Assembly (NCBI GenBank): GCA_963769975.1
Contig: CAVYNS010000003.1
Coordinates: 384,434 to 448,433 of the forward strand
Reading direction: 5' to 3'
Source of the DNA: an uncultured Chloroflexia bacterium
GTDB taxonomy: Bacteria; Chloroflexota; Dehalococcoidia; GIF9; AB-539-J10
Length of the DNA stretch: 64,000 nucleotides
The position numbers and the translations under genes are program-made. Of this stretch, positions 1 through 64,000 are shown piece after piece. Numbering within the stretch: position 1 is the stretch's first letter; each line of letters begins with the position of its first letter. The notes beneath the pieces were generated by a model. The model was given only the letters and a program-made list of their open reading frames with translations. It did no database searches and was not told the DNA's origin.

Positions 1-295
1 ACCCGCCTCTTTCTTCCACAATCGGTACCACGGCTAAATAAGCATCGGGACAAAGGCGCCTGTTTAACTCCAGCTCCTGACGACAGAAGAAATGGCGTTT
101 CTCCAAAGTGGTGTAATCCAGATAGCCTAGGTTGACCGGCTTTTTAATCTTGTATACATATTCGCCGGTAAGGAAAATAAAGGACATCTGGGTCTGGACC
201 AGCTCTATCCTTGGTGGTTTGTGGGGATAGGCCTGGGGCTTAAGAAGAGCTTCAACTGTAGATGGTAATATTGACACCGTACTTCTCGCGAAATT

Positions 296-1591
296 TCAGG
301 GCCTTTCCCATACGGCTGCCATCCCTTGCCCGCCACCAATACACATGGTCTCCAAGCCACGATGCAGATTTCTACGCACCATATCATAGATAATGGTGAC
401 CGCTATCCTGGCTCCGGTGCAGCCAATAGGATGACCCATAGATATGCCACTACCATGAGGATTAACGTGGTCGAAATCCCAACCCAGCTCTTTCAGGCAA
501 CCTAGTACCTGAGCAGCAAAGGCTTCATTAAGCTCAATAACATCCAAATCTTTATTACCCAGCCCCGTCTTTTTGAGCACCTTCCTTACCGCCGGCACAG
601 GACCTAGTCCCATGTATTTGGGGTCTGTCCCGCCTGAAGCCCAGGCTCTCAGGGTTGCCATAGGTTCGAGCCCCAATTCTCTAGCTTTGTCTCTGGACAT
701 AAGCACTACGGCCGCCGCCGCATCATTAATTCCCGAAGAGTTACCGGCAGTGACCGTTCCATCTTTCCGGAATGCCGGAGGGAGCTTGGCCATTTTCTCC
801 ATAGAAGTGTCCATAGGCCTCTCATCGGTATCAAAAACAATGGGCTCGCCTTTTTTCTGAGGAATAGGAAAAGGAATTATCTCATCCTTAAATAAACCCT
901 CCACTATGGCTTGGCGCGCCCGAATATGGCTAAGACAGCCTATCTCATCCTGCTGTTGGCGAGTGAAGCCATATCTCTTGGCGATTTCCTCTGCGGTATT
1001 TCCCATATGATAGCCGTAGAATATTTCCCACAATCCATCATAGACCATGAGGTCTATAATCTCTCCCCTGGCTCCAACATCCATGCGATAGCCCCAGCGG
1101 GCTTTAGGGAGAAGATAGGGAGTATTGCTCATGCATTCCATGCCTCCAGCAACCACAACATCGGCTTCGCCCAGCATTATAGCCTCTGCTCCCAAAGTGA
1201 TAGCTTTTAAACCGGAGGCGCAGACTTTATTCACTGTAAAGGCGGGGGTTTCTTTAGGAATGCCTGCGTAGATACAGGCCTGGCGAGCTGTGTTCTGTCC
1301 TTGCCCGCCCTGAAGGACATTCCCCATAATTACTTCGTCAACCTGAACAGGATGCAAAGAAGAATCGTAAGCATAGTGCTTTTTCTCCAGCTCTATTATT
1401 CCATCAGACTTGAGTGCATCAGAGCCATAACCGAGTAATTTTTCACCGGACTTCGGCCTTAGTCCAGCTCGCTTAAGCGCCTCTTTGATTACCACGGCAC
1501 CCAGCTCAACAACAGATATATCTTTTAAAGAACCACCAAAAGCGCCAATAGCTGTCCGGGCACCACTGACGACAACTACTTCTTTTTGCAT
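296..1591 (-). CDS. acetyl-CoA C-acetyltransferase (thiolase II)
   Basis: 431 aa; the N-terminus VVVVSGARTAIGAFGGSL and the C-terminal catalytic Cys/His region are typical of biosynthetic thiolases. Confidence 0.85.
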   Translation of the reverse strand: MQKEVVVVSGARTAIGAFGGSLKDISVVELGAVVIKEALKRAGLRPKSGEKLLGYGSDALKSDGIIELEKKHYAYDSSLHPVQVDEVIMGNVLQGGQGQNTARQACIYAGIPKETPAFTVNKVCASGLKAITLGAEAIMLGEADVVVAGGMECMSNTPYLLPKARWGYRMDVGARGEIIDLMVYDGLWEIFYGYHMGNTAEEIAKRYGFTRQQQDEIGCLSHIRARQAIVEGLFKDEIIPFPIPQKKGEPIVFDTDERPMDTSMEKMAKLPPAFRKDGTVTAGNSSGINDAAAAVVLMSRDKARELGLEPMATLRAWASGGTDPKYMGLGPVPAVRKVLKKTGLGNKDLDVIELNEAFAAQVLGCLKELGWDFDHVNPHGSGISMGHPIGCTGARIAVTIIYDMVRRNLHRGLETMCIGGGQGMAAVWERP

Positions 1592-1683
1592 GCTCTAATC
1601 TCCTTTTACCAGAATTTCCTCTCAGATAGTGCAATCCACATATCCGAGCGAAGCCAAATCACAGTTCAGCACTTTAATACAGG

Positions 1684-2118
1684 CTATGAAGGTTTGAATG
1701 CCAAAAAGGTCGTCGAGTTTTCTCCTTCGCCCCTATGTAAGAACTCTACCTTAAGAGGAGTGCCAATTTTTATGGTTTCAGGCTTGTTCCCATCCACTCC
1801 TTCAATGCGAGCGACAACCCTCACCCCCTCCTCCAACTCTACGACTCCAGAAACATAAGGATGTTTCCTATCGTAACCTTCTTTTATCATGAGTGGAGGG
1901 CCTATAGCTATGCAGGTGAAGGCAACAAGCTTACCCTTTCCCTTCATCTCAACCCATCCCATTTCCGAGCCATAGCACTTAATGCAAATGGAGCGGGGAG
2001 GTACAGAAAGGACACCACATTTCTGGCACCTCGACCCCATCAGTTTATCCTCGCTGAGAAATCGCTCATAGGAAATATCATTAAAGGGCCTTACTTCCAT
2101 TGGCTGTGTCTCCTTCAT
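1684..2118 (-). CDS. DUF35-family Zn-ribbon/OB-fold protein (thiolase partner)
   Basis: 144 aa; has a CxxC...CxxC zinc ribbon followed by an OB-fold; sits between two thiolase-family genes and its stop overlaps the next gene. Confidence 0.7.
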   Translation of the reverse strand: MKETQPMEVRPFNDISYERFLSEDKLMGSRCQKCGVLSVPPRSICIKCYGSEMGWVEMKGKGKLVAFTCIAIGPPLMIKEGYDRKHPYVSGVVELEEGVRVVARIEGVDGNKPETIKIGTPLKVEFLHRGEGENSTTFLAFKPS

Positions 2119-3383
2119 TATCTTCTTTCAAGAATGGTAAGCGTACAAGTACCTCCTGTCCCCCCCAGGCTCTGGGTTGCCCCGATTCGCAAATCCTTAA
2201 TGGGAACTTGCCTTTCTCCAGCTTCACCCCTTAATTGTTTCCAAATTTCCACAAGTTGCCCTGTGCCTGTGGCTCCCACAGGATGACCTTTGCATTTAAG
2301 TCCCCCCGAGGTATTGATGGGCTTGGAGCCATCCAATCTTGTCAGGCCCTCCTCTACTGCTTTATATCCTTCCCCGGGCTTGAAAAAACCCAGGTCCTCG
2401 ATGTGAAGGATTTCAGCTATGGAGAAGCAATCATGCACCTCAGCAATTTGAACGTCTTCGGGCTTGAGCCCTGATAGCTCGTAAGCTTCTTGTGCTGCAT
2501 ATCTCGTGGCTTCAAAATAGGTAAGGTCTTCCTTGGCATGCAATCCCTTGCCACTCCCCTGCCCTATACCAACAACATATAGTGGGTTATCGGTGAAGTC
2601 TTTGGCTATTTTCTCGGCTACTAACAAAACACAACTTGCTCCGTCGCTTATGGGGCAGCAATCATAGAGATGCATCGGCCAGGCAACCACAGGATTAGCC
2701 CTGGGATCACGGAGGAATTCCTTCTCGTCCTTCCAGGTAGGTACAGGCTCCCCTTTATTTTTAGCCTTTTCAATTCTCTGATTCATAATATCGCGGATTG
2801 AGACATTAAACTGTGCCTTGGGATTGAGGCGAGCATTATTATGGCTTTTTATGGTGACATTCATTAGATGCTCCCGGCTGGCACCATATCTGGCAAAATA
2901 AGCAGTGGCCATGGCACCAAAAACACCCGGGAAGGTAAATCCCGCTTTTACTTCATAAGGACTAGCCGCCATGGCCAGGCCTTGTGTAACTTCTTCTGTG
3001 CTGCGTTTCGACATCTCCTCGACCCCACCAACTAGAACCACATCATAAAATCCTGAGGCTATAGCAAAAACCCCCTCTCTAAAAGCGAGGGCGCTGGAAG
3101 CGCAGGCACCCTCCGTCCGCGTTGCCGGCTTTGGCGTAAGCCCCAGCAAATCCGAGATTATCGGCCCCCAGTGTCCTTGATGTACAAAAAAATCGTTCGT
3201 GAAATTCCCCAAATAAAGGGCATCAATATCTTTGGGGTCTATCCCTTTATCCACTGTGGAAAGCATTTCACGGAAAGCTTCAGCAAACAAGTACTTTGAG
3301 TCCTTGTCGCTAAACATGCCGAATTTCGACATCCCTGCACCCACCACAGCTACCCCCCTTCCCAATTTTCTTCGCCCTCGCAT
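2118..3383 (-). CDS. thiolase-like protein (SCP-x type / HMG-CoA-synthase-partner thiolase)
   Basis: 421 aa; GVAVVGAGMSKFG N-terminus with active-site Cys and His characteristic of the archaeal-type thiolase / DUF35 complex. Confidence 0.75.
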   Translation of the reverse strand: MRGRRKLGRGVAVVGAGMSKFGMFSDKDSKYLFAEAFREMLSTVDKGIDPKDIDALYLGNFTNDFFVHQGHWGPIISDLLGLTPKPATRTEGACASSALAFREGVFAIASGFYDVVLVGGVEEMSKRSTEEVTQGLAMAASPYEVKAGFTFPGVFGAMATAYFARYGASREHLMNVTIKSHNNARLNPKAQFNVSIRDIMNQRIEKAKNKGEPVPTWKDEKEFLRDPRANPVVAWPMHLYDCCPISDGASCVLLVAEKIAKDFTDNPLYVVGIGQGSGKGLHAKEDLTYFEATRYAAQEAYELSGLKPEDVQIAEVHDCFSIAEILHIEDLGFFKPGEGYKAVEEGLTRLDGSKPINTSGGLKCKGHPVGATGTGQLVEIWKQLRGEAGERQVPIKDLRIGATQSLGGTGGTCTLTILERR

Positions 3384-3444
3384 TTCACCTCCTGAGTAGG
3401 ATGCTATTTATAATCTCCCTACTATATCAAATTCCTGGGCTACA

Positions 3445-3960
3445 TTAAAGAATTATCTTGGGGCGGCATTTACTACAAAAATGCGCCTCCTTAAAGTCGG
3501 TATCAGCCAGGCTATTGGAAAAGTGCATGACACATTTGTTATTGGGGCAATGCCCCAGGCCAAAAGTATGCCCCAATTCATGGACTATCTCCTTGGTGGC
3601 TCTTTTCAAAAATAAAGCCTCGTCCGAGACCAAGCCATAATATTCCTGTCTTAGCCTGCACAGGGATACGATGGCTGTTCCGGAGATGACATCGGCTTCG
3701 CCAAATACGAAGTTAAGCCTGGGAACATAAAGGTCAACATCAGCTATACCTACAACCCTTTCCTCTCCTTCCGACTTTCCAAGAGAGGCCAGCAATTTTG
3801 AGGAAAGGTATTGCTTCCTCTCTGGATTATAAGCCTGGGCCAAATCGCTAAAGCCTGCTTTTATTTCTACTGGACAATGGAAAATACCGCCAACACTATC
3901 CTTAAGCTTCTCTATTATCTCGTCAGCTACATTACCTAACGGTTTAAGCGTGATTTTCAC
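3445..3960 (-). CDS. amzA: archaemetzincin-family zinc metallopeptidase
   Basis: 171 aa; HELGHTFGLGHC motif followed by CxxC...CxxC, the archaemetzincin signature. Confidence 0.8.
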   Translation of the reverse strand: MKITLKPLGNVADEIIEKLKDSVGGIFHCPVEIKAGFSDLAQAYNPERKQYLSSKLLASLGKSEGEERVVGIADVDLYVPRLNFVFGEADVISGTAIVSLCRLRQEYYGLVSDEALFLKRATKEIVHELGHTFGLGHCPNNKCVMHFSNSLADTDFKEAHFCSKCRPKIIL

Positions 3961-4070
3961 TTAAATTTTTGCTTGCTCTCTTCTCTCAAATAATATTTTA
4001 AGATTTTAGCACAGACTGAGCAGCACATGATGCGTAAGTAGTATAATTGCTGGATTAATGAGGCGAGGAA

Positions 4071-5393
4071 ATGAACTACAGCCAAGCGGAAGAGTATCTC
4101 AATAGTTTTACTAATTATGAGCTGATTCCGGGCATAACTTATGCCCAGCCTGGTTACAGCTTAAGGCATGTGGAAGAGTTGCTAAACCGTATGGGCAACC
4201 CTCAGTTGGCAGCCAAGACGATTCATATCGCCGGCACCAAGGGGAAAGGGAGTGTGGCGGCTATGATTGCTCAGGTTTTGAGTAGTTCAGGATATAAAAC
4301 AGGACGGTATACCTCCCCCCATCTTCATAATCTAAGGGAGCGTATTAGCATAGATAGCAACTTGATTTCTGAAGCTGATTTTGCTGCGGCTATGGCAGAA
4401 GTCAAGCTTTTTATCGAATCCATAAAGCAAGACGCAACTTTTAGGCAATTGACTTATTTCGAGGCATTGACTGCGCTGGCATTCGCTTATTTCCAGAAAA
4501 AGCGGGTGGACTTTCAAGTACTGGAGGTCGGTTTAGGAGGCAGGCTCGATGCCACTAATGTTGTGGCTAATCCTGCGGTCTGTATTATCACTTCTATCAG
4601 CCTGGACCATACTCAGATTCTGGGTAATAGCCTGGAGGAAATAGCCCGGGAAAAAGCAGGCATTATCAAGTCCGGCTGTTGGGTGGTAATTTCTCCCCAG
4701 TCAGAAGAGGCAGCTTCGGTAATCACCGATATTTGTCGGGAGAAAAAAGCGAAGGTGGTTCAGGTAGGCAAGGATGTCACCTGGCATAAGATAGGCGGTG
4801 ACCTTCATCAGCAATCGCTAGAGATCGAGGGTAGAACAAATAAATATCAAGTTAGCATTCCTCTTTTAGGCGACTTCCAGCTTGAGAATGCCGCCACTGC
4901 CGTAGCTGCTTTAGAGATTTTGGCTTCTCAGGGCTTTGCCATCTCAACCGCCGATATTACTCAAGGGCTTGCCCGAGTTAAGTGGCCGGGGCGATTTCAA
5001 ATTTTGCAGCAACACCCTACGGTGTTGGTTGATGGTGCTCATAACGTGGCGTCAATGAAAAAGTTGGTGAGTAATATCAAAGCATACTTCGCTCACAAAC
5101 GGATTTTTCTTGTTTTTGGGACATCCTGTGACAAAGACATACCAGGGATAATAAATGAGCTAGTTCCCCTCTCCCCCCAAGTTATAGTCACGCAGGCATC
5201 CCACTCCCGTGCCGCCCCTCTTTCAACTCTGGTTGCCGAGTTCGCCAAACAAGGCATTGAGTCTAAAACCGGAGAAACTGTAACCAAAGCTATATCCCGA
5301 GCTTTGTCTCTGGCAGGCAGGACAGATATTATCTGCGTTACCGGCTCTCTGTTTGTCGTGGCGGAAGCGTTAGATTATTTCTCAGGGGGCTGA
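4071..5393 (+). CDS. folC: folylpolyglutamate synthase / dihydrofolate synthase
   Basis: 440 aa; Mur-ligase P-loop GTKGKGS and the DGAHN motif. Confidence 0.85.
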   Translation: MNYSQAEEYLNSFTNYELIPGITYAQPGYSLRHVEELLNRMGNPQLAAKTIHIAGTKGKGSVAAMIAQVLSSSGYKTGRYTSPHLHNLRERISIDSNLISEADFAAAMAEVKLFIESIKQDATFRQLTYFEALTALAFAYFQKKRVDFQVLEVGLGGRLDATNVVANPAVCIITSISLDHTQILGNSLEEIAREKAGIIKSGCWVVISPQSEEAASVITDICREKKAKVVQVGKDVTWHKIGGDLHQQSLEIEGRTNKYQVSIPLLGDFQLENAATAVAALEILASQGFAISTADITQGLARVKWPGRFQILQQHPTVLVDGAHNVASMKKLVSNIKAYFAHKRIFLVFGTSCDKDIPGIINELVPLSPQVIVTQASHSRAAPLSTLVAEFAKQGIESKTGETVTKAISRALSLAGRTDIICVTGSLFVVAEALDYFSGG

Positions 5394-5650
5394 GTTTCCA
5401 TAGGAGAGACCATGGCTTCCTTGGGTAACATCTTGCCTAGAATTTGCTGGAGCGCCATGATATGGCTACATATCTTCCATTGGGAAAAGAAATGGCAGGT
5501 ACAATGCCATTTTCCATGGGCATAGCTTAGCTTATGGTCATCATTCTCCCCACGGAAAACAGCGGTTAAACCTGAGAAAGTGACACGATCCGGTTCTTGA
5601 GCATACCTTTTGGCTTTTTCAATCTTCCCGATAAGGCTGGACCGCATCAT
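5375..5650 (-). CDS. SWIM zinc-finger domain protein
   Basis: 91 aa; CxC...CxH spacing (CTCHFFSQWKICSHIMAL); overlaps the folC 3' end by 19 nt. Confidence 0.5.
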   Translation of the reverse strand: MMRSSLIGKIEKAKRYAQEPDRVTFSGLTAVFRGENDDHKLSYAHGKWHCTCHFFSQWKICSHIMALQQILGKMLPKEAMVSPMETQPPEK

Positions 5651-5707
5651 ACTCTCTTATTTTAAGTATACAACAGGGCACAGGAAAAATCCAGCATCCG
5701 TAACCAG

Positions 5708-6277
5708 ATGCAATTATGCTATCATAATAGTTGGTTTGGAAATGATGTAATGGTCGTTCAGCCGCAACTCAAGATTCTTATCAGCCGTGACGAGATAGCT
5801 AAAGCTGTAGCGAAGCTGGCTCGTGAAATCAAGAGGGATTATCAAGGTAAGCAGCCTCTGCTTATTAGCGTCCTGAAAGGGTCCTTTGTGTTTATGGCTG
5901 ACCTTATTCGCCAGCTTGATTTGCCTCTAGAGCTCGATTTTATTAGGCTCTCCAGCTACGGCGCTGCCAGGGAGAGTTCAGGCAAAGTGAAAGTAGTTCA
6001 AGGAATCAAGACGCCTATAAGAGGCCGAGATGTTCTGGTGGTCGAGGATATCGTGGATACTGGAATTACCATCTCTTTCTTACTCGATTACTTGCAGAAA
6101 AAGAACCCAGCTTCGCTTAAGCTCTGCGTTTTAACAGACAAGCCGTCTCGGCGCAGGGTTTCGGTACCCATTCATTATCTGGGCTTCACCGTGCCCGATA
6201 AATTCATCGCGGGATATGGACTGGACTTCGACGAGAAATTCCGCAATTTGCCCGATATATATACCCTAGAGGATTAG
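5708..6277 (+). CDS. hpt: hypoxanthine phosphoribosyltransferase (an alternative start at 5747 is plausible)
   Basis: PRPP-binding motif VLVVEDIVDTGIT; length and layout match a type I PRTase. Confidence 0.85.
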   Translation: MQLCYHNSWFGNDVMVVQPQLKILISRDEIAKAVAKLAREIKRDYQGKQPLLISVLKGSFVFMADLIRQLDLPLELDFIRLSSYGAARESSGKVKVVQGIKTPIRGRDVLVVEDIVDTGITISFLLDYLQKKNPASLKLCVLTDKPSRRRVSVPIHYLGFTVPDKFIAGYGLDFDEKFRNLPDIYTLED

Positions 6278-6280
6278 GAG

Positions 6281-7993
6281 ATGAATTTAAAGAAGCTTAT
6301 CTCTGTGGCTAGAGGGGAAACACCGGCTGATTTGCTCCTGAAAAATTGCCGGATAGTAAATACTTTTATCGGAGAAATAGAGCAAGGCAACGTAGCCATC
6401 TATGACGATAGGATTGCCGGCGTAGGGGATTATGATAATGCCAAGGAAATTATAGATTTACAAGGCCGGTTTTTAGCTCCCGGGCTGATTAACGGGCATA
6501 CGCATATAGAAAGCTCTATGCTTCACCCGGCAAGGTATGCTCAAGCCGTGGTCACCAGAGGCACTCTGGCTGTGGTTACTGACTTACACGAAATCGCCAA
6601 CGTTTGTGGACCTGCAGGCATAAAATTTGTCATGGATTGGGCACGAAAGCTCCCACTGGATATGTTGTTCATGGCTCCGTCATGCGTGCCAGCAACCCAT
6701 CTGGAGACATCAGGTGCTCAAATCAGTTCCAAAGAAGTAAAGAAAATTCTAGCCTCCCCCAATGTAATTGGTCTGGGAGAGATGATGAACTTTCCCGGCG
6801 TAGTCAGCGGGGATGAAGAGGTTTTGCAGAAGATCGGTGCCTCTCAGGGCAGAGTTATTGATGGACACGCTCCGGGACTCAGTGGTAAAGAACTGAATGC
6901 TTACTTGTCCGCTGGCATTCTTTCCGACCATGAATCCACTACCCTGGAGGGAGGAAAGGAGAAGTTGCGCCGGGGCATGTACCTCATGATTCGAGAAGGC
7001 TCTTCAGAAAAGAACTTGGATGCCCTTCTGCTTCTGGTTACCGACAATACTTATAAAAGATGCTTCTTCGTGGTGGATGACCGTAGTTGCTCGGATTTAC
7101 TTCGGGAAGGCGATATTGACGCTGTGGTCCGAAAGGCTATCAACCAAGGTCTGGAGCCAGTTCGGGCAATTCAAATGGCAACGATTAATACTGCCGAGTA
7201 TTTCAGACTCCATGACAGAGGAGCCATTGGTCCGGGTTATATGGCCAATCTCATAACCATCACCAACCTGGCTAAACTAGAGATAGACATGGTGTTTTAC
7301 CAGGGAAAGCTAGTAGCAAGTCAAGGCAAGCTCTTGTCCTCCTTGCCTCCTGTTACTCTGGAGCTAAAAGACACGGTACGCATCAAGCCCATTATGGTGA
7401 AATCGTTGTCATTGCGAGCGAAGCAAAGCAATCTCAGTGAGGAAAGCTACCCGGTTATCGAAATCATCCCCGGACAGATAGTCACCAAAAAGACAATAGA
7501 AGAGATAAAAGTTGTGAATGGGACACTTATGCCCGATGTGGAAAGAGATATTCTAAAGCTGGTGGTGGTGGAAAGACACAAGGCTAGCGGCAATATCGGC
7601 TTGGGACTGGTCAAGGGATTTGGCTTGAAAAAAGGAGCATTAGCCTCATCAGTGGCTCACGACTCTCACAACATAATAGCGGTGGGCACCAATGACCTCG
7701 AAATCCTCAAGGCAATTGAGGAAATTAATAGGCTGCAAGGCGGGCTGGTTGTTTGCGCCGACCTGGAAATTCTCGCTTCTTTACCGTTGCCTATCGCCGG
7801 CCTCCTTTCACCGGAGCCGCTCGATGTGGTCGTATCCCAGTATGAAATTGTTGAGAGGGCTGCTGCCAGCCTGGGCAACTTACCTCCAGCTCCATTTTCT
7901 ATCTTATCTTTCCTGGCTCTGCCTGTGATTCCCGAGCTCAGGTTGACCGACTTAGGCTTAGTGGACGTGGTAGAGTTTAAGTTGCTCAAGTAG
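6281..7993 (+). CDS. ade: adenine deaminase
   Basis: 570 aa amidohydrolase with the HTHIES metal-binding motif and adenine-deaminase C-terminal domain; contains an in-frame copy of a palindromic-repeat arm at 7406-7433. Confidence 0.85.
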   Translation: MNLKKLISVARGETPADLLLKNCRIVNTFIGEIEQGNVAIYDDRIAGVGDYDNAKEIIDLQGRFLAPGLINGHTHIESSMLHPARYAQAVVTRGTLAVVTDLHEIANVCGPAGIKFVMDWARKLPLDMLFMAPSCVPATHLETSGAQISSKEVKKILASPNVIGLGEMMNFPGVVSGDEEVLQKIGASQGRVIDGHAPGLSGKELNAYLSAGILSDHESTTLEGGKEKLRRGMYLMIREGSSEKNLDALLLLVTDNTYKRCFFVVDDRSCSDLLREGDIDAVVRKAINQGLEPVRAIQMATINTAEYFRLHDRGAIGPGYMANLITITNLAKLEIDMVFYQGKLVASQGKLLSSLPPVTLELKDTVRIKPIMVKSLSLRAKQSNLSEESYPVIEIIPGQIVTKKTIEEIKVVNGTLMPDVERDILKLVVVERHKASGNIGLGLVKGFGLKKGALASSVAHDSHNIIAVGTNDLEILKAIEEINRLQGGLVVCADLEILASLPLPIAGLLSPEPLDVVVSQYEIVERAAASLGNLPPAPFSILSFLALPVIPELRLTDLGLVDVVEFKLLK

Positions 7994-8076
7994 AATTAAG
8001 TCTGAGTTCTCAAAGCCCGAGATCAGTGACAGTTGAAAGCCGCCCGCTGGATTGACTGGTTATACAATCATTGATC

Positions 8077-8445
8077 TTATACCCATTCAACCTTCTCAAT
8101 TGTAATCTCATTTCGAACGTTACCCGTATTGGGCACACCCTCTGGTTCAATAAGGATAGCTTTGTATCCATTCTCAGAAGAAGGCTTATGCTCGACTCCT
8201 TTCGGGATAACAATCATCTCCCCAGCGCCTACTTCCACATTGCAATCACGAAAGTTCATAACAAGTGTGCCCTCCATGATAATGAATGTTTCATCTGTTT
8301 CAGGATGGCTGTGCCAAATGAAGTCACCTTTGAATTTTACGATTTTGAAGTCGTAGTTGTTCATCTTAGCCACCAAACGCACTGCGTAGTCACCGGCTGG
8401 CAACTTTCCGAACTTATCCGAAAGGTTGATTTTTTCCACGGTCAT
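8077..8445 (-). CDS. cupin-domain protein
   Basis: 122 aa; His-containing cupin motifs (HSHPETDETF...GEM). Confidence 0.6.
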   Translation of the reverse strand: MTVEKINLSDKFGKLPAGDYAVRLVAKMNNYDFKIVKFKGDFIWHSHPETDETFIIMEGTLVMNFRDCNVEVGAGEMIVIPKGVEHKPSSENGYKAILIEPEGVPNTGNVRNEITIEKVEWV

Positions 8446-8801
8446 TATTCATCCTCCTTTTCTCTTATAGCCCGTTTTCCGCCAAAAGCATGAATAGTTC
8501 TTGTTCCCGGAAGACTTACCCCACCATGCAGCGTACCCTTGGGAATGAAATATTCTTCACCCACCTCTACAGGAATCCGCTTACCACCTATTGTTACATC
8601 ATATTGCCCTTGTACCACAACAAAATACTCGTCATATTCATGAGTGTGTTCGGCTGATATCCCTCCCTTTCGATTTGTCCATATCGCTATTTGGCTTCCG
8701 TCTATTCCATCAAATACATAACCTTCAATCCCCTGAGTATATTGACTCTGGGAAGCAATCCGATTTGATGGATTTCTCATAAATTCTGGGAAATTGTTCA
8801 T
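8445..8801 (-). CDS. cupin-domain protein
   Basis: 118 aa; cupin motifs (HTHEYDEYF...GTLHG); overlaps the previous gene by 1 nt. Confidence 0.6.
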   Translation of the reverse strand: MNNFPEFMRNPSNRIASQSQYTQGIEGYVFDGIDGSQIAIWTNRKGGISAEHTHEYDEYFVVVQGQYDVTIGGKRIPVEVGEEYFIPKGTLHGGVSLPGTRTIHAFGGKRAIREKEDE

Positions 8802-8820
8802 TACCTTCTCCTTTGCGCAG

Positions 8821-8867
8821 CAAAGATTATGTCACCTTCCCATCTACATCAAGCGATATGTATGGTG
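8821..8867 (-). promoter_or_regulatory. promoter-like repeat module, copy 1 (upstream of the cupin gene)
   Basis: Conserved 47-nt module; on the coding (minus) strand it reads TTGATG-N15-(TGa)CATAAT about 25 nt before the start codon. Confidence 0.4.
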
Positions 8868-8869
8868 AA

Positions 8870-9736
8870 TCAGTTTTCTTTCTTATCCGACCGACGTTCC
8901 TCTAAAAGCACCCAGTCAAGCTTTGCAGCTTCAGGATTGTCTTCTAATTCGTCCAAGGCAATTATCTTTGTTTGCAGTAATAATTTAAAATAGCCTTGAA
9001 GATACTTATCTTGGCACTCTGCTGCCCATTGTTGCCATGAACTTTTGATGGTTTCTTCTACAAGCTCTTTCTCTGACTTTTCCGATACCAAGATCTTGGG
9101 GAGGTAGCGGGCTTCTTTCTTAATCTCATGGTTGTAAACAGCAGGGAGGAGAAGTGGAACTCCATCTTTAGGAGTATCACCTAGTTTAGCATCATGGTAA
9201 ATATTAACTCGACAACGCCATTCTCTCTCATGAGTCCAATCTACTACATATCCATCTACGTTTGGTATTGGTTCATATCTAACCCATAAATATTGGTAAT
9301 CCTTTGCTAAGCCATTTTTGTAAATTTCTTTGCCTTCCTCATATCCAGGTTCATTAGGGCTAAGCAGTTCTCCGAGGATGTCTCCTGAATCATAGATTAC
9401 CGACCTACCGCCATATCGATAAAGAGCTCTTTTGTAAAGAGCTATGCCATAAGGGCTATATCGGTTTGGCAAAATTTTGCAGCTTTTCATAAAGTTTTCA
9501 AAAGTCTGCTCAGTGAATGATACGGCTGGATAGGGTCCTCTAACTGTAGGACGTTTAGGTCCACCATAAAAAGACGGCCTAGGGGCAAAACTTGGTTTTA
9601 AGTACCCACATTTAATTATATTTAGTAAAGTTGTAAGGGGTTCAATATATCCCCCCTCGTACCTGCGCCTAATCCAGTGAATCACATAATCTGTAATGTC
9701 GGTCCTTTCTTTCCTAATTCTTTCCCAGTCTTTCAT
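8870..9736 (-). CDS. hypothetical protein, 288 aa, partner of the OLD nuclease
   Basis: Long ORF with no recognisable motif; immediately downstream of the OLD-family gene on the same strand and carrying its own promoter-like repeat. Confidence 0.55.
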   Translation of the reverse strand: MKDWERIRKERTDITDYVIHWIRRRYEGGYIEPLTTLLNIIKCGYLKPSFAPRPSFYGGPKRPTVRGPYPAVSFTEQTFENFMKSCKILPNRYSPYGIALYKRALYRYGGRSVIYDSGDILGELLSPNEPGYEEGKEIYKNGLAKDYQYLWVRYEPIPNVDGYVVDWTHEREWRCRVNIYHDAKLGDTPKDGVPLLLPAVYNHEIKKEARYLPKILVSEKSEKELVEETIKSSWQQWAAECQDKYLQGYFKLLLQTKIIALDELEDNPEAAKLDWVLLEERRSDKKEN

Positions 9737-9816
9737 AGTTAAGAAAGTTTTACTTCTCCCCTATTGCATACGATGGTTGCTTTTTCAAAGGGCTCACTGC
9801 CGGGAATTTCGGGGGG

Positions 9817-9890
9817 CACCATGCTTAATTCCAAAGATTATGTCGCCCCCCCATCTACATCAAGAGATATGCATGGTGTCCCTTTAATTG
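9817..9890 (-). promoter_or_regulatory. promoter-like repeat module, copy 2 (upstream of the 288-aa gene)
   Basis: Same module as 8821-8867, plus flanks (gcTTAATTcc ... TTAATTg) that are shared only with copy 3. Confidence 0.4.
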
Positions 9891-9904
9891 GGTGACCTTG
9901 CGCC

Positions 9905-11776
9905 TCATTCGGATATAAGACCTTTCATGTCTCCAAACCACTCAAGGAGCTCCGCATCTGGATCTACCTTATCAAGCAAAGCCTTCGTCATATTCTTTGT
10001 AGCACGGGAACAGAGTACCTTCTTTGCCTTGGATTCCTTGTCCTCTTTCACTTCTTCGGGAAGGTCGTCCCACGGTTTGGGGCTTCCAGAGGTTTCATGA
10101 ACCAATCGCGCGATCTCTCGCGGAACATCATCAAACGGCCCGAAATCAGATCCTATCTGCAAGCTAATATCTAGTTCTTTATATGCAGCAACAATGGCAT
10201 CTTTGTGCAGGTAATTCTCCATTTCCTTCTTCGCTGTGTTTCGGGCTTTACAACCCTCACGAGCAGTTACCTGATCTACATAGCCTTGGTATTTCGCCGG
10301 TTCCGGCGGAGCGACATCCCTATCGCAAAGATGGAACTCGGGTCTACAGAGGGGTTCAAGACGGGAGGACCAGAGCGCCAGCGTACTGCCGCCAAGAGGA
10401 AAGAAGATGATTTCACCATCCAGTTCTAGCCTTTCCAGATCAATAACGTCAACACCGTCATTGCGTAAAGCGGAAGCTATAGTCCGCAGAAAAGTAATGT
10501 CATTCGGGCCTTCTACGCCAATGAATAACTTCACTGTATTGTCTGGCAGAACCCCAAGGGATTTGGTAAATATCGGATTCGTCTGGGGGCCGCCCTTCAG
10601 GATTCTCCTGGACTTGTCTTCATTGATCTCGATGTAGCGTAGGCAACTATCGGGTAAAGCACGTGCGAGCATAGGCGTGTGCGTACTTATGATCACTTGG
10701 GCTTCGGAAGACAGGTCTGACAAAGCTCTCAACAGCATTCGCTGATTGTTCGGGTGCTGGCAAGTTTCGGGCTCTTCAATGGCATAAACCACCGCCGTAT
10801 GACCTGTTTCTCCTGCAAGTTGTTCCGCTTTTGCACGAAAGAAGTTCAGTAAAATGAGTCTCTTAACACCGCTGCCACGCTTGTTGAGGGGAATGTCGTC
10901 ATCTGAGGTAATGCTGGCCTTAAAGAGGCTATCCCATTTAAGTGTGGTAAAGGTAGGGTTGAGTTCCGTTGCGAGAGTGGGATCCATTTCACGGAGTTTT
11001 TCTAACGTCGAATTAGCGATCTTCTGCACTTCAGCCCGAACGTATTCAGTGATTTCCGCAAGTTCTGCTTCCTTAGCCTTGATAGCCTCTTTGACGGCAG
11101 CCTTCAGCGGGTCCTGGGCTTCAGAGTCTTGGTCAGTACTTTCGCGGTCTGACTTAAAAAGCGCGAAGGCAGGAAGGTACTTGCGAAGCTCAGTCCATAT
11201 CTTCTTGGCGTTGTCTGCTGCGGTCAGCGGGATCAACGATGGAGCAAGCTGCAGGTCAACAAAATGATCTCGTATTCGTGCGCGTATCTGAGCATTGATT
11301 CTCTGATCAACACCCTCGAGATCTAAGTTCAGATCTTTGGCCCGCTGTTTAAGGCCAGGATTCGTGAGTTGTAAGAGATCATTTGCCCCATCCACAGTTG
11401 GATGGTTGGCGTAGGCTTCGATGCTCGTGCATTTTGGCTTCTGCAGATGTCCGCTGTAAGACTTATGGATCTCCAGTCTCCCCTCATCGTTTAGGAGAAA
11501 CTCAATGCCGAATTTTGTGGGATTTGCGTCATCTAAGACAACTTCATCTGGAAGATCAGTAAACTCACAGATTATTTTCAAATCATTCGGATCGCCGCCT
11601 TTTGAAGCATCATCTTTATCTGGATCAATGTCGTTCAGGAACAAGTACAGTGCGTCCAGGACCGTAGACTTACCGGAATCGTTCCTTCCGATAAAAGCTG
11701 TGATATCCTCGAACTCAATAGGTATTTCTTCCTGAAAACACCGGAAGTTACGAAGGCGTAATCTCGCGAGTTTCAT
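9905..11776 (-). CDS. OLD-family ATP-dependent endonuclease (ABC-type ATPase + TOPRIM), class 1 (single gene)
   Basis: 623 aa; Walker A GRNDSGKST, Walker B/D-loop YAIEEPE, H-loop STHTP, and a C-terminal TOPRIM (GVEGPNDITFL ... DRD). Confidence 0.85.
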   Translation of the reverse strand: MKLARLRLRNFRCFQEEIPIEFEDITAFIGRNDSGKSTVLDALYLFLNDIDPDKDDASKGGDPNDLKIICEFTDLPDEVVLDDANPTKFGIEFLLNDEGRLEIHKSYSGHLQKPKCTSIEAYANHPTVDGANDLLQLTNPGLKQRAKDLNLDLEGVDQRINAQIRARIRDHFVDLQLAPSLIPLTAADNAKKIWTELRKYLPAFALFKSDRESTDQDSEAQDPLKAAVKEAIKAKEAELAEITEYVRAEVQKIANSTLEKLREMDPTLATELNPTFTTLKWDSLFKASITSDDDIPLNKRGSGVKRLILLNFFRAKAEQLAGETGHTAVVYAIEEPETCQHPNNQRMLLRALSDLSSEAQVIISTHTPMLARALPDSCLRYIEINEDKSRRILKGGPQTNPIFTKSLGVLPDNTVKLFIGVEGPNDITFLRTIASALRNDGVDVIDLERLELDGEIIFFPLGGSTLALWSSRLEPLCRPEFHLCDRDVAPPEPAKYQGYVDQVTAREGCKARNTAKKEMENYLHKDAIVAAYKELDISLQIGSDFGPFDDVPREIARLVHETSGSPKPWDDLPEEVKEDKESKAKKVLCSRATKNMTKALLDKVDPDAELLEWFGDMKGLISE

Positions 11777-11978
11777 TTTGGCTCACCAAATATCTATATC
11801 TTATGCTTATTTTCTATACTTATTCTATAAGTATATATTGTAGGATAAGACAGCACGAAATATCAAGTATGAAATATTAAGGATTTCCCTATTTAGATTA
11901 TGTTGAAATGTGAGGGGGTAATTCGGTATAACGGTCTGCAGGTCAGTTGCAACCGCTTGTTAGATGGCTCACTCCTGA

Positions 11979-12242
11979 TTACAGCCCGTATCGAAAAGGT
12001 CTGACACATTCAAATTGTCCAGGCGAAACACGTCGGAACAATTCAGAGTTTTTCCTAGGATTCCCTACTGAGTGCTTGTCCAAGAATGCTTTATAAGTTC
12101 CATTGCCAAACCCTGGACAAGCCGCTCGAAAATCATCTTTCGAGAAAGGCTCGCTCAGTGACCCTTTGCGAACGGCTTTGATAATGGCCGTGTACACTCG
12201 GTGCGTCATCGCTGCATTCTCCAGGCTAGATATAGCTCCCAT
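11979..12242 (-). CDS. hypothetical small protein (87 aa)
   Basis: ORF only; overlaps the 3' end of the upstream repeat peptide by 17 nt. Confidence 0.3.
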   Translation of the reverse strand: MGAISSLENAAMTHRVYTAIIKAVRKGSLSEPFSKDDFRAACPGFGNGTYKAFLDKHSVGNPRKNSELFRRVSPGQFECVRPFRYGL

Positions 12243-12477
12243 CAGGACACATCACAGGCTGGCCAGCAACATAGGTGCCGTCGGGAGCCATCATTATTTC
12301 GCCGCCATCGCCCACATACTTTCCATTTGGGGCCATGCGCGGAGTGCCAGCCACATAGCTTCCGTTTGGAGCCATCTGTATCGCTCCTCCGTCACCGACG
12401 TAAGTACCATCTGGCGCAAGACGAGGCGTGCCGTTGACATACTTTCCGTTCGGTGCCAATGTCGGTCGTTTTGTCAC
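12226..12477 (-). CDS. repeat peptide, five copies of (L/M)APNG(K/S)YV(A/N)GTPR-like units
   Basis: 83 aa; GTG start with a strong SD (GAGGAGG) 6 nt upstream; internal periodic repeats. Confidence 0.45.
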   Translation of the reverse strand: MTKRPTLAPNGKYVNGTPRLAPDGTYVGDGGAIQMAPNGSYVAGTPRMAPNGKYVGDGGEIMMAPDGTYVAGQPVMCPDGSYI

Positions 12478-12609
12478 TTTCTACCTCCTCGTTTGCCGTC
12501 TAACATCTATTTTTTTATACCCATTTTCTATGCCCATTCTAGTTGCCCGCGGTCACATAGAGCCGATGCTGGGCAGCGTTTTCCACCTGGCATAGTCCGA
12601 GAATTGTGT

Positions 12610-13194
12610 CTACCTCTCGATACTCTCCGCTCCCAGACACCAAGGCTTGGTCTGCTTCGAAATCTCCATCTGGCGGTCACATGCACGAGTATTGCTTCGC
12701 TCCAGCTCTAGCAATCGTCTCTTAACCGACAATCCACCACCATATCCGACAAGCTCTCCACCGCTTCCAATTATTCGATGGCAAGGGACGATTATGCTGA
12801 TGGGGTTTGCCGCGTTGGCATTGCCCACAGCTCGAACAGCTCTTTCATTGCCTATTTCCCTTGCTATCTGTGAGTATGTTGATGTAGCTCCATATGGCAC
12901 CTTCATGAGCGCATTCCAGACGCTTTTTTGGAAGTCAGTCCCCACCATTAATACAGGAATGTCAAACTTTCTCTTAAGTCCCTTAAAATACTCATCAAGT
13001 TGCGTTCTCGTTTTCTCCAGAATTTCATCATCGTGTTCGACAAACTCGGCATTCAATGCCTTCTTGATCCTATCATCAACGGTTCTTCTCATTTCTCTGC
13101 TTCTGAAACCAAGCAAACACAGTTTGCCACGAAAAGAACCCAGTACGACTCCCCCAATCTCAGTTTTGTGAAGTTGAATGTTAATTTGGTTCAT
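12610..13194 (-). CDS. ogt: methylated-DNA--protein-cysteine methyltransferase
   Basis: PCHRII active-site motif and a helix-turn-helix; 194 aa, slightly extended at both ends. Confidence 0.8.
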   Translation of the reverse strand: MNQINIQLHKTEIGGVVLGSFRGKLCLLGFRSREMRRTVDDRIKKALNAEFVEHDDEILEKTRTQLDEYFKGLKRKFDIPVLMVGTDFQKSVWNALMKVPYGATSTYSQIAREIGNERAVRAVGNANAANPISIIVPCHRIIGSGGELVGYGGGLSVKRRLLELERSNTRACDRQMEISKQTKPWCLGAESIER

Positions 13195-13275
13195 TTTTCC
13201 TCTCTTTCCCTACTCATAACGGCGGGTATAACGACCCTGCGACGAGCGAAAGAAAGATGCTCTTCATTTCAGGGA

Positions 13276-13353
13276 CACCATGCTTAATTCCAAAGATTAT
13301 GTCAACTCTTTATCTACATCAAGAGATATATATGTACGATGTCCCCTTAATTG
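13276..13353 (-). promoter_or_regulatory. promoter-like repeat module, copy 3 (upstream of ogt)
   Basis: Same module; the coding strand has TTGATG ... TTGACATAAT about 100 nt before the start; shares the TTAATT flanks with copy 2. Confidence 0.4.
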
Positions 13354-13362
13354 CCAGAATTA

Positions 13363-14715
13363 TCACTTCTCCCTGGTGGCCCATAGTGATGAAGCATCGA
13401 AAGCCTCTCCTTTGAGTTTGGCTTCTATGACTTTCTTTAATTCTCCTATGGGCACTCGAATTTGCGATAGGCTGTCTCTTTCCCGAATGGTAACCTGCTT
13501 ATCTTCTAAGGACTCAAAATCTATGGTCACGCAGAACGGGGTACCGATTTCGTCCTGACGCCTGTACCTTCGCCCTATGCTCTGAGAATCATCGTAATCG
13601 GTGACGAAGCTCGGGCATAGTTGCTTGAAAACCTCTTTAGCCAGGGGGGTTAACTTTTCATTCCTGCTTAAGGGCAAAACAGCTACTTTAATGGGAGCCA
13701 GAGAAGGATGCAGATGCAGAACTGTCCTTTTTTCTCCTTCGACTTCTTCCTCATCATAGGCATCAACGAGGAAAGCCAAAAGAGAGCGGTCGACGCCAGC
13801 CGAAGGCTCAATAACATAGGGAACATATTTTTCGCCAGCCTCAGCATCATAGTAACTGAGCTCTTTGCCGCTATGCTTGGCATGCTGGGTGAGGTCGAAA
13901 TCGCCCCTGTTAGCGATACCCTCCAGCTCCGACCAGTCCATAGGGAAGAGATAATCGATGTCATAGCAGTCCCTGGCATAGTGAGCCAGCTCATCTTTGC
14001 CATGCTGGCGCAGGCGAAGGTTTTCCTTCCTGATACCCAGTTTGACATACCAGTCAAACCTCTCCTTGACCCAGTAGTCAAGCCACTTTTCATCAGTCCC
14101 GGGCTTAACGAAATACTCCAGCTCCATATGCTCAAACTCTCTGGTCCTGAATATAAAGTTGCCGGGGGTGATTTCATTGCGGAAAGACTTACCTATCTGA
14201 GCAATGCCCAGAGGCAACTTCTTCCTAGAGGTGGTGACCACATTCTCAAAGTTAACGAATATGCCCTGGGCAGTTTCGGGGCGGAGATAGACAATGCTTG
14301 CTTCCTCTTCCACAGGACCCATAAAAGTTTTAAACATCAGGTTGAACATGCGAGGCTCGGTTAGCTCACCACCACATTGGGGACATTTCTTGCCTTCTAC
14401 TGCGTCAGCACGCCACCTCAGGTGGCAGGACTTGCACTCTACAAGGGGGTCTGTGAAATTATCAATGTGGCCACTAGCAGCCCAGACTCCGGGGTGCATC
14501 ATGATTGATGTGTCCAGACCTACTACATCATCCCGCTCATGGACTACCGCCTTCCACCAGGCCTCTTTGACATTGCGCTTAAGTTCCACCCCCATAGGAC
14601 CGTAATCCCAGCAACTAGCTAAACCGCCATATATTTCGCTGCTGGGGAAAATAAAACCCCTCCGCTTACATAGAGAAACGATTCTATCCATATCTACTTT
14701 AGCAGGCATCTTCAC
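13363..14715 (-). CDS. glyQS: glycine--tRNA ligase (dimeric archaeal/eukaryal type)
   Basis: 450 aa; class II aaRS motifs, and the N-terminus [23 protein letters not shown] is typical of alpha2 GlyRS. Confidence 0.9.
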
Positions 14716-14805
14716 GTCTCCTTTGAGTTTCTTAGCTTACCAGCTTTATTCACAGGCGTCAAAGGGGTGTCCTCGTTCGCGGTACCTGAATGACACTTCC
14801 TCTCT

Positions 14806-14882
14806 GTCATTGCGAGGCTGGCGAAGCCAGCCGAAGCAATCTCGGTGGGGCTAAGAGATTGCCGCGCTTCGCTCGCAATGAC
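14806..14882. repeat. palindromic intergenic element (GTCATTGCGAG ... CTCGCAATGAC family)
   Basis: Imperfect 27-38-nt inverted repeat around a 12-nt loop, between glyQS and clpB; its translation yields the spurious ORFs 14712-14963 and 14845-15120. Confidence 0.6.
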
Positions 14883-14967
14883 GAAAGAAAGAGGGGCTCG
14901 CAATAACATGGGCTCAGCGTGGCAAAGAGAAAAGGTCATAGAGGAAAGCGAGTTGCTGAACAACCTA

Positions 14968-17403
14968 TTATTTAGTCTTAGCCCTGGCAGTTTTCAAGGC
15001 CGCGAAGCTCAGGTTATCTTCCTTCAAGCTAACAGCTATGGTATCTCCTTCTTTGAACTCACCCTGCAATATCTTGGTCGATATGGGATTTTCCACATAC
15101 TTCTGAATAGCCCGGCGTAAGGGGCGAGCTCCATATACCGGATCGTAGCCTTTCTGGACTAACCAGGCTTTGGCTTCTTCATTCACTTCAAGCTGAATAT
15201 TACGCTCAGCCAACCCACGTTCTACCTCACGGATAAGTAGGTCAACGATGCTCTTCAAGTGCTCTTTAGTTAGAGGGTGGAATATGATGACATCATCTAT
15301 CCGGTTGAGTAACTCGGGAAGTAAGTGTTCCTTTAAGGCGCTTTTCACATCGGTCCTCATTTTTTCTTCGTCGCCTTCCTCTTTACGGAGAAAACCTATG
15401 CCCCCACGCTGGAATTCCTTGGAGCCTAAGTTACTGGTCATGATTACTACCGTGTTTTTGAAATCCACAGTCCGGCCATGTCCATCGGTAAGCCGGCCAT
15501 CCTCCAGTAGCTGCAACAATATGCTAAGGACGTCGGGATGAGCCTTTTCCACCTCGTCGAACAGGATGACCCGATAAGGACGGCGGTGCACGGCCTCAGT
15601 CAATTGTCCCCCTTCCTCATAGCCCACATACCCGGGAGGCGACCCGATAAGACGGGACACAGTATGTTCTTGCATATATTCCGACATGTCCAGCCTTACC
15701 ATGGCGTCTTCGTCGTCGAAGAGAAACTCGGCTAAGGCACGAGCCAGCTCGGTTTTCCCCACACCGGTAGGGCCGAGGAAGATGAAACTGCCGATAGGAC
15801 GTTTGGGGTCCTTGAGCCCGGCTCGGCCACGCCTGATAGCCTCAGAAACGGCAGCCACTGCCTCATCCTGGTCCACTATCCTCTGGTGAATCCTCTCCTC
15901 CATATGAACCAACTTATCAGTTTCCGTTTCCATCATCCGCGAAACGGGTATGCCTGTCCACTGGGCAACCAGTCCGGCGATATCTTCCTCATCTACCACA
16001 CTGTCAATCTTCTTCTCTTTCTGCCACTTGAGTTTGGCCTGGTTGTATTCCTGTTCCAAACGTATCCTTTCCGCTTTCAATTCAGCAGCTTTCTTATAGT
16101 CCTGCCGCTGCGAAGCAGCCTCCTCCTCATCACGCAGGTGTTTCATCTTTCGGTCCAAAGTTTTAACTTCCTCAGGAGCGCTTTCCATATCAAGGCGTAG
16201 CTTGCTGGCTGCCTCATCGATTAAGTCAATTGCCTTGTCAGGCAAGAATCTGTCGGATATATATCTCTGGCTCAGCTTGGCAGCAGCTACCAGGGCGGAA
16301 TCTTCGATCTTTATTTTGTGATGTGCTTCATATCGGGGACGAAGTCCTCGAAGCATCTCTATGGTGGCTTCTACGCTGGGTTCATCTAGATAAACAGGGC
16401 TGAAACGTCTCTCCAGCGCCTTATCTTTCTCCACGTGCTTGCGATATTCATCCAGTGTAGTGGCCCCGATACATTGAATCTCACCGCGAGCCAGTGCTGG
16501 CTTTAGCATATTACTGGCGTCAATTGCTCCTTCGGCAGCTCCAGCCCCCACCACGGTGTGAAGCTCATCAATGAACATAATAACTTCACCAGCCGCCTGC
16601 CGGACTTCATCTAAAACCGCCTTTAGCCTTTCCTCAAACTCCCCGCGGAATTTGCTTCCCGCTACCAGTGCTCCCATATCCAAAGCCACCACCCTTTTCC
16701 CTTTCAGGGAATCGGGGACATCTTCAGCAGCAATCTTTTGAGCTAATCCCTCAGCAATGGCAGTCTTGCCCACGCCGGCGTCGCCAATAATCACAGGATT
16801 GTTCTTGGTGCGCCGGGAAAGTATCTGTATCACACGCTTGATTTCGTTTTCCCGTCCGATTACAGGGTCGAGCTTGCCCTGACGAGCTAACTCCGTGAGG
16901 TCATGCCCGTACTTTTCCAGGGAACGGTACTTGCTTTCCGCTTGACGGTCGGTGACGCGATGACCGCCACGGATTTTCTGCAAGACTTGATAAATTTTTT
17001 CCTGGGTGACGCCAGATTCAGCGAGAATTGTTGCGGCTTCGCCCCTGGTTTCTCCGGCAATAGCAATGAGCAGATGCTCAGTGCTGACAAACTCGTCCTT
17101 GAGCCTGTCAGCTTCCTTGTTGGCATTCTCGAGAAGAGCAGCAACTCGCGGAGTAGCATAAATTTGCCCCACCTCATAAGTTATCTTGGGGAAACTTTCA
17201 AGCGTTGCTCCTACCCGCTTTTTTATCATATCAATATCCACACCCAGCATCTGTAATATGTCCTTGGTTACTCCCTTTTCCTGCTCCAGCAAAGCTAACA
17301 GGACATGCTCCACATCCCACTGGTTATGGCGATAGCGACGAACTAGCTCCTGTGAGGCTTCTAGAACCCCTTGTGCTTGCTCAGTAAATCTCTCCGGTTT
17401 CAA
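14968..17403 (-). CDS. clpB: ATP-dependent chaperone ClpB
   Basis: 811 aa; two AAA+ modules (GVGKT Walker A twice), a coiled-coil middle domain and a Clp N-domain; TTG start with an AGGGGG SD. Confidence 0.9.
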
Positions 17404-17436
17404 CTTTTTATACCCCCTAATTGTCTATTTTGTCAC

Positions 17437-17521
17437 CCTGAGCGATAGCGAAGGGTCTAGATTCTTCGCAGACCCTGCCCTGAGCAGCATGAGATTCTTC
17501 GCTACGCTCAGAATGACAGAT
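17437..17521. repeat. palindromic intergenic element related to 14806-14882 (TGTCACCCTGAGCG ... CGCTCAGAATGACA)
   Basis: 85-nt element with 14-nt terminal inverted repeats in the clpB 5' region, downstream of hspR. Confidence 0.6.
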
Positions 17522-17538
17522 GAGTTGTTAAATGGTTT

Positions 17539-17901
17539 TTATACTTCCTTCCATTCTGCGTCTTCTATTATGTCCTCTATTATGTCTTCTATTTCAGTTT
17601 CGCCAATCATCTTAGCTTTCTTTTCCATCTCCTCAAGCTGGCGTTGCATATCTTTCATCCTCTGCATCAACTTCAACACCACCTCTACCCCAGCCAAATT
17701 AACGCCACAATCGCTCATCAGAGCCTTAATATAGCGCAAGCGGTCAACATCTTCCTCGGAATAGAGACGGATATTGCCACTGGAGCGCTCTGGTTGTACC
17801 AGCCCCAGCCTTTCGTAATACCGCAATGTGTGAGCCTCTATGCCTATCATTCTGGCGGCTATGCTTATCACGTATCTCGGTTTAGATTCCCAGTCTACCA
17901 T
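17539..17901 (-). CDS. hspR: MerR-family heat-shock repressor (HspR-like)
   Basis: 120 aa; MerR HTH (ISIAARMIGIEAHTLRYYERLGL); sits between dnaJ and clpB as in hspR operons. Confidence 0.75.
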   Translation of the reverse strand: MVDWESKPRYVISIAARMIGIEAHTLRYYERLGLVQPERSSGNIRLYSEEDVDRLRYIKALMSDCGVNLAGVEVVLKLMQRMKDMQRQLEEMEKKAKMIGETEIEDIIEDIIEDAEWKEV

Positions 17902-17915
17902 TGTGGCACCTCGCT

Positions 17916-18902
17916 TTATGCGGGTCGCAGAGACCGCAATCTCTCAAATAGTTTCCTTTCCTCCTCGGTCAAATTAGTAGGCAGAACCACTTTTACCTTA
18001 GCAAACATATTGCCGTAATTTGCATTGCCTAGTTGGGGCATGCCCTTCCCAGCCAGGCGAAAAACCTTGCCGTTTTGAGTCTCCGGTGGAATTTTAAGAG
18101 ATAGATTGCCATTCAAAGTGGGCAATCCGACTTCCCCACCCAACACGGCGGTGGCTAAAGGCACTGAGACTTCAGCATAAAGGTCATCTCCTTTGCGCTC
18201 AAAGAGTTGGTGAGGGAGAACCTTCACGACCAGATAAAGGTCACCTCCGTTGCCCTCAGCACGGCTAGGGCCGCCTTCCCCAGCTATACGGATCCTCGAG
18301 CCATCTCTGACTCCCGCGGGAATCTTAACCTCCAGGCGCTTGGGAATCACTTTGCCACCAGCACCGTTGCAAATAGTACAGACTCGATTGCCTACCTTGC
18401 CTGTGCCGCCACAAGCTGTACAAGGCTCTTCGGTCTCAAGCTGTATAACACGCGCAGAGCCATGGTAAGCTTCTTCAAGACTTACCTCAATTGGGGACTC
18501 TATATCCTGACCACGTTGTGGCCCACGTCTCATCCTGGAACCTATGCCAGCATCGCCGAACAGACTTGAGAAAATATCGCCAAAGCCACTGCGGTCGCCA
18601 TATTCGAAAGTTGTGCCACCTTTGCCAAAATCCCACCGGACTCCCTCCCGACCTCCAGCTTTAGCAAATTGCTCAGCATATTCCCACTGGTCACCAAATT
18701 GGTCGTACTTCTTGCGCTTTTCAGGATTGGAAAGGACTTCGTAAGCCGCATTTATCCCCTTAAATCTTGCCTCAGCCGATTTATCGCCAGGATTGAGGTC
18801 AGGATGATGTTTGCGAGCCAAACGGCGGTAGGCCTGCTTGATTTCCTTTTCCGAAGCATTCCTACTTACGCCTAAAATCTGATAATAGTCCTTGCCTGTC
18901 AT
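17916..18902 (-). CDS. DnaJ-class co-chaperone (J-domain, reduced zinc finger)
   Basis: 328 aa; J-domain HPD motif, CxxCxGxG repeats, DnaJ C-terminal domain. Confidence 0.8.
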
Positions 18903-18928
18903 TTTTCTCCCCTTGTGATTTCGCTCCT

Positions 18929-18957
18929 AATTATAAAATTGTTTAAATATTTTGTCA
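18929..18957 (-). promoter_or_regulatory. sigma70-consensus promoter of the dnaJ-hspR operon
   Basis: The coding strand reads TTGACA-N17-TATAAT, then a ~25-nt leader with an AAGGGGAG SD before the ATG at 18902. Confidence 0.55.
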
Positions 18958-19094
18958 AACATTTTTCAACAGCTTTCGAGGAAACTTAACAGGATTGTTT
19001 AATCCCCTTATAATACTTAGCTGAACTGAGAGTGGGGCTCAGTAACAAACTAAAAAAAGAGGTGAGCTAAACGGCTATAAAAGAGAGAAAATGA

Positions 19095-19715
19095 CTATTG
19101 CAGGGCCCCGCTCTCAGACTTCAACAAATCGATGAACTGTCTTAAAATCCTGGCGGTAGCCCCCCAGATGATATGACCTTCATACTCATAGGCGTAAGAG
19201 TCTTGCTTGAAATTGGCTTCATCCATCAGAAATGACAGGGGAACAGAAAAGGCTCCCTTTACTTCTCGGCCGTTGGTCTTCAAAGAGTGAGGAGTGGGTA
19301 TGAAGGCCACAAAAGGCGAAATAACATAGTTAGTGACAAGAGTCACACTATCGTCAAGCTCCCCTAAAATTTCAATATCTTTGACCTCTAAACCTATCTC
19401 TTCTTTACTCTCTCTGAGAGCAGTCTGGAGTAAACTGGAATCAGATGGCTCTCGGGTCCCCCCGGGAAAGCAGACCTGCCCTTTGTGAAAGACTACCTCA
19501 TCGCTTCTTTCGGTAAACAGAACATGATATTGCCCCTGGTCATAAAAAAGAGGTATGAGCACTGCCGAAGCTTTAAGGCTTTCGCCGATGATTTTCTTTT
19601 TCTTGCGATTACGGAGGATTTTTTTAATCTGCTGTTTCACGGCGTTGTGATTATACCACTTCCTAAGACGCCAAATATTCGCAAGCTCAGTAGCTGAAAG
19701 TTGTCGCATAAGCAT
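19095..19715 (-). CDS. NUDIX hydrolase (CoA-pyrophosphatase-like)
   Basis: 206 aa; Nudix box GGTREPSDSSLLQTALRESKEEIGL. Confidence 0.75.
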   Translation of the reverse strand: MLMRQLSATELANIWRLRKWYNHNAVKQQIKKILRNRKKKKIIGESLKASAVLIPLFYDQGQYHVLFTERSDEVVFHKGQVCFPGGTREPSDSSLLQTALRESKEEIGLEVKDIEILGELDDSVTLVTNYVISPFVAFIPTPHSLKTNGREVKGAFSVPLSFLMDEANFKQDSYAYEYEGHIIWGATARILRQFIDLLKSESGALQ

Positions 19716-19737
19716 TTAAGGATTATACTTAAAGTTT

Positions 19738-20838
19738 ATGGCGATAAAACAAGATTATTATGAAGTGCTGGGAGTGCCTCGAAACGCCAGTGGTGAGGAA
19801 ATTAAGAGAGCGTTTCGCAAATTAGCTTTCCAGTGCCATCCTGACCGCAATAAAGAGCCAGGAGCTGAGGAGAAATTTAAGGAAATAAACGAGGCCTACC
19901 AGGTTCTTTCCGACCCCGACAAAAGGAACAGGTATGACCGCTATGGCCGGGTAGATGTTGAGGGAGGCTTTCCCGACTCTGGCTTTGGTGGCTTGGGAGA
20001 TATTTTTGAATCCTTCTGGGATGGTTTTGGCACCATTTTTGGTGGGCGCACTGCTCAGCGTGTTCCCCAGCAGGGAGATAGCCTACAAAGTCACTTTACT
20101 CTTTCCTTTGAGGAGGCGGTATTCGGCTGTAATAAAGAAGTTGAATTACCCCGCATCGAGTTTTGTCCCTCCTGTCATGGCATTGGCAGCGAGCCGGGGA
20201 CAAATCCTGAAACCTGTCCCAATTGTCGCGGCACAGGCCAAGTGAGGAGAGTTCAGCAAAGCATTTTTGGGCGCTACACCAGCACCACCACTTGCTCTCG
20301 TTGTGGAGGTAGCGGCACTGTGATAAGCCATCCTTGTTCTCAATGCCAGGGGAGGGGAAGGATAAAGGTGAAGCGCAAAATAAAGGTTACTATTCCAGCT
20401 GGCGTGGATGAAGGACATCGATTACGCTTGGATGGAGAGGGGAGTGCCGGCGTATATGGAGGCCCCCCCGGCGACCTTTATGTCACTTTCTCAGTAAAGC
20501 CACACAATTTCTTCCATAGAGATGGCAGTGACATTCTTTACGAGTTACCCATCAATTTTGCTCAAGCCGCTTTGGGTGATGAGGTAAAAGTGCCATCTTT
20601 GGATGGAAAGGTAGATTTAAAAATACCGCCAGGAACTCAAAATGGGAAAACCTTTCGCTGTAAAGGCAAAGGAATTCCTTACATTGATGGCAAGGGCAGA
20701 GGAGACCTGCTTGTCAAAGTAGTGATAACAACTCCACAACACCTGGATAAAAACCAGCGTCATCTTTTTGAAGAATTGTCTAAGGTATTACCTCGGACTG
20801 AACCGCCTCAGGACACTCAATCCAGAGAGCAGCGATGA
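19738..20838 (+). CDS. dnaJ: molecular chaperone DnaJ (full length, 4x CxxCxGxG)
   Basis: 366 aa; J-domain, G/F region, four zinc-finger repeats, C-terminal domain. Confidence 0.9.
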
Positions 20839-21815
20839 CTTGCTACTAGTCCTTTGAATTTGCTCAATACTCGACTGGGAGGCAAGCCTTCAAAAAGAAT
20901 CCCATAAATAAGGTTGATAATGGGTAATTTAAGTCCCTGGTTTTTCGCCAACTGGTGGACCGCCGCAGTGGTGGAGACTCCTTCGGCGACGTGTGTCATA
21001 GAGGCAGATATCTCAGATAAAGAGCGACCCTTAGCCAATTCGTAGCCAACATAATGATTGCGGCTGAGAGTGCTGGCGCAAGTAGTTATCAAGTCACCTA
21101 AACCAGCTAGTCCATAAAAAGTGCCAGCCCTGGCTCCCAAAGTTACCCCTAGGGAAACAACCTCATCCCACCCCCAAGCAATGAAAGCTCCCTTAGCATT
21201 GTCACCTAAGCTTAATCCATCTATCATGCCAGCACCTAGAGCTATAATGTTTTTCAGAGTTCCGCCTAATTCAACTCCGATAACATCATCGCTAGTATAA
21301 AGAACGAATTTGGGCGACTCCATCAATCCCTTCGCTCTTTCCGCTAAAACTATGTCCAGAGCGGCAATGACCGAAACAGCCGGGAGGCCCTGGGCGATTT
21401 CCCCGGCTAGATTAGGACCAGAGAGAACACAAATTTGCCCTCTTAAGGAAGGAGCAATCTCCTCTGCCAGCACTTGTGACATCCTTTTACCACTATCCAC
21501 TTCCAATCCCTTGGCGGCGCTCATCAATAGCATCGAATTAGTCAGATAATCCTTGGCTTGCCTGACATTTTCCCTCAACTTTTGAGAGGGAACCGCCCAG
21601 ATTACCAGGTTGGCCTCGCTTAAGGCTTCCCCAATGTGGCTAGTAGATGAATAACTACGCCGTCCTTGATTTAGCTTTTCGGCTTCAGCCTTGCTTCGCG
21701 TCCACAGTGTTACTGCTGCTCCTTTATCACTCACCAAAGCACCTAAAGTATTGCCCCAAGAGGTATTGCCTATGACAGTGACTTTCAGACATGGCCTCTC
21801 GCGCTTTTTTACCAT
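20817..21815 (-). CDS. gpsA: NAD(P)H-dependent glycerol-3-phosphate dehydrogenase
   Basis: 332 aa; Rossmann GxGxxG N-terminus and GpsA core motifs. Confidence 0.85.
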
Positions 21816-22456
21816 AATCGGCGTTCCGTGCCTTGTCTTAAGCGTTTTATATTGTCTTGATGCTGGTAGACGAGCAATGCGGTAACTACTAACCCATAAA
21901 CTAGATAGATGAGAGGGAAGTTATACAAGATGGTTAAGGGTATCATTAAGCAACAAGCAGCGAAGGCTCCCAGAAGAGAACCAAGGGACATATGCCGGCT
22001 GTGTAATGCTGCTATAGCCAAAACTTCGGCACCAAATATACCCGCGGGAGGGAAAATAGCGAACAATGTGCCAAAATAGGCGGTTACACCTCTACCACCC
22101 CTAAACTTGGCAAATACAGGCCAGGTATGTCCTGCCACTGCCGCCAAGCCAGCTACAACCTGGGCTACATGCTGCCAGTTAAGAGATACGCTACCAATGG
22201 CTAAAACGCCGCTGCCTTTATCTATAATTACTGCGGCTAGCATGACCGCCACAGTAGCCTTAACCACATCGAGAACCAGAGTTAAAACGCCAAGCTTGGT
22301 CCCTACGGTTCTCATAACGTTAGTGGCACCAGTCTTACCACTTCCCTGTTCTCTAATATCAACGCCACTCTTAAATTTGCCTATTATCAGGCCGAAGGGA
22401 ATGGAACCAAGGAGATAAGCAATGACTACCACAGCCACAAACTTAGCTATCATCAT
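21809..22456 (-). CDS. plsY: glycerol-3-phosphate acyltransferase PlsY
   Basis: 215 aa membrane protein; GSGNxGATN-like motif (GSGKTGATNVMR). Confidence 0.85.
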   Translation of the reverse strand: MMIAKFVAVVVIAYLLGSIPFGLIIGKFKSGVDIREQGSGKTGATNVMRTVGTKLGVLTLVLDVVKATVAVMLAAVIIDKGSGVLAIGSVSLNWQHVAQVVAGLAAVAGHTWPVFAKFRGGRGVTAYFGTLFAIFPPAGIFGAEVLAIAALHSRHMSLGSLLGAFAACCLMIPLTILYNFPLIYLVYGLVVTALLVYQHQDNIKRLRQGTERRLW

Positions 22457-23793
22457 GCTCGCACTTCTACCTTTTTATTGGTTTTGCGGGAGGCCTTGGT
22501 GAAAATCAACTTCAAAGGAACGCCGCGAAAACCAAAACCCTGGCGAAGCTTATTTTCCAAATAGCGTCGATAGGAAAAATGAACCAGCTTAGGATCGTTA
22601 ACCTGGAGAACAAAAGTCGCTGGCTGAGATTCATTTTGATAGGCTCGAGCAATGTGTAATCGCCTAGAACCTGTGCGGGGTGGGGGATAACTATTTACTG
22701 CCTGTGTGATTAACTCGTCAACTTCTGATTGAGGTATTCGCTTCTGTCTTTCCTGCCAGATTTCCCAGGCTTGAGGTAGAATCCTGTTTATCCCCTGTCC
22801 TAGTTTAGCAGAGATGTAAACAACAGGTGTGTAGGAAGCAAATCTAAGTCTTCGTTCCAAGCTTCCTTTAAATTCTTGTCTTTGTTCTCGGGGAACAAGG
22901 TCCCATTTATTAACCACGAGCATCATGCCCTTTCCAACCTCAATAATATAGCCCGCGATATGCATATCTTGGGCAGTAATAAATTCACCGGCATCAATTA
23001 ACAATAAGGCAACATCGCAGCGGTTGATAGCCTGAAGAGCGCGCAGCAGACTATAATAATCCACTCCCGCATCAACCCTTCCACGTCGTTTAATCCCGGC
23101 GGTGTCGACAAGTAAGATCTCCTTGTCATCCCACTTCATTATAGCATCGAGCGAGTCGCGAGTCGTCCCCGGAGACTCATGGACAATGGCTCTTTCATCA
23201 CCTAGCAAGGCATTCAACAAAGTTGACTTGCCGACATTAGGTCGCCCCACGATAGCTAATTTAGCTTCTGCCGACTCGGCAATACTGACAGGCTCTGGAG
23301 GCAAAGAAGCCAACACGGCATCCATTAGTTCATCTATCCCTCGATTATGGTGAGCACTGATAGCTATAGGCCCACCCATGCCCAAGCGATAGAAATCGGC
23401 CACCTGATTTGCTTTCTTGGCAGAATCTACCTTGTTTACTGTTAGTATGATTGGCTTATTGGCGGCACGCAGTACATCAGCAATTTCCTCATCGGCAGCA
23501 ATAACTCCGTCTTTGACATCTACCAAAAAGATGATGACATCTGCCTGAGCAATAGCTGCTTCGACCTGCTGTTTGACCTTTTGCTCCAAAGACCCTTGTG
23601 GGTCTGCCTGCCAGCCACCAGTGTCCACCACAGTTAACTCCCGCCCCTGCCAGGAAACAAAAGCAAAAACGCGGTCTCTGGTGGTTCCCGGTAAATCAGC
23701 AACTACAGCTATCTGCTTGCCCGCCAGGCGGTTAAGCAAGGTGGACTTGCCCACGTTGGTTCTCCCCACAATGGCTACAATAGACCTAGTCAT
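22453..23793 (-). CDS. der: ribosome-biogenesis GTPase Der (EngA), tandem GTPase domains
   Basis: 446 aa; two G-domains (GRTNVGKST, GRPNVGKST) and a KH-like C-terminus. Confidence 0.9.
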   Translation of the reverse strand: MTRSIVAIVGRTNVGKSTLLNRLAGKQIAVVADLPGTTRDRVFAFVSWQGRELTVVDTGGWQADPQGSLEQKVKQQVEAAIAQADVIIFLVDVKDGVIAADEEIADVLRAANKPIILTVNKVDSAKKANQVADFYRLGMGGPIAISAHHNRGIDELMDAVLASLPPEPVSIAESAEAKLAIVGRPNVGKSTLLNALLGDERAIVHESPGTTRDSLDAIMKWDDKEILLVDTAGIKRRGRVDAGVDYYSLLRALQAINRCDVALLLIDAGEFITAQDMHIAGYIIEVGKGMMLVVNKWDLVPREQRQEFKGSLERRLRFASYTPVVYISAKLGQGINRILPQAWEIWQERQKRIPQSEVDELITQAVNSYPPPRTGSRRLHIARAYQNESQPATFVLQVNDPKLVHFSYRRYLENKLRQGFGFRGVPLKLIFTKASRKTNKKVEVRA

Positions 23794-25529
23794 GGCCTCT
23801 TAGCTTCAAAACGCCTTGCAATCTCTTCAAATCCCTTCAAGGACTTAAGATCTTCCTCGGAAAGCCTTTCTTTAAATTCTTTCATTGCTTCCTTCACCAC
23901 CTGAGCCATCCCCTCTTTGTCCGCCTCGTTCTTCAATTTAACCAGCACCAAAGCTCTCTCCTCAGCTCCTTTCATGTCCCCCAATCTAATGCTCTCCAAG
24001 CCAAGCCTTTGAAGCGCCACGCCTTTGTTATACCAGGCCTTGGCATCATCTGGCTTTAGCTTTATCGCCTTATCAAAGCAAGCCAAGGCTTCTCTATGCT
24101 GCCCAAGCTCGGCAAGCACCGCGCCTTTGTTGCTCCAAGCCTCGGCATCATCTGGCTCTAGCTTTATCGCCTCATCATAGCAAGCAAGCGCTTTTTCAGG
24201 CTGCCCAAGCTCGCCAAGCGCCACGCCTTTGCCGACCCAGGGTTCGATAAGAGTAGGTTTCAGTTCCAAGGCTTGGTCGAAGCAAACAATTGCCTCGTCA
24301 ATTTCACCAAGTTCATCGCATAGTATGGCTCCCTTGTTGTTCCAAGCTTCGGCAAAATCTGGCTTCAGCCTTATCGCCTCGTCATAGCAAGCAAGCGCTT
24401 CCTTATACCGCTCAAGCTTGCCAAGCGCCATGCCCTTGCCATACCAAGACTGGCAATCACTGGGGTCTAGCTTTAATATTTCACCGAAGCAAGCCAGGGC
24501 TTCTTTAGGCTGCCCAAGCTCGCCAAGCGCCGCGCCCTTGCCATACCAGGCCTGGCAATCATTGGGGTCTAGCTTTAATGCTTCATCGAAACAAGCAAGG
24601 GCTTCTTTAGGCTGCCCAAGCTCGCCAAGCGTCACGCCTTTGTTATACCAGGCCTCAGCAAAATCTGGCTTTAGCTTTACCGCCTTATCAAAGCAAGCCA
24701 GGGCTTCTTTAGGCTGTCCAAGCTCATAAAGCGTCACGCCTTTGTTATACCAGACCCCAGCATTATCTGCCTTTAGCTTTATCGCCTTATCAAAGCAAGC
24801 AAGGGCTTCTTTAGGCTGCCCAAGCTCGGCAAGCACCGCGCCTTTGTTGTTCCAAGCCTCGGCATCATCTGGCTCTAACTTTATCGCCTCATCATAGCAA
24901 GCAAGGGCTTCTTTAGGCTGCCCAAGCTTGCCATGCGCCATGCCTTTGTTATACCAGGCCTCAGCAAAATCTGGCTTTAGCTTTACCGCCTCAGTAACGT
25001 AAACCAGAGCCTTCTCACGTTCCGCCTGCATCGACAGAGCAGCGCCGATGAGGTTAAGGCAAATGGCCTGAAGGGGCTTATCATCGAGCTTTTGAGCAAA
25101 TTCATAGGCTCGGCGATAAGCTTTCTCAGCTTCGGAAAAGGCATCGGAGTGGAAGCTCTCGTCTCCATAGGCAATAAAGGCGAAGGTGCTAAATCGCAGC
25201 TTGTCTTCTTTAGACAAGGCTTTAACCTTAGGAGCCTTCAGAAGCCTCTGGGCATCTTCACTCCGCTTTATCTTTCTGCTCCGCACCTGCGGGTCTTCAA
25301 ATTCCTTCTTGTCCGCCTTGCTCAAGAGTTCTCTAGTTTGAGGGAGCTTCAGCAAAGTTTCCACGCCATAATCAAGAAGCTCCTTAGTCTTTTCGACAGA
25401 TGGCGCTCTTACTCTTATGCCTTTATCGCTCACCTCTATCTCCGCCTCACCAACCCCTAAAGCGCTCTTTACTTTTCCTAAAACACCTTTGGCAGCTTTT
25501 TTGGCTGCTTCCATTCCCAATTCTTCCAT
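23790..25529 (-). CDS. tetratricopeptide-repeat protein (about 13 near-identical TPR units)
   Basis: 579 aa; repeated EALACFDKAIKLKPDFAEAWYNKG units, also repeated at the DNA level. Confidence 0.8.
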   Translation of the reverse strand: MEELGMEAAKKAAKGVLGKVKSALGVGEAEIEVSDKGIRVRAPSVEKTKELLDYGVETLLKLPQTRELLSKADKKEFEDPQVRSRKIKRSEDAQRLLKAPKVKALSKEDKLRFSTFAFIAYGDESFHSDAFSEAEKAYRRAYEFAQKLDDKPLQAICLNLIGAALSMQAEREKALVYVTEAVKLKPDFAEAWYNKGMAHGKLGQPKEALACYDEAIKLEPDDAEAWNNKGAVLAELGQPKEALACFDKAIKLKADNAGVWYNKGVTLYELGQPKEALACFDKAVKLKPDFAEAWYNKGVTLGELGQPKEALACFDEALKLDPNDCQAWYGKGAALGELGQPKEALACFGEILKLDPSDCQSWYGKGMALGKLERYKEALACYDEAIRLKPDFAEAWNNKGAILCDELGEIDEAIVCFDQALELKPTLIEPWVGKGVALGELGQPEKALACYDEAIKLEPDDAEAWSNKGAVLAELGQHREALACFDKAIKLKPDDAKAWYNKGVALQRLGLESIRLGDMKGAEERALVLVKLKNEADKEGMAQVVKEAMKEFKERLSEEDLKSLKGFEEIARRFEAKRP

Positions 25530-25533
25530 TTGC

Positions 25534-26445
25534 TCATTCTCTCATAAGCTTCACCAGCAATGCTTTTTGCAGATGAATCCTGTTTTCTGCCTGGTCGAAG
25601 ACCACTGACCGGGGGTCATCTAGCAACTCGGCGGAAATTTCCTCGCCATGGTGGGCCGGCAAGGGATGCATGAACAAAACATCTCTTTTAGCCAAGTTTA
25701 ATAACTTATTATCCACTTGATAGCCTGAAAAGGCACGACGGCGTTTCTTTGCTTCCGCTTCCTGGCCCATGCTAACCCACACATCGGTATAAATTATATC
25801 AGCACCTTTGGCTGCTTCATGAGGGTCGTTAGTCAACTGAATCTGGCTGCCACTCCGAATAGCGAACCCCTTCCCCTTACTCAATACTTTCTCTTTGATT
25901 TCATAACCTGGAGGAGAGGCGAGGCGGAAATTCATACCCACTAGGCAAGCAGAGAGAAGCAAGCTGTTGGCGACATTATTACCATCGCCAATGAATGCTA
26001 AAGTCAAACCGGAAAGCCTCCCTTTCTTTTCATAAATAGTGAGAAGGTCAGAAAGAGCCTGACAGGGGTGTTCCAGGTCAGAAAGAGCATTAATCACAGG
26101 CACAGAAGAATGACCAGCGAGAATGTGCAAAGTCTCCTGGGAAAATGTGCGGGCGGCAATGCCATCGACATAGCGACTGAGCACCCGAGCTATATCAGCC
26201 GCTGATTCTCGCTTGCCCAAGCCTACCTCTTCTGGAGATAGGTAAATGCTGTGTCCGCCCAGTTGATACATAGCCATCTCAAAACTGACCCTTGTTCGCA
26301 AGGAAGGCTTTTCAAAGAGGAGAGCTAAGGTTCTCCCTGAAAGAAGAGTTGTCGCCCCTTCTTTTTTCATACGCCAGGCTTGCTTTATGAGTTGCTCAAT
26401 TTCCTTGTAGTTAAGGTCAACTATTGAGAGCAAATCCTTTTTCAT
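25534..26445 (-). CDS. argF: ornithine carbamoyltransferase
   Basis: 303 aa; STRTR carbamoyl-phosphate motif and the HPLP motif. Confidence 0.85.
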   Translation of the reverse strand: MKKDLLSIVDLNYKEIEQLIKQAWRMKKEGATTLLSGRTLALLFEKPSLRTRVSFEMAMYQLGGHSIYLSPEEVGLGKRESAADIARVLSRYVDGIAARTFSQETLHILAGHSSVPVINALSDLEHPCQALSDLLTIYEKKGRLSGLTLAFIGDGNNVANSLLLSACLVGMNFRLASPPGYEIKEKVLSKGKGFAIRSGSQIQLTNDPHEAAKGADIIYTDVWVSMGQEAEAKKRRRAFSGYQVDNKLLNLAKRDVLFMHPLPAHHGEEISAELLDDPRSVVFDQAENRIHLQKALLVKLMRE

Positions 26446-26680
26446 CTTTCGTCTCTCTTGATACTACTTCAGCGCATCACGTTTGTCAATTCGTAAAACA
26501 CAACTTTACAACAAGCTCCAGAGTTGTTATTGGGAATGGTAAACTACTTGTACTGTGTTACAATGAAACGAACACCTAACATTCAAGACAACTCACTCTT
26601 GATTCTATCCTGAGAGGATAAGCTAGACTGTCAGGTTTTATTATTATGTCAACTACTTTGTGGTATGACGGTGGCAAAAT

Positions 26681-26896
26681 ATGGAGATAAAAGTGAAATG
26701 CTATTCAGGCTACGTCTATGCTGAAGAACCACGGTCTTTTGTCTGGCAAGAAAAGGAACTAGGAATAAAGTCAATAGAAAAAGCCTGGCAGGAACCAGGC
26801 AAAAGGCTATTCAGGGTTGTTACTCAGGATGGCAAACTATTTGAACTGTGTTACAATGAAGCGGATGACCAATGGTCTGCGGTTGAATTGATGTGA
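26681..26896 (+). CDS. hypothetical small protein (71 aa)
   Basis: ORF with reasonable codon usage; a degenerate duplicate of its 3' end lies upstream at 26527-26575. Confidence 0.4.
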   Translation: MEIKVKCYSGYVYAEEPRSFVWQEKELGIKSIEKAWQEPGKRLFRVVTQDGKLFELCYNEADDQWSAVELM

Positions 26897-26913
26897 TGTC
26901 TTAAGGAGAACTC

Positions 26914-27396
26914 ATGAAAGAGATTTTTGAAATTCTAGAACAGAATGCCCGAGCCACTCCGGCACAGATTGCCACCTTGGTGGGTAAACCCGTCAGAGAA
27001 GTAGAAAAAATAATTAAGCAAGCTGAGAAAGATGGGACTATTCTGAAATATAAAGCCATAGTAAACTGGCCTAAATTAGAAAAGGAAGATATATGGGCTT
27101 TAATCGAAGTCAGAGTAACACCACAACGTGGTGTGGGCTTCGATGCCATTGCCGAGCGCATTTATCAATTCCCCGAAGTGTATTCTGCCTATCTAGTCTC
27201 CGGCACCTATGACCTATCTATATTAGTGAGAGGCAAAAATATGCAGGAAATTTCCAGCTTTGTCGCAGAGAAACTAGCTCCTCTAGACCAGGTGCAAAGT
27301 TCCGTCACCCATTTTCTGCTCAAACGATATAAGGAGTATGGGGAAACTTTTCACCTTCCTAAGGAAACAAATAGACGTTTACCAATAACGCCGTAA
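26914..27396 (+). CDS. Lrp/AsnC-family transcriptional regulator
   Basis: 160 aa; N-terminal HTH plus a C-terminal RAM domain. Confidence 0.8.
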   Translation: MKEIFEILEQNARATPAQIATLVGKPVREVEKIIKQAEKDGTILKYKAIVNWPKLEKEDIWALIEVRVTPQRGVGFDAIAERIYQFPEVYSAYLVSGTYDLSILVRGKNMQEISSFVAEKLAPLDQVQSSVTHFLLKRYKEYGETFHLPKETNRRLPITP

Positions 27397-27397
27397 T

Positions 27398-28603
27398 ATG
27401 CCAAAGACAAAGTCCACTGCAACCGAAGCCCCAGATAACCTGATTTCACAAAAGGTAGCTACGCTGCCGCCATCAGGCATCAGAAAGTTTTTCGACCTGC
27501 TTTCCTCCATGGAAGACGTTATCTCGCTTGGCATAGGTGAACCTGATTTCGTTACTCCCTGGCATATCAGGGAGGCCGGCATATATTCTCTGGAAAAAGG
27601 CTATACAATGTATACCTCGAATTCCGGCATGCCGGAATTACGCCAGGAACTAGCCAGCTATTTGGAGATTCATTACGGGGTAAGCTATCATCCTGAGCAC
27701 GAAATCCTCATTACTGCAGGAAGTAGTGAAGGACTAGACCTTGTTCTGAGAGCAATTATCAATCCCGGTGACGAGGTCGTAATCCCCGACCCTTGCTATG
27801 TAGCTTATCCTGCCGACATCACTCTGGCTGGTGGCACGCCTATTCTTATTCCCACAAACGAAAAAAACAACTTTGTTATCAGGGCCACCGATATTGAAGC
27901 CAAGATCACGAAGAAGACGAAGGCTATTTTGATAGGTTACCCGGCGAATCCCACGGGTGCAGTCATGTCCAAAAAAGAGGCGGATGCCATTGCCGAGCTG
28001 GCCAAAAAGCATGACCTATTGGTAATATCGGATGAGATATATGCTCGTTTGGTTTATGGGGTGGAACATGTCTGTTTTCCCAGCCTTCCCGGGATGAAGA
28101 AGCGTACCCTCTTGATTAGCGGATTTTCTAAATCTCACGCCATGACTGGTTGGCGTATTGGCTATGTGGCAGCCGATCGCCGTTTCATTCAGGCCCTGAC
28201 AAAAATTCATCAATACACTTTGCTCTGTGCCCCGACGATGACGCAGATGGCAGCCATCGAGGCCTTAAAAAATGGTGAGAGCGAGGTCGAAAAGATGGTT
28301 CAAGAGTACAACAGACGCCGTCGCTTCATGGTCAAAAGATTGAATGAGATTGATCTGTCCTGTTTTGAGCCCAAGGGTGCTTTCTTTGCCTTTCCCTCCA
28401 TAAAAGCTACTGGAATGAATTCAGAAGAATTTGCTGAAAAACTGCTATTGGCAGAAAAAGTTGCCGTGGTCCCGGGCGTTGCCTTCGGACCATGCGGTGA
28501 AGGTTTTGTCCGCTGCTGTTACGCTACTTCGTTACCCAATATCGAGGAAGCACTGAGAAGAATGGACAGATTCATCAGAAAAAGCAGGCGATCCACAGCA
28601 TAA
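27398..28603 (+). CDS. class I/II (aspartate-type) aminotransferase
   Basis: 401 aa; PLP-lysine region SGFSKSHAMTGWRIGY. Confidence 0.85.
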   Translation: MPKTKSTATEAPDNLISQKVATLPPSGIRKFFDLLSSMEDVISLGIGEPDFVTPWHIREAGIYSLEKGYTMYTSNSGMPELRQELASYLEIHYGVSYHPEHEILITAGSSEGLDLVLRAIINPGDEVVIPDPCYVAYPADITLAGGTPILIPTNEKNNFVIRATDIEAKITKKTKAILIGYPANPTGAVMSKKEADAIAELAKKHDLLVISDEIYARLVYGVEHVCFPSLPGMKKRTLLISGFSKSHAMTGWRIGYVAADRRFIQALTKIHQYTLLCAPTMTQMAAIEALKNGESEVEKMVQEYNRRRRFMVKRLNEIDLSCFEPKGAFFAFPSIKATGMNSEEFAEKLLLAEKVAVVPGVAFGPCGEGFVRCCYATSLPNIEEALRRMDRFIRKSRRSTA

Positions 28604-28758
28604 GAGGCAAATTAGAAACAAGCTTGAGTTTTACTCATTTCTTCCGAAAGGCGTACCAGTTTGCCCGTGGGGTATGGGATGACAGGAGTTCTCAGTGTGA
28701 CCCCATTAGCAACGGAAAGAATGACTCTACGTGAATTTTCTCAGGAGGTGAATTAGTT

Positions 28759-30101
28759 ATGGCTGGAGAAAAGGGAAAAAGGGCGATAAACCGGCTGAAA
28801 TCAATGCACCCGCTCAGGGCTAAGGTAAATGAAACATATCTAAAGAGTGTTGAAGCTATACAAGCAGGCAAGCCTGCTGTCTGGGGTATGCTCAATTTCT
28901 ACTATGGCGACCCCATCCTGAAAGCCATGGATATAGAAGTGGTCTACCCCGAAAATTATGGCGCCATTGCCGCGGCTACAGGAGTTGCCCGGCAATACCT
29001 GGACCGGGCTGATGCCGAGGGGTTTCCCACCCATCTTTGCGGTTATAGCCTGACCACCCTAGGCTATGCGTCCAGGATGATGAAAGAATTGAAGGGGCAG
29101 ATACCTCCGGAAGCACCCCTCGGAGGAATGCCCAAGCCCCTATTTCTAATGTCCTCAGCTGCCATCTGTGATGCAAGGTACAAGTGGTTCCAAGCGCTGG
29201 GACGTTATATGGATGTCCCGGTATGGCCACTGGAAGCCCCTCTCCCAGGCATCAAGGAATTTTTCATCGAGGGCTATTATGACAGAATGGTGAAACTGGG
29301 AGTCAAGCACCTGAGGGACTTTGTTGCTTTCGTGGAAGGCATGGTAGGCAAGAAGATGGACTGGGACAAGCTGGATAAAACAGCGAACCTCATGATAGAG
29401 GTTAACCGTGTTTGGCATGAAGTCAACGAACTGCGCAAGGCAAAGCCTTGCCCAATGCACAGCCGGGACTTCTGGAGTGCCATGCCCGCTGCCCTGTTCC
29501 TGGCTGGCGACCTCGAGGACTCACTGAGACTCTACCAGGATATGTACAAGGAGGTCAAAGATAGAGTCAATAACCATGTAGGCGCCATCCCCGATGAAAA
29601 ATACCGGCTGGTATTCGCCGAGCTCCCCCCTGGCATAGCCTAGCCTTCTTCGACAGGCTGGCTGAGAGAGGATGGAACTTCGTCATTGAGAGCGTTGGCT
29701 ACCATCCACCTATACCCTTGGACCTCAGCAAGGTCAGTGACCCACTGGAGCGCATCACCAAGTTCAGCCTCCAGTTCCTTGTCGGCTACTACGAAGATGC
29801 CCGGAAACAGAACGTGCTCGGCGGCACCACCGCCTATCCTTACCTGAAGTATGCCAGGGAATGGAAGTGCGATGGAGCGCTTCTTCATCCCCTTATCACC
29901 TGCCGCAGCGCTTCTACACACCTTCCATACGTCTCAGATATGCTCATGGAGAAACTGAAGGTGCCCTCACTGAGCATCGAAGGCGATATCGTAGACCTCC
30001 GCCTGTTTAACCCGGAAGACGCCTTAGCCAAGGCAGAGCCGTTCGAGGAAACTATGGAGCACTACAGAAAAATGAGGAAACAGGCAGGGTCCGACTGGTG
30101 A
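28759..30101 (+). pseudogene. 2-hydroxyacyl-CoA dehydratase / benzoyl-CoA reductase B/C-type subunit (HgdB/BcrB-like), split by a frameshift
   Basis: N-terminal 294-aa ORF (28759-29643) and C-terminal 127-aa ORF (29718-30101) in different frames; the second frame is open from 29598 and the two overlap at a C7 run (29624-29630); together they total ~420 aa, the expected length. Confidence 0.6.
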
Positions 30102-30137
30102 AATAATCCAGGATTTCAATCTAACAAGGAGGCAGCG

Positions 30138-31304
30138 ATGTCAGACAAAAATAAAGGTCTCAGCAAAGCCCGGGAAATCTATTCAAATAACTCACAGAGA
30201 GCCAGGGAGCTCAAGGCAGCGGGCAAAAAAATAATAGGCTATCCTTGTGTCTACGTCCCACTGGAGATGCTGACTGCCCTTGACCTTGTCCCTTACCGGA
30301 CATGCGGCGATATAAAGGAACCGGTCACTGAAGCAGACAGAGCTTTGCCTCATTCATTCTGCCCTATCATGCGCAACTGCCTCGATTGCGCCCTGAAGGG
30401 CAAAAACGATTTCCTTGATGGCATGGTTACCATTCACTCCAGCGACCCTCAGGAAAAAACAGCGCGCGTCTGGGAATCTTATACCAACTATCCCTACTTC
30501 CACTTCATAGACATGCCCATAACAGTCCGTCCCGAGGCTCTGGAATACTTCAAAAGCCAGCTAAGCGACTTCAGAAAGACTTTGGAGGCTTTCACCGGGA
30601 AGAAACTGTCTACAGACAAGCTTAAGGCAGCTATTAAAGCCCATAACCGGCAGCGGGCTCTAGTGAGAGAACTATACGAGCTGACAAAGTCTTCTCCTCC
30701 CTATATCTCGGGAACGGAAATCGTTCAGGTAGTAAAAACTCTGACAAGCCTGCCTGTAGTTGAAGGGAATGACCTGCTAACTGAGACTATAAGCGGAGTC
30801 AAAAACCGTACCGATAGACCAGAAAAGAAATCAGCGCGTCTCCTTATATGGAGCAGTACCCTTGACGATACCGACATCATGCAAGTATTCGAAACTAAGG
30901 CAAATGTGGTGATGAACGAAAGCTGTGGCGGTATCAGGGCTTACAGAAGTGAGGTAAAATCCACTGCTGACCCGCTGGAAGGGCTGGCCGACTACTATCT
31001 CAACGAAATCACCTGCGCCCGCACCTTCAGGCAGGCCACCCTCGGCGAGACCAGAAAGGACTATGCCCGAGACCTGCAAAGCCGTTTCGGCTATCTTAAA
31101 GGCATCATCAAAGACTGGAAAATTAACGGCGCCATAATGCTGCTCGTCAGGTACTGTGACCCCTTTGCCTTCGAAATGCCATCGCTCAAAGACTATTTCA
31201 ACAGCCTCGGCGTTCCCAGCACCTATATAGAATACGACTATACTACAGGAGCCCTGGCCCCATTGAGGACCAGGGTCGAAGCCTTCCTTGAGACAATCAG
31301 CTAA
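30138..31304 (+). CDS. 2-hydroxyacyl-CoA dehydratase / benzoyl-CoA reductase subunit (HgdA/BcrC-like)
   Basis: 388 aa; conserved Cys ligands of the HgdAB/BcrBC family. Confidence 0.75.
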   Translation: MSDKNKGLSKAREIYSNNSQRARELKAAGKKIIGYPCVYVPLEMLTALDLVPYRTCGDIKEPVTEADRALPHSFCPIMRNCLDCALKGKNDFLDGMVTIHSSDPQEKTARVWESYTNYPYFHFIDMPITVRPEALEYFKSQLSDFRKTLEAFTGKKLSTDKLKAAIKAHNRQRALVRELYELTKSSPPYISGTEIVQVVKTLTSLPVVEGNDLLTETISGVKNRTDRPEKKSARLLIWSSTLDDTDIMQVFETKANVVMNESCGGIRAYRSEVKSTADPLEGLADYYLNEITCARTFRQATLGETRKDYARDLQSRFGYLKGIIKDWKINGAIMLLVRYCDPFAFEMPSLKDYFNSLGVPSTYIEYDYTTGALAPLRTRVEAFLETIS

Positions 31305-32169
31305 TAGCAACCCCCAAGAGGTCTGCTTGTATTTCGCCGGTGTTGACATAGGTTCCACCATGACCAAAGTCGTGCTCATCGACAAGAGCAGCAATTTACT
31401 TTCGGCCATCAAGGGCCCTACCGGTCCAGAGTATCGCCAGCTTGCCAACGAGGTTATGCGGCAGGCACTGGAGCAAGCCAGCTTGCAGATTGATGACATC
31501 TCCTATATCGTAGCTACAGGCTATGGACGGTTCAACGTCCCTTTCGCAGACCGTCAAATAACAGAGCTTTCCTGCCATGCCCGAGGCGTCTCCAGCCTTT
31601 TTCCCAATGTCAGAACTGCCATTGATATAGGCGGCCAGGATGCCAAGTGTATGAAAATTAATAACGGCAAGCTGACCAGCTTCGTTATGAACGACAAGTG
31701 CGCCGCTGGAACCGGGAGGTTTCTTGAAGTGACTGCGGTTACACTTGGTATCAGGCTGGAAGACATGGGAGACATTTCCCTTAAAGCCACAAAAAAAATC
31801 CAGATAAGCAACCTGTGCACTATCTTCGCCCAGCAAGAAGTAGTAGCGCTCCTCTCCCGCGGGGAAAAGCTGGAGAACATCCTGGCCGGACTTCACGATG
31901 CCCTGGCCAGCCGCGTAGCAGCGCTGGCACGGCGGCTCGGGATAGAGCCCGACCTGGTGCTCACAGGTGGCGTTGCCAAGAACACCGGCATGGTTAGGGC
32001 AATGAAAGAAAGCCTGGGCTGCGAAATCTTCGTTCCTGAAGAGCCACTTCTGACCGGGGCGCTTGGCGCTGCCATCATGGCAAAGGAAATCTACATGAAA
32101 GCAGTGGCAGTGGGTGAGGCCTTGCCCACAAAATCACGGCGGTTAGAAAAAGCCACCTTCTTCAGTTAG
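31288..32169 (+). CDS. CoA-substrate-specific enzyme activase / ATPase (BadF/BadG/BcrA/BcrD/HgdC family)
   Basis: 293 aa; the N-terminus YFAGVDIGSTMTKVV is an ASKHA ATPase phosphate-1 motif. Confidence 0.8.
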   Translation: MRQSANSNPQEVCLYFAGVDIGSTMTKVVLIDKSSNLLSAIKGPTGPEYRQLANEVMRQALEQASLQIDDISYIVATGYGRFNVPFADRQITELSCHARGVSSLFPNVRTAIDIGGQDAKCMKINNGKLTSFVMNDKCAAGTGRFLEVTAVTLGIRLEDMGDISLKATKKIQISNLCTIFAQQEVVALLSRGEKLENILAGLHDALASRVAALARRLGIEPDLVLTGGVAKNTGMVRAMKESLGCEIFVPEEPLLTGALGAAIMAKEIYMKAVAVGEALPTKSRRLEKATFFS

Positions 32170-32177
32170 GAGCACCG

Positions 32178-32972
32178 ATGAGCTGGTTTATGGGCATTGA
32201 CATAGGCTCGGCATACAGCAAAGGAGTCATAATTAAAGACTTCGAGCTTGTTGCTTCACATATAATCATATCTGGAGCTAATTACCGAAAATCTGCCGAG
32301 GCTATAAGGACGGAGTTAATAAGACAGGTCAATCTGACTCAGAATGACATAGCCCATACTGTTGCCACTGGTTCCGGTGCCGACAATGTTTATTTTGCCA
32401 ACCAGAAGGCAAGCGATATAGTCTGCACTGCCAGAGGCATAAACAACTTCTTCCCGCAAGCCAGGACTGTAATCGATGTAGCCAGTCAATCCACCAAGGT
32501 AATACGGCTAAATGAAGAAGGAATTGTGACCAACTTCACTGTCAGCGAGAAATGTGCCGCCGGCGGCGGTCGCTTTATTGAGGTCATCGCCAACGTGCTG
32601 CGAATAGATTTGAGCGATTTTGGCCCGCTTGCAGCCAGGTCAAAGACCCCCATCACATTTAGTACGGGCTGTGCTGTTTTCGGCGAATCCGAAGCCATCA
32701 CCAGAATAAGCGAAGGCATCCCAAAAGAAGACATCGCCGCTGGTGTTAACAAAGCCCTGGCAAGCAAGATTTCCTCACTGGTCAAGAAGCTTAAGCTGGA
32801 AGAACCCTGCGCCATCTGCGGCGGCGGTGCCCTCAACACCGCTCTTGTCAAGACCATAGAAGGCGAATTAAACACCAACCTCCTGGTACCACTACACCCC
32901 CAGCTCATTACCGCTCTGGGCGCCGCCATAATCGCTAGGACATCAGCGACCTCAGAATCGACCAAAAAATAG
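32178..32972 (+). CDS. second activase ATPase (BadF/BadG/BcrA/BcrD/HgdC family)
   Basis: 264 aa; N-terminus FMGIDIGSAYSKGVII; paralogue of the previous gene. Confidence 0.8.
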   Translation: MSWFMGIDIGSAYSKGVIIKDFELVASHIIISGANYRKSAEAIRTELIRQVNLTQNDIAHTVATGSGADNVYFANQKASDIVCTARGINNFFPQARTVIDVASQSTKVIRLNEEGIVTNFTVSEKCAAGGGRFIEVIANVLRIDLSDFGPLAARSKTPITFSTGCAVFGESEAITRISEGIPKEDIAAGVNKALASKISSLVKKLKLEEPCAICGGGALNTALVKTIEGELNTNLLVPLHPQLITALGAAIIARTSATSESTKK

Positions 32973-33161
32973 AACTGCTAGGCTTTTCTAAGTCAAAACC
33001 TTTTTCCTAGGCAAACAGCAAATAGATTTCAAATATTCTGCGGGCTGCAAGTGAATATGGGGCAAGGTCTTGACAAGAACTGATGAGGATTGTAGTATTT
33101 TATCCTAGCCGATTTGTTCGAAAACGACTGACTCAATACGGCAAGCAAAGGTTCAGCAAAT

Positions 33162-33467
33162 TTGGAGGGGCAGATGAAAGCAATAATAACGAGTATTATG
33201 GTAGCCATTGTACTAGCTTCAATCTTTTCCTTGCCGGCTCTAGCCCAAGAAAACAGTACCATCACCATCACTATGACAGGAGCCAATGAAATTTCCATTA
33301 GCCTGGATAAGACACAATGGCCTCTCGGGAACGTGGCTTCAAACACAGAATATGAGACAAGCCCGCCCATAGAGTGGTGCACACTGACCGTACAGGGCAA
33401 TTGTAATGTAAATACCTTTATTGTAGGGGATGATGCTAAATGGGATTGCGCTCACACAATAACATAG
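33162..33467 (+). CDS. small secreted protein (signal peptide); C-terminus DCAHTIT
   Basis: 101 aa; hydrophobic N-terminus ending ALAQE; its stop codon lies inside repeat copy A. Confidence 0.5.
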   Translation: MEGQMKAIITSIMVAIVLASIFSLPALAQENSTITITMTGANEISISLDKTQWPLGNVASNTEYETSPPIEWCTLTVQGNCNVNTFIVGDDAKWDCAHTIT

Positions 33468-33512
33468 AAATGCTACCATTCAGGGTGTGTGTTTGAGGTG
33501 ACAAGACAGGCG
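33444..33512. repeat. mosaic intergenic repeat family, copy A
   Basis: acaataacatagaa ... ttcagggtgtgtgtttgaggtgacaagacagg; shared with 35521-35660, 36378-36515 and 56585-56760. Confidence 0.6.
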
Positions 33513-33550
33513 GTTGTGCAATTTCACACTTCGCTATGCTATGGCTCTGG

Positions 33551-34972
33551 TTAAACAGTGACCTTTATCAGCCAGACATCATAGTCCCCGTACGAAGATG
33601 TGGAACCGGCAATGATGTATCCTCCATCTGAGGTTTGCTGGACTGAGTAGCCATAGTCGTCACCTGAACCGCCAAAGGTCTTGTTCCACGCCAAATTTCC
33701 TGAAGAATCGGCCTTTATCAGCCAGACATCCCCACCGCTATACCAGGACAACGCCGTGTAACCGGCAATGATGTAGCCTCCGTCCGAGGTTTGCTGGACT
33801 GAGTGGCCATAGTCACAAGATGAACCGCCAAAGGTCTGGTTCCACGCCAAATTTCCTGAAGAATCGGTCTTTATCAGCCAGACATCACTACAGCCAGCCC
33901 CGTAGGAATATGTGTTAGCGATAATGATGTATCCTCCGTCCGAGGTCTGCTGCACGGAGTCGCCTTCGTCATCCAGGGAACCGCCAAAGGTCTTGTTCCA
34001 CGTTTCATTTCCTGCAGAATCTGTCTTTATCAGCCAGACATCACGACTGCCAGCCCCGTAGGAATCTGTGCAACCGGCAATGATGTATCCTGCATCCGAG
34101 GTTTGCTGAACCGAGTACCCCTCGTCATAACCTGAACCGCCAAAGGTCTTGTTCCACGCCAGATTTCCTGAAGAATCCGTCTTCATCAGCCAGACGTCCC
34201 TATCGCCAGCCCCGTAGTATTGTGTGGAACCGGCAATGATGTATCCTCCATCCGAGGTTTGCTGAACTGAGTACCCCTCGTCATAACCTGAAGCGCCAAA
34301 GGTCTTGTTCCACGCCAGATTTCCTGAAGAATCCGTCTTCATCAGCCAGACATCTAAAACGCCACCCTCGTATGAATATGTGTAACCGATAATGATGTAT
34401 CCTCCGTCCGAGGTTTGCTGGACCGAGTAGCCATAGTCATAATCTGAACCGCCAAAGGTCTTGTTCCACGCCAAATTTCCTGAAGAATCTGTCTTTATCA
34501 GCCAGACATCAACATTGCCAGCGCCGTAGGAATCCGTGTAACCGGCGATGATGTATCCTCCGTCCGAGGTTTGCTGGACTGAGTAGCCCCGGTCAGTACC
34601 TGAACCGCCAAAGGTCTTGCTCCATGCTACTTCAGGATTATAATAGGTAGTAGCCCTGAAATTAGCGGCGATGTTCTTATCCGAGTCCATGGTAATGGCA
34701 ATACTGGATGTGTTGCCCGACGCACTACCAGTCCAGTGGTCAAAAGTATAACCACTAGCAGGGCTGGCTGTTAGTGTCACCTGTGCACCAGATTCATATT
34801 GGCCACCTGAAGGGGAGACCGAGCCTGCTCCTATGGGGTCAACGACTGTGGTAAGCTTGTAAGTCTCGGCAGAAGCTGGTCCCTCCCATGGTTTGAAAAC
34901 AAATAAGACTATCGCTACGATAATAGCTATGGTGCAACCTACGATGATTCCTGCCAGCTTTTTCTTACTCAT
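33551..34972 (-). CDS. membrane-anchored protein with an InlB-B-repeat-like domain and ~8 beta-propeller (SBBP-like) repeats
   Basis: 473 aa; N-terminal TM helix, [12 protein letters not shown] Ig-like segment, then ~48-aa tandem units ([28 protein letters not shown]). Confidence 0.7.
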
Positions 34973-35058
34973 TCAATTCTCCCCTATTAGCATTATCAAG
35001 CAGAACTAGGATGTCTGGTCTAAGCAATGTCAATCCTCTCCAAATCCACTTAGCTTAT

Positions 35059-35427
35059 CTAGACATCGGCTGACCGCTCAAACTTACAATCTATGTAACC
35101 GTTAGGCTTGAAAACAACTTTAATGCAATTATATGTTTTCTGGCCGTAACTGCCTTTTTTTAAAGAGAATTGGTAGGCAGTATCTAGATTATCCAAAGCT
35201 ATATGAAACAACCATTCTACGATTGCTTTTTCGCCCCAACCTTTGCCCTTCCTTTCATCCCAGTAATCCTTTATTGTCTTCTGGTCTTCCGGGTTGAAAT
35301 AGTGTCGCTCTTTGCGATGGCTAACTCCCGTGTTCTTAGCATACTTGTCAATCCAGTCGTGCAGTTCACCGAATGCAAAACCAGTTCTCTTTTTACTAAT
35401 AGCACAGTGCTTCTTCACGTCAGGCAT
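35059..35427 (-). CDS. hypothetical protein (122 aa)
   Basis: ORF only. Confidence 0.4.
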   Translation of the reverse strand: MPDVKKHCAISKKRTGFAFGELHDWIDKYAKNTGVSHRKERHYFNPEDQKTIKDYWDERKGKGWGEKAIVEWLFHIALDNLDTAYQFSLKKGSYGQKTYNCIKVVFKPNGYIDCKFERSADV

Positions 35428-35520
35428 AGTATTCCCCCTTTTTATACATCATATGAGAATCAAGAATAACAGTCAATACGCCTGAAGGATGCACTGAGAT
35501 TGAGTTTGAGGATAGCTTGA

Positions 35521-35660
35521 GGGATTGTGGGGACACAATAACATAGAACTTTTGCCGTTCAGCGTGCGCGCTTAATGTCGCATAATCACAATACATCACT
35601 CCCAGTTCGTGTAATGAAATAACAAAACAGGCAATTGTTACCCGAACTGCACGAAATATC
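35521..35660. repeat. mosaic intergenic repeat family, copy B (includes a degenerate gene 3' end ...DCGDTIT*)
   Basis: gattgtggggacacaataacatagaacttttgccgttcag ... aataacaaaacaggcaattgttacccgaactg. Confidence 0.6.
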
Positions 35661-35777
35661 CTTTTGTTACATCAGAGGTAACAACTCAAGCTTCTCTTGT
35701 CATAGCTGCACATTATCGACTAATGTTCAATCTTGTTGCAGTCATGAGGCGGCAAAATTGACTTAGTCCATTGAGTG

Positions 35778-36125
35778 TTACTTGCCGATCGGAGATGGTG
35801 CCAACAAACCAGCTAACGCACCTACAGCCGCTGATCCAAGCGCCACGAGTATGTCTGGGGCAGTCTTACCACCTGACACCAGAATAATGCCACCCACAGC
35901 AGCCATCCATGCGAGCGCACCAAGTGCGCCGACGATCATCCGGTATATCCACTTGTCACTATAATATGCTGGTGGCGGCGTCTCTTTTTTGGCCTTGTCG
36001 GCCACCTTTTGCAGTTCTCGGAGGGCTTGGGTGGGATCGGAAGTGCTTATTATGTCTCGCCATGTCTGGGGGTGTTCTTTTAAAATGCTTAACACTTTAT
36101 CGGCAGACCGTTCCTTCTCTTGCAT
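35778..36125 (-). CDS. small membrane protein (2 TM helices)
   Basis: 115 aa; Gly/Ala-rich hydrophobic C-terminal half. Confidence 0.5.
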   Translation of the reverse strand: MQEKERSADKVLSILKEHPQTWRDIISTSDPTQALRELQKVADKAKKETPPPAYYSDKWIYRMIVGALGALAWMAAVGGIILVSGGKTAPDILVALGSAAVGALAGLLAPSPIGK

Positions 36126-36377
36126 TTCTACCTCCTTATTCCAATGTTCGCAGCAAAATAATCCTAGGAACTCAAGTGTTGCTAAACAAGGTAAGTCTCT
36201 ATACGAAAATTAGCCGAATCTGTAAATTCGTAACACATACATTTGACTACGCACTTTGACATTAGTCTCTAAGGGCTACTTCTTATTTAAAATATTCTTA
36301 TAGAAATTACTATACAACTATTTAAGAGAAATTGTCAATAGTTTGTTCGTGGTTTCCAAAACATACTATGGAGTTAA

Positions 36378-36515
36378 GGAGTCACAAAACGCTGCTTTGT
36401 GCAGTGCGCCACAATCGGGATTGTGGGGACACAATAGCATAGAATTTTTGCCGTTCAGGGTGTGTGTTTGAGGTAACAAAACAGACTATTGTTGCCCGAG
36501 TTGAACAATACGTCA
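36378..36515. repeat. mosaic intergenic repeat family, copy C (with a 24-codon ORF ending ...DCGDTIA*)
   Basis: gtcacaaaacgctgctttgtgcag ... gattgtggggacacaatagcatagaatttttgccgttcagggtgtgtgtttgaggtaacaaaacagactattgttgcccgagttg. Confidence 0.6.
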
Positions 36516-36616
36516 GATTGTGTCATCCATGTACGAATCTGTTATGGTTCTATCATAGCTCGGAAGTGACGGGGAGTAGGTTGGATAATCTCTTTTGGAC
36601 GATGTCTGGTAATCAC

Positions 36617-37222
36617 TTACTCGGGCTCAGCAAACTGTTTAGCCGCATTATCCACAATGAGTTGTAAACTTTTCAGGTACTTATCGAACAGGTCGATTGC
36701 TGGCTCTTTGTCCCATGGCTCATCAACGAAATACATATGGTCAATAGTCGCAACTGTTGTAGATTCTCGCTTACGTTTTTTCCGGCGGAGCCGTCTCCTT
36801 ATCGTTCCAATTCGTTGTTTAAAGTATGCCAAAAAATCTTGACGTAAGTAACGTAGCTTACTTCTCCAAGAGCCTCGAATTACAGTAGCAGTCGCTGTAA
36901 CATGAACGCCTATAGATACGTGTGCTTTCATGGTGACGACCTTTCGCACAGAAATACTTTTTTCCTTTAAAACGAAGTTCCTTTGATTTAGGAAGAATTG
37001 TGCTAGTGGGTCTGCTCCTAGTGCGCTCTGTTGGCTCTCATACCATTCTTTGAAGCCGGGAGTGTTATTATATTGCTTTTGTAGCAGAAAGGTAACGCTT
37101 CTTGCCCATACAATAGCCGTTTCAAAAAAGTGGCTGAACTGGATTCGGTCTTGCATTTCAACTGCAACCGCTTTGTCGTAAAAGAAACGGACTTTGTTAA
37201 GACACTTCTGACCTTCAATCAT
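36617..37222 (-). CDS. hypothetical protein (201 aa, Arg/Lys-rich segment)
   Basis: ORF only. Confidence 0.4.
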   Translation of the reverse strand: MIEGQKCLNKVRFFYDKAVAVEMQDRIQFSHFFETAIVWARSVTFLLQKQYNNTPGFKEWYESQQSALGADPLAQFFLNQRNFVLKEKSISVRKVVTMKAHVSIGVHVTATATVIRGSWRSKLRYLRQDFLAYFKQRIGTIRRRLRRKKRKRESTTVATIDHMYFVDEPWDKEPAIDLFDKYLKSLQLIVDNAAKQFAEPE

Positions 37223-37436
37223 TTTTATGTGCCTACACTATGGATATAGACAATCACCGATATTCCTCATTTTAACAGGAATGTTAATCTAAAGATTCCG
37301 AGTGCAAATGGGCGCCAAAGATGTAATAAGAAACCACATAGTCAGGTCACATTTCATCTTTTTGTTACTTGACAATTCTGACGAAGGTGTGATTATGCGC
37401 TATGCTAATCATAATTCGTTCGGACTTTGGAGTGAG

Positions 37437-37841
37437 CTATTTAGAATCTGCCTCAGATATAGTGACCTCTCTGCAAGGAGACCAATTAGAGGAAACGCCG
37501 CTACCAGTACTCACCACCCTTGCTCTGATACAGTAGAGGCCGGAGATATGCCAGGTATGGGATGCGGTTATAGAAGATCCTGAGTCTACCAAGTCACTCT
37601 CGCTATGATTACCGTCTCCCCAGTCAACATAATACTGAACACTAAAGCCCAGGCTAGAACTTGCTCCCCCAATTGTGTACGTCAGGGTTTGTCCTACATA
37701 TCCAGTAGAAGGGCCACTGGGTATATTCGGCGGAATGAGCCACTCAACGTCAGGGTAAAGACGGGGGTGAAACACAACTATGGTGGCTGCTGCACAGGCA
37801 AGTAGAGCCAAGATTAAGACCAGCTTCCACCTAGTTTTCAT
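37437..37841 (-). CDS. small secreted protein (signal peptide)
   Basis: 134 aa; N-terminus MKTRWKLVLILALLACAAAT. Confidence 0.5.
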   Translation of the reverse strand: MKTRWKLVLILALLACAAATIVVFHPRLYPDVEWLIPPNIPSGPSTGYVGQTLTYTIGGASSSLGFSVQYYVDWGDGNHSESDLVDSGSSITASHTWHISGLYCIRARVVSTGSGVSSNWSPCREVTISEADSK

Positions 37842-38180
37842 CCTTGTTCCTCATGTACCACTCATCCTCGAAAGTCTAGTGCCCATACCATCTGCATAAC
37901 AACGTTATGTTGAAGATATTTCTATCAAACAACTTGCCTGTTTCGAAGATCAAGTGTAGCAGAAAGACATGCCTCTTGAGAATATTGTCAAAGGCAATCT
38001 TTGGCACCATTCCCAATATGCAGAAGGATGTAATCGGCTCCCGTGCTCGCCCAATAGTAACAATATAGCGGATTGTGTAGTTTTCCAGGCGCTTTTAAGC
38101 GCTAAGAGCACCTTTCCTAGCCTTCCTAGTCATGGATAGCAGAGTTAACAATAAGATGTCTTGTGTAGCCAGCCGGTGTC

Positions 38181-38552
38181 CTACGCCTGAAGCTCATTCA
38201 TAACATCTTCAAGAAGTCTTCGAAACCAAACTTTCTGTCTTGCAGTTTGCACGAGGAGTCTTTTCCATACATCGACAGGTTCTGTAATTGTTGTTTGACT
38301 GCCCCAATTTAATGTATCCTTCGGTTTCCGATAGTACCCGATTCTAATCCAAAGTGGTTTCAGTTCACCTTGAAATTCAATGAGGTCCACAACATCCCAA
38401 TATGGAACACCCTTGGTTCTAGGATTGCTAATGATGACAGCTCTGTCTTTTAATATCCCTCTCTTATTCCCTTCGCCTCCCGGAAACTTAAATGAGACTG
38501 GTTTACCCATTTTTTGTTTGATTTTGTCAATTATTTTACGATCATGTGCCAT
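38181..38552 (-). CDS. hypothetical protein (123 aa)
   Basis: ORF only. Confidence 0.4.
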   Translation of the reverse strand: MAHDRKIIDKIKQKMGKPVSFKFPGGEGNKRGILKDRAVIISNPRTKGVPYWDVVDLIEFQGELKPLWIRIGYYRKPKDTLNWGSQTTITEPVDVWKRLLVQTARQKVWFRRLLEDVMNELQA

Positions 38553-38625
38553 GTAATTTCCCTTTCATAAACTTTTTTGCCGAACTCCACCTGAGACAAT
38601 GCTAAGGTCGGTCTAAATAAGTCAA

Positions 38626-39072
38626 TCAGTCTTTCAAAAGTGTTTTAAAAGCTTGAATATCAAAGGGATCGCTTTCAGCTTGGGATTTCCACTGCTGCAT
38701 CAAGCTCTTCCAGGCAGATGTTTCCTGAAGTTCTTTGAATAGTTTCACAGGGAGATGCCCTTTGAGGTCGTTGAGGTCATAACAAACAAGTTGATAACCG
38801 TAGGACTCGTCGTTCGGGGAAATGTGATCAATAGCAGCGTATAGTGGATGGCACCCCGCCTCATTGATATTTGGATTTCCATACTTCTTCTCGAAGAGCA
38901 TTGACGCATTGGAAAGGGAACATCGCCCTTTCTGCCTGATTATTAGCTCTCTAAGCTGAGAAGGACTTAACTTTTTCTTATTCTTAGTCCATGCAATTTG
39001 GGCTTTAGTTAAATAATAATCATCTTCCATGCTGGCTGTGTCCCATAACTCGTTAAAATTCCTGTCTGACAT
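38626..39072 (-). CDS. hypothetical protein, possible HNH-like nuclease fold
   Basis: 148 aa; Cys/His spacing (GRCSLSN ... GCHPLYAAIDH) loosely resembles an HNH motif. Confidence 0.35.
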   Translation of the reverse strand: MSDRNFNELWDTASMEDDYYLTKAQIAWTKNKKKLSPSQLRELIIRQKGRCSLSNASMLFEKKYGNPNINEAGCHPLYAAIDHISPNDESYGYQLVCYDLNDLKGHLPVKLFKELQETSAWKSLMQQWKSQAESDPFDIQAFKTLLKD

Positions 39073-39349
39073 ATCCTAACCCTGCTCTCCATGATAGTCA
39101 ATCTCCTCAGGTAACCAGCCCTTCTTCCAAGAATTCCAGCCCGGTCGGTTCCTGCTCCAACGCTCACTGCTGCACATAACTGACAAATGTGCAATCTCGC
39201 GCCTGCTCGATAAAAATACATAAGGCAAAATTTCAAGAACTAGCTATTATGTCGGTAATCCCAGGGGGATAGGTGTCAAAATTAACGATGAAAAAACCTC
39301 ACATTTCGGGGAGACATCTGTGCTGGGCAGATAGGCTAAAAGTGTTATA

Positions 39350-40249
39350 ATGGCAAGTAGCAACAGACTCAAGTGTTTAGTTACGAGCGACGAGGTAGCC
39401 TATATGAGCATATCGTCCAAATCATCATTAGAACTGGACGCAGCGAAGAGTCTCATGTGGTGGATAACACATGAGACTCTTGTTCCAATTGACAAGCCAG
39501 ATTGCAGCCAACCATCGAGGCCGGGAGGGAACCCTGATTTTATCTTCCAGGACTCGAGAAAGCGTAAGTATGTATTGGAAGTGACTCGGCTGCTAACTTC
39601 AAAGTTACGCAACCTCGAAAATACGGTAGCTGCCCAAGTTTGTGCTCCAGTAGAGTACCAAATTCCTGGTACCTACGGGTTGCATATCCACTTGACCGAT
39701 CCTCTTGGGCGGGGCAAGATCGCCCCCGAGGTTTTGAAGCAAACAGCGGAGGAAATATCTAGAATATTAAAAGATGGCACTTTGCAGGATACTCAACAAT
39801 TGAGCGCAGGGTTTATCCTTTGGAAGGCAAGGAGCGAAGGCAGTAAGCTAGTACCTTGGATTACCTCGCCGGAACTACCATTTGACCTAACTGATGCCCA
39901 TCCCATCGCCAAGGAACTGCGAAGTGTATTTGAGAAATTGATAGAGGAAGGTGATTTGAAGTTTCGAGGCTATGACCCGTACAGGCTCCTGCTTATTAAC
40001 ACTTCACAATCAGGATTGGACTTAAAATTCCATGCCGGAAGATTCAAGGATGGCAAAGGTATCTTGCTCACCTGGATGGATACTTTATGCCAGCGGATCC
40101 TCAACATCGATGCCATCTTCTTAGAACCCGGTATCAATGTCCGGTCAGCAGGAGGCAAAGTAATGGCAGGGCATAAATACGTTGAGAGCAAGTCTGGTCA
40201 CTACCTTGAGCTCTGGCATCGTAGTAGCGTTCCACCGCTTCTTATCTAG
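39350..40249 (+). CDS. hypothetical protein (299 aa)
   Basis: ORF only. Confidence 0.45.
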   Translation: MASSNRLKCLVTSDEVAYMSISSKSSLELDAAKSLMWWITHETLVPIDKPDCSQPSRPGGNPDFIFQDSRKRKYVLEVTRLLTSKLRNLENTVAAQVCAPVEYQIPGTYGLHIHLTDPLGRGKIAPEVLKQTAEEISRILKDGTLQDTQQLSAGFILWKARSEGSKLVPWITSPELPFDLTDAHPIAKELRSVFEKLIEEGDLKFRGYDPYRLLLINTSQSGLDLKFHAGRFKDGKGILLTWMDTLCQRILNIDAIFLEPGINVRSAGGKVMAGHKYVESKSGHYLELWHRSSVPPLLI

Positions 40250-40497
40250 CTGAATACTTTGGGACATCTAACAAATACTCATTATGTTGCCTTAACCCTT
40301 GCGGGGTATTGAACGAAATAGCGTTTTGTGACTGCTTAACCCTATGGCATCTTCTAAGCAAGGGTAGCAATAGCCCTGTGTTGTCAAAAATTCCTGCCAA
40401 GAGGGGAAAGCACGTGCTTTCCGAAAGCTGCTCCAGAGAAGCATGCTTTTTAGCTTAATGAAGCGCTTAAAAAGCAGCTGCTAATTTTATATTAGAT

Positions 40498-40875
40498 GAG
40501 CAGCTCGGGGTGAGCAGCTCGAAAGCAGCTTTTTTGAAGCCCTGATTACGAAGGGTCTCTTGGGGCAACTAGTCAAAACCCAGAAGCAGCTTCTGAATTT
40601 ACGTTTGGCCGAGCAGCTCGGAGCGCTGCTCGGAGCAGCTTTTTTGACCCCCTGATTACGAAGGCGTTATCTTAAGGCAACTAATCAAGGTTCGGAAGCA
40701 GCTCAAGATTTTACGTTGGCCGAGCAGCTCCGAGCAGCTGCTCAAGCAGCTTTTTTGAAGCCCTGATTACGAAGGCGCTATCTTAAGGCAACTAATCAAG
40801 GTCCGGAAGCAGCTCAAGATTTTACGTTGGCCGAGCAGCTCCGAGCAGCTCAAAAGCAGCTTTTTCTTGAGGAGA
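40498..40875. repeat. non-coding tandem repeat, 111-bp unit, ~3.4 copies
   Basis: Units start at 40498, 40611, 40722 and 40833; each contains gagcagctc(g/c)g ... agcagcttttttga(a/c)gccctgattacgaagg ... aaggcaactaatcaagg. Confidence 0.8.
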
Positions 40876-40985
40876 TTCTCGAGATGGGGAAAGTAATTTG
40901 CTTTCCACCGTGCGAAAATCATTTACTATTCGGCGAAAACTGCGCTCCATAGTAAGCATTCCCTAGAGCATCCAAACGTGCTATA

Positions 40986-41516
40986 ATGAGGCTGCGGGTA
41001 AAAGCTAGGGCGTGGGCTCAAGCACACGCGGAGGGTAACATGGCCCAAGTATCAGTTACAATCGATGCTGTTAGACGTGGCACACTGCGGGATGTGTGGA
41101 CGCTACTACTAAAAGAGAAGGTAGCAGAAGGATACCCGTCAATTGGACTCTATTTTTTGCCAATCTGGATAAGCCCATCCCAGGCAGATATTATAATCGG
41201 TGAGCTCCTGCAGCGACCCGACAAGAGCACGACTCCTGATATCTTCCTGGCCAGTATCAACGCGATTGAGTCCAAGATTGAATGCGCCACAATTTATCTG
41301 GAGGGTGAGACGTTTTACGCCAGGCTGCAACTTTTTCATCACGATGAGGTTCGCGAAGTAAAATGTCCAATAGCCGTAGCGGTAGCCCTGGCGTCCAGGG
41401 CAGGAGCATCCACTTTGGTTGAAGAAGCAACATGGGACAAAGCTGCCCTGACGATAAATCGGGACTGGACATTGGGTGTTGGTAATGCTGTCCCAGCGAC
41501 CGGCAAAACTGGGTGA
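40986..41516 (+). CDS. DUF151-family bifunctional nuclease-like protein
   Basis: 176 aa; pattern LPIWIS ... EAxxI ... RP ... D ... ETFYARLQL ... VKCPIAVAVALA matches the BFN/DUF151 fold. Confidence 0.55.
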   Translation: MRLRVKARAWAQAHAEGNMAQVSVTIDAVRRGTLRDVWTLLLKEKVAEGYPSIGLYFLPIWISPSQADIIIGELLQRPDKSTTPDIFLASINAIESKIECATIYLEGETFYARLQLFHHDEVREVKCPIAVAVALASRAGASTLVEEATWDKAALTINRDWTLGVGNAVPATGKTG

Positions 41517-41722
41517 CGCTAGCGCTTGACCCTATATCGGCCCTACCAAAACAACCTCGGTGGAGACGGCTGCTCGGGAGACAGGGGTAAGCCTCGGACT
41601 GTCTTATCGCTAACGCCTTGCCACTTTTGTTGCGTAATGGTGCTTCAATCGGCACGGGAAGGTTAGTATTTCCGCTTTCAACCGTTATTCCTTTACCCTA
41701 GATAATTCAACAAAAGAATCAA

Positions 41723-41947
41723 TCAGGGTGCGCTTTTCCCATTGATTACGTCCCTCAGCTTTAGCCCGTTGGCCTTCAGGACCCCAAAGATATATGCCGG
41801 ACTGCAACCCAGCTCGGTGGCCGCCGCCACCACGTTACGGTGTGCCTTTAACGACTCACAAACGTTTTTGAATGGTATATTAAGCCGTCTGCGTCCTAAA
41901 CCATTCACCGTTACCATTCCCCCGCAGTGCGGACAAGTAACTTTCAC
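41723..41947 (-). CDS. small zinc-ribbon / HTH DNA-binding protein
   Basis: 74 aa; CPHCGG zinc ribbon followed by a helix-turn-helix-like segment. Confidence 0.45.
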   Translation of the reverse strand: MKVTCPHCGGMVTVNGLGRRRLNIPFKNVCESLKAHRNVVAAATELGCSPAYIFGVLKANGLKLRDVINGKSAP

Positions 41948-41974
41948 CCCGCTTTACTCTCCAAATTTTTTCTC

Positions 41975-42155
41975 TGACACTTTCGTGCCTACTGCGCATG
42001 GCTTTACGCACTGACACTTCACTGACAGTACTCTTGACACTTTACTGACACTTTCTGACACTTTCAAAGTGTCAGTGCGTGGGCTGACAATTGTCAGAGA
42101 ATTTTTTAGCTTCAATCCGTGCGTAAGTGTCAAAGTGTCAGAACTGTCAGTGTCT
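41975..42155. repeat. iteron array of the 9-mer TGACACTTT (at least 5 direct and 3 inverted copies)
   Basis: Direct copies at 41975, 42012, 42035, 42046 and 42055; inverted AAAGTGTCA copies at 42066, 42130 and 42139; a TGACAATTGTCA palindrome at 42086. Confidence 0.7.
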
Positions 42156-42165
42156 CTATACTTTT

Positions 42166-43416
42166 TCAAACCGCCTCGTATCTCCTGACTTGCCGTCCTC
42201 TATCCGTTTTCTGGTACGAGTTCTTGATTAGTCCAATCTTCGCAAGTGGCGCTACCAGGCTTTCGAGTTCCTTCGCTGATATTGAGAGCCGCCGGTAAAC
42301 TTCCCGCTCCGGGACCGACCCGCCCTCAGCCCGCAAAAATTCTAGTAATTTAATCTCTTGAGCCTTGCCACTTGACGTTCCGAAGCTGGCGAATACTTCA
42401 GTTACGCTCGCTTCTAGATAGTTCCCCACTGCAATCGCCGCTTCTAGGTGGTCTACTGATATACTCTCTGACATCGTGTCTGCCGCATAGAGTAAAGCTA
42501 TCTTCCAAATGAAGTCCTGAATCCTGACAATAAGCGTGGGTATCAATCCCGGTTGCTGACAGCGCCGGTAATATTCGTGGTAGTATTCCTCAAACAGTGT
42601 GCTTGCCTCGTCTGAGATGGTTATCTCACCGTTGGGCACGTCCTCAGCCCAGCTACGAATCTGATTCAACTCCCGAACTAGCTCATTGCGCTTGTCCAGG
42701 TCAACCTTTGGCGGATTCGGCATGGGGTCTTTTGGCAAGCCATAAAAGTAACACCAGCGATTTGCGAAGCCGCCGTATATGTCCCTCTCGGTGAGCGCCT
42801 TTTGTAGCCAATCCTGTGTCGTGCCCGCCATTATGGAGAGGAAAGGCTCTTTAGCTGGCTTCACGTCTTTTTGATGCACTGGCGGATTTAACAGGTCTGG
42901 AGAATCGTACAACTCGTTGAGCGCTGGGATAATGTTACCTAGCGAATCTTGTTTGGCCTTTGCCAGTAAAGATAGCAGCTCGCCAAGCTGTATGAGCCTG
43001 ACTTTCCGCTCTCCGGCCAGTTCATCCAGCAAGCCTTCATAGCTTCTGATTCCCCTAAGTGTTTTGAATGGCGGACTTGGGTCATCCTCTGAGTACGCGT
43101 GAAGCATGTCCAATACGCTGCGGCCCCTTGACCATGTGGTGTCTTTGCGTGTTAGCCCGCTTCTACCTACAAGGCAGTTAAAGAAGTTAGGGAATAGCCT
43201 TGTTGCGTGATACGTAAAAAGGCGCCTGCCGATGGTACACCCAAAGACTTGAAGAAACGTGGCATAGTGGAAGGCATCTGCCGCCTCGGTAGTATTTGCT
43301 ACCATATCTCGATAGTCTTTCAATAAGCCTCGCCATGCGATAGCGGGTATTTCCAGACTGGCCGGAGTAGTAATCGGCTTTGAGAGTGCCTTTTCCGTAA
43401 TTATTATCTCTGGCAT
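42166..43416 (-). CDS. primase-associated protein (DUF3987-like C-terminal domain family)
   Basis: 416 aa with no P-loop; overlaps the upstream primase gene by 13 nt; arrangement typical of integrative-element replication modules. Confidence 0.4.
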   Translation of the reverse strand: MPEIIITEKALSKPITTPASLEIPAIAWRGLLKDYRDMVANTTEAADAFHYATFLQVFGCTIGRRLFTYHATRLFPNFFNCLVGRSGLTRKDTTWSRGRSVLDMLHAYSEDDPSPPFKTLRGIRSYEGLLDELAGERKVRLIQLGELLSLLAKAKQDSLGNIIPALNELYDSPDLLNPPVHQKDVKPAKEPFLSIMAGTTQDWLQKALTERDIYGGFANRWCYFYGLPKDPMPNPPKVDLDKRNELVRELNQIRSWAEDVPNGEITISDEASTLFEEYYHEYYRRCQQPGLIPTLIVRIQDFIWKIALLYAADTMSESISVDHLEAAIAVGNYLEASVTEVFASFGTSSGKAQEIKLLEFLRAEGGSVPEREVYRRLSISAKELESLVAPLAKIGLIKNSYQKTDRGRQVRRYEAV

Positions 43417-44369
43417 AGCTGCCCCCCTGTCGCTAGTAAATCGTCCAACCCCTTAAACTCTGCGTTCCAATCAGCCTCAAAGGTGCGTATTCTACGCTTG
43501 ATTAGGCAAGCAATTAAGGCGTTCTTATGGAGATTGACAACAGGATAAGATAGCTTGTCCATGTCAAAGGCAACAATCGCCCTTGCTGGTGCGAGTTCAC
43601 GGACTATCGGTATAATGCCCGGCCAATTGCCAACACCAGGCACGGCCAAAACAACACGCTCCAGCCTCAGAGCGGCAATATCGGCTTTAATCGGCCCTTC
43701 GGTAATCCACATTTCGCTCTTAGTGGACACTGGCCCTGCTACATGTACCGGCGCTCCTGGAGAACAGCCGGCGAAGTAGCCGCGAGAGCTTAACCACCTA
43801 TAGCGGCTACCGTTCTCTGTGTTGTCACACCGGATTTGCAATCCTATAATACGGCGCTTAGTGTCCCTTACGGGTATCAGAATCCCGGCTGGGCCTGAGA
43901 GCCTAACTTCCTCAAACCCAAGCCAGAAGCCCGGGACGCCGATTAGCTTGAATCCCTTTGCTTTGAGACTTTGCACTACGCCGCGCCTCCCGTTTACCGG
44001 GAATGATTTGTACTCTAGTCTGAGAATCTCATCGTCCGTTAGTCCCCGGCGTTGTAAGTTTGTGCGGTGGGTATCTGATAGTGACAGTTCTACGAGCAGG
44101 GCGTGGTAAGCTCTGTCAAGCACGTCTGGCGCCGCTTTTGGTATTTGCTTTGCATCAGGTCTAGGCTTAGGTAGCGGTAATGACTTCATGGTGTCCAGTT
44201 TGTGTATCCAACCTGCACCTTTCTTGCCTGCGGGTTTATCACTCTCAATGCGAGCGCAGATAGCGGCTTCCCCATCCTGTGATATAAGACACCAATCAGG
44301 CTTACCGCATACCGGGCACAGGTTATGCTTGGTAACACGAATCCACTTGTTAGCCGTTGCCGTGGTCAT
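43404..44369 (-). CDS. zinc-ribbon + TOPRIM primase (P4-type/DnaG-like)
   Basis: 321 aa; CPVCGKPDWC ... AAIC zinc ribbon, then a TOPRIM with conserved E (ITEGP) and DxD (AFDMD). Confidence 0.6.
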   Translation of the reverse strand: MTTATANKWIRVTKHNLCPVCGKPDWCLISQDGEAAICARIESDKPAGKKGAGWIHKLDTMKSLPLPKPRPDAKQIPKAAPDVLDRAYHALLVELSLSDTHRTNLQRRGLTDDEILRLEYKSFPVNGRRGVVQSLKAKGFKLIGVPGFWLGFEEVRLSGPAGILIPVRDTKRRIIGLQIRCDNTENGSRYRWLSSRGYFAGCSPGAPVHVAGPVSTKSEMWITEGPIKADIAALRLERVVLAVPGVGNWPGIIPIVRELAPARAIVAFDMDKLSYPVVNLHKNALIACLIKRRIRTFEADWNAEFKGLDDLLATGGQLCQR

Positions 44370-44597
44370 TTCTTTCCCTCACTTTCAGCCTTCAATTCAC
44401 GCTGGCACTCAGCGATTAGACGTGAAAAGAACTTCCGCCACTGTTGCCACGCCAGCGGTGATGCTGGCGGCCCTGGCCGAATGCTCATAATGACCTTAAC
44501 TTCGGCCTTATCTCTTGTCTTCGTTGGCTGCTTCGCCATCATCTTTTCTTTTGAGAGGGCGTATAGTCAGTTCACCGTCTGCAATCATCTTGAAATC

Positions 44598-44804
44598 CTA
44601 TCTCTCCGAGTGAGGGATAACTTTTAGCAAATGGTCGGCAGTAATTGGAACCTTCTGTCCTGGTTTGATGTTGTGGGCATCAACGAACTCCCTGGGGAGA
44701 TTCAGGTAGTAGGAACCATTGATGCAAATCACCCGCCGATTCTCCGTAATGGGGTCATTCACTTTGTGTTTGACTCTGTTTTTCCTTAGGTTTACTTTTG
44801 ACAT
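44598..44804 (-). CDS. AbrB/MazE/SpoVT-family transcriptional regulator
   Basis: 68 aa; swapped-hairpin beta-barrel motif (VICINGSYYLNLPREFVD). Confidence 0.6.
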   Translation of the reverse strand: MSKVNLRKNRVKHKVNDPITENRRVICINGSYYLNLPREFVDAHNIKPGQKVPITADHLLKVIPHSER

Positions 44805-44876
44805 TTTAAAATTCTACCTCTAGAATTTTAGTATTGATTAAACAATATTGGGCCGATAATTCGGGAATAGTTAGAA

Positions 44877-45320
44877 ATGTGGCTGACCAGTCAGGAAGCA
44901 CTACGTAAGCTTCAACTAATGGGCGTGGGGAAAAAAGCCGCCGACTCGTTGTTAAGTGAAGATCAATTTAGGAACTGGATTGGGTCGGGCAAGGTGTGGT
45001 TTGAAATATGTGAAGGGCAAAAGAAATTTGATAGCGGACACATAGAAGAGGTGGGGAGTCGTTACATCAAGAGCAGTGGTCTGGCATATTCGATTTACCA
45101 CTTTGACAAGGATAGCGGACGGCGGCTTGAGTATATCAACAGCTATCAGTGTGGGGGGATGTGGTCTGTTAGCGACAGACAGGCTCAAAACATCATAGCG
45201 AGCGGCAAACCAGCTGCCTTCGGCTCCCCATTTTCAATCGTTCGGAAGATTGGCAGGGAGAATTTCGTGCTTCGAGAAGCAGCCGAAGACTATGCTAATA
45301 AAAGACGGGTTTTGGTGTGA
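44877..45320 (+). CDS. hypothetical protein (147 aa)
   Basis: ORF only. Confidence 0.4.
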   Translation: MWLTSQEALRKLQLMGVGKKAADSLLSEDQFRNWIGSGKVWFEICEGQKKFDSGHIEEVGSRYIKSSGLAYSIYHFDKDSGRRLEYINSYQCGGMWSVSDRQAQNIIASGKPAAFGSPFSIVRKIGRENFVLREAAEDYANKRRVLV

Positions 45321-45593
45321 CGATGAATAAAACTGTTATCCTCAGCGTTTTACTTGTGCTAAGCTCAGCGTTCTGGATTTCTGGCACCAGGGCTTCAATC
45401 TCAGAAGTTGCACAACATAGTTTAGTTAGCGTTCCCTGAGACTTACCTGCACATTATGGCTGATTGTTACCTTAGGATATCAGCTTATCAACCAATAGGC
45501 ACAGGCTTGAGACCACAGGTCGTCTTAGTACGTTGTCATAAGGTAATAAATTCCTTATAATAAACTCACCTGGCCTGAGAGGGAAGAGGCAAA

Positions 45594-48317
45594 GTGGTTG
45601 ACTACAGCATAGAGGTTTCAGTTACCGAGGGTACGACAAATACTGAGCGTGGAAACTTGTTAGTAGAGTTGATGCGCGATGTATTTGATGCGACTAACCA
45701 TACCAGTGGTCCGTCTATTAGGGTCACTGGTATGGAGATAGATACTACTGCTACTCATAATGTCACCGGCGAGAAGATATATGCCGAGTGCAAGGCTTAT
45801 AGAGAACCTATACCAGCAGATACTATTTCAAAACTATTGGGCAACGTTTTTCTTAAGAACGTAGACCAGGGATGGCTGGTAACTACATCTAAGCTTTCTA
45901 AGGACGCCGAGGGATCAAAGGAAGAGTGGGAGAAGAAACCTCCAGAAGAACGTCGTCGATTACAGGTCTACAATCCTCCTAGACTGCTAACTCTGTTAAT
46001 AGCTTCAAACCGTATCTTTGATCCAGCCAAGATAACAGCTACCTCAGGAACGGAGCAGGGTAACTGGTATTTTCTTCTGACTAATCTTGGTCGTTACTGG
46101 GCAAAGTTGGTAGTAGAGGCAGGCATACCGAGTAGAGTCATCGTCTATAATGCACAGACAGGCGTGTTAGTAAACGATGCGGAGCTTTTGAAAAAACTCA
46201 AACTGACTGACACTAGCCTCCGCGATTTCAATTGGCCAATTCCTTCTCCCAATGGTTCAGGGGTGGGAGAGTTGCTTGCCTACTTATCGGAAACGGTTGT
46301 TGATGTCGCGACTGGTGATACTTGGGCGGATTATCGTCCTGCCAGACCTCAAGACTTTGTGGGTCGGCATGATCTTCAAGATACTATGCGAGATTTATTT
46401 CTAGGTATTAGGAATAGAAGTACTAACACTCGTTTATTCTCAATAACTGGACCGTCGGGATGGGGTAAAAGTTCTTTAATTGCGAAACTACGGGACCGCT
46501 GTAGTAATAAGGCAAATCGTAAGAAATTTTACATGACTGCATTTGATATGAGAGCCGCCAAATCGTCAAACTATGTTTCCGCTGCTCTCCTAAGGTGTTT
46601 CTCGTCAGCGATCCAACGAAATTTTATTCTTCGGCCTGTTATGCCACTGCAAGTGGGAGCTCCCACAACGCCTCTTGAAAGTGAATCCTTACAAGATTGT
46701 TTACAACAGCTTAAAGATAAGAACAAAGTACTCATCTTAGTTTTTGATCAGTTTGAGGAGGTACTTACTAAACCCGAATTGAGGCAGCTATTTGATAGAC
46801 TTCGGTTACTCGCTTTGTCAGTGGATGCACAAAAAGAGAATCTTGTCCTTGGCTTTGCTTGGAAAAGCGATGCTTTTCTTCCACAAGATCACCCCGCGTA
46901 CTATCTTTGGCATCAACTCAAGGACAGACGTCTTGATCTGGCTGTGCCACGTTTTGGTTCAAAGGACGTCTCGCAAGCCCTAACACACTTCCAAACCGAA
47001 TTGGGACAACGCTTGAATCCTGTTTTACGCTCACAATTGGTACAGCATTGTCAAGGTTTTCCTTGGCTACTCAAAAAGCTGTGTATTCATGTTCTTAACC
47101 TCGTAAGACGTGATCTAAGTCAGCTGCAGGTGCTAGAGCGAGGACTAGATGTACGAGGACTGTTCGAAGCAGATTTAAGTGGGCTTTCCAGTAAGGAAAC
47201 ACTGTGCCTTAAAGAAATCGCGCGGTTGGCACCTGTTGAATGGGTACAAATTGTCGAACAATTCGGGAATGATACATACACTTCACTACTAGGTAAACTG
47301 TTGATAGTTCGTAGTGGCGACAGGCTGAACCCATATTGGGATATTTTCGGAGACTATCTGCGCACCAATGAAATCCCACATGTGCCTGTGTCTTTTCTGC
47401 CAGGAACTGAAATCCGAACTTTAGCAAGAGCAGCTGTTATTACTGTTATGAACAGGCCAGCAGGAGTCACATTAGAAAAACTGAGCACATCGCTGTCTAT
47501 AAATAGTAGGTCAGCAGGTAATGTTGTTCGAGATTTACAGATGTTTAGTCTTGCAGAGAGAAAAGGTGATCATATCGTTTCAACGATAGCTATCAAGGAG
47601 ACAAGAGATGCAGTCGCTGAGATCGCAAGACTAATCGCTCGCGCCTTAAATAACCACACCTTTACAATTATACTTCGTAGGAATGTAGCAAAGGGTTCAG
47701 AGATTACTGAACAGGATTTGCTTGGGTTCTTTAATGAGGCATTCCGGTATGCGTCACTCCGTGATGTCACAAAGAGAATGTACACACTCCGACTCGCCAA
47801 ATACTTGACGGCAACCCGCTTTCTCGAGCGTGTTCCTAGCGTATGGATACTCATTGATGAATTGACGGGACAGTTGATATTAATGCCAAGAGTTAGAGGT
47901 GCAGGTGAGTTTCTAGGAGATGCTCCTCCTGGAAGAGTTTTGGAGGTGCTGCAGAAGCTGTCGGAGTCTCCTGTGCCGAGAGCAGTCTTGAATAAGTCTC
48001 GTCTGAGGAACGCGACAGCATGTGCAATAATGCTGGAGCTCGCAAGCACACGTGATGGCATCGTTTACAGGCTAGAAGATACTAAGGACATGGAGGCTTC
48101 ACTAGTTGGAGCAGTAACCAACACTAGGTCTTTTAAGATAGTTTCAGAGCTTATCTGCAAATCTCCCAACATATCAGCAACGGAAATCGGTAAAACTCTG
48201 TCTGCCCACCTTGATTTGCCTTGGAGTGAGGCATCAAACCTTCGCCGTGGTAACGCGCTTCGTAGGTGGGTTCGGTGGTCGCAAAGTCAGACTTCCACAC
48301 GATCGGAGCCTGTATAG
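45594..48317 (+). CDS. STAND-type P-loop NTPase with an N-terminal Mrr-like PD-(D/E)xK nuclease domain (Avs-like antiviral STAND candidate)
   Basis: 907 aa; N-terminus GMEID ... EKIYAECKAY (D ... ExK); Walker A GPSGWGKSS; Walker B LILVFDQFEE; ~450-aa C-terminal helical region. Confidence 0.75.
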   Translation: MVDYSIEVSVTEGTTNTERGNLLVELMRDVFDATNHTSGPSIRVTGMEIDTTATHNVTGEKIYAECKAYREPIPADTISKLLGNVFLKNVDQGWLVTTSKLSKDAEGSKEEWEKKPPEERRRLQVYNPPRLLTLLIASNRIFDPAKITATSGTEQGNWYFLLTNLGRYWAKLVVEAGIPSRVIVYNAQTGVLVNDAELLKKLKLTDTSLRDFNWPIPSPNGSGVGELLAYLSETVVDVATGDTWADYRPARPQDFVGRHDLQDTMRDLFLGIRNRSTNTRLFSITGPSGWGKSSLIAKLRDRCSNKANRKKFYMTAFDMRAAKSSNYVSAALLRCFSSAIQRNFILRPVMPLQVGAPTTPLESESLQDCLQQLKDKNKVLILVFDQFEEVLTKPELRQLFDRLRLLALSVDAQKENLVLGFAWKSDAFLPQDHPAYYLWHQLKDRRLDLAVPRFGSKDVSQALTHFQTELGQRLNPVLRSQLVQHCQGFPWLLKKLCIHVLNLVRRDLSQLQVLERGLDVRGLFEADLSGLSSKETLCLKEIARLAPVEWVQIVEQFGNDTYTSLLGKLLIVRSGDRLNPYWDIFGDYLRTNEIPHVPVSFLPGTEIRTLARAAVITVMNRPAGVTLEKLSTSLSINSRSAGNVVRDLQMFSLAERKGDHIVSTIAIKETRDAVAEIARLIARALNNHTFTIILRRNVAKGSEITEQDLLGFFNEAFRYASLRDVTKRMYTLRLAKYLTATRFLERVPSVWILIDELTGQLILMPRVRGAGEFLGDAPPGRVLEVLQKLSESPVPRAVLNKSRLRNATACAIMLELASTRDGIVYRLEDTKDMEASLVGAVTNTRSFKIVSELICKSPNISATEIGKTLSAHLDLPWSEASNLRRGNALRRWVRWSQSQTSTRSEPV

Positions 48318-48454
48318 ACCCCTTGCTGAACTTGTGTACAAACAAGGTCTTCATTAGGTTTATTAGGTGCTCGGTGAGGGTGAAATTAATATAGCTTATT
48401 CATGGTTAGGTAGCTGACACATTTCTAATAATCCGTCCCGACGTCACAATATGA

Positions 48455-48500
48455 CGAATTGTTACGCTAGAGGTAACAAAACAGGCTTTTGTGACTTTAA
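48455..48500. repeat. mosaic intergenic repeat family, partial copy E
   Basis: ttgttacgctagaggtaacaaaacaggcttttgtgac matches the 3' module of copies B and C. Confidence 0.45.
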
Positions 48501-48567
48501 GCCGTTGTTCTCCTCCTTCTGCCCTATGTTCTAGACAGACAATATGTTGAACCTCTAGACTATAGAC

Positions 48568-49329
48568 ATGGCACGAGAAACTTGGCATCAACCAACTATG
48601 GTAGAGAAGCGTGAAACCAGTATTAATGGGCAAACCATCACATATACAGTCAAGCGAAGCCTTAGGGCAAGGCATGTTCGGCTCGAGGTGAGACGGCAAA
48701 CGGGGCTTACGGTAGTTGTTCCTCACTCTTACAAGATTGGGCAACTCCCTAGACTTCTAGAATCGAAGGAACGATGGATCTCAAGTAGCTTGGCAAGATG
48801 TAGCAATTTCCAATCGCCTTATGCCGAGAAGGAACTCGGGAGTGGCGATACTGTCCCCTATCTTGGCCGAGACTTGAAGCTAGTCAAGCGGGAAAACCAC
48901 AGTGAAGTTGATAGTGTAACGCTAGAGGGAGATACACTGGCAGTGAGTCACGGATTATTTAAAAATGGTATCTTGGAGTTGGCTTTGGAACAGTGGTATC
49001 GGGCGGAGGCTGCTAGGCTGATAAACGAGAGAGCAGATAGGCTGAGTTCTCAGATGGGCATTCACTGCAAACGAATTGTCATACGAGGTCAAAAGACTCG
49101 CTGGGGCAGCTGCTCTCATAAGAAAAATCTTAGCTTTAACTGGAAACTAATAATGGCGCCAGAGCCTGTGATCGACTATGTTGTTATCCATGAACTTGCC
49201 CATCTGAAAGAGATGAATCATTCAAAGAGGTTCTGGGAATTGGTAGCTCAACACTGTCACAGATGGCGGGAGTATAAGAAGTGGCTCAGGCAACACGAGG
49301 CAAACCTTACTGCGAAACTCTGTCCCTAG
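48568..49329 (+). CDS. DUF45/YgjP-family metal-dependent hydrolase (WLM/SprT-like HExxH)
   Basis: 253 aa; HELAHLKEMNH zinc-binding motif. Confidence 0.75.
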   Translation: MARETWHQPTMVEKRETSINGQTITYTVKRSLRARHVRLEVRRQTGLTVVVPHSYKIGQLPRLLESKERWISSSLARCSNFQSPYAEKELGSGDTVPYLGRDLKLVKRENHSEVDSVTLEGDTLAVSHGLFKNGILELALEQWYRAEAARLINERADRLSSQMGIHCKRIVIRGQKTRWGSCSHKKNLSFNWKLIMAPEPVIDYVVIHELAHLKEMNHSKRFWELVAQHCHRWREYKKWLRQHEANLTAKLCP

Positions 49330-49431
49330 AAATAGCCTTGATTGCACATTTTGGACATTTGTTATTGAAACAAATGCCCAAAATAGGGCCGAGAGGGGCG
49401 TATCAGTTCGTCCTGAAGTGCTTCAGTCGCG

Positions 49432-50517
49432 CTACAGGTCAAACTCTGTCCAGACCGCTCCGTGATCCGACGCTGATGCGGTGATGCCGTTGTCCTGCAC
49501 TTCCGGCCAAGCAATTACTTCCCCGTTGGAGTACTTTGCAACATCAAAAATACCTCTGCGTTCGACTCCGGCCTGTCTGCACGCATTCTGGAGCGGTTCC
49601 GAGACAAGAATGAAATCAAGCTGCTGATTCACATCGTAATGGTATGTCCATCTGTCCTCAGGTTTTGCGATTTTCAGCGCCAGTACATCTTTTAGCTCTC
49701 TCACATTCATCAGCGGCGATAGTGACTTGCTGTCAGGCGCCGCGTTGAAATCTCCGAGTACCACGACTTTGTCTCTCGTCAGGTCATGATTCCGCTCTCT
49801 AATAATGTCACCCACCCGTTGTGCTTGACGCAGTCTTTTGGCATCGTTTTGCTCCTGTGAGCCGTATCCTTGACTCTTGAAATGATTGACGAAAAGGTAC
49901 AGGAAATCGTTGTCTGGGAGCTTGATTGTGACTTCAAGACAGTCGCGAGAGAAAATGCGTGAACGTCCAACTTTCTCAAACATGTGGGTCCTGATATCGC
50001 ACATCTCGAAGCGAGAAAGGAGCGAGACATCAATTCCACGGGGATCAAATGCGTCAATCAGCATACTGTACGGATACCTCTTTCTAATGAATTGAGAATT
50101 GAATATATCAAGGGTGGGTTTGCTCTCTACCTCAATCACGCTGATGATGTCCGCGCTCACAGAGTTGATGACTTTCGCAGTGTTCTTTCTTGTGATTTCG
50201 GTGAAGTCGTCGGCTTTGAATGCGATGAAGCCACCCCAGTCATCCCTGCCTTTCGCTTTTACGCCGACGACGTTGAACTTCCGGTCACGCTTGAATAGTT
50301 TCTGGCGCACTTCATTTATGTCGATGAAATCCTTTAGTTCTTCATAGAGACCAAGAATCTTCTTGCCATCGTAGGCCTTCTTCTCCAACTCCACTTGTAG
50401 TTGGTCAACTTTGGCGAGTATTTCATCCCCATCTCTCCGCTCTTCAAAATTAAAGACTTTTGCGCGGCGAAATAAGTTCTCCGCATTGAACGTCGCAATC
50501 TTTAGAGTGTCACGCAT
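49432..50517 (-). CDS. endonuclease/exonuclease/phosphatase (EEP) family protein
   Basis: 361 aa; N-terminus KIATFNAENLF; motifs VLGDFNA and SDHGAVWTEF. Confidence 0.75.
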   Translation of the reverse strand: MRDTLKIATFNAENLFRRAKVFNFEERRDGDEILAKVDQLQVELEKKAYDGKKILGLYEELKDFIDINEVRQKLFKRDRKFNVVGVKAKGRDDWGGFIAFKADDFTEITRKNTAKVINSVSADIISVIEVESKPTLDIFNSQFIRKRYPYSMLIDAFDPRGIDVSLLSRFEMCDIRTHMFEKVGRSRIFSRDCLEVTIKLPDNDFLYLFVNHFKSQGYGSQEQNDAKRLRQAQRVGDIIRERNHDLTRDKVVVLGDFNAAPDSKSLSPLMNVRELKDVLALKIAKPEDRWTYHYDVNQQLDFILVSEPLQNACRQAGVERRGIFDVAKYSNGEVIAWPEVQDNGITASASDHGAVWTEFDL

Positions 50518-50636
50518 CTATTGTCCTCCAGTTGAGCTTACGCCGATTCAGTATACCATAGCGGCGTTAGACTTACCGAACCTGGTTCAAAACCGTGTAC
50601 TACAAGGCCCGGGGCACGAATCGCCCAAATGTTAAG

Positions 50637-51569
50637 CTAGATATTGTTCGCGTTTCCTTGGAATATTTGCTTTCTACAAATCAAGGTGACGTCTCGGACT
50701 AGGCCTAAAGTTCTGGGAATTCGCTCTATTATAGTTGGTATTGCCTGAACGATTCCGAGTCCTTGAGTATAATCTTGTGGCTCCAGAAAACCTCCTGGAT
50801 ATCGTGTATAACTCTCGTGAGGGAAGGTTAACACTCCAAAGATATAACACTGACCTGCTGCCTGACCAAATTTCACCGAGGAATAGGTAACAATTGATTC
50901 TTTGTACTCAGGTAGGTATTCTGCAAAAACGGTTTTGACTTCATTTTCCTTCTGCTCTAATAATGGATGTGTTGTGAAGAGTGCGTCAGCAACTCTGATC
51001 AGTCCCTCTATGCCGAGTACACGGGGGGACGAGTTCATGGGCAGCTTGGCTAGCCGCTGTTGATCACTGTTAACTAGTTTCTTCACTTGGGTGATGGCTG
51101 TCTTGTAGTCTCGGTTATCAAGTGAGTTCAGTATACTCATCATCTCGTTGCCGGGCTTTTCTTCAATGATCTTCAATAGAGGTTGTGGAGTTCGATGAGT
51201 TGTGAGCAGTTCCTTAATGGTTACATCACCAATCGATAAGCAGAAAGCTTTCATGGCCTTTTCAATTGCTTGCTGGATGTGATAAACGCTCAGAGCAAGT
51301 TCCCCATGTTGAAAGAGTAAATTTGCCGCCCTATGATCTGCTTCTCCAGCGCCTAGGTATTTATCAGCAATGTCCAAAGAAGACGAATCTCGCCTTATCA
51401 CGACATGCTTGAGGGCACGCTTTACGAGTACTTCTGTTCGGAGCGAGTCTATCTGGTTAGCTTTCGGCATCAACTTCTTGATACCCGGCTTAACCCTAAG
51501 CCATAGCGTCTCGATTAGTTCATTTCCATTTTCGTTTGCCATTTGGTCGCCCGGAATGAATAACATCAT
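50637..51569 (-). CDS. hypothetical protein (310 aa)
   Basis: ORF only; follows the EEP gene on the same strand. Confidence 0.45.
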   Translation of the reverse strand: MMLFIPGDQMANENGNELIETLWLRVKPGIKKLMPKANQIDSLRTEVLVKRALKHVVIRRDSSSLDIADKYLGAGEADHRAANLLFQHGELALSVYHIQQAIEKAMKAFCLSIGDVTIKELLTTHRTPQPLLKIIEEKPGNEMMSILNSLDNRDYKTAITQVKKLVNSDQQRLAKLPMNSSPRVLGIEGLIRVADALFTTHPLLEQKENEVKTVFAEYLPEYKESIVTYSSVKFGQAAGQCYIFGVLTFPHESYTRYPGGFLEPQDYTQGLGIVQAIPTIIERIPRTLGLVRDVTLICRKQIFQGNANNI

Positions 51570-51776
51570 TCAGCCATTCAAATTCTACCACGATTCGCAT
51601 ATGGGAAGCGTGCTAACTTCGGTTATGAGGATAAACAAACCGCTAGATTGTATAGCCAATGTGACTAATCAACGAAATCAAGATTTGAACCTTAAGCGCT
51701 CCCTCTCAAAACTAGCTTGTCTAGGGACTTGCTGTATTAGCGAGAGTGCTCCGCAGCAAGCTGCGGGGAGGTTCAC

Positions 51777-54470
51777 TTAGAGATCGCGAATTATCTCGAT
51801 TGCAGGCTTTTGAGCAGCGCGAATCATCACAACACCGGCGCCTGATACTGCCGCTATCACTATACCTAGCACCAGAGCTAGGTATGTCCAGGGCACAAAA
51901 AGGTGCTCCGGCGGCGGATCGAACACACCGCTCATTATTCTGACCATGACTAGGGATAGTGACCATCCGGCAAGTGCACCGAGGACTATGCCACCGACGG
52001 TCAGGAAGAACGCCTCGCTCCATACAAAGGAGGACAACTGTTTGGCGTTTGCCCCAAGGGAGGCTGATATAGCGAATATCCTGCGGCGCTCGGCCAAGCC
52101 AAGAAGGAAGACGAGGCCCGAAGCCCCCGCAGCCAGAATCAATGCAAACAGCAGTTCGAGTTTCGTGAGGCCGGATAGATCAACCGCCGTCAAGCTAGAG
52201 AGTGTGACATGCAATTGGGTTTCGACATCCTGAACAGTCGCTCCCGATGCTGGGCCGAGTAGGTCGCGGATGCGACCGGCTACAACCTGTGGGGAGCCGC
52301 TGGTCTTCACAAGCAGGGTTTCGTAGGCTGACGAACCGGTTTCTTGAGCGATGTACGATGCATTAGCGATGAGAAAGGAATCTCGGGGCGCTGTAGGGAA
52401 TTCGCGTACTATCCCCACGTAATGGAAGTCCACCAGATGGTAAGCGTGGTCGCTGGCAAACTGAAGCCGGATGCGGATTAAGTCACCAGGCTGAAGCTGG
52501 AAATCATTGACGGTCTCTGCCGATACTAGGATGCCATCGGGTCTTGAGGCCAGTTTGCTGAGCATCTCATTCGCGCTTCCGCCTGAGAAGAAAGCGTTGG
52601 ACATCGGGGTTGCCTTGCGGATTAGCTCGGGGTCTATGCCGTAGAGGTCCTGGAGGTCTCTACCCACATATGCGAATCGGTGCTGCATAGGCTCTGCGTC
52701 GATTACACCCGTAATATTCTCTACAGATTGGGCCAACCCCTCCGGAAATCCGCTTGAAGCAGTCGTTGAAACCGTTACATCAGCACCATTGGTGAGTTGA
52801 GCGTCTACCCGGGCCTGATGCGAGTAGGTGGTGTTAAATACCGCAACCGTCACGGCAAATGAGAAGGCCAGCGCGAGGATGACAAGCCCCCTTGATAGCA
52901 GACTTCGTTGCCTTGACATCGATGCCGTTACCACCCCTGACAATCGTTGGGCGATCAGGGTTAGAGCTCGACGTAAGAATGGTTTTCCACGTGCCAGCGT
53001 AAGGTTGGAAAGTCGCCAGATCAGCAAGGCGAAACCAACCCACAGCATGAGGGGGGCCAGTAAAGTTAGGTAATTAATAGAAATGGTCGGGATGCCTTCC
53101 GGCGCGAGGATGACCTGGTAGGCATTTCGCATTGATTGCCAGAATATGATCCCACCGCCGGCAAGCAAAATGATGTCAAGATAAATGAGCGACCACAGTG
53201 GCGGGCGGGGATTCGTTATAGTTAACTGTGCCGCTCTAACGGTGAGACTTCTAGCATCGCGCCACGCTGGTAGAAGGATTGTCATAAAAGAAATGGCGAA
53301 CCCCAAAACCACGGCGGCGATAACCCAAGACACCGCCTGTATTGGCGTTGCTCCGAACCGCGAGGTACCGAACGCAATATGACCTGCGAGCACTGCTCCT
53401 CCGAGGCCCAATACTATTCCTATGGTTCCAACCAGCGCAGCTTCTGCTGCAGCAAGCCTTAGAACCTGCCGGGGCGATGCTCCGCGGATTATGAGAAGCG
53501 CCTGTTCCCGCCGCCGCCTGTCGCCGCCACTCATAGCGATGACGTACACCAACAATGCGGCAAGGACGACGCAGGGAAGGCCGAGAAACAGGAATAATAT
53601 CTGTGCGTAGGTGGCATCAGAACGTGCCCCATCCAGTTGAGCACCGAGATTATTACCCACAATACCGGCGCCTCCAAGTTCTGCTTCAAGACTATGTGCC
53701 CGGTGGATAACTTCGCTAAAGGCTGCCGTGGGATCCGCAGGAAGATCGCTCGCAAGCTTCACGTGAACCTGCATGTGAACGGAATTGGGATTACTCTTTG
53801 CTAACTCGTCAAACATCTGATGCCAGGTTGAGAGGGGCATGAGGACAACATTGTCAGGTGGTGCGGTGGGGTTGGCCCCGGGCACGCCACCGATGCTTTG
53901 GAACAGAGAATCGGCTGCCGGCAGATCGACGATTCCCTGCACTAGAAGCTCCGTTTGTGTCCCACCAGGTAGACCAACCGTCATGGTATCTCCCACCGTT
54001 GCTTGAAGATTTGCCGCGGTCTGTTGCGCCAACAATATGCCTTGGGTAGATCCGACCAGGAACCGGACCTCTCCGAGGAATGACGACGCATACCCGTCAG
54101 GGATCCCAAGGGCCTTGCCCTGTCCTGTTGTCTGAACGGTCCCACCTGCGGAAGTCCGTAGATAAACAACATCAGCGTAGCCCACAGGTTGGGCCTCTAC
54201 GACCCCCTTGGTCTGCTTGATAGTTTGAATGGACTGTATCAAGTCTGCATCCTGCGAGAGCTGAACCTGCCAGTCGACCGGGACCCCAGCGGTGGCTTCT
54301 TTGGTCATGTGGGCCCTGCTGGATACAAAGAACATGCCTAGCGAGGCAATCAGGCTCACTGCGAGACCGACACAAAGAACCATGCCGATCAAACGCGCTC
54401 TTCTTCTTTGTATTAACCCGCTGATCCAAGTCAGACTGAGCAAATGATCACCCCATCTGTAAATGCCCAT
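51777..54470 (-). CDS. ABC transporter permease, FtsX/MacB-like, duplicated (10 TM)
   Basis: 897 aa; two FtsX-type four-helix modules separated by large extracytoplasmic domains. Confidence 0.8.
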   Translation of the reverse strand: MGIYRWGDHLLSLTWISGLIQRRRARLIGMVLCVGLAVSLIASLGMFFVSSRAHMTKEATAGVPVDWQVQLSQDADLIQSIQTIKQTKGVVEAQPVGYADVVYLRTSAGGTVQTTGQGKALGIPDGYASSFLGEVRFLVGSTQGILLAQQTAANLQATVGDTMTVGLPGGTQTELLVQGIVDLPAADSLFQSIGGVPGANPTAPPDNVVLMPLSTWHQMFDELAKSNPNSVHMQVHVKLASDLPADPTAAFSEVIHRAHSLEAELGGAGIVGNNLGAQLDGARSDATYAQILFLFLGLPCVVLAALLVYVIAMSGGDRRRREQALLIIRGASPRQVLRLAAAEAALVGTIGIVLGLGGAVLAGHIAFGTSRFGATPIQAVSWVIAAVVLGFAISFMTILLPAWRDARSLTVRAAQLTITNPRPPLWSLIYLDIILLAGGGIIFWQSMRNAYQVILAPEGIPTISINYLTLLAPLMLWVGFALLIWRLSNLTLARGKPFLRRALTLIAQRLSGVVTASMSRQRSLLSRGLVILALAFSFAVTVAVFNTTYSHQARVDAQLTNGADVTVSTTASSGFPEGLAQSVENITGVIDAEPMQHRFAYVGRDLQDLYGIDPELIRKATPMSNAFFSGGSANEMLSKLASRPDGILVSAETVNDFQLQPGDLIRIRLQFASDHAYHLVDFHYVGIVREFPTAPRDSFLIANASYIAQETGSSAYETLLVKTSGSPQVVAGRIRDLLGPASGATVQDVETQLHVTLSSLTAVDLSGLTKLELLFALILAAGASGLVFLLGLAERRRIFAISASLGANAKQLSSFVWSEAFFLTVGGIVLGALAGWSLSLVMVRIMSGVFDPPPEHLFVPWTYLALVLGIVIAAVSGAGVVMIRAAQKPAIEIIRDL

Positions 54471-55122
54471 GCTCTATCGACCATTGGGTAGGGAGGAAGT
54501 CGGCCACGACTCTGTCATGCGTTGCAACCACCAGGGTAGCACCGATCTCTTCAACGAAATCTAGAAGAGAGTCCATCAGATACCGGGAGCCCTCACTGTC
54601 TTGTTGCCCAGTCGGCTCATCGGCCAGCAACAGCGCGGGACGTGTAACTAATGCCCGGGCGATACCTGCTCTCTGTGATTGGCCCCCCGAAATCTCCTCA
54701 GGCAAGCTGTAGCCAACGTCTGCAAGTGACATGCGTTCCAGCATTTCCCAAGCAGCCTTCAGCGCTTCGGGTTCGGGATCACCGGCTATAAGAAGAGGCA
54801 AAGCCACGTTTTCGGCGACGGTCAGGGGCGGAATGAGGCTGTGCCCCTGGAATGCCATTGCCACTAGCCTAGGCCTCAGCCGCTCTTTTGCTCCTAGAGC
54901 AGGCCACTGGATCATGCCGTTTGTGGGCGAATCAAGCCCCGCGACCAAGTGGAGCAACGTCGTCTTCCCGCTTCCCGACGAGCCGACCAACGCTATGCGC
55001 GAATGGGCAGAGATCTGAAAAGTAGCGCCCTCCAGCGCGATAACGGCGCGCTCACCTGTACCGTAGATTTTCCCGATGTTATCCGCTCTAACCAGTGGGT
55101 CATGCATCGGTGATCCTGCCAT
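54448..55122 (-). CDS. ABC transporter ATP-binding protein
   Basis: 224 aa; Walker A GSSGSGKTT, ABC signature LSGGQSQR, Walker B LLLADEPT. Confidence 0.85.
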   Translation of the reverse strand: MAGSPMHDPLVRADNIGKIYGTGERAVIALEGATFQISAHSRIALVGSSGSGKTTLLHLVAGLDSPTNGMIQWPALGAKERLRPRLVAMAFQGHSLIPPLTVAENVALPLLIAGDPEPEALKAAWEMLERMSLADVGYSLPEEISGGQSQRAGIARALVTRPALLLADEPTGQQDSEGSRYLMDSLLDFVEEIGATLVVATHDRVVADFLPTQWSIEHGHLQMG

Positions 55123-55789
55123 CTGAGAGTCGAATCAGGCGGTTGGCCTCTCTGGCCACGCGCTCGCTGTGCGTGACCACAACAACAGTACCCCCGGCCT
55201 CGGCCCTGTCCCTCATGATTTTCAAGATTGCTGCCTCGTTCTTGGCATCAACCTCGCCGGTCGGCTCATCGGCAAGGAGGATAGGTGGGTTGTTTGCAAG
55301 AGCTACGGCTAGACCGGCACGTGCTGCCTCTCCTCCGGAGAGTGTTGATGGCCAGGCGTTAGCCCGGGCCTCTAAACCTACAGCGGCCAAAATGGTACCG
55401 GCATCTGGATGCTCTCCCTTGACCAAATACTGAGCAACTTTAATATTCTGTGCGACCGTCAGGTGTTCCAATAGATTTCCTGACTGCAAGAGCACCCCCA
55501 TCCACTTGGCTCGCAGCTCAGTTCGCGCTGTTTCCGGTCGTCTGGTGATTCGGTCCCCAGCAATATCAACATGACCTCCGTTAGGTTCGTCGAGGCCAGC
55601 GATGCAGGCAAGCAGAGTAGATTTTCCACTTCCGGAGGGGCCTACAACCGCCACCATTTCGCCAGCGTGGACCGATAGGGATACACCACGCAGTGCAAAA
55701 GTCTCATCGTCCCCGTTATGGTAAAACCGGTATAGTTCTGAGACACGGATGAGGAGCTCGCCTGAGCAAAGGCTACCCGTTAGAGCCAT
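55100..55789 (-). CDS. ABC transporter ATP-binding protein (second ATPase)
   Basis: 229 aa; Walker A GPSGSGKST, signature LSGGEAAR, Walker B LLADEPT. Confidence 0.85.
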   Translation of the reverse strand: MALTGSLCSGELLIRVSELYRFYHNGDDETFALRGVSLSVHAGEMVAVVGPSGSGKSTLLACIAGLDEPNGGHVDIAGDRITRRPETARTELRAKWMGVLLQSGNLLEHLTVAQNIKVAQYLVKGEHPDAGTILAAVGLEARANAWPSTLSGGEAARAGLAVALANNPPILLADEPTGEVDAKNEAAILKIMRDRAEAGGTVVVVTHSERVAREANRLIRLSDGRITDA

Positions 55790-56352
55790 TTGAAGCTCTC
55801 CGAAATAATTTTCCAGGGATCCACATTATCTGCGCCCACCGGAGACGCAAGCATCAGATTCACCTGGAGACCGTTTCGATAAAACTCGTAAAGGAGCACA
55901 TCCATCCTGTACTTCTTTCCAGTGACCTGGTTTGGTGCGCTGTCCTTCTGGTATTTGATAAGTATCGCCGTACCTCCGGGCAAGGTGACCTGCTTGGTTT
56001 CGACAAGCTGGAATGCAGGCTCGGTGCTTGCTAGCTCCGGCACATCGACCGAGTTTGCCCGCTCGACAGTCGGCTCTGGAGCATCAGGAACCCACCTGAT
56101 GGATACTATGTTCAGCTTGTCGGTGAATTCAGTACTTGACTCAGAGGTCGACTGCGCCCATCCCTCCGGTACCTTGACCTCAAAACTCCCGCTGGTCGGC
56201 TTGTACATCACGAAGACCTGGTTGTCTGGAATATCACCAGAAGGATTAACCCCCTCGTTGCTTGCGGATTTTCCGTGTGCTAAAGCCAACAATACCGACC
56301 CGGTTGCTATTAATACTATTAATATCAGATAGACCAACCTTTTTTTCTTCAT
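55780..56352 (-). CDS. secreted/lipoprotein component of the ABC system
   Basis: 190 aa; signal peptide MKKKRLVYLILIVLIATGSVLLALAHG. Confidence 0.5.
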   Translation of the reverse strand: MKKKRLVYLILIVLIATGSVLLALAHGKSASNEGVNPSGDIPDNQVFVMYKPTSGSFEVKVPEGWAQSTSESSTEFTDKLNIVSIRWVPDAPEPTVERANSVDVPELASTEPAFQLVETKQVTLPGGTAILIKYQKDSAPNQVTGKKYRMDVLLYEFYRNGLQVNLMLASPVGADNVDPWKIISESFKWL

Positions 56353-56584
56353 CTAAACCTCCTTCGTTTGGCCACACGACCTCGCCATGGTTCTTATTCG
56401 AGAATCGTACTTGTCATTTAACCGACATTTCTCATATGACATCCCTGCCTGCAACATTATGCCACCTCACAGGCTGACCCCTAATGCCAGAATCGATGCC
56501 CCTATGTTCTTTTTGGGGAACATTTTGGTCAATTATATTACATCAAGATGAATAGGGGATGAAATAGCTAAATCGTATTCTTTA

Positions 56585-56760
56585 ATTTGCCGTTCACTCC
56601 CGGTTCATGTTGCTGTGTTTACATGGTCACAATAACACTCAGTTTTTGTCTTCAGGGTGTGTGTCTGACTACGCTGTTAATACCTTTTGTTGCTTTGTGG
56701 TTACAGGTATCAAGTCAAAGCAAGAAGTCACAAAACGCTAAAAAGTGCAATCAGATATAA
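56585..56760. repeat. mosaic intergenic repeat family, copy D (rearranged)
   Basis: tttgccgttcac ... ggtcacaataacactcagtttttgtcttcagggtgtgtgtctgac ... gtcacaaaacgctaaaaagtgcaatc. Confidence 0.55.
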
Positions 56761-56910
56761 CTAGGTGATCGCATAGTTGGTACTAAGTTGACTTGCGGAG
56801 AGGATGAGGTTTGGTGCTTAGAGACTGAGCGACAAATTGTCGAGTCCCACCATCTCGGTAACCATCCTTGTTTCACCCTGCCTCAGACATGAAGTAAAAT
56901 AGAGTATGTT

Positions 56911-57980
56911 GTGAGAATTCTCGATCAGGAGGGAAATACCGTGACGGATAGGAAAACAGACAACTTAGAGGATACACTTAGAATGGTACAGGAGGTCTTG
57001 ACAGCTAACAGAAAAGACCTCCGCTCACTGCTCTACAAAGACATTATCCTGAATTCGCTGAAGTGCAAACGAGATGAGCTTGATATTCTTGATCTCAAGG
57101 TCATCAATCGGGCAGTGGCCGAGTTCCGACATGCCGCGTGTGTCTTCAAACCGTACAGGATGGTTCGTAAAGTGTCCATGTTTGGTTCCGCTCGAGTAAC
57201 CAGGCACAGCCCCGACTATGAGCTAGCGCGCAGACTCGGCCGTTTGCTAGTTGAAAAAGGGTTCATGGTAATCACTGGAGCTGCAGAAGGTATCATGAGG
57301 GCGGAATTGAAGGTGCCGGCGCTGAAAACAGTTTTGGAGCTAACATCCTGCTCCCAATTGAAAGGGGGCCTACCAGTATAATTCGAGATGATCCAAAGGT
57401 GGTTCGGTTTAAATATTTTTTCACGCGCAAAATATTCTTTGTAATGGAAGCTGATGCTATTGCGCTATTCCCTGGGGGCTTTGGCACGCATGATGAAGGA
57501 TTTGAAGTGTTAACGTTGCTACAGACAGGTAAAGCACCGCCAATGCCTGTAGTGCTTATGGAATTGCCAGGGGAACAGTACTGGGAAACTTGGGATCAAT
57601 TTATAAGGCAGCAGTTGCTAACCCGGCGCTTTATCTCCCCGGAGGACCTTTCCCTTTACAAGATCATCCATTCTCCCGAGGAGGCGGTAGAATGGATTAG
57701 GTCATACTACGCAACCTACCATTCAACACGCCAAGTACGAGACCAGCTTGTCATCAGGCTAGAGAAAGAGCTTCTGGGCAGTCATATTAGGAAACTAAAC
57801 GAGTCTTTTCAGGACCTCGTTGAGTCTGGGGAAATTGCCAAAACACCCGCTCTAAAAGAGGAAGAAGACGAACCGAACCTCTCATTAAAACCCAGAATTG
57901 CTTTTGCGTACAACAAAAAAAGTGCTGGGCGCCTTAATCAGATGATATTAATGATAAACCAACTGGGCCAAACAATTTGA
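56911..57980 (+). pseudogene. LOG-family (TIGR00730-type) Rossmann nucleotide-binding protein, split by a 1-nt frameshift
   Basis: ORF1 (56911-57381) carries FGSARV ... VITGAAEGIM. The other frame, open from 57255 (track ORF 57399-57980), continues GGIEGAGAENSFGANILLP ... ADAIALFPGGFGT. The frames switch near 57295-57300. Confidence 0.6.
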
Positions 57981-58002
57981 GTGTTTGTGCAATCAGCAAC
58001 AA

Positions 58003-60210
58003 TCATTTGCTGTTCGAATTGTTTTCCCCTTCACTGAAAAACATACTCATGAAAGGTTCCCGACTAGATGTGTCGCGCGCTAGACCTACCCAGGATAAAA
58101 TACCTGCTTCATCCATTTTATGCACACAGTATTCTGGCAAGAACATCATGCGCTCAAGATTTGGTTTTTGTGTGCCATCTCCACAGAAATAGGTGAACCC
58201 CCATTGATTAGATGTGTCGATTATCGTGAAGTCTTTGAGCGCTCCGCCGCTATCTTTGGATCGACGCAAGGTGGACACAATACTTTCCTCGATGGCCTTT
58301 CGAAACGGATAACTAATGTCAAGTAGAGAGCAGCAAACATCAGTGTAACCCGGATTGTGAATCCGCTCCAAAGCCAGCAAGATGCTTTTCAGATGTCTCG
58401 GTATGAACTGACCCGGTCTTGGGACTCTTAACCTCAATCCTCTCTTATAATAGAAATATTGATCAAAATCGCTGGTTGCGTTAACAATATGAATCTTTTC
58501 TATGGGATCGGTGACCTTGGGCATCGGGATTTCCAGATTTAAGATAAAGTAGCACCCAAAATAGTCAAGTTCGTCAGATGCGTATACCTTCTCCGATACA
58601 CTCATCCTCTTTTTGAAGTAATGCACAAATTGAGAAGGAAAATCGATAAAATCTGAGATCAAACTCAAACTTCCTATGTAAATAGGCCAAGGATATTCAT
58701 CTGCTGAGAACAGTCCCAGAGATTTTAACTTTCTTGGATCTGCTGCCAGCACGTCAAATGAATCAAAGGTTACACTTATGAGAAAATAATTCTTGATGGA
58801 CCTCTTATCTATCGTAATTGTCGAACCGTCAGACAAAGTAAATTCTGCTTGGTCACTCATTTTTATATAGTCCTTGGCGCGTCTTGCCTGTCTAAAGGTC
58901 CTTTCGATAGATTGCTGAATATCATGTACTATAGGCTCTTTCACGCCTTTTTTTGATGCCTGGGTTACTGGGTGGGTTGCACATTCTATCAGGAACAGAT
59001 TGTTGTCATGTTGAACCAGAACGTCTAACTCGACTCTGATCCTTCTGCTATTTTCTATCACATTGTATTTAAGTCTATTGTAGGCAGCAGCTGTTGGGAA
59101 AATCTTCTTGAAAAGCCTCAATGATTCCTGTTCTAAGTAGCGTGACCTAAGACGGTTATATTTTTCTCGATACAATGAATCTCCCATCAACTCCTTGTCC
59201 AGGGAATAAAATAGACAGCGGGCCAAATAGGCTGAGGAATGGAAGAGATATGCCTGATCAAGTTTGACTACAGGGGTGTCCTGAAGAGGGTTGTCATCTA
59301 ACGGACTGGTGAACTTACCATCAACCTGTCCCGGTTCAATGGAAACCCATTTTAGAAAAGAAACCAAAGAATCTTGATCGTTAGAATTAACATTTTGAAG
59401 TAGTTCCTGTTCGGAAATGAAAAACAAACCTCTAGCCAGTTCTGGGAGTGTATTCAGAACATGCCCTGCTTCAACAGATTGCTTCTGGCTGCGTTTCTTT
59501 TTATAAATACCTATAGGCCAGGCGGTCGCATTAACTTCTGTTGAGGCCAGTTCTGTAAAAACCGTAATCAGTCTTTCTTTTTCCTTCTCGAATCTATTAA
59601 TTTTGAGGCGAGAAATCGTCTTTACAAAGGCAATCGCTTGAGCTATATTAAATCCAAACTTCTGTTCAAGGTACCGTGCCTGTGAATCAAATAGCTGTTG
59701 TGCCATCTCAAGAAAGTACGTGTCATAAGTTTCACCTCTGACGAGCATATAGTTCAGACGTGCATTTGTTAAGATATTCCACTTATCCTCGTCTGCATGC
59801 TCTGAGCTGTAGAATTGTGCTGCGCAGTATTCATTGCACAACCAAAATATTTTCTCGGAGAGGTCACGAATTGCGGTAGCGTCTTTGATGCTGGGATACT
59901 GCAGATTCCGAACATTATTTTTCAGTGCCAAAGCTGTAATGTATTCTATGAATGCCGGAGAATTTGGGTCTACGTACCCCCTCCGTACTTGTGCAGAACG
60001 TGCCATGTTTAATACTACTATTAGGGGCAATAAGGTTGACTTATCAAATCTGGCAATAGCGGACTCCAGTTGCGACGCTTCTGATTTGATTTGGTCATGT
60101 AGCTTAGCGGCATCTGGCAGTTCAAGCTCATCAACCCGCTTCTTATCCTTTGAACTCTTACCACCTAGCCACACTAGCTGGATACGTTCATTGAGATTTC
60201 GTCTTTTCAA
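58003..60210 (-). CDS. hypothetical protein, 735 aa, second gene of the TIR operon
   Basis: Long ORF 83 nt downstream of the TIR gene on the same strand; no P-loop and no recognisable catalytic motif. Confidence 0.55.
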   Translation of the reverse strand: MKRRNLNERIQLVWLGGKSSKDKKRVDELELPDAAKLHDQIKSEASQLESAIARFDKSTLLPLIVVLNMARSAQVRRGYVDPNSPAFIEYITALALKNNVRNLQYPSIKDATAIRDLSEKIFWLCNEYCAAQFYSSEHADEDKWNILTNARLNYMLVRGETYDTYFLEMAQQLFDSQARYLEQKFGFNIAQAIAFVKTISRLKINRFEKEKERLITVFTELASTEVNATAWPIGIYKKKRSQKQSVEAGHVLNTLPELARGLFFISEQELLQNVNSNDQDSLVSFLKWVSIEPGQVDGKFTSPLDDNPLQDTPVVKLDQAYLFHSSAYLARCLFYSLDKELMGDSLYREKYNRLRSRYLEQESLRLFKKIFPTAAAYNRLKYNVIENSRRIRVELDVLVQHDNNLFLIECATHPVTQASKKGVKEPIVHDIQQSIERTFRQARRAKDYIKMSDQAEFTLSDGSTITIDKRSIKNYFLISVTFDSFDVLAADPRKLKSLGLFSADEYPWPIYIGSLSLISDFIDFPSQFVHYFKKRMSVSEKVYASDELDYFGCYFILNLEIPMPKVTDPIEKIHIVNATSDFDQYFYYKRGLRLRVPRPGQFIPRHLKSILLALERIHNPGYTDVCCSLLDISYPFRKAIEESIVSTLRRSKDSGGALKDFTIIDTSNQWGFTYFCGDGTQKPNLERMMFLPEYCVHKMDEAGILSWVGLARDTSSREPFMSMFFSEGENNSNSK

Positions 60211-60292
60211 TTACGCGAACTCACAGAATGGGTTTTTCCTTAATCCTTCCCGCGCAGGACAGCGTGCATTCACATTCATTTGAGAGAATGCT

Positions 60293-61324
60293 TCACCTAG
60301 CCTCAATGGCTGGGAGCAAATCCTCTAGACCTCGTTGGTAGTTTGTCCTGAAATCTGCGTACCGCTTATCCGCAATGAGAGGTGGAATGTCACAATCAGC
60401 AATCAGAACTGGCAGGACTACTACATTCCTTGTTTGTAGTTCACGCATTAAGCCAGCACTCAGCTCTTTCTCAACCCAAGACGATTTTACTGAATTAGGC
60501 GATAGAATGAGTATGAGGTAGTCGTTCCTATTAATACTTTCGTTGATCTTCTTCGCAATAGAGTCGCCAACCTTTATTTCCCAACGATCCCACCATACTT
60601 GCTTCCCTGAGTTATTCAGGTCGTTCACGAGGCGTTCTACAAACTCAGCATCCTTACTTGAATAGCTGATGAAAGCGCTGGGTATTGTCTTGTCCTTTTT
60701 TAACACTGGCTTACGATTCTTCCTATAGGCAGACAGTTCCGCTTCTACCACAGGAATGATTTCAGCTGGCATGGTCCAATCTGGGTATTTATTACTGCCG
60801 GTTTTAAAGATCAGTTTTAGAGTGCGGAATCTTGGTAGCAAATAGGATGGGACAAATTCATAACCGAGCGCTGATTCAATGGCATCAAGAAGCTCGAAAT
60901 ATTCACTTCTTCCGCCTTTATCGATAATTCCTCGCAAGACACCGTAGGCTTTGTCTCCCCAGCGACTGAGCGCCTTTTGCACGTTCGCACGTACAGCATC
61001 CCAGGAACTTTCGACCTTCAGTCGACCACTTTCATCGCAAGTGTAATAATTTCCCTGGAATCCACCGAGGTCAAGGCCATACTTTGGCGGTTTCTTCATT
61101 ATGAGTTTGACCAGCGTTTCGTCAGAAATCACTTCTGCAATAGCTAAGGCCGCCTTTAACCTAGAATCATCCCCATATCCAATGTCCCAGTAATTCGCGA
61201 ATTTCTCAAAATAAGGAATACGCAGGATCTTACCTACATTATAGAGGTCCTCCAGCCAATAAAGGCGCATCAATAATAAGGCTCTTTCTTTTGTCCTTGC
61301 ATCCGTCAGTTCGTTAGATGGCAT
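60293..61324 (-). CDS. TIR-domain protein (unknown ~200-aa N-terminal domain + C-terminal TIR)
   Basis: 343 aa; the C-terminus FISYSSKDAEFVERLVNDL ... WWDRWEIKVGDSI ... ILSPNSVKSSWVEKEL matches TIR core motifs, including the catalytic-region Glu. Confidence 0.75.
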   Translation of the reverse strand: MPSNELTDARTKERALLLMRLYWLEDLYNVGKILRIPYFEKFANYWDIGYGDDSRLKAALAIAEVISDETLVKLIMKKPPKYGLDLGGFQGNYYTCDESGRLKVESSWDAVRANVQKALSRWGDKAYGVLRGIIDKGGRSEYFELLDAIESALGYEFVPSYLLPRFRTLKLIFKTGSNKYPDWTMPAEIIPVVEAELSAYRKNRKPVLKKDKTIPSAFISYSSKDAEFVERLVNDLNNSGKQVWWDRWEIKVGDSIAKKINESINRNDYLILILSPNSVKSSWVEKELSAGLMRELQTRNVVVLPVLIADCDIPPLIADKRYADFRTNYQRGLEDLLPAIEAR

Positions 61325-61628
61325 GTTTTAGCCTCGCGTTCTCGTGAGAGTTATGACCCAGATTCCTATTTTACCATTTTTAACATGTGTACCAAACGGT
61401 TCATGATCCTAGCTGTAAAACCTTGCTTATCTCTACGCATGGTATGCCAAGGCTTAACAATTGTCAGTATTGTTTAATGCAAAGAACACCGGTCTTCGGA
61501 GACTGAGACTAGGGTGGCGTTTTCATCGTGCCGAAATGAGACCCGACGGCCCGACACCACGAGGGGTTACACCTGACTACAACTGCCAACACTCGCGATA
61601 AGCGAGTAGTTAAGCGTTAAAATCCGAG

Positions 61629-61653
61629 AGGGGAAGCGTCAAGCCTCCCCTCA
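61629..61653 (-). terminator. putative rho-independent terminator after the hsdM-S gene
   Basis: Minus-strand hairpin GAGGGGAGGCTTGACGCTTCCCCTC followed by tcGGATTTT. Confidence 0.35.
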
Positions 61654-61680
61654 GCGGCTCTTTATTCCCTTGGTAAGGAA

Positions 61681-63660
61681 TCACGACGGCAGAAAGTCAG
61701 AGATAGTAACGCGCCTCTTTGAAGTTTTCATCAGCCCTTCTGTTTCACGTATTATCCGCTCTGCCAACTTAATAACTTCTTCATCCGACGAGGAATCTCG
61801 AAGCAATGTTGCTGCGTCAATCATTGCAGCTGCTTTGGTGGCGATTAGATGAGACTCAATTGCCTCATCTTGAAGGTCAGGCTTTGGGACGGGAATTATT
61901 ACACCACCGAGTTGACCGCTGCTCATTGTTACGTTAGTAGCTCCACACATCAGTGGGACCAAAAGTTCGTCGCACATGGCACTCAACAAAATGTGCAAAT
62001 ATCGCGGCCGGATAATGTCTTCATCTTTGACGAATAGTGCACACATAGTACTCGCCAAGGCAAATTTTCCCTCCTGAAAGTGGATCCGTTTGATATCCGC
62101 TTTGCCATGTCCCGCCGACGAGACTAATGGAATGCAGATCGCACTGCCTTCGAAGTCCCAGTGGTCGGCCGTTTTTCGCTCATCTGCTGGGACTACCAAG
62201 ACGAAGTCGCCTGGCGGAGTCGCCATATTGGGAGATAGCCCATCACGGATATCACACAGATCACCAAGGCGCATCAACGGGATATCCTTGCGATGTATGA
62301 CTCGGTTGGGGAGATCATGCCATCGGCCCAGAAGATGAGCCTTGTCGTTGCCCAGAAGTGTCACTTTAGATATTTCATATGACCTGACGCTAGTGAGAGT
62401 CCGTTTCCAAGCACGCCTCTCACTCACAGCACGCTTAAACGAAAGGATACACTGCTTAGCATCCTCAAGCTGCGATCCTGCTATTGGATCTCGGGTATCG
62501 GATTGAGAAAAGCCATCGTTTTCGATCTCCACGAACAGCACTGAATCGCTCTGGTGTGCGAGACTGCAGTCGATTATCAAGATATGAGTCTTGACACTTG
62601 CGTAAGGTTTAAAAACTCCGTGGGGAAGAGTAACATCGGCGAGCAAGAATCCTTTCTCCAACAAAGTCTTCCGTAATTGAGTGTGACCCGACTGTGCAAC
62701 AAAATGGATCCCTTCGGGTACGATAACCCCTGCCTTGCCTGCCGGAGTAAGGTGCTCGATTATGTAGTCCAGAAACAGAACTTCGCTGCGCCTGGAATGC
62801 ACCGAGAAGCGGTTATGTGGCTTGATGCCCCCTTTCGGTGTCATGAAGGGTGGATTAGCCATGATGACGTCTGCATATTCGTTCCAGCGCTCTTGACTCG
62901 TCAAAGTGTCGTACTCGGCGATGTGTGGGTCGGCGAAGCCGTGCAGGTACATGTTCACAAGCGACAGGCGCACCATGTCAGGCGATATGTCGTAGCCCTT
63001 GAAGTTCTGGGCGAGACGGCCTTTTTCATCCGGCGTCAGGGTGCTATTGCGCTCAGTATCGGTGTTGGCCTTGAGGATATGCTTGTAGGACGAGATGAGG
63101 AACCCGGCGGTACCACAGGCTGGGTCAAGTACAGTCTCGGTCTTTTTAGGGTCGACCACCTCAACTATGAAATCGATGATGTGGCGCGGGGTTCGAAACT
63201 GCCCGGCTTCACCTTGAGAGCCGAGTACGGAGAGCAAATACTCAAAGGCATCGCCAAGCCGTTCGCTGTGGTCGTAAGTGAACTCGTCGATGATCTTGAG
63301 GAAGGCGCGCAGGGTTTCCGGATCGCGGTAGGGCAGATACGCATTCTTGAAGATATCTCGGAAAAGCGGTGGAATACCGGGGTTCTCCGGCATCTTAGCA
63401 ATGGCGTCGGCGTAGAGGTTCAGGGTTTCGTGTCCCCCCAACCCAGAGCGCATTAGCTTGGACCATCCGTACTTGGCGAACTCATTGGCAAAGAACTTGC
63501 GCTTACCACCCATCTCCTCGGATTCGGCGTCCATATCGTCCATGAACTTGAAGATCAACGCGATAGTAATCTGCTCAACCTGACTCTTCGGGTCGGGTAT
63601 TTTGCCCACAAGAATATCTCGGGCGGTATCGATACGGCGTTTAGTCTCGGTGTCTAGCAT
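61681..63660 (-). CDS. hsdM: type I R-M N6-adenine DNA methyltransferase fused to a single specificity (TRD) domain (HsdM-S fusion)
   Basis: 659 aa; motif I VLDPACGTAGFL, motif IV NPPF; the C-terminal ~230 aa resembles an HsdS target-recognition domain. Confidence 0.8.
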   Translation of the reverse strand: MLDTETKRRIDTARDILVGKIPDPKSQVEQITIALIFKFMDDMDAESEEMGGKRKFFANEFAKYGWSKLMRSGLGGHETLNLYADAIAKMPENPGIPPLFRDIFKNAYLPYRDPETLRAFLKIIDEFTYDHSERLGDAFEYLLSVLGSQGEAGQFRTPRHIIDFIVEVVDPKKTETVLDPACGTAGFLISSYKHILKANTDTERNSTLTPDEKGRLAQNFKGYDISPDMVRLSLVNMYLHGFADPHIAEYDTLTSQERWNEYADVIMANPPFMTPKGGIKPHNRFSVHSRRSEVLFLDYIIEHLTPAGKAGVIVPEGIHFVAQSGHTQLRKTLLEKGFLLADVTLPHGVFKPYASVKTHILIIDCSLAHQSDSVLFVEIENDGFSQSDTRDPIAGSQLEDAKQCILSFKRAVSERRAWKRTLTSVRSYEISKVTLLGNDKAHLLGRWHDLPNRVIHRKDIPLMRLGDLCDIRDGLSPNMATPPGDFVLVVPADERKTADHWDFEGSAICIPLVSSAGHGKADIKRIHFQEGKFALASTMCALFVKDEDIIRPRYLHILLSAMCDELLVPLMCGATNVTMSSGQLGGVIIPVPKPDLQDEAIESHLIATKAAAMIDAATLLRDSSSDEEVIKLAERIIRETEGLMKTSKRRVTISDFLPS

Positions 63661-63666
63661 GAGATC

Positions 63667-64000
63667 TCCTTAGGCGGCGAACTGATCCACAGGAACATAG
63701 TCCTTGACATATTCAGGAACCAGCGTACGGTACTTCTCCGGAACGGCACGGAAGTCGCGTGTGGAGAACATGGCATTGGTGGCCAGATCGGTGAAATTAC
63801 GGCTCTCTATAATGTGACGTACCTGATCGCTGGTGATGTAGGCTTTGAAGTAGGTCTTGATAGCTGGGATAGCCTCGACCATCTCCGGTTTGGTATCGGC
63901 GATGAATTTGACGAACTCTTCTTCGAGCAGTTCATCTTTGGACTTGAAGCGTGGGATGAAACCGAAGATCTTTTCGAGCATTTCACGCAGTGTTAGGCGG
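63667..64000 (-). CDS. hsdR: C-terminal end of an upstream gene, probably the type I restriction R subunit (HsdR); truncated by the window edge
   Basis: The reading frame is open to the window boundary; it ends 7 nt before the hsdM start; the tail sequence is compatible with an HsdR C-terminal domain. Confidence 0.4.

Follow-up and report, generated by a model that had tools for sequence, protein, structure and literature searches.

A tandem array of AGCWGCT heptamers inherited together with a DUF151/BFN gene in uncultured Dehalococcoidia: a possible docking array for a DNA-binding protein

The window, i.e. the whole stretch of 64,000 nucleotides that was analysed, carries at 40512–40865 one tandem array with a period of 111 bp (3.2 copies, 85% matches according to TRF), located upstream of a gene of the DUF151/BFN family. 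The features of the locus are listed below, where L064 and L070 denote two other loci with related BFN genes.

40318 to 40350, plus strand: element X (AGCGTTTTGTGACTGCTTAAC), the left edge of the block common to L064, whose homology starts at 40318
40405 to 40422, no strand: perfect 18-bp palindrome GGAAAGCACGTGCTTTCC, left of the array, found in L064 with one change
40426 to 40497, plus strand: degenerate unit 0, with sites at 40426 (inverted) and 40473/40476 (AGCAGCTGCT), then A/T-rich AATTTTATATTAGAT
40498 to 40610, plus strand: unit 1, 113 bp, with the triplet 40499/40513/40524, a T6 tract and the solo site 40585
40611 to 40721, plus strand: unit 2, 111 bp, with sites 40612 and 40634, a T6 tract and the solo site 40697
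40722 to 40832, plus strand: unit 3, 111 bp, with sites 40723, 40733/40736 and 40745, a T6 tract and the solo site 40808
40833 to 40865, plus strand: terminal partial unit, with the triplet 40834/40844/40855 and a T5 tract
40888 to 40906, no strand: inverted repeat GGAAAG-N7-CTTTCC, right of the array, conserved in L064 and L070
40979 to 40987, plus strand: extended -10 element TGcTATAAT, the predicted BFN promoter, as read from the sequence
41040 to 41516, plus strand: DUF151/BFN gene, 158 aa, assigned by Pfam, homologues and fold, with the Shine-Dalgarno sequence GGAGGG at 41030–41035

The first half of a unit consists of GAGCAGCTC, a variable second site, and AGCAGCT followed by a T5-6 tract and GA. 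The second half comprises CCyTGATTACGAAG, a variable stretch, GGCAACTAATCAA, the solo AGCAGCT and ATTTTACGTTGG. In unit 2 the middle site is degenerate and inverted (AGCGCTGCT). The periodicity reaches back to ~40426 through the degenerate unit 0, whose layout parallels the solo-site and ATTTTACGTTGG portion of the full units. The period, the position and the unit starts (40498, 40611, 40722 and 40833) given in a preliminary description of this DNA are borne out, and so are the AGCAGCT direct repeats and the A/T tract reported for each unit; a T5-6 tract comes after the third site of each triplet. The identity of more than 85% stated there is slightly generous for unit 1, as the pairwise values between the units range from 82.6 to 94.5%. 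The repeat had also been described as non-coding, with no open reading frame of 60 aa or more, and indeed stops are present in six of the six frames across the array, the longest overlapping frame having 51 aa. The two inverted repeats that bracket the array (40405–40422 and 40888–40906) are related to each other. The ~35-bp element X is also found inverted at 36363–36393 of the window and 3' of BFN in the locus L065.

Two independent metagenome assemblies (L002 and L003) carry the 806-bp intergenic region without a single base difference, and therefore the array is not an assembly artefact; in this population it is both real and stable. A coding 156-bp repeat located a few kb from the array has one unit fewer in L003.

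Several other identities of the repeat were excluded. It is not a CRISPR array, as had been judged before, because the entire 111-bp unit repeats (83–95% identity) and no unique spacers are present. A coding repeat, or a conserved gene broken by a frameshift (the outcome that the preliminary description had set against its own view), is not consistent with stops in all six frames, with the period of 108–109 in L064 and with a middle segment of 13, 14 or 17 nt, i.e. with indels that break the frame; moreover, the TGATTACG block, which contains a TGA, is preserved in 9 of the 10 units of the alignment, unit 1 of L064 lacking one base of it. In several units a frame of 16 codons starting with TTG stays open; it is interrupted in unit 2 of L070 and by the same 13/14/17-nt variation. 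In respect to promoters, the aligned units were checked by eye and neither a sigma-54 nor an ECF-type pattern is conserved per unit. A dispersed REP/MITE repeat was rejected as well, given that hits of the unit HMM and clusters of the heptamer were found only at BFN loci, in the window (64 kb of the source genome) and in ~0.65 Mb of related DNA. The preliminary description had suggested looking for the repeat in plasmids and phages; blastn with 40250–41000 gave no match in either collection. The exact repeat pattern had no matches in viral contigs (IMG/VR), and the 120 matches of a degenerate triple-heptamer pattern in viral contigs are unrelated simple repeats with a 9- or 12-bp period, probably coding.

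The gene downstream of the array encodes a true DUF151/BFN protein, in agreement with the earlier assignment. The 158-aa product starting from ATG 41040 is the exact form on record in public assemblies, and it matches the Pfam family BFN_dom with E=2.5e-11. A sequence search of the PDB with this protein gave no match, whereas in a fold search its AlphaFold model (pLDDT 78) matched TM0160 (1VJL/1SJ5; TM 0.70–0.78, E=3e-8). The protein consists of a single DUF151 domain, without a recognisable sequence-specific DNA-binding module. No BFN homologue was found in viral contigs, and PADLOC together with NCBIfam indicated no known defence system for BFN or its neighbours. A tRNA scan of the window for integration landmarks found none, and the search for att-type direct repeats bounding an element gave only short dispersed elements. 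The last heptamer of the array is located ~120 bp upstream of the -10 element TGcTATAAT. In all seven BFN lineages with an intergenic upstream region a TATAAT (TATGAT in L070) is present at the same place, and the element is probably the BFN promoter.

The array is built around the heptamer AGCAGCT, which occurs 28 times in the window, compared with 12.5 +/- 3.8 times in shuffled sequences (none of the 100 shuffles reaches 28). Eighteen of these copies lie within 40426–40861, 15 of them on the plus strand. The 18 AGCWGCT sites in ~440 bp correspond to roughly 230 times the background density. Per array of ~430 bp, the number of AGCWGCT sites is 18 in the window, 17 in L064 and 19 in L070, while elsewhere it is 0.16–0.18 per kb. 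The start-to-start distances are 26 bp from the solo site to the first site of the next triplet, 10–14 bp within the triplet, and 61–63 bp from its third site to the solo site, and a pattern of 26, 10–11, 10–11 and 61–63 bp is kept in all three loci. The heptamer is palindromic save for the central base, with the extended form RAGCAGCTY, and many copies have symmetric flanks (e.g. CAGAAGCaGCTTCTG, CCGAGCaGCTCGG, GAGCAGCTGCTC and AAAAGCaGCTTTT). The middle site of the triplet differs between units in orientation and spelling, although its presence is nearly constant; such flips fit a symmetric protein site and do not fit an RNA stem. In L070, extra sites were gained at the 5' end of the array (L070 positions 9432–9483).

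BFN has only ten detectable close homologues (48–96% identity), and the genomic contexts of these were retrieved. The same repeat is found upstream of BFN in L064 (BFN 96% identical in amino acids; period 108–109, 4.1 copies) and in L070, L071 and L072 (72%; period 111, 3.3 copies). The homology between the window and L064 is limited to 40318–41518, ending two bases past the BFN stop codon, and that between the window and L070 spans 40497–41475. In L064 the flanks are formed by ABC-transporter genes on one side and by an element with AAA_25, HTH_17 and two integrases on the other, and in L070 by a giant surface protein and unrelated small genes. BFN is the sole gene common to the three array-bearing loci, and the array, TGcTATAAT and BFN are collinear in all of them. 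Because the homology is confined to this region and the flanks differ, the array, the predicted promoter and BFN constitute one co-inherited block of 1.2 kb (40318–41518), which is seen again, between unrelated flanks, in two further lineages of Dehalococcoidia. A portable unit of array, promoter and DUF151 gene is thereby defined in uncultured Dehalococcoidia, and it is one of the few genomic clues to the role of bacterial DUF151 proteins.

BFN is also found without the array, namely in L065 and L076 (80–82% identity), L066 (66%) and L073 (63%). By blastn, the homology to the window starts at 40912 in L065, ~70 bp upstream of the -10 element, and at 40951 in L066, ~30 bp upstream of it; the same TATAAT element is readable in L076 and L073. 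In L074 and L078, BFN directly follows another gene. Since four BFN lineages keep the promoter without the array, the array is dispensable for BFN, and since its copy number varies as well, it is an accessory that is gained, lost and resized. Comparison of copy number between strains had been proposed beforehand, with absence or variability in close relatives, free of functional consequence, as the outcome that would count against a function; part of this is seen, as the number of copies differs between lineages (3.2 in the window, 4.1 in L064, 3.3 in L070) and BFN relatives of 80–82% identity have no array.

Mobile-element modules are often found beside the BFN blocks. The window has a primase-helicase module and L064 the AAA_25/HTH_17/integrase element; L066 and L078 have serine recombinases, and L074 has a Mu-like transposase. 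In the window, L064 and L070, no gene for a DNA-binding protein accompanies the array throughout. The preliminary description had pointed to the adjacent small DNA-binding proteins as possible binders, which is unlikely: the 74-aa Zn-ribbon/HTH protein (41723–41947) is part of the helicase module and absent from L064 and L070, and these two loci also lack the AbrB-like 68-aa ORF (44598–44804, upstream of the primase).

The constraint on the sites was estimated from an alignment of ten units from the three lineages (window, L064, L070), in which three well-aligned heptamers make up 21 columns. Twenty of these 21 columns are invariant, compared with 33 of the 72 other columns (Fisher p=3e-5). 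The sole variable heptamer column is the central W (A/T), so the palindrome is kept. Between lineages, the three site classes are 97–100% identical and the other columns 80%. The middle segment reaches 42%, yet it nearly always carries a heptamer in one of the two orientations. Invariant blocks are also present outside the heptamers (TTACGAAG, GGCAAC, TCAA, TTTA and ATTTTACG). In the collinear alignment of the window and L070, the identity is 71% at the non-site positions of the array, 89% in the promoter-proximal 174 bp and 82.5% in BFN, and the four-fold degenerate sites of BFN are 88% identical, above the non-site positions of the array. Hence, the spacers of the array drift at approximately the neutral rate while the heptamers are held. 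The heptamers are under purifying selection, as judged from three lineages only, in which gene conversion between units and concerted evolution can inflate the conservation. In the case of L070, BFN shows no third-position excess of change (0.834/0.808/0.801 by codon position) and has an inverted 3' end. The array may serve something other than BFN, because its sites in L070 are retained next to a BFN that looks relaxed or damaged.

We propose, with a probability of roughly 0.45, that the array, placed upstream of the BFN promoter, serves as a multivalent docking platform for a protein that binds DNA sequence-specifically. This reading is suggested by the density and geometry of the sites, their conservation, the linkage to BFN, the promoter downstream, and the precedent of the plasmid repeat RA3 DR1. 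Multiple short, partly symmetric motif copies conserved above the neutral rate are what a regulatory array should contain, and a fixed position relative to the promoter (itself placed by its sequence only) and co-inheritance with the gene are found here as well. Among the three functions that the preliminary description had offered with reservations, the regulator-binding array is the one that fits the evidence.

The binding, the binder and its effect on transcription are what we infer. The predicted binder, probably dimeric, would recognise the quasi-palindromic AGCWGCT (extended RAGCAGCTY). With the sites of the triplet one helical turn apart (10–14 bp), three dimers could be accommodated on one face of the DNA, and the fourth (solo) site would follow about six turns on, with the conserved T-tracts and a few conserved blocks between. 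Tandem duplication would have multiplied the unit three to four times, raising the valency to 17–19 sites, located 120–560 bp upstream of the conserved extended -10 element of BFN. The bound protein would form a higher-order complex on the array, and this complex may act on the BFN promoter at a distance, by activation, by silencing (a spreading or looping complex) or by titration of the protein. Simple operator occlusion is less likely and action at a distance is favoured, because the array ends ~120 bp upstream of the -10 element. The GAGCAGCTC segment offers a concrete DNA bait for finding such a protein.

Nothing homologous to the array is known; its kind is familiar, i.e. tandem short protein-binding sites in variable copies beside mobile DNA. 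The nearest documented functional analogue is DR1 of the IncU plasmid RA3, an incompatibility array with the composition (r3r1)3r3 and a unit of ~98 bp, which lies upstream of repA, titrates RepB and is distinct from oriV (PMC9455977). Like the array, DR1 is a composite tandem repeat that spans a few hundred bp, does not code for protein and immediately precedes a gene; both are built of repeated protein-binding motifs (predicted in the present case), and both are separate from the actual origin. They share no sequence similarity, however, and whereas RepB is known and encoded next to DR1, the array has no linked initiator or regulator; its neighbour is a gene with the DUF151 nuclease fold, and its context is chromosomal and not that of a plasmid. 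The omega repressor of pSM19035 is a small dimeric protein that reads heptad operators co-operatively, the heptads being contiguous and overlapping the promoter. Common to the omega heptads and the array are the 7-bp units, present in many copies and in either orientation upstream of promoters. The sites of the array, in contrast, are 10–14 bp apart, form triplets inside a super-repeat of 111 bp, and stop ~120 bp before the -10 element.

Alternatively, the array could act in cis in some DNA transaction of a mobile element (as an iteron origin or copy-control site, a centromere, a packaging or a recombination site), which we consider unlikely. The architecture is iteron-like, with short sites phased by the helical turn and T-tracts, the copy number is variable as in centromere and incompatibility arrays, and the BFN blocks often adjoin mobile-element modules. 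Phage P4 is a primase-helicase replicon whose crr consists of two ~120-bp direct repeats with internal iterons. The preliminary description had likewise regarded the repeat as a possible replication origin or partition site of a primase-bearing element.

The primase-helicase module of the window speaks against the first of these roles. Its DUF3987 helicase-like protein (42166–43416) has more than 200 homologues, and those with a named source come from Chloroflexota/Dehalococcoidia metagenome-assembled genomes. Sixty loci with relatives of the helicase were retrieved (L004–L063). The conserved module comprises a DUF3854 primase-like gene, the DUF3987 gene, a short repeat cluster, and the 74-aa Zn-ribbon/HTH gene (Zn74), and the nucleotide homology of the module loci with the window covers only 41734–44434. 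None of the loci L004–L063 carries the 111-bp repeat, which is absent from every one of ~50 loci with relatives (60–85% aa identity) of the primase-helicase (blastn, nhmmer, TRF), and no BFN gene is found in the relatives' loci. Instead, the module has an iteron cluster of its own: a hexamer repeated 5–13 times within 300 bp, 3' of the helicase, in 44 of the 44 loci with at least 250 bp of flank. The hexamer is lineage-specific (CTGACA, GTGACA, ATGACA, CTACCA, CAGTAA, CCGACA or CGCTCA). In the window it is CTGACA (41974–42150), with a direct set at 41974–42062, an inverted set at 42067–42150 and an A/T-rich stretch between them.

In PICI/SaPI elements, the origin lies directly 3' of pri-rep and has an AT-rich core with an iteron set on either side (PMC6092414). 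In the window this layout is matched by the CTGACA cluster, which lies just 3' of the helicase, whereas the 111-bp array lacks two sets around an AT-rich core, stands at a distance of 1.3 kb with two genes in between, and does not travel with the primase-helicase. If the element has an iteron origin, the CTGACA cluster would be a better candidate for it than the array; alternatively, the cluster could be an operator of the Zn74 gene, whose start adjoins it. A natural misreading of the locus is thus corrected: most likely, the primase-helicase module does not have its origin in the long repeat, and the conserved origin-like feature is the shorter CTGACA iteron cluster. Repeated sites are present in the array, but an AT-rich unwinding region is not evident beside them (GC 0.47 over 40001–41000, with only T5-6 tracts), and no DnaA-box cluster is present at it. 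Co-inheritance with an initiator gene, as expected of an iteron origin, was not observed, since the array loci share only BFN, and no Rep gene was seen among the genes scanned.

The array does resemble a partition centromere in being a series of tandem short binding-type sites (17–19 heptamers) with helical phasing. The F sopC centromere consists of 12 units of 43 bp. In R1, parC has 2 x 5 iterons of 11 bp (PMC2241845). As in these two centromeres, the units of the array are in tandem, with a short, partly palindromic site in each, phasing of about one helical turn and variable copies. In contrast to them, no parA/parM or parB/parR is adjacent to the array, its unit is longer, with four sites and other conserved blocks, and it accompanies a nuclease-like gene in islands of the chromosome. 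The role of a partition site of the primase-bearing element is not borne out by the genes nearby: no ParA, ParB, ParM or ParR was detected by Pfam in the scanned ORFs (25.5–61.3 kb), and none is called in L064 and L070.

We likewise regard as unlikely that the array is a neutral minisatellite, in which a 111-bp segment of the BFN upstream region would have been copied in tandem through slippage or unequal recombination, with the palindromic heptamers carried along as passengers. The variation from 3.2 to 3.3 and 4.1 copies agrees with such an origin, as does the absence of the repeat from close BFN relatives, in which the gene shows no visible damage, and the non-site positions diverge at or above the synonymous rate. 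The heptamers, however, are near-invariant across three lineages that differ by ~20–29% at the other positions of the array, the spacing of the sites is retained, and L070 has added sites at the 5' end instead of losing any. Should no binder exist, the array would be merely a variable minisatellite, usable as a strain marker.

It is quite unlikely that the BFN-fold protein is the binder of its own array, reading and perhaps nicking the AGCWGCT sites in autoregulation or DNA processing, which would make the block a self-contained cis-trans pair. BFN is the sole gene co-inherited with the array in three unrelated contexts. In addition, the array-less L065 and L076 carry a few A-tract-flanked palindromic sites (AAAAGCACTAC/GTAGTGCTTT) upstream of the same promoter, as do L066 and L073 (AAAAGTACT), and their differing spelling is the pattern expected of co-evolving specificity, although these sites are few and not statistically compelling. 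The single DUF151 domain with no recognisable module for sequence-specific binding argues against such a role, and so does the conservation of the sites in L070 next to a relaxed or damaged BFN. The DUF151 family is described as non-specific DNase/RNase (PMC7249048), which is also at odds with specific recognition. If BFN does read its own array, related BFN genes would carry co-evolving arrays or single sites of different spelling. The array would then be the first defined DNA target for the DUF151 family, whose members in Dehalococcoidia would act at mobile-element borders.

Tandem small-RNA genes or terminators, with a promoter, a hairpin and a U-tract per unit as in the NsiR1-type arrays of cyanobacteria (tandem small-RNA genes in which repeats of similar length also lie upstream of a gene), are very improbable and were rejected: units 2 and 3 of the window do have a terminator-like hairpin followed by T6 (40625–40639 and 40736–40751), unit 2 has a weak promoter-like TTGACC-18-TATCTT at 40644, and the region folds better than shuffled sequences (z = -4.2), but in L064 the hairpin is present in one of four units without any promoter-like site and the flipped third site of unit 3 destroys the stem, L070 has neither element, folding is just as good on the other strand (z = -4.7), which palindromic DNA would lead one to expect, RNAalifold yields a weak consensus (-10.3 kcal/mol), its covariation term being unfavourable (+0.43) and its main helix free of variation, and Rfam gave nothing at the gathering threshold, nor at E<=1.

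In L064, a second array with a period of 110 bp and AGCACT/AGCGCT cores is located 3' of BFN. A paralogy with the 111-bp unit was first suspected because the layout of the two arrays looks parallel; as a diverged paralogue it was rejected, since the local alignment compared with shuffled sequences gave z=0 and nhmmer showed no link. The 110-bp array represents a second repeat family, which is common to L064, L070 and L066 (z=10–14).

The short repeat cluster of the primase-helicase module, adjacent to Zn74 (a 74-aa Zn-ribbon/HTH gene), and two small ORFs upstream of the primase are located in the window as follows:

41974-42150: CTGACA(CTT) cluster of ~12 sites, flanked by the stop codon of the helicase gene (42166) and the start of Zn74 (41947)
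44366-44542: 58-aa ORF
44598-44804, minus strand: 68-aa ORF, AbrB/SpoVT-like by eye

The hexamers form a direct set (41974-62) and an inverted set (42067-150) separated by an A/T-rich stretch, a layout like that of PICI/SaPI origins. A hexamer cluster occupies the equivalent position in 44 of 44 related loci, with a spelling that varies by lineage (CTGACA, GTGACA, ATGACA, CTACCA, CAGTAA and others). The cluster is likely the origin of the primase-helicase module or the operator of Zn74. Of the two ORFs, the 68-aa one was found in only 2 related loci (L043 and L007); the 58-aa one is more widely conserved and is found also in L070, a locus with a 111-bp-type array beside its BFN (DUF151/BFN-fold) gene.

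A second repeat family, with a unit of ~110 bp, adjoins the BFN genes of three other lineages:

L064, 10612-10853
L070, about 10640-10970
L066, about 4440-4510

Its units carry AGCACT/AGCGCT/AGTACT cores together with a AATTTCATATTACG block, and the family is absent from the window. Kinship with the non-coding 111-bp unit was considered and rejected, as no significant similarity is observed (z=0). In L064 the repeat (2.2 copies) lies 3' of BFN and, because it adjoins an 80-aa gene and an AAA_25 gene, it may be the origin of an AAA_25-bearing element.

The 3' end of BFN itself is variable. In L070 a segment of ~110 bp (10430-10560) is inverted with respect to window 41470-41582 and spans the last ~20 BFN codons; the encoded protein is therefore 151 aa long and its C-terminus differs. 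Homology in other lineages ends near a common CCCTACCAA motif just 3' of the gene, and this breakpoint region may be a recombination site. In L074, four 22-bp repeats (TTTCGGAGGAAAAAGGCCACCC; 2910-2999) directly follow a BFN homologue on its 3' side, stand 5' of genes for a Mu-like transposase and an IstB-like ATPase, and are probably a transposon end. The identities at codon positions 1/2/3 are 0.834/0.808/0.801 between the window gene (41040-41516) and L070 (10001-10456), with no third-position excess, and 0.987/0.981/0.956 between the window and L064. BFN is a fast-evolving gene, and these values suggest that its selection is relaxed or diversifying. As a side observation, different mobile elements repeatedly adjoin the 3' flanks of BFN.

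Two short elements are dispersed among these loci:

~35-bp element AGCGTTTTGTGACTsCTyAAC: window 40318-40350 (+) and 36363-36393 (-); L064 9178; L065 6596-6634
~75-bp intergenic element (GGGATTGTGGGGACACAATAACATAGAA...): window 33441-33509, 35521-35594 and 36412-36484; L070 12449-12526 and 16677-16784

The first, possibly a cassette junction or a sequence used in recombination, forms the left border of the BFN block at 40318-40350, has its inverted second copy 4 kb away, and lies 3' of BFN in L065. The second includes the palindrome ATTGTG-N4-CACAAT, occupies gaps separating the island's small minus-strand genes, and resembles a shared regulatory element (promoter or operator).

The window island has the appearance of a defence island, with these putative defence genes:

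45594-48317: Mrr_cat + STAND NTPase (907 aa)
49432-50517: EEP-family nuclease
50637-51569: HEPN protein
60293-61324: TIR-domain protein

The ORFs scanned in the 25.5-61.3 kb interval of the window included no integrase. Two tandem repeats are coding:

33586-34624: 156-bp (52-aa) repeat in a Flg_new_2 / InlB B-repeat protein gene (33551-34972, minus strand)
24012-24993: 102-bp (34-aa) repeat, 9.6 copies, in an ORF at 23790-25529 (minus strand)

The 156-bp repeat is one unit shorter in L003 (421 vs 473 aa), a locus from an independent metagenome assembly, whereas these same contigs show no change in the non-coding 111-bp array. The 102-bp repeat is probably TPR-like.

Follow-up and report, generated by a model that had tools for sequence, protein, structure and literature searches.

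A primase–helicase–iteron core in an uncultured Chloroflexia bacterium, probably the recombinase-less remnant of an integrative island

Identity and Gene Content of the Module

Positions 41723–44804 of the window (the whole stretch of DNA analysed, 64 kb from an uncultured Chloroflexia bacterium) probably represent the regulation–replication core of integrative, self-replicating genomic islands that form a family in Chloroflexota, comprising a primase, a helicase, an origin and small regulators, with the window copy being a recombinase-less remnant of a conventional element. Two genes of an uncultured Chloroflexota genome that carried the label "domain of unknown function" can thereby be read as a recognisable replicon with a DnaG-type primase, an MCM-like helicase that is proposed to load itself, and an iteron origin. 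The functions given to the module proteins are those predicted from their sequences and modelled folds. Hosts of the island family are mostly Dehalococcoidia-type genomes from metagenomes. The features of the region are as follows.

33442–33517, plus strand: left edge of the variable region and first copy of a repeat of ~76 nt; homology to relatives stops here, inside a truncated conserved gene
41642–41722, no strand: conserved non-coding sequence 3' of the Zn-ribbon gene, occupying the position of the relatives' short recombinase
41723–41947, minus strand: 74-aa Zn-ribbon and HTH protein, first gene of the recombination module in relatives
41973–42152, no strand: iteron origin, 12 TGACA/TGTCA around an AT-rich centre
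42166–43416, minus strand: DUF3987, MCM-like (SF6) AAA+ helicase of 416 aa with a C-terminal winged helix, proposed self-loading initiator
43404–44369, minus strand: DnaG-type primase with an N-terminal Cys4 zinc-binding domain and an RNA-polymerase/TOPRIM domain
44366–44542, minus strand: basic conserved 58-aa protein, role unassigned, translationally coupled to the primase through an ATGA overlap
44598–44804, minus strand: AbrB/MazE (SpoVT-AbrB fold)-like small regulator, gene 1 of the operon, matching Pfam MazE_antitoxin below the gathering score
44805–44876, no strand: putative divergent control region of 72 bp between the operon and a 147-aa gene (44877–45320, plus strand)

The operon lies on the minus strand with overlapping reading frames, in the order AbrB-like regulator, 58-aa protein, DnaG-type primase and MCM-like DUF3987 helicase; the 12 pentanucleotide iterons are located directly 3' of it, and the Zn-ribbon/HTH gene follows them. 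In three other metagenome assemblies the module core is likewise intact and identical in sequence, a finding that is compatible with a recent loss of the recombinase and fits equally well with an element that is still active and uses a recombinase outside the view.

The following working model is proposed for the module. The C-terminal winged helix of the helicase would read the TGACA iterons, and helicase hexamers would load themselves at both flanks of the AT-rich centre, which they would melt; primers for the host polymerase would then come from the primase, whereby an excised circular copy could replicate. The AbrB-like protein, or the HTH_17 protein found in most relatives, may control the operon via the 72-bp divergent region.

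Primase and Helicase

An earlier note on this DNA had described a primase gene overlapping a DUF3987-like gene, and the coordinates and domains of both genes were confirmed; they lie on the minus strand and overlap by 13 nt. The N-terminal zinc-binding domain of the primase has all four ligands, and its RNA-polymerase domain fold contains the TOPRIM Glu and the DxD motif. Since the chain ends at residue 321, directly after TOPRIM, and the C-terminal DnaB-binding domain of cellular DnaG is missing, the protein is a DnaG-type primase of a mobile element and not a dnaG orthologue. Matches in IMG/VR contigs consisted of the shared N-terminal zinc-binding domain only, or of partial alignments at 25–33% identity covering at most 274 of the 321 residues.

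The helicase matches Pfam DUF3987 (PF13148) with 30.8 bits, the cutoff being 27, and PHROG families annotated as "DNA primase/helicase" (phrog_14296, E 6e-27). Its predicted fold is of the MCM-type AAA+ class, in which the Walker A Lys, the Walker B Glu and Arg residues are conserved; the C-terminal domain spans residues ~345–416. The P-loop is atypical (GRSGLTRKD) and lacks the GK[ST] signature, a form that is conserved across the clade. Close homologues are fused to Prim-Pol plus PriCT_1 or to a DnaB N-terminal domain, and in phages only DUF3987 proteins at 21–25% identity were found. It has been reported that DUF3987 proteins are MCM-related replicative helicases with a C-terminal wHTH, usually encoded beside a DnaG or AEP primase (PMC4889955), and for one of them, AgaPH, ATP-dependent helicase activity and binding to its primase have been demonstrated (PMC11724360). 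A tblastn search of the window helicase against 72,556 plasmids gave zero matches, and a plasmid origin of the module was rejected on this ground; the description "plasmid-like" in the earlier note holds only if it is taken to mean an excised circle that replicates itself.

Regulator, 58-aa Protein and Control Region

The regulator that opens the operon is present at the position where an AbrB-type regulator had been proposed, but its family assignment is weaker than that proposal, as the match to Pfam MazE_antitoxin (E 4e-4) reaches 20.6 bits and the cutoff is 24.7. It shows 35% identity over 31 aa with a MazE-annotated gene at the equivalent position in one relative (L077), and in other relatives an HTH_17 (excisionase/MerR-like) gene takes its place at the start of the operon. 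At the control region upstream there is a sigma-70-like site, TTGACA-17-TAGAAT, at 44798–44826 on the plus strand. The 147-aa gene on the other side has no family match and no homologue in relatives. The 58-aa gene, which the earlier note had not listed, overlaps the start of the primase gene by 4 nt; its product is 43–50% identical to those of the 50–54-aa genes that immediately precede the primase gene in L077 and L073, the value for L075 being 29%, while searches of Pfam, PHROG and NCBIfam returned no match for it.

Iteron Origin

The iteron array claimed earlier is well founded: 12 copies of TGACA/TGTCA lie within 41975–42149 against 0.46 expected (Poisson P 1e-13), and 200-nt segments taken at 50-nt steps through the rest of the window contain three at most. 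The iterons follow the helicase ORF directly and fall into two sets of opposite orientation with an AT-rich centre between them; in the orientation of the genes, they are laid out as follows.

42149, 42140 and 42132: three direct TGACA
42098–42114: AT-rich centre
42084–42097: palindrome CTGACAATTGTCAG
42074: single TGACA after the palindrome
42060–42016: five inverted TGTCA at a spacing of 10–12 bp
41979: last TGTCA, followed by an A-run

An equivalent architecture is kept in nine relatives. In L072, nearly every iteron has become CGACA/TGTCG, with one TGTCA left, and this concerted switch marks the iterons as predicted binding sites rather than coding sequence. An ORF at 41954–42169 was considered as a gene and rejected, since among relatives it ranges in length from 37 to 71 aa; its apparent conservation is that of the iteron array read as protein, and it tracks the CGACA switch in L072.

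As for the protein that reads the iterons, L072 and L077 share 88% identity in their Zn-ribbon/HTH proteins despite their different iterons, which by this comparison indicates that the Zn-ribbon/HTH protein is not the iteron reader. The switch in L072 is accompanied by the substitutions K382A, Y374H and E385Q in the recognition-helix region of the helicase, and this is suggestive of the helicase winged helix as the iteron binder; the covariation comes from a single lineage, and the equally divergent control L069 has as many unique residues in the helicase C-terminus as L072 with its iterons unchanged. The conserved origin, together with the natural TGACA/CGACA switch, could seed replicon tools for Dehalococcoidia, which are currently without genetic vectors.

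Relatives and the Missing Recombinase

Nine independent close relatives, with primases 64–76% identical to that of the window, keep the replication core and the iteron architecture, and in all nine a tyrosine and/or large serine recombinase was found within 10 kb in the fetched DNA. The distance from the replication core is less than 5 kb in all of them except L076, where the sole recombinase seen lies ~9 kb away, at the end of the locus. Two positions are used. Upstream of the core, relatives carry a tyrosine or large serine integrase, adjoined in two cases by tRNA-Met or tRNA-Val; downstream, the Zn-ribbon/HTH gene is accompanied by either a small resolvase or a tyrosine recombinase of 225 aa, some relatives having a large serine recombinase as well, and the defence cargo follows this recombination module. 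The window copy has a recombinase at neither position.

The Zn-ribbon/HTH protein, noted earlier as a small protein of this type, is genuine and conserved, with 194 homologues (the closest 91–93% identical), an invariant CxxC (C5 and C8) and an HTH-like stretch. In relatives, a tyrosine recombinase of 225–226 aa overlaps and follows its gene, with a large serine recombinase next in some; in L193–L197 the order at the element edge is ZnHTH, Int225, a 57-aa gene and the large serine recombinase, and an 802-aa DUF3854 fusion precedes this module. Decay is seen among relatives too, the short recombinase of L077 being reduced to 59 aa.

The statement in the earlier note that the window contains neither a recombinase nor a tRNA is borne out. 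No recombinase Pfam domain was detected in the ~66 non-nested ORFs of the 64-kb window; the few ORFs of at least 110 aa lying inside or overlapping annotated genes were covered by tblastn with the relatives' recombinases and by a six-frame HMM. The tblastn of eight recombinase or neighbouring proteins from relatives against the window (best E 0.099) and the six-frame HMM of the short tyrosine recombinase (best E 0.58) revealed no remnant. ARAGORN found no tRNA in the window, tRNA-derived att fragments were represented there by chance matches of 8–18 nt only, and no Rfam family matched anywhere in it. The earlier note had offered three explanations, namely a degenerate element, a recombinase outside the window, or a novel one among the hypothetical genes. 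The first is the best supported, because recombinases accompany the module in 9/9 close relatives and the recombination module that should follow the Zn-ribbon/HTH gene is missing here without a remnant. The window copy is thus probably a derivative without a recombinase, immobile or dependent on one supplied in trans.

The arrangement without an integrase may, judging from sequence comparison, be a variant that has become established rather than a single deletion event, since the sequence downstream of the Zn-ribbon gene is common to the window and to a diverged lineage, L198, whose helicase and ZnHTH are 77% and 84% identical to those of the window. A blastn search against L198 gave a single match of 288 nt at 87% identity, comprising the Zn-ribbon/HTH gene and 81 nt downstream of it up to the end of the L198 contig. 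In L198 itself, both the iterons and the winged helix of the helicase have been lost.

Chromosomal Context and the Variable Region

The module is embedded in a mosaic, strain-variable and defence-rich region that starts at 33445, in a truncated conserved gene homologous to a gene of ~187 aa that comes next in relatives, and extends past 64 kb. More than 25 relatives with usable downstream sequence, their flanking chromosomal genes being 80–94% identical, are syntenic with the window up to 33444/5; they have other genes after the homologue of the gene at 33162 and lack the module at this locus. A conserved chromosomal operon present in all relatives, which the earlier note had named as the reading that would overturn its own, is thus not what was found. 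The locus is empty of the module in these relatives and homologues occur in other contexts beside integrases and tRNAs, and therefore the module belongs to a family of integrative elements, in agreement with the earlier assignment as the replication module of an integrative mobile element. The comparative check for an empty site proposed at that time was run and yielded none: relatives share the left flank, none of them joins it to the right-hand genes of the window, and no clean empty site or right boundary can be defined.

The direct repeats of ~76 nt, the first of which marks the left junction, recur inside the region, with further copies at 35521–35638 and 36376–36492 (a copy also given as 36417) and partial copies at 48470–48492 and 56651–56668. 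The same junction and repeat are present in L143. These repeats could be junction or att-like sequences, and no link connects them with the primase-element family. A reading as integron cassettes was rejected, as their single-strand folds are no better than those of shuffled sequences (z −1.3 to +1.1) and no attC-like fold was obtained; no intI integrase was found beside them in the window. G+C varies from 0.42 to 0.56 across the region, Mrr-STAND, YgjP, EEP nuclease and HEPN defence genes are located near the module, and TIR, hsdM and the C-terminus of hsdR reach to the window edge.

Alternative Explanations

An unlikely alternative is that the element is conventional and complete, the stretch from 33445 to past 64 kb being one large island inserted in the truncated gene, with the integrase and the missing half of that gene located past the 64-kb end. 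The synteny break at 33445, the appearance of the relatives' following genes nowhere in the window and the defence genes running to its edge are all consistent with such an island, but the recombinases of relatives lie less than 5 kb from the core (~9 kb in L076), whereas any recombinase past the end of the window would be separated from the core by more than 19 kb, and the several internal copies of the junction repeat, together with the range of G+C, point to a mosaic and not to a single unit. It is quite improbable that an intact primase–helicase–origin unit is being maintained and is not decaying, either firing in place to amplify defence genes or acting as a satellite excised in trans by the recombinase of a related island. 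As an explanation of the missing recombinase, retention of the replicon for a purpose, in which induction leads to replication in place and hence to more copies of the adjacent defence genes or a satellite uses a recombinase supplied in trans, is likewise highly doubtful. All catalytic and invariant residues and all iterons are intact, the sequence recurs unchanged in the three other assemblies, the int-less downstream junction is 87% conserved in a diverged lineage, and the neighbours are the Mrr-STAND, YgjP, EEP nuclease and HEPN defence genes; however, intactness is equally expected following a recent deletion, and in L198, where the junction is the same, the helicase is broken and iterons are absent, which looks like decay rather than selection.

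Mobilisation by an unrecognised recombinase among the hypothetical genes, for which 36617–37222 and 39350–40249 had been suggested, is very improbable. Several genes at 35–41 kb do lack any family assignment, but none has a homologue beside the module in any relative, and the module family uses ordinary tyrosine and serine recombinases. The profile searches that had been proposed for the hypothetical proteins at 35–45 kb were run without a recombinase match in Pfam, NCBIfam, PADLOC, PDB sequences or PHROG, and the two genes named gave no hit of any kind there; neither NCBIfam nor PADLOC contributed an assignment for the module or for the hypothetical genes around it. An assembly artefact, in which a small plasmid or circular element was misjoined into a chromosomal contig, is barely credible: two contigs from other samples do break inside the helicase gene, just 5' of the iterons, but a third independent contig (L068) spans the 147-aa gene and the whole module and continues into a BFN-domain gene, in L066 and L067 the module is connected with the Mrr-STAND, YgjP and EEP genes in precisely the way seen in the window, and the plasmid collection contained no match. 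A stranded fragment of a conventional element remains the best reading, and new integration machinery is not needed to account for the window copy.

Comparison with Known Systems

The layout matches that of the pri-rep-ori replicon of SaPI/PICI, the pathogenicity islands of Staphylococcus aureus. In the SaPI origin, 6–12 penta- or hexanucleotide iterons lie directly after rep, in opposite orientations with an AT-rich centre between them, and are read by the winged helix of Rep (PMC9371898). The window module shares the gene order of primase, helicase-initiator and origin (PMC9371898), opposed iterons split by an AT-rich centre directly 3' of the helicase ORF, a C-terminal winged helix in the helicase, and the placement of the replicon within an integrative island, SaPI replicating after excision. 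However, the window helicase has no sequence-level similarity to the solved Rep structures, and its modelled fold is nearest to MCM, SaPI Reps belonging to a different branch of the AAA+ helicases; the window primase is DnaG-type, genes for packaging or capsid redirection are absent, and the window copy has no integrase. The SaPI-style layout is thus found again in a distant phylum, built there from other protein families, and in Chloroflexota it is combined with interchangeable primases, regulators and recombinases and carries defence cargo.

DUF3987 helicases with an adjacent primase, such as AgaPP–AgaPH and those of phages PaP2 and ReqiDocB7, resemble the window pair in the Pfam family, in the conserved Lys, Glu and Arg and in a primase immediately upstream. 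Unlike in these systems, the partner primase of the window is DnaG-type and encoded by a separate gene and is not an AEP PrimPol, and the phage proteins are only 23–27% identical to the window helicase. The Cch/CCPol replication genes of SCCmec differ in the type of primase, and the similarity is far lower than to MCM proteins. To our knowledge, no iteron origin of the window's layout has been described for Cch/CCPol.

Tycheposons and similar integrative elements with cargo comprise a site-specific integrase (tyrosine, less often large serine), a primase/helicase module and variable cargo, insert at tRNAs and form islands that are tandem or mosaic (bioRxiv 10.1101/2020.12.28.424599). Exactly this make-up is seen in relatives of the window module, but host phylum and protein families differ, and the window copy lacks the defining integrase. 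Finally, the CyRepA initiators of cyanobacterial plasmids, which are fusions of DUF3854 with a helicase, place a DUF3854/TOPRIM-like domain in a replication initiator (PMC10079941), and in L193–L197 the 802-aa DUF3854 fusion lies ahead of the Zn-ribbon/HTH–recombinase module; the DUF3854 protein of the window, in contrast, is a primase that stands alone and has a zinc-binding domain, and its helicase partner is an MCM-like DUF3987 protein and not a DEXDc one.

Organization of the replication module

The module at window 41723–44804 is the primase, helicase-initiator and origin (pri-rep-ori) core of a family of conventional integrative, self-replicating islands, here without recombinases. The coordinates proposed in the earlier note proved exact, with all genes on the minus strand; a 58-aa gene missing from its list is kept in relatives. 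In reading order, the module contains:

44598–44804, minus strand: AbrB/MazE-like protein, 68 aa
44366–44542, minus strand: 58-aa protein
43404–44369, minus strand: primase, 321 aa
42166–43416, minus strand: helicase, 416 aa
Between the helicase and Zn-ribbon/HTH genes: non-coding stretch, 220 bp
41723–41947, minus strand: Zn-ribbon/HTH protein, 74 aa

The 58-aa gene overlaps the primase gene by 4 nt, the primase gene overlaps the helicase gene by 13 nt, and the module genes form a single, translationally coupled operon.

The 321-aa protein is a mobile-element DnaG-type primase and not a dnaG orthologue. Its DUF3854 match lies narrowly over the Pfam cutoff (25.2 vs. 23 bits), its family profile matches E. 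coli DnaG weakly in sequence (E 0.05), and its structure model, made from 49 homologues, has a mean pLDDT of 89. Its invariant residues include four cysteines, E224 as the TOPRIM glutamate and a DxD motif (D269, D271), and the TOPRIM domain is immediately followed by the primase C-terminal end. The primase has 662 homologues, of which the best 120 are 49–77% identical; most of these 120 stem from metagenomes of sediment and groundwater, and the few with a named source are Dehalococcoidia or Chloroflexota. Among species-representative genomes, 3 loci are close, and Acidobacteriota, Planctomycetota and Firmicutes account for many distant ones. The N-terminal zinc-binding domain (residues ~7–80, window 44130–44350, motif VCGKPDWC) also turns up by itself, attached to different modules, in numerous genomes of Planctomycetota and viral contigs of IMG/VR (homologous loci L026–L065 and L083–L105); it is a mobile domain with a range wider than this primase family.

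Published work classes DUF3987 among the MCM-related replicative helicases; it has a winged helix at its C-terminus, and its gene typically lies right behind a DnaG or AEP primase gene (PMC4889955). One member is a proven helicase that binds its own primase (PMC11724360). The residue and family evidence for the 416-aa protein agrees with this picture: it matches DUF3987 (30.8 vs. a Pfam cutoff of 27 bits) and PHROG families with a primase or helicase annotation (up to E 6e-27), and its K91 (P-loop), E146 (Walker B), R220 and R298 never vary, not even in phage DUF3987 proteins that are 23–27% identical. Its P-loop, GRSGLTRKD, is unusual yet fixed across the clade. Close helicase homologues (58–77% identical) occur as fusions with Prim-Pol+PriCT_1 or with the N-terminal domain of DnaB, which indicates that the primase partners are exchangeable.

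Iteron origin

Between the helicase and Zn-ribbon genes, 12 TGACA/TGTCA pentamers lie within 180 bp (0.46 expected, P 1e-13); elsewhere in the window, with the array excluded, at most 3 occur per 200-nt stretch sampled in 50-nt steps. In gene orientation, the origin consists of:

Three direct TGACA copies
AT-rich centre
Palindrome CTGACAATTGTCAG
Single further direct copy
Five inverted copies at 10–12 bp spacing
Final inverted copy, then an A-run

This layout is repeated in nine independent relatives and is the one described for staphylococcal pathogenicity islands (SaPIs), whose origins place 6–12 iterons of five or six nucleotides immediately behind rep, split by an AT-rich centre and in opposite orientations; the self-loading Rep helicase reads them through its winged helix (PMC9371898). 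Given this match, the helicase would act as the replication initiator at the iteron origin. In L072, one of these nine relatives, nearly all iterons are CGACA/TGTCG and one TGTCA is left, a concerted change of the kind that a co-evolving binding site would be expected to produce; the same change rules out a 71-aa ORF overlapping the iterons as a gene. The Zn-ribbon/HTH protein is unlikely to be the iteron reader, since its copies in L072 and in another relative, L077, are 88% identical while their iterons differ. The L072 helicase carries K382A, Y374H and E385Q in the recognition-helix region; a control lineage, as divergent as L072 in helicase, still has TGACA iterons, and a tie between these substitutions and the iteron switch is only suggestive.

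Missing recombination modules

The flank plan of the family was drawn from the gene tables of close relatives and from a search of all loci with the relatives' recombinases. Upstream of the core lie, divergently, a 223–370-aa protein followed by an integrase of the tyrosine or large serine type, in a region adjoining tRNA-Met or tRNA-Val in two cases; the core runs from an HTH_17 or AbrB-like regulator through a small protein, primase, helicase and iterons to the Zn-ribbon/HTH gene, after which come a tyrosine recombinase of 225–226 aa (a 181-aa resolvase in locus L081) and cargo such as BREX, restriction-modification, reverse transcriptase and other defence genes. At least one recombinase is present in all nine independent close relatives within the DNA retrieved per locus. 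The Zn-ribbon/HTH homologues number 194; in loci L193–L197 the copy, 83% identical to that of the window, is preceded by an 802-aa DUF3854 fusion and followed by a 225-aa tyrosine recombinase, a 57-aa gene and a 496-aa large serine recombinase, a series that directly abuts chromosomal dnaE. By this place ahead of the recombinases, the Zn-ribbon/HTH gene heads a recombination module.

The earlier note had described a replication module without a recombinase or tRNA in the window, and this is upheld. No recombinase domain was found in about 66 non-nested window ORFs (those nested inside annotated genes were covered by DNA-level searches only), the relatives' recombinases gave no tblastn match in the window (best E 0.099), a six-frame HMM search of it for the short recombinase gave none either (best E 0.58), and no tRNA was found in the 64 kb. 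The integrase position upstream of the operon is taken by an unrelated 147-aa gene and a 907-aa Mrr-nuclease/STAND NTPase; 3' of the Zn-ribbon gene, 207 bp are followed by a convergent bifunctional-nuclease-domain gene. The window Zn-ribbon protein is a 74-aa variant ending in GKSAP, and it is the end of the 86–88-aa variant, not of this one, that overlaps the recombinase start.

L198, a diverged relative, also has the short variant, and its single 288-nt match to the window (87% identical) covers the Zn-ribbon gene and 81 nt past the stop codon. At 607–1553 of L198, the helicase winged helix is lost and the whole iteron array is deleted, the truncated helicase gene abutting the Zn-ribbon/HTH gene; this locus is an example of decay inside the module family. 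In L077, the short recombinase is reduced to its first 59 codons. Part loss is thus common in the family, and the window copy represents such a derivative, its core still intact.

Loss of the flanking integration modules, which we regard as probable, best accounts for the absence of recombinases. An integrase located beyond the window, distant from the core, is considerably less likely, even though the variable region continues past the window end. An exapted or trans-dependent replicon would be the more interesting reading if true and is improbable. Independent contigs running across both module junctions contradict a misassembly of the module into the contig. The interpretation in the earlier note holds in part: the replication module of an integrative element without recombinases stands; its further option, a novel recombinase among the hypothetical genes (for example 36617–37222 or 39350–40249), found no support and is very improbable.

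Chromosomal context and variable region

Up to 33.4 kb, the window carries ordinary chromosomal DNA, with genes for thiolases, Mur ligase, ClpB, DnaJ, a tRNA synthetase, EngA, an aminotransferase and 2-hydroxyacyl-CoA dehydratase. Inside this housekeeping DNA, 9905–11776 encodes a 623-aa AAA_15/AbiEii-like ATPase, followed by a 288-aa gene without a family match; the ATPase region may be a small separate defence insertion. In 80 metagenome loci whose flanking activase gene is 80–94% identical, gene order is kept up to gene 33162–33467; more than 25 of them extend far enough downstream to show the next three genes, none of which is found in the window. Homology to relatives ends at 33444/5 within this gene, whose small product, with a signal peptide, is kept by dozens of relatives; the variable region, beginning here, cuts it to 101 aa, compared with about 190 aa in relatives, where the gene extends about 90 more codons. 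The homologue in one relative, L143, is truncated identically. Beyond 33444/5 the rest of the window is island-like in content, and the surroundings of the module are defence-island content:

33551–34972: secreted protein, 473 aa, first gene in the variable region
Between the secreted protein and the replication core: small hypothetical genes
45594–48317: Mrr-nuclease and STAND NTPase, 907 aa
48568–49329: YgjP metallopeptidase
49432–50517: EEP nuclease
50637–51569: HEPN protein
Within the variable region: MacB-type ABC transporter
56911–57980: SLOG/LOG pair
60293–61324: TIR-domain protein
61681–64000: type I-like methylase and hsdR-like C-terminal end

The secreted protein has an InlB B-repeat-like domain and then 6.7 tandem 156-nt (52-aa) repeats. 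The C-terminal end of the hsdR-like gene precedes the methylase, and this gene leaves the window at its end. At 40426–40861, AGCAGCT occurs 18 times (P ~2e-36) inside a 111-bp tandem repeat (3.2 units, 40512–40865) just upstream of the bifunctional-nuclease-domain gene 40986–41516; the array does not occur in relatives of the replication module and might be a second array bound by protein, of centromere-like or operator type.

Direct repeats of ~76–117 nt with a 6-bp hairpin, ATTGTG-N4-CACAAT, lie at:

33442–33517, 35521–35638 and 36376–36492: copies in the window
48470–48492 and 56651–56668/56722–56739: partial copies in the window
11268–11345 and 13150–13235 of L143: copies in that locus

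The repeat has no Rfam match and is absent from relatives of the primase element; an integron attC identity was ruled out by its fold, which is not attC-like. Candidate readings are a recombination site, a cassette boundary or a dispersed repeat, and the copies may mark recombination sites of another system. The first copy begins exactly at the synteny break, inside the truncated conserved gene; L143 has the junction and repeat as in the window, with other DNA between its two copies. The recurrence of the repeat argues that the variable region is a mosaic.

Follow-up and report, generated by a model that had tools for sequence, protein, structure and literature searches.

A repeat array downstream of a DUF3987 gene as the probable replication origin of a small integrative element from Chloroflexota

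The repeat array described here lies in the window (the whole stretch of 64,000 nucleotides that was analysed) within a compact module whose genes are all encoded on the minus strand, in the order AbrB/MazE-like 68-aa gene, 58-aa gene, 321-aa primase-like gene, 416-aa DUF3987 gene, array and 74-aa gene. The genes and coding features of this region are the following, with coordinates given as positions in the window:

44598-44804, minus strand: gene of an AbrB/MazE-like protein of 68 aa (MazE_antitoxin match of 20.6 bits, under the cut-off of 24.7)
44366-44542, minus strand: gene of a 58-aa protein with homologs in 11 loci
43404-44369, minus strand: 321-aa primase-like gene, encoding an N-terminal Cys-rich (Zn-binding-like) segment and a DUF3854 (Toprim-related) domain
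42166-43416, minus strand: 416-aa DUF3987 protein gene, encoding a predicted MCM-like AAA+ core (residues ~25-340) and a C-terminal winged helix
42169-42384, minus strand: region coding for the predicted winged helix, residues 345-416 (helix 349-364, strand 368-369, helix 370-376, helix 381-393, strands 397-403 and 409-415)
42295-42297 and 42292-42294, minus strand: codons of Y374 and R375, respectively, the positions that track the repeat core
41723-41947, minus strand: gene of a 74-aa protein with a Zn-ribbon (CPHCG) and an HTH, whose homolog at locus L021 gives weak HTH_28/HTH_23 matches
41584-41679, minus strand: remnant of a small tyrosine integrase, its first ~32 codons, in which tblastn with the L087 integrase aligns ESGNTNLPVPIEAPLRNKSGKALAIRQSEA before similarity is lost

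The primase-like gene is the first of a replication pair and overlaps the DUF3987 gene by 13 nt. Its 321-aa product passes the Pfam gathering threshold for DUF3854 (PF12965; 25.2 bits versus 23, residues 220-317), and primase homologs are found upstream of the DUF3987 gene in 40 related loci. DUF3854 proteins of the CyRepA type are the Rep proteins of cyanobacterial plasmids (PMC10079941). Similarly, the 416-aa protein passes the gathering threshold for DUF3987 (PF13148; 30.8 bits versus 27, E 2.3e-7, residues 125-343), a precomputed PF13148 match exists for most of its homologs, and its AlphaFold model predicts an MCM-like AAA+ core followed by a C-terminal winged helix, the best fold matches being MCM subunits. 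DUF3987 has been predicted earlier to be a helicase of mobile elements (PMC5862659); the domain is widespread in mobile elements and satellites, and the literature that we found treats its members as predicted helicases only (PMC5862659, PMC10803314). Some homologs carry a fused N-terminal part of the Prim-Pol/PriCT_1, DnaB_N or Toprim-like type. We propose that the DUF3987 protein serves as both initiator and self-loading helicase of the module. The canonical Walker A motif GxxxxGK[ST] is absent, and the P-loop reads GRSGLTRKDT, with R90 and K91 invariant; as this P-loop is non-canonical, the ATPase and helicase activity of the protein is not assured.

The 68-aa and 58-aa products are probable regulators of the module, and an AbrB/MazE-like gene occupies the same position upstream of the primase gene at locus L003. 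Pfam returned no match for the window's own 74-aa protein; at L021 its homolog gene overlaps the start of a Phage_integrase gene, and the protein is likely a regulator or a recombination-directionality factor encoded ahead of the integrase. Tyrosine or serine recombinases stand beside the same module in relatives, and in L021 and L087 a small integrase follows directly after the 74-aa gene, in keeping with the first of the two contexts, an integrative or a plasmid-like element, that the preliminary description had put forward for the array. In the window itself, Pfam scans of neighbouring ORFs and tblastn with all related-locus ORFs found no intact integrase, only the 32-codon remnant, and similarity to all related loci ends near 41590. 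The conserved module spans ~41.6-44.8 kb, within which the primase gene, the helicase gene and the array are intact. It is a truncated remnant, most likely of a decayed integrative element of a Dehalococcoidia-type bacterium, and since the integrase has been lost, an origin at this place may no longer be used. In addition, a tRNA scan found no tRNAs in the window and an Rfam scan of 33-52 kb found no families; thus, neither a tRNA attachment site nor a known RNA explains the region.

The array takes up the 218 nt from the stop of the DUF3987 gene to the start of the 74-aa gene, so that its placement between the primase/DUF3987 genes and the 74-aa gene is as had been described, and its first core lies 16 nt past the DUF3987 stop codon (at 42166). 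In the order read from the helicase gene, it consists of the following parts:

42128-42149, minus strand: gene-proximal set of three direct cores, TGACA on the gene strand (42145-42149, 42136-42140 and 42128-42132) at 8-9 nt spacing; the same triple is present in aligned relatives
42097-42127, minus strand: non-iteron spacer of 31 nt, CTTACGCACGGATTGAAGCTAAAAAATTCTC on the gene strand, apparent in the A+T profile
42055-42096, either strand: two palindromic iteron pairs, TGACAATTGTCA (42085-42096) and CTGACACTTTCAAAGTGTCAG (42055-42075), at which core orientation flips
42012-42054, plus strand: distal run of four further cores (42046, 42035, 42023 and 42012), with TGACA on the plus strand, opposite to the proximal set
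41964-41983, plus strand: solitary last iteron TGACACTTT (41975-41983), after which an A-tract comes on the gene strand (T6 at 41966-41971 on the plus strand)

The five direct and three inverted copies of a 9-mer that were first noticed here are all present, five on the plus strand and three on the minus strand: six are exact copies of TGACACTTT, at 41975(+), 42035(+), 42046(+), 42056(+), 42066(-) and 42132(-), and two carry one mismatch, at 42012(+) and 42124(-). The reported palindrome was likewise found again, as the first of the two pairs listed, and a search for the 9-mer elsewhere, as had been suggested, gave no exact copy outside the array in the whole 64 kb window. The repeating element is better described as a 5-nt core, TGACA, in a unit of 9-11 nt with the consensus cTGACAcTT. 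Twelve TGACA/TGTCA cores occur within the 175 bp of 41975-42149, where the density elsewhere in the window predicts 0.36 (Poisson P = 8e-15), and any other 175-bp stretch of the 64 kb window holds three at most; the repeats are non-random. Five cores lie on the gene strand and seven on the other. TRF resolved a period of 11 with 5 copies at 42009-42063 and a period of 8-9 with 3 copies at 42125-42150. In the distal run the start-to-start spacing is 10-12 nt, about one helical turn, and the last iteron is separated from this run by a 37-nt gap, with the 74-aa gene starting 28 nt downstream of it. Within the array, A+T content peaks in the spacer (~25-30 nt at 70-75% A+T), which separates the proximal triple from the first palindrome and lies away from the array's exact centre; the spacer also carries a GAAGCTAAAAAA box (42102-42113) and is a candidate unwinding or priming region.

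Hundreds of homologs of the DUF3987 protein were found, the named ones coming from Chloroflexota/Dehalococcoidia MAGs, and relatives were fetched from 3 genome loci, 79 metagenome loci and 9 further loci reached via exact-protein look-up. The scaffold of the array recurs in the corresponding position in approximately 50 related loci, from Chloroflexota-type metagenome contigs and MAGs, whose 3' flank could be read. In ~40 loci with homologs of 47-85% identity, the 260 nt past the stop codon hold 3-6 TGACA and 5-10 TGTCA, compared with a background of 0.2-1 per 260 nt, and more distant homologs (27-43% identity) are followed there by arrays of other short repeats, built of GGGACAC, GTCAAC, ACCAACA or TCCGACA. 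An alignment of 30 arrays gave one order throughout: proximal triple, spacer with GAAGCTAA box, two palindromes, distal run, second AAGCTAA box, last unit and A-tract. In some lineages all copies, in both orientations, have switched together to TACCA or CGACA with the spacers unchanged. ACTACCA stands in place of ACTGACA in L015, L016, L023, L024, L026 and L052, and CCGACA in place of ACTGACA in L038, while L033 is mixed. The spacer and its AGCTAA box are kept across the TGACA, TACCA and CGACA loci while the cores change, and both palindromes stand at the same alignment columns with the core switched to match. The gene that follows is variable, since a 74-aa homolog comes after the array in 23 of the 47 array-bearing loci and is absent in the other 24, which indicates that the array goes with the DUF3987 3' end and not with the gene after it; the distal-end motif GAAGTG[core]GTAAAAA is kept in relatives whatever gene comes downstream.

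Beyond these loci, tblastn of the PLSDB plasmids with the DUF3987 protein gave no matches, leaving a known plasmid replicon unsupported, and the IMG/VR viral contigs yielded neither relatives of the DUF3987 protein nor matches to the proximal array pattern. In annotated phages only 'helicase/primase' genes of 22-25% identity were found. The best phage homolog, in Rhodococcus phage Trogglehumper (22% identity), is followed by two terminator hairpins and no iterons, so that the rule of gene then iterons does not reach that far.

To find which protein might read the repeats, the loci were grouped by core and the columns of the protein alignments were screened for group separation. In the DUF3987 protein, screened over its full length, a single column tells TGACA from TACCA loci, namely 375, with R in 38/38 of the former and H in 8/8 of the latter, and the CGACA loci with 'HR' at residues 374/375 are set apart from TGACA loci by columns 374 (Y to H), 379 and 381. 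Within the winged helix, these four residues (374, 375, 379 and 381) map to helix 2, the turn or the beginning of helix 3. The primase alignment held no column separating TGACA from TACCA loci, on which ground the primase was rejected as the iteron reader. The 74-aa protein was rejected as well, being absent in 24 of the 47 array loci and having an identical HTH in L083 (TACCA) and L006 (TGACA); thus, of the array binders that the preliminary description had put forward, the 74-aa and AbrB-like proteins, neither is probably the repeat reader. Predictions of the core from the protein, fixed before the DNA look-up, were correct in four of four cases: as predicted, TACCA arrays follow the genes of the YH proteins P0022 and P0068 (10 and 12 copies), and CGACA arrays follow those of the HR proteins P0035 and P0049 (9 and 10 copies). 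Further combinations at residues 374/375 are paired with these cores:

YK: CGACA
YS: CCGACA / CCAACA
YQ: ACTACA
YY: TGTGACA

The expectation of a longer ACNGACACTG unit for YK proteins, as in L055, was only partly right, as L087 has plain CCGACA. The relation of residues 374/375 to the core is real as read from the alignments, but it is no simple one-to-one code, because YK and YS proteins also occur with CGACA-type arrays and a YY protein with TGACA. The covarying residues stand at the end of helix 2 and not in the canonical recognition helix 3, and a direct base contact by them is unproven. From the covariation and the four correct predictions, we infer that the helicase would bind the iterons specifically. 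Neighbour-joining trees, without support values, were built from the winged helix without residues 374/375 (~70 columns) and from the ATPase part (~320 columns). The YH/TACCA loci fall in three separate places of the winged-helix tree, and the ATPase tree is incongruent with it, which suggests that switches occurred repeatedly and that winged helix and array were shuffled as one cassette.

Taken with the layout of known systems, these observations lead us to the view that the array is probably the replication origin (ori) of a small integrative element, read by the winged helix of the DUF3987 protein; the assignment of origin function rests on analogy and on the covariation. In the mechanism that we propose, the C-terminal winged helix would recognise the 5-nt cores, of which two opposed sets, three proximal direct cores and five to six distal cores at about one helical turn, flank the two palindromes and the A+T-rich spacer. 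Binding would assemble two oppositely facing oligomers, the spacer would melt, and the neighbouring DUF3854/Zn-finger primase could then prime synthesis, so that replication would initiate at the array. We advance more tentatively, and with rather more doubt than confidence, a wider proposal: winged helix and array may form a portable specificity cassette for a whole undescribed DUF3987/MCM-like replicon family in Chloroflexota, in which one or two adjacent residue changes (R375H with TGACA to TACCA; Y374H with TGACA to CGACA) would retarget the initiator, all ~12 sites would follow and new incompatibility types would arise, the ~3 kb regulator-primase-helicase-ori module being a native minimal replicon.

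An origin of replication and an autoregulatory operator had both been put forward at the outset. The origin is clearly the better supported of the two, since the array is tied to the helicase 3' end in ~50 loci, its core co-varies with the winged helix and its layout agrees with the experimentally defined origins of SaPI and SCCmec (PMC9371898, PMC7581432). As an operator, transcriptional or autoregulatory, the array would control the 74-aa and integrase genes or the replication operon, with the 74-aa protein, the AbrB-like protein or the DUF3987 winged helix as repressor. The short distance of the last iteron from the 74-aa gene, two weak sigma-70-like matches inside the array and the small DNA-binding proteins flanking the module would fit such a site, and the repeats of many iteron replicons are also autoregulatory, as is established for iteron plasmids (PMC4980987). 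However, the array and its distal end are kept in all loci, with or without a 74-aa homolog, the HTH of that protein does not change with the core, and relatives with the same array have HTH_17 or HTH_31 regulators in place of the AbrB-like gene. Moreover, 12 sites over 175 bp in two opposed sets go far beyond what an operator needs, and the promoter-like matches are within shuffle range (2 versus 0.7 +/- 0.9), a promoter and terminator scan of 41.5-42.5 kb having found nothing above shuffle expectation; we therefore consider an operator unlikely. A centromere-like partition site, a packaging site (pac/cos-type) or another cis site for segregation or encapsidation of the excised element seems less likely still. 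Short direct and inverted repeats at helical spacing do typify plasmid centromeres too, as is well established, and the covariation shows only that winged helix and repeats match, not what the complex does. Yet no ParA, ParB, ParM or terminase genes occur in the conserved module of the window and the relatives examined, nothing but the winged helix tracks the repeats, and this belongs to an MCM-like AAA+ protein that has a primase as its partner, and the studied cases of a gene followed by repeats are origins (PMC9371898, PMC7581432, PMC4234260).

Two further readings place the signal outside protein-bound DNA. The array might act as a folded RNA (a site of termination, attenuation or processing where the helicase mRNA ends) or as a single-stranded DNA hairpin or cruciform, the core changes then being compensatory. 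The gene strand indeed folds well, at -39.4 kcal/mol as ssDNA (z = -4.7) and at -69.8 kcal/mol as RNA (z = -4.25), with the three units of the proximal set pairing to three distal ones; complementarity survives when the core switches in both orientations, and the pRN1 origin 3' of its rep gene is a stem-loop of ~100 nt (PMC4234260). The array folds better than its shuffles because its iterons are inverted, however, and the arms differ: forward and reverse copies are unequal (5 versus 7 here, 3-6 versus 5-10 in relatives), arm spacings of 8-9 versus 10-12 nt require bulges in the stem, and the last iteron has no partner. As a fold also accounts neither for a single protein residue tracking the core nor for the four correct predictions, and no Rfam family matched, we give this reading a slimmer chance than a partition or packaging site; hairpin extrusion after melting would fit the origin model and is no true alternative to it. 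Finally, the 71-aa ORF at 41954-42169 on the minus strand might be a real small protein whose repetitive peptide is reflected in the repeats, which we hold to be highly improbable. In its favour, the frame stays open across the entire array in the window, gene callers predict small ORFs at the arrays of relatives as well, and an ATG or GTG often comes directly after the helicase stop codon. In the window, by contrast, the only start is a TTG overlapping the DUF3987 stop codon, the equivalent frame stops after 37-87 codons at differing places in relatives, and core switches change the residues non-conservatively (e.g., TDTTDILTLT to TTITTILPLT), while a peptide repeat cannot explain inverted copies and palindromes. 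The earlier judgement that this ORF is just the translation of the repeats is thus supported, and small ORFs that gene annotation places on arrays of this kind, of 37-87 aa in relatives and 71 aa here, are probably spurious.

If the array is the origin, as we favour, DUF3987 proteins gain a concrete cis site and a testable candidate DNA-reading domain, and the covariation provides a single-residue prediction for initiator-origin specificity. Arrays with different cores (TGACA, TACCA, CGACA, CTACA and others), each paired in nature with a matching winged helix, make up a data set on the evolution of initiator-origin specificity, hence of incompatibility. Dehalococcoidia matter for bioremediation, and we know of no replicating vector available for them. 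The compact native primase-helicase-ori module is a candidate for such a vector and, if the reading is true, could seed the first ones.

An origin design of this kind is known from staphylococcal islands and has not been described before for the DUF3987 family or for Chloroflexota. In SaPI, the C-terminal WHD of Rep binds 6-12 penta- or hexanucleotide iterons directly downstream of rep, in opposed sets on both sides of an AT-rich centre (PMC9371898), and Cch2 of SCCmec binds iterons just downstream of its own gene (PMC7581432). The module resembles SaPI/PICI in that the putative origin lies directly downstream of the helicase ORF, a primase gene, separate or fused, lies just upstream, and the whole belongs to an integrative element (PMC9371898, PMC7581432). 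The counts are alike too, with 12 short cores here and 6-12 iterons in SaPI, in two opposed sets in both cases, and the helicase carries a predicted C-terminal winged helix, the domain that confers origin specificity in SaPI. On the other hand, the A+T-rich centre is much shorter here (~25-30 nt, 70-75% A+T) and off the exact centre, the proteins are a DUF3987 helicase and a DUF3854/Toprim-type primase, and the scaffold includes conserved GAAGCTAA boxes as well as the two palindromic iteron pairs. The hosts belong to Chloroflexota and not to Firmicutes, and no helper phage or packaging genes were seen. A profile search of PDB chains with the DUF3987 protein gave no replication-protein matches (including the solved SaPI Rep) at E <= 1; in view of this lack of sequence homology to SaPI Rep/PriRep, we suggest that the protein may work like SaPI Rep and do not place it in that protein family. 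The SCCmec system differs further: only three iterons have been found for Cch2, its partners are an A-family polymerase and MP and not a Toprim-type primase, Cch/Cch2 show no protein homology to the DUF3987 module by sequence, and the AAGTG identity with the array may be coincidence.

The archaeal plasmid pRN1, whose ORF904 combines primase, SF3 helicase and WH, has its origin within ~166 bp downstream of orf904 and so shares with the module a cis element downstream of the rep gene and a protein with a winged helix (PMC4234260). A long imperfect hairpin can likewise form from the array (z -4.7), with arms unequal in copies and spacing. In pRN1, however, the ~100-nt stem-loop is conserved in structure and not in sequence and lacks iterons, whereas here 5-nt cores are conserved and covary with the protein. 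The alpha protein of satellite phage P4 combines primase, helicase and a C-terminal winged helix for origin binding in a single fused polypeptide that acts on short repeated octamers and needs two separated iteron sites, ori and crr; here the primase is a separate gene, and the 64 kb window holds one cluster, with no crr-like second cluster. The iterons of theta plasmids (RepA/pi/TrfA, Rep_3) are typically 17-22 bp long, direct and usually located by DnaA boxes, and the WH1-WH2 Rep recruits the host DnaB helicase. By contrast, the array has 5-nt cores in 9-11-nt units in both orientations, and the proposed initiator is itself AAA+/helicase-like; the module gave no Pfam match to Rep_3, and no DnaA box was found within the array, the nearest DnaA-box-like matches being at 41164 and 43703. 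What the array shares with these theta plasmids is the arrangement of initiator sites, here putative, at helical spacing and a specificity that co-evolves with the initiator (PMC4980987).

The position of the iteron array 3' of the DUF3987 stop codon was kept in every domain architecture that we surveyed among the related loci (L083-L090, L032, L037 and L044-L047). Some of the DUF3987 homologs in this set are stand-alone proteins of about 410 aa with the DUF3854 primase encoded as a separate gene, and others carry an N-terminal fusion to a Prim-Pol plus PriCT_1, a DnaB_N or a Toprim-like domain; the array follows the stop codon in all of them.

A second conserved element, the GAAGCTAA(AAAA) box, was recognized inside the arrays:

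42102-42113: GAAGCTAA(AAAA) box of the window; counterparts occur, for example, at 7278-7300 of the related locus L001 and after position 4185 of the related locus L087

Most arrays contain two such boxes in one orientation, one in the proximal spacer and one ahead of the last iteron, and the second is degenerate in the window (AAAGCCATG). The box stays conserved where the iteron core switches, and it might act in priming or in unwinding, or bind a second factor. Some arrays are mosaic with respect to the core: that of L033 (5200-5460) combines six TGACA with six CGACA units, and in several TGACA arrays (L018, L017, L021 and L031) one half-site of the first palindrome is TACCA, CGACA or TGCCA. 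These mosaics may represent intermediates of core switching. In many relatives an ATG or GTG lies 2-4 nt past the DUF3987 stop codon (TAAAAATGC..., TGAAAATGC...), and gene callers predict ORFs of 37-87 aa spanning the array; unlike many of these relatives, the window has no ATG after the stop codon.

The surroundings of the replication module include the following features:

35521-35638, 36417-36492 and 48470-48492: repeated sequence, three occurrences, all in direct orientation
40512-40865: 111-nt tandem repeat, 3.2 copies, 85% matches
40986-41516, plus strand: BFN-domain nuclease gene
41584-41679, minus strand: small tyrosine integrase remnant, from alignment to the L087 integrase
45594-48317, plus strand: 907-aa protein with an N-terminal Mrr_cat restriction-endonuclease-like domain and an nSTAND1/AAA_16 NTPase
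50637-51569, minus strand: HEPN-domain protein

In L087, an integrase gene lies directly beyond the 74-aa gene. Only about 32 N-terminal codons (ESGNTNLPVPIEAPLRNKSGKALAIRQSEA) can be aligned to this integrase, and because likeness to all relatives ends past them, the element is truncated in the window. The tandem repeat is non-coding and immediately upstream of the BFN-domain nuclease gene. The 907-aa gene adjoins the module, and its predicted domain combination is a defence-type architecture. Copies of 65 nt among the direct repeats are 83% identical, and there is in addition a core of 23 nt, GAGGTAACAAAACAGNCTNTTGT, which includes the inverted GTAACAA/TTGTTAC. Two copies, 12.0 kb apart, flank a low-GC stretch containing the module together with the genes for the BFN nuclease and the Mrr_cat-nSTAND protein. 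The repeats possibly mark att-like boundaries of an island; the stretch that they flank yielded no recombinase.

One close relative, L002 (CAYOUP010000024.1; 73% identity, TGACA array), comes from a MAG labelled Hyphomicrobiaceae, which reflects either a binning error or cross-phylum transfer; all other named sources are Chloroflexota/Dehalococcoidia.

The P-loop region of the DUF3987 protein was also compared:

43141-43170, minus strand: P-loop position of the DUF3987 protein, residues 83-92

This position reads VGRSGLTRKD(T93) rather than GxxxxGK[ST]. The fold is MCM-like and the lysine is shifted, which makes the ATPase competence of the protein uncertain. R90 and K91 are unchanged across 48 homologs, as are E146, T199/T200 and R220.

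Follow-up and report, generated by a model that had tools for sequence, protein, structure and literature searches.

A compact Mrr-nSTAND1 protein with a winged-helix array as its putative sensor, carried on a mobile single-gene cassette in Chloroflexota

The window, a stretch of 64,000 nucleotides from an uncultured Chloroflexota bacterium of the Dehalococcoidia, carries a small cassette with a single gene, whose 907-aa product consists of a Mrr nuclease, a beta-rich linker, a STAND NTPase and four winged-helix units, in that order. The features of the locus are as follows.

45450..48465, + strand: single-gene cassette of ~3.0 kb (promoter, gene and conserved 148-nt 3' tail), delimited by sharp homology ends
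45450..45470, + strand: left terminal direct repeat CACATTATGGCTGATTGTTAC, from a pattern search, kept at the left junction in 7 contexts
45533..45561, + strand: sigma-70-like promoter TTGTCA-17-TATAAT, score 11/12, conserved in all cassette copies
45594..48317, + strand: coding sequence of the Mrr-nSTAND1-winged-helix protein, 907 aa, GTG start, from ORF, Pfam and alignment
45594..46013, + strand: PD-(D/E)xK (Mrr_cat) nuclease effector, residues 1-140, with D50 at 45741-45743 and E65-C66-K67 at 45786-45794
46014..46313, + strand: small beta-rich linker domain, residues 141-240, from AF2 secondary structure, fast-evolving
46314..47378, + strand: STAND NTPase core NBD-HD-WHD, residues 241-595, with Walker A GPSGWGKSS at 46449-46475, Walker B LILVFDQFEE at 46731-46760 and GxP as G488/P490
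47379..48314, + strand: putative sensor of four tandem winged-helix units, residues 596-665, 666-756, 778-828 and 829-907
48445..48465, + strand: right terminal direct repeat CACAATATGACGAATTGTTAC, overlapping a small hairpin, CGTCA-CAATA-TGACG

The open reading frame has exactly the coordinates and length given in the initial annotation. Its GTG start is preceded by a GAGG-type ribosome-binding site and has the same position in the close homologues displayed in the alignment, and the -35 (TTGTCA) and -10 (TATAAT) elements of the promoter are invariant columns in a 5-sequence alignment of cassette copies. The N-terminal Mrr-type module that had been proposed from its D...E-C-K residues is borne out by Pfam, in which Mrr_cat matches residues 43-108 with 31.8 bits (cut-off 21) and encloses E65-C66-K67; the 'inactive REase' model NA-iREase1 matches weakly, with 20 bits, under its cut-off of 27. 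In an alignment of 161 relatives, each of 860-970 aa, the nuclease residues are near-invariant (D50 in 161/161, E65 in 160/161, K67 in 159/161), which settles the earlier question of whether the ExK motif is conserved in homologues. Moreover, Mrr_cat appears in the precomputed Pfam lists of essentially all top homologue matches, and the NCBI name for the protein family is 'restriction endonuclease'. By its Mrr_cat match with a D...(E/Q)xK motif, the domain belongs with the Mrr/type IV restriction endonucleases. In Mrr itself the winged helix is N-terminal and the nuclease C-terminal, whereas here the nuclease comes first, followed by the NTPase and the winged helices.

The central P-loop NTPase had likewise been recognised from STAND-like Walker motifs, both of which are present, Walker A at residues 286-294 and Walker B at residues 380-389. 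Residues 247-488 match Pfam nSTAND1 (PF20703) with 42.9 bits (cut-off 27.1), AAA_16 is also called, and the precomputed annotation of nearly all homologues has the same nSTAND1 assignment. K292, D385 and E388 are kept in all 161 relatives, and GPSGWGKSS, hhhhFDQFEE and G488-x-P490 are invariant or nearly so among them. In the AF2 model the core divides into NBD (241-452), HD (453-530) and WHD (531-595), and its fold neighbours are PAB2304, Apaf-1, ORC/Cdc6, MalT and ZAR1, the closest folds also including BrxC ATPases alongside ORC/Cdc6. Both the Pfam score and the succession of a P-loop NBD, a GxP helical domain and a winged-helix domain place the core in the nSTAND1 clade. It falls outside the NACHT clade, whose Walker B signature is D[GAS]hDE (bioRxiv 10.1101/2022.07.19.500537): the motif here reads D385-Q-F-E-E, in which the Asp is not followed by a small residue, and Pfam NACHT has no match to the window protein at E <= 1. 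Nor does the NTPase cluster with housekeeping STAND regulators, as the initial annotation had considered it might. Its best family is nSTAND1, the MalT model of NCBIfam reaches 11.5 bits where its cut-off is 537, AfsR is matched insignificantly in a profile search of the PDB (E = about 0.3 (0.29), over 60 residues around the P-loop), and the Pfam scan of the protein gave no LuxR or SARP domain. The same PDB search yielded no significant match and no Avs chain.

The C-terminal region, taken at first for a long helical one, is instead an array of four tandem winged-helix domains in the predicted structure, 312 aa in all and not TPR. It resembles the DNA/RNA-binding winged-helix domains of ArsR, MarR, Z-alpha, SelB, ScpB and BrxA, and each unit has a mildly positive net charge, with a total of about +8.6 over residues 596-907. 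In sister proteins of 1,134-1,144 aa, Mrr and nSTAND1 are retained and the array is replaced by three HA (helicase-associated) repeats, a putative nucleic-acid-binding domain. Such swapping is confined to the C-terminus; effector swapping was considered and discarded, as the representatives with a short N-terminus (120-166 aa, without a Mrr_cat match) are N-terminally truncated versions of the same protein. The winged-helix array evolves about twice as fast as the remainder of the protein, with a mean pairwise identity among the 161 relatives of 0.25-0.31 versus 0.45-0.50 for the nuclease and NTPase, and the linker stands at 0.29 between domains of 0.45-0.50 on either side. A conserved engine with a diversifying sensor has also been reported for the SNaCT domain of bNACHT proteins (bioRxiv 10.1101/2022.07.19.500537). 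As judged from sequence, the gene encodes a putative compact bacterial NLR-like immune protein, in which a DNA-cutting domain would be joined to an NTP-driven switch and an unusual winged-helix sensor.

The repeat elements that had been noticed around the gene are real in a sharper sense, as 21-nt imperfect direct repeats bound the 3.0-kb cassette, with 2 matches of the pattern in the window versus 0.01 expected. At a nucleotide identity of 81-96%, the cassette recurs in at least 8 contexts with unrelated flanks (the window, L001/L002, L003, L089/L090, L091, L095, L096 and L098), its homology stops sharply at window positions 45450-45457 and 48462-48468, and closely related genomes carry the cassette-borne gene at different sites. 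The cassette is mobile. A reading of the 3' tail as a generic element was rejected, the gene being present in 5/5 metagenome matches; an empty cassette site had no match in metagenomes, and an Rfam scan of the whole window gave none either. An integron attC reading of the terminal repeats was rejected by inspection because the termini do not fit GTTRRRY/RYYYAAC, and IS200/IS605-type ends were considered and are unsupported. The description of the surroundings as mobile-element-like holds for the primase/helicase-like DUF3987/DUF3854 genes just upstream, but not for an integrase, which is absent from the 20 neighbouring ORFs (32178-55789) scanned against Pfam; a 299-aa ORF at 39350-40249 matches nothing in Pfam, PADLOC, PHROG or PDB, and therefore no integrase was identified. 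Against PADLOC and PHROGs, the window neighbours gave no defence match, only primase/helicase-like DUF3987. A sharply bounded 3-kb cassette that occupies at least 8 contexts without a recombinase gene would offer a clean case for the movement of a single defence gene in Chloroflexota.

Beyond the window, the protein belongs to a family of fixed architecture and ~900 aa that occurs in at least 247 species of many phyla, with a patchy spread over more than 10 phyla at ~35% identity. At 50% identity the family forms 571 clusters, nearly all of which match from residue ~240 of ~900-aa proteins. Some copies are plasmid-borne, and no homologue was found in phage genomes. All-against-all BLAST of 540 flanking proteins from 78 loci revealed no conserved partner gene; the largest neighbour cluster, with members in 8 loci, has its matches among mad3/mad8-like P-loop proteins. 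No experimental work on the Mrr-nSTAND1-winged-helix family was found in the literature.

Some homologues are found inside or next to recognised defence systems. In L033, L065 and L074 the gene stands between BrxC..PglX and BrxHI/PglZ on the same strand, with ORFs overlapping or near-abutting, and these BREX-operon copies, located directly after pglX, come from three phyla. Other copies have as a neighbour a type I REase (L011, L034, L064), a type III REase 39 nt upstream (L075, L076), a type IIG gene (L063, L090) or HmaC (L008, L009, L021). At least 9/78 loci contain BREX, type I (3), III (2) or IIG (1) genes where ~1.2 would be expected (binomial P ~3e-6), a rough test, as the expectation borrows a published 1.53% background rate from another study and some of the 78 loci are mutually related. 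With Hma, PDC-S02 and DpdF-like neighbours added, the count rises to at least 17/78; all these counts are lower bounds from a PADLOC scan of 20 of the 540 neighbours, which were recurrent-cluster representatives or picked for large size, and they record single PADLOC HMM matches, not full DefenseFinder systems. Enrichment of homologues near defence genes, which had been named at the outset as a check, is thus observed, and in this rough test on 20 selected neighbours it also holds by the measure that Lee et al. 2026 apply, known defence genes no more than 5 kb away. Another measure in that study is a defence effector such as Mrr in at least 50% of a clade (PMC13581612); with D...ExK in at least 159/161 members, the family clade would count as defence-associated on sequence grounds. 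Most loci, the window included, have no recognised defence gene within 5 kb, and several copies lie among housekeeping genes.

In position, the embedded copies (at least 9/78 loci, a lower bound from 20 of 540 neighbours scanned) are like BrxU/GmrSD-type genes and other defence genes within BREX, RM or Hma loci, as accessory nucleases nested in or beside BREX and type I or III RM operons, and genes placed inside multi-gene defence systems turned out to be defensive in their own right (bioRxiv 10.1101/2024.01.29.577857). The two kinds of protein come from unrelated families; BrxU has DUF262/DUF1524 and is without a STAND switch.

STAND/NLR-like receptors form one of the main branches of anti-phage immunity in bacteria, and those characterised so far bind phage proteins through large TPR or SNaCT/NCH sensors. 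Avs3 and Avs4 were reportedly described as antiviral STAND proteins by Gao and colleagues in 2022. Avs proteins of roughly 1,500-2,000 aa are much larger than the ~900 aa here, which agrees with the initial annotation of a compact protein of about half the Avs size, although compactness is not unusual in itself. The term Avs-like, also used there, stands for the layout and logic but not for the family. The PADLOC-DB 2.0 library includes Avs1-5 models, and at E <= 1 the window protein has no match to them, only weak P-loop/nuclease matches to mad8, SspC and PDC-S02; no solved Avs structure is reached by sequence, and a large TPR-like sensor is absent. With Avs3, Avs4 and Avs7 (PMC13581612) the protein shares the effector-NTPase-sensor layout with a nuclease effector (Mrr-like or Cap4) and the single-gene, horizontally mobile, defence-island-associated mode of occurrence, and ligand-induced oligomerisation that activates the nuclease would be expected. 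Where those proteins have a large TPR domain, the array found here, with 312 aa, is shorter than the 400-aa cut-off that Lee et al. 2026 (PMC13581612) apply when they classify sensors.

Like bNACHT25 and bNACHT32 (clade 6; Kibby et al. 2022 preprint; PMC12169576), which are PD-(D/E)xK-NACHT proteins whose defence needs the nuclease, it combines in one polypeptide an N-terminal PD-(D/E)xK (Mrr-like) DNase, a central STAND-type NTPase and a non-TPR C-terminal sensor. Unlike them, it is of the nSTAND1 and not the NACHT clade, with DQFEE in place of D[GAS]hDE and no Pfam NACHT match, and it has four winged-helix units instead of their NCH1 helical domain, in a family known here from sequence. The 639-aa bNACHT11 is similar in being a compact STAND immune protein whose C-terminal sensor is short, fast-evolving and not built of repeats, and it demonstrates that a small sensor is enough for binding diverse phage proteins and for driving oligomerisation (bioRxiv 10.1101/2024.12.17.629029). 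The NTPase clade and sensor fold of bNACHT11 differ, and its effector is tiny, N-terminal and membrane-active, not a nuclease. The family belongs to a well-known sort of anti-phage system and is not new in kind; it is a widespread one (at least 247 species, ~570 clusters at 50% identity) that pairs a canonical Mrr effector with a compact four-winged-helix putative sensor. A length of ~900 aa and a promoter of its own make the protein easy to clone and assay.

We regard it as likely that the gene by itself makes up a defence system against phages or mobile elements, one of the bacterial NLR-like (antiviral STAND) type that a small mobile cassette carries together with its promoter. Anti-phage activity is suggested by the architecture and by analogy with characterised systems, and the best reading, we infer, would be an Avs/bNACHT-like abortive-infection nuclease encoded by one gene. 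By analogy with Avs3/4/7 and bNACHT11/25, the protein would rest as an auto-inhibited monomer until the variable winged-helix array, perhaps jointly with the variable beta linker, recognises an infection cue. Cue binding would permit NTP-dependent oligomerisation via the NBD-HD-WHD core, which would bring the Mrr domains together as an active DNase, and indiscriminate DNA cutting would then abort the infection. A phage protein is somewhat more likely than nucleic acid as the trigger. The analogy may fail at the protein-sensing step, because winged-helix arrays are classic nucleic-acid binders, and the ligand of the array would tell whether bacterial NLR-like proteins sense nucleic acids or anti-restriction factors besides phage structural proteins.

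It is conceivable, though rather unlikely, that the protein is instead an NTP-gated restriction-like enzyme, in which the winged-helix domains directly recognise DNA that is foreign, modified or of unusual structure, the STAND core assembles on it like ORC/Cdc6 and Mrr cuts it; such a protein would in effect be a type IV-like restriction enzyme with a STAND switch, not a protein-sensing abortive-infection receptor. The likeness of the C-terminus to the winged-helix domains of ArsR, MarR, Z-alpha, SelB, ScpB and BrxA, its mild positive charge and the HA repeats of the sister proteins are consistent with DNA sensing, as are the family name given by NCBI and the positions after pglX and beside hsdR/res, the niche of type IV enzymes such as BrxU. 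However, at 25-31% identity the array is conserved less than any other part of the protein, as would be expected of a protein sensor in an arms race sooner than of a generic DNA binder, and winged-helix domains mediate protein contacts too. The core comes close in fold to ORC/Cdc6 and BrxC ATPases, but an ORC-like structure is common to all STAND proteins, and no conserved methyltransferase partner exists among the 540 neighbours of the 78 loci.

Very improbable is a guard of modification-based immunity, in which the array would serve as bait for DNA mimics (Ocr, ArdA) and the nuclease would fire on inhibition of BREX or RM, following the logic of PrrC and PARIS. All 9 RM/BREX-linked loci have modification-based systems (BREX, types I, III and IIG), with BREX-operon-embedded copies in three phyla, and the winged-helix surfaces are positively charged; yet the idea is speculative, the link was identified in 9/78 loci (20 of 540 neighbours scanned), and the copies of the window, Geotalea, P. 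elgii and L001 are without an RM/BREX neighbour. Less improbable than the guard, though still rather unlikely, is an NLR-like receptor with the array as a sensor of nucleic acid or DNA mimics, switched on directly by foreign DNA or anti-restriction DNA mimics, which would act as an NTP-gated, restriction-like back-up accompanying BREX/RM and would spread in Dehalococcoidia as a promoter-bearing single-gene cassette through a recombination system acting on direct repeats of ~20 nt.

A housekeeping or regulatory STAND protein, either a MalT/AfsR-like transcription factor with promoter-binding winged-helix domains or an inactive relic, is scarcely credible: C-terminal winged-helix domains, the sub-threshold NA-iREase1 match and the many copies among housekeeping genes agree with it, but the D...ExK residues are invariant and Mrr_cat is above its cut-off, the sequence matches to MalT and AfsR are insignificant, and the gene is spread patchily over more than 10 phyla, plasmids included, is cassette-borne at sites that differ even between closely related genomes, and is embedded in BREX and RM loci.

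The 907-aa protein is an uncharacterised and compact combination of Mrr nuclease and nSTAND1 NTPase, probably serving in defence, with tandem winged helices as its putative sensor. It is encoded by an unbroken reading frame at 45594..48317 (+), which opens with GTG behind a GAGG-type ribosome-binding site and a sigma-70 promoter (45533-45561, plus strand, TTGTCA-17-TATAAT, 11/12 match), and the opposite strand carries many stops. Against Pfam, Mrr_cat (residues 43-108) scores 31.8 bits for a cut-off of 21 and nSTAND1 (residues 247-488) 42.9 bits for a cut-off of 27.1, and AAA_16 likewise exceeds its own cut-off. Aligning 161 relatives (860-970 aa) shows that the nuclease residues D50 (161/161) and, from the ExK motif, E65 (160/161) and K67 (159/161) are kept, as are K292, D385, E388 and R446 (each 161/161), G488 (160/161) and P490 (161/161). 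The reading frame, two Pfam domains above cut-off and the near-invariant nuclease and Walker motifs that the initial annotation quoted are all present, so its observation holds, and chance does not account for the ORF. An AlphaFold2 model built with 25 homologues as input (mean pLDDT 84.9) divides the protein as follows:

Residues 1-140: alpha/beta nuclease domain
Residues 141-240: small, beta-rich linker domain
Residues 241-452: P-loop NBD
Residues 453-530: helical domain with GxP motif
Residues 531-595: winged-helix domain
Residues 596-907: four more helix-helix-helix-hairpin units

The Mrr-type nuclease and the STAND switch of the protein are both intact, and its winged-helix periphery is variable. 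Across the family, a conserved engine is joined to a diversifying periphery, with mean pairwise identity of 0.45-0.50 in the nuclease and NBD-HD-WHD core, just 0.25-0.31 across the four winged-helix units and 0.29 in the beta linker.

Mrr-nSTAND1-winged-helix proteins form a discrete family of fixed architecture. A word-indexed search returned more than 1,090 homologues, nearly all of them 890-950 aa long and carrying both of these Pfam domains and, where named, most commonly labelled 'restriction endonuclease'. An exhaustive HMMER search with query residues 240-907 gave 571 clusters at 50% identity in total, and nearly all matches begin at about residue 240 of proteins of about 900 aa; short-N-terminus variants were rejected as separate forms, being truncations of the same protein. 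Some relatives of 1,020-1,144 aa retain Mrr and nSTAND1 and end in another kind of C-terminus. In two of the relatives, P0248 (1,144 aa) and P0270 (1,134 aa), three C-terminal HA (helicase-associated, PF03457) repeats replace the winged-helix array behind the nSTAND1 core, which is sensor swapping inside the clade; Mrr_cat is found in P0248, and P0270 lacks it at E<=0.001. With one genome per species, 247 species are positive, and hosts include Dehalococcoidia, Paenibacillus, Listeria, Clostridia, Poribacteria, Acidobacteriota, Verrucomicrobia and Alpha-, Beta- and Gammaproteobacteria, Acinetobacter and Pseudomonas among them. The closest copies lie in Dehalococcoidia MAGs, which makes it probable that the window too belongs to a Dehalococcoidia genome; a few copies are plasmid-borne, and a search of phage genomes found no homologues. 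In the literature, no paper testing this family was found.

The gene is autonomous, mobile and associated with defence loci. Crude gene calls at 78 homologue-carrying loci yielded 540 neighbours within 5 kb, among which all-against-all BLAST found no partner gene conserved across the loci, and the gene is therefore a single-gene system. Its recurrent defence neighbours are arranged as follows:

L033 (Verrucomicrobia), L065 (Deltaproteobacteria), L074 (Latescibacterota): BREX, same strand, within the operon
L011, L034, L064: adjoining type I restriction subunit
L075, L076: type III restriction gene ending 39 nt upstream
L063 and metagenomic locus L090: adjoining type IIG enzyme
Three Poribacteria loci: HmaC, then the homologue

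DpdF-like helicases and PDC-S02 nucleases also recur, and in a Pfam-scanned sample of 18 loci the neighbours include integrases, C5-methylases, TIR, NB-ARC, HepT/MNT and AEP-TOTE. BREX or restriction-modification neighbours occur at no fewer than 9 of the 78 loci, with a binomial P of ~3e-6 against a background of 1.53% (Lee et al. 2026, PMC13581612). The count is a minimum, drawn from 20 neighbours selected by hand, and some loci are interrelated, which makes the figure indicative rather than exact; read in this way, enrichment beside defence genes is supported. In the three BREX loci, BrxC lies upstream and PglX is followed directly by the homologue and then by BrxHI/PglZ, so in MAGs of three phyla the Mrr-STAND gene is always immediately 3' of pglX, and this BREX variant has the look of a composite defence locus whose parts travel together. 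Its BrxC, PglXI, BrxHI and PglZ (L033 1602-18405 and the L065/L074 equivalents) share 44-66% protein identity, and in L065 a PDC-S02 nuclease additionally sits between brxC and pglX. Many other copies lie amid housekeeping genes, for example in L001, Geotalea (L083), P. elgii (L084) and L091. On a Dehalococcoidia-like contig (L088), a 516-aa reverse transcriptase (RVT_1, 6297-7847), which could be of a group II intron or defence-related, is directly upstream of a 77%-identity homologue.

In the window, 45450/45457-48462/48468 forms a sharply bounded single-gene cassette of ~3.0 kb with conserved promoter, gene and conserved 148-nt tail. It recurs at 81-96% identity in L001/L002, L003, L089/L090, L091, L095, L096 and L098. 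The flanks are unrelated every time, giving at least eight unrelated contexts, window included. As window 21-2783 has 2.7 kb in common with L001 at 93% identity, L001 is a related genome with the cassette at another site. The cassette ends are imperfect direct repeats of ~21 nt:

Left terminal repeat: (C/A)ACAwwnTGGCTnnwTGTTACC
Right terminal repeat: GTCACAAnnTGACGnAnTGT

The cassette holds no recombinase gene; its ends do not match integron attC sites, a reading that was rejected, and an IS200/IS605 type of end is not supported either. The hairpin TTGTTAC-N7-GTAACAA has two exact copies (35664-35684 and 48459-48479), one straddling the right end of the cassette, and 3 matches at <=2 mismatches against 0.13 expected. 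A 25-nt motif akin to the left terminal repeat lies at 35703-35727, 39167-39191 and 45444-45468, and a 76-nt repeat at 33442-33517, 35521-35596 and 36417-36492. These dispersed intergenic repeats, along with several short ORFs following one another on the minus strand at 35-39 kb, hint at an array of cassette-like units.

The initial reading of a compact, Avs-like nuclease-STAND fusion holds in substance: layout and logic are those of antiviral STANDs, while membership of Avs1-5 fails at the sequence level, where neither a PADLOC model nor a solved Avs structure is matched, and the protein is compact, a property not novel by itself. MalT/AfsR membership, which would have made it a housekeeping regulator, was rejected, as was NACHT membership (Walker B DQFEE vs D[GAS]hDE, no NACHT match). 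The nearest characterised analogues are bNACHT25/32, which combine PD-(D/E)xK, a STAND NTPase and a non-TPR sensor. Judged by effector and context, the clade would count among the 'defence-associated STAND clades' of Lee et al. 2026; at 312 aa, its sensor falls short of the 400-aa cut-off that they set for classifying sensors. By analogy with Avs3/4/7 and bNACHT11/25 (PMC13581612, PMC12169576, bioRxiv 10.1101/2024.12.17.629029), a cue would bind the sensor and lift auto-inhibition, after which NTP-dependent oligomerisation would bring nuclease domains side by side, so that DNA is cut and infection aborted. The cue could be a protein ligand, in favour of which the fast divergence of the winged-helix array speaks. 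It could also be nucleic acid or DNA mimics, as suggested by the winged-helix fold as such, the mild positive charge of the array, the HA repeats swapped in among relatives and the recurrent location next to BREX and RM systems. The BREX/RM embedding of relatives and the clean cassette mobility are noteworthy, and a winged-helix sensor reading nucleic acid or anti-restriction factors, if true, would be of greater interest.

The cassette is flanked in the window by the following genes:

42166-44369, minus strand: DUF3987 (primase/helicase-like; 'DNA primase' in PHROGs) next to DUF3854, upstream
48568-51569: YgjP-like metallopeptidase (E 1e-59), Exo_endo_phos nuclease/phosphatase and 310-aa HEPN-domain protein, downstream

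The DUF3987-DUF3854 pair is typical of integrative mobile elements; a BFN-domain nuclease gene is also upstream, and no integrase was found among the scanned neighbouring ORFs (32178-55789). Restriction and toxin systems are often accompanied by YgjP-like and HEPN genes. PADLOC gave no match for ten flanking ORFs, nor for the three downstream proteins, and a 299-aa ORF (39350-40249) is matchless in Pfam, PADLOC, PHROGs and PDB. An intergenic stretch at 40483-40865 holds 3-4 tandem ~111-nt repeats, up to 96% identical and rich in GAGCAGCT palindromic pieces. The 473-aa ORF at 33551-34972 (-), mostly six 156-nt (52-aa) tandem repeats of 78-86% identity, matches the InlB B-repeat/Flg_new_2 domain and probably encodes a repetitive surface protein.
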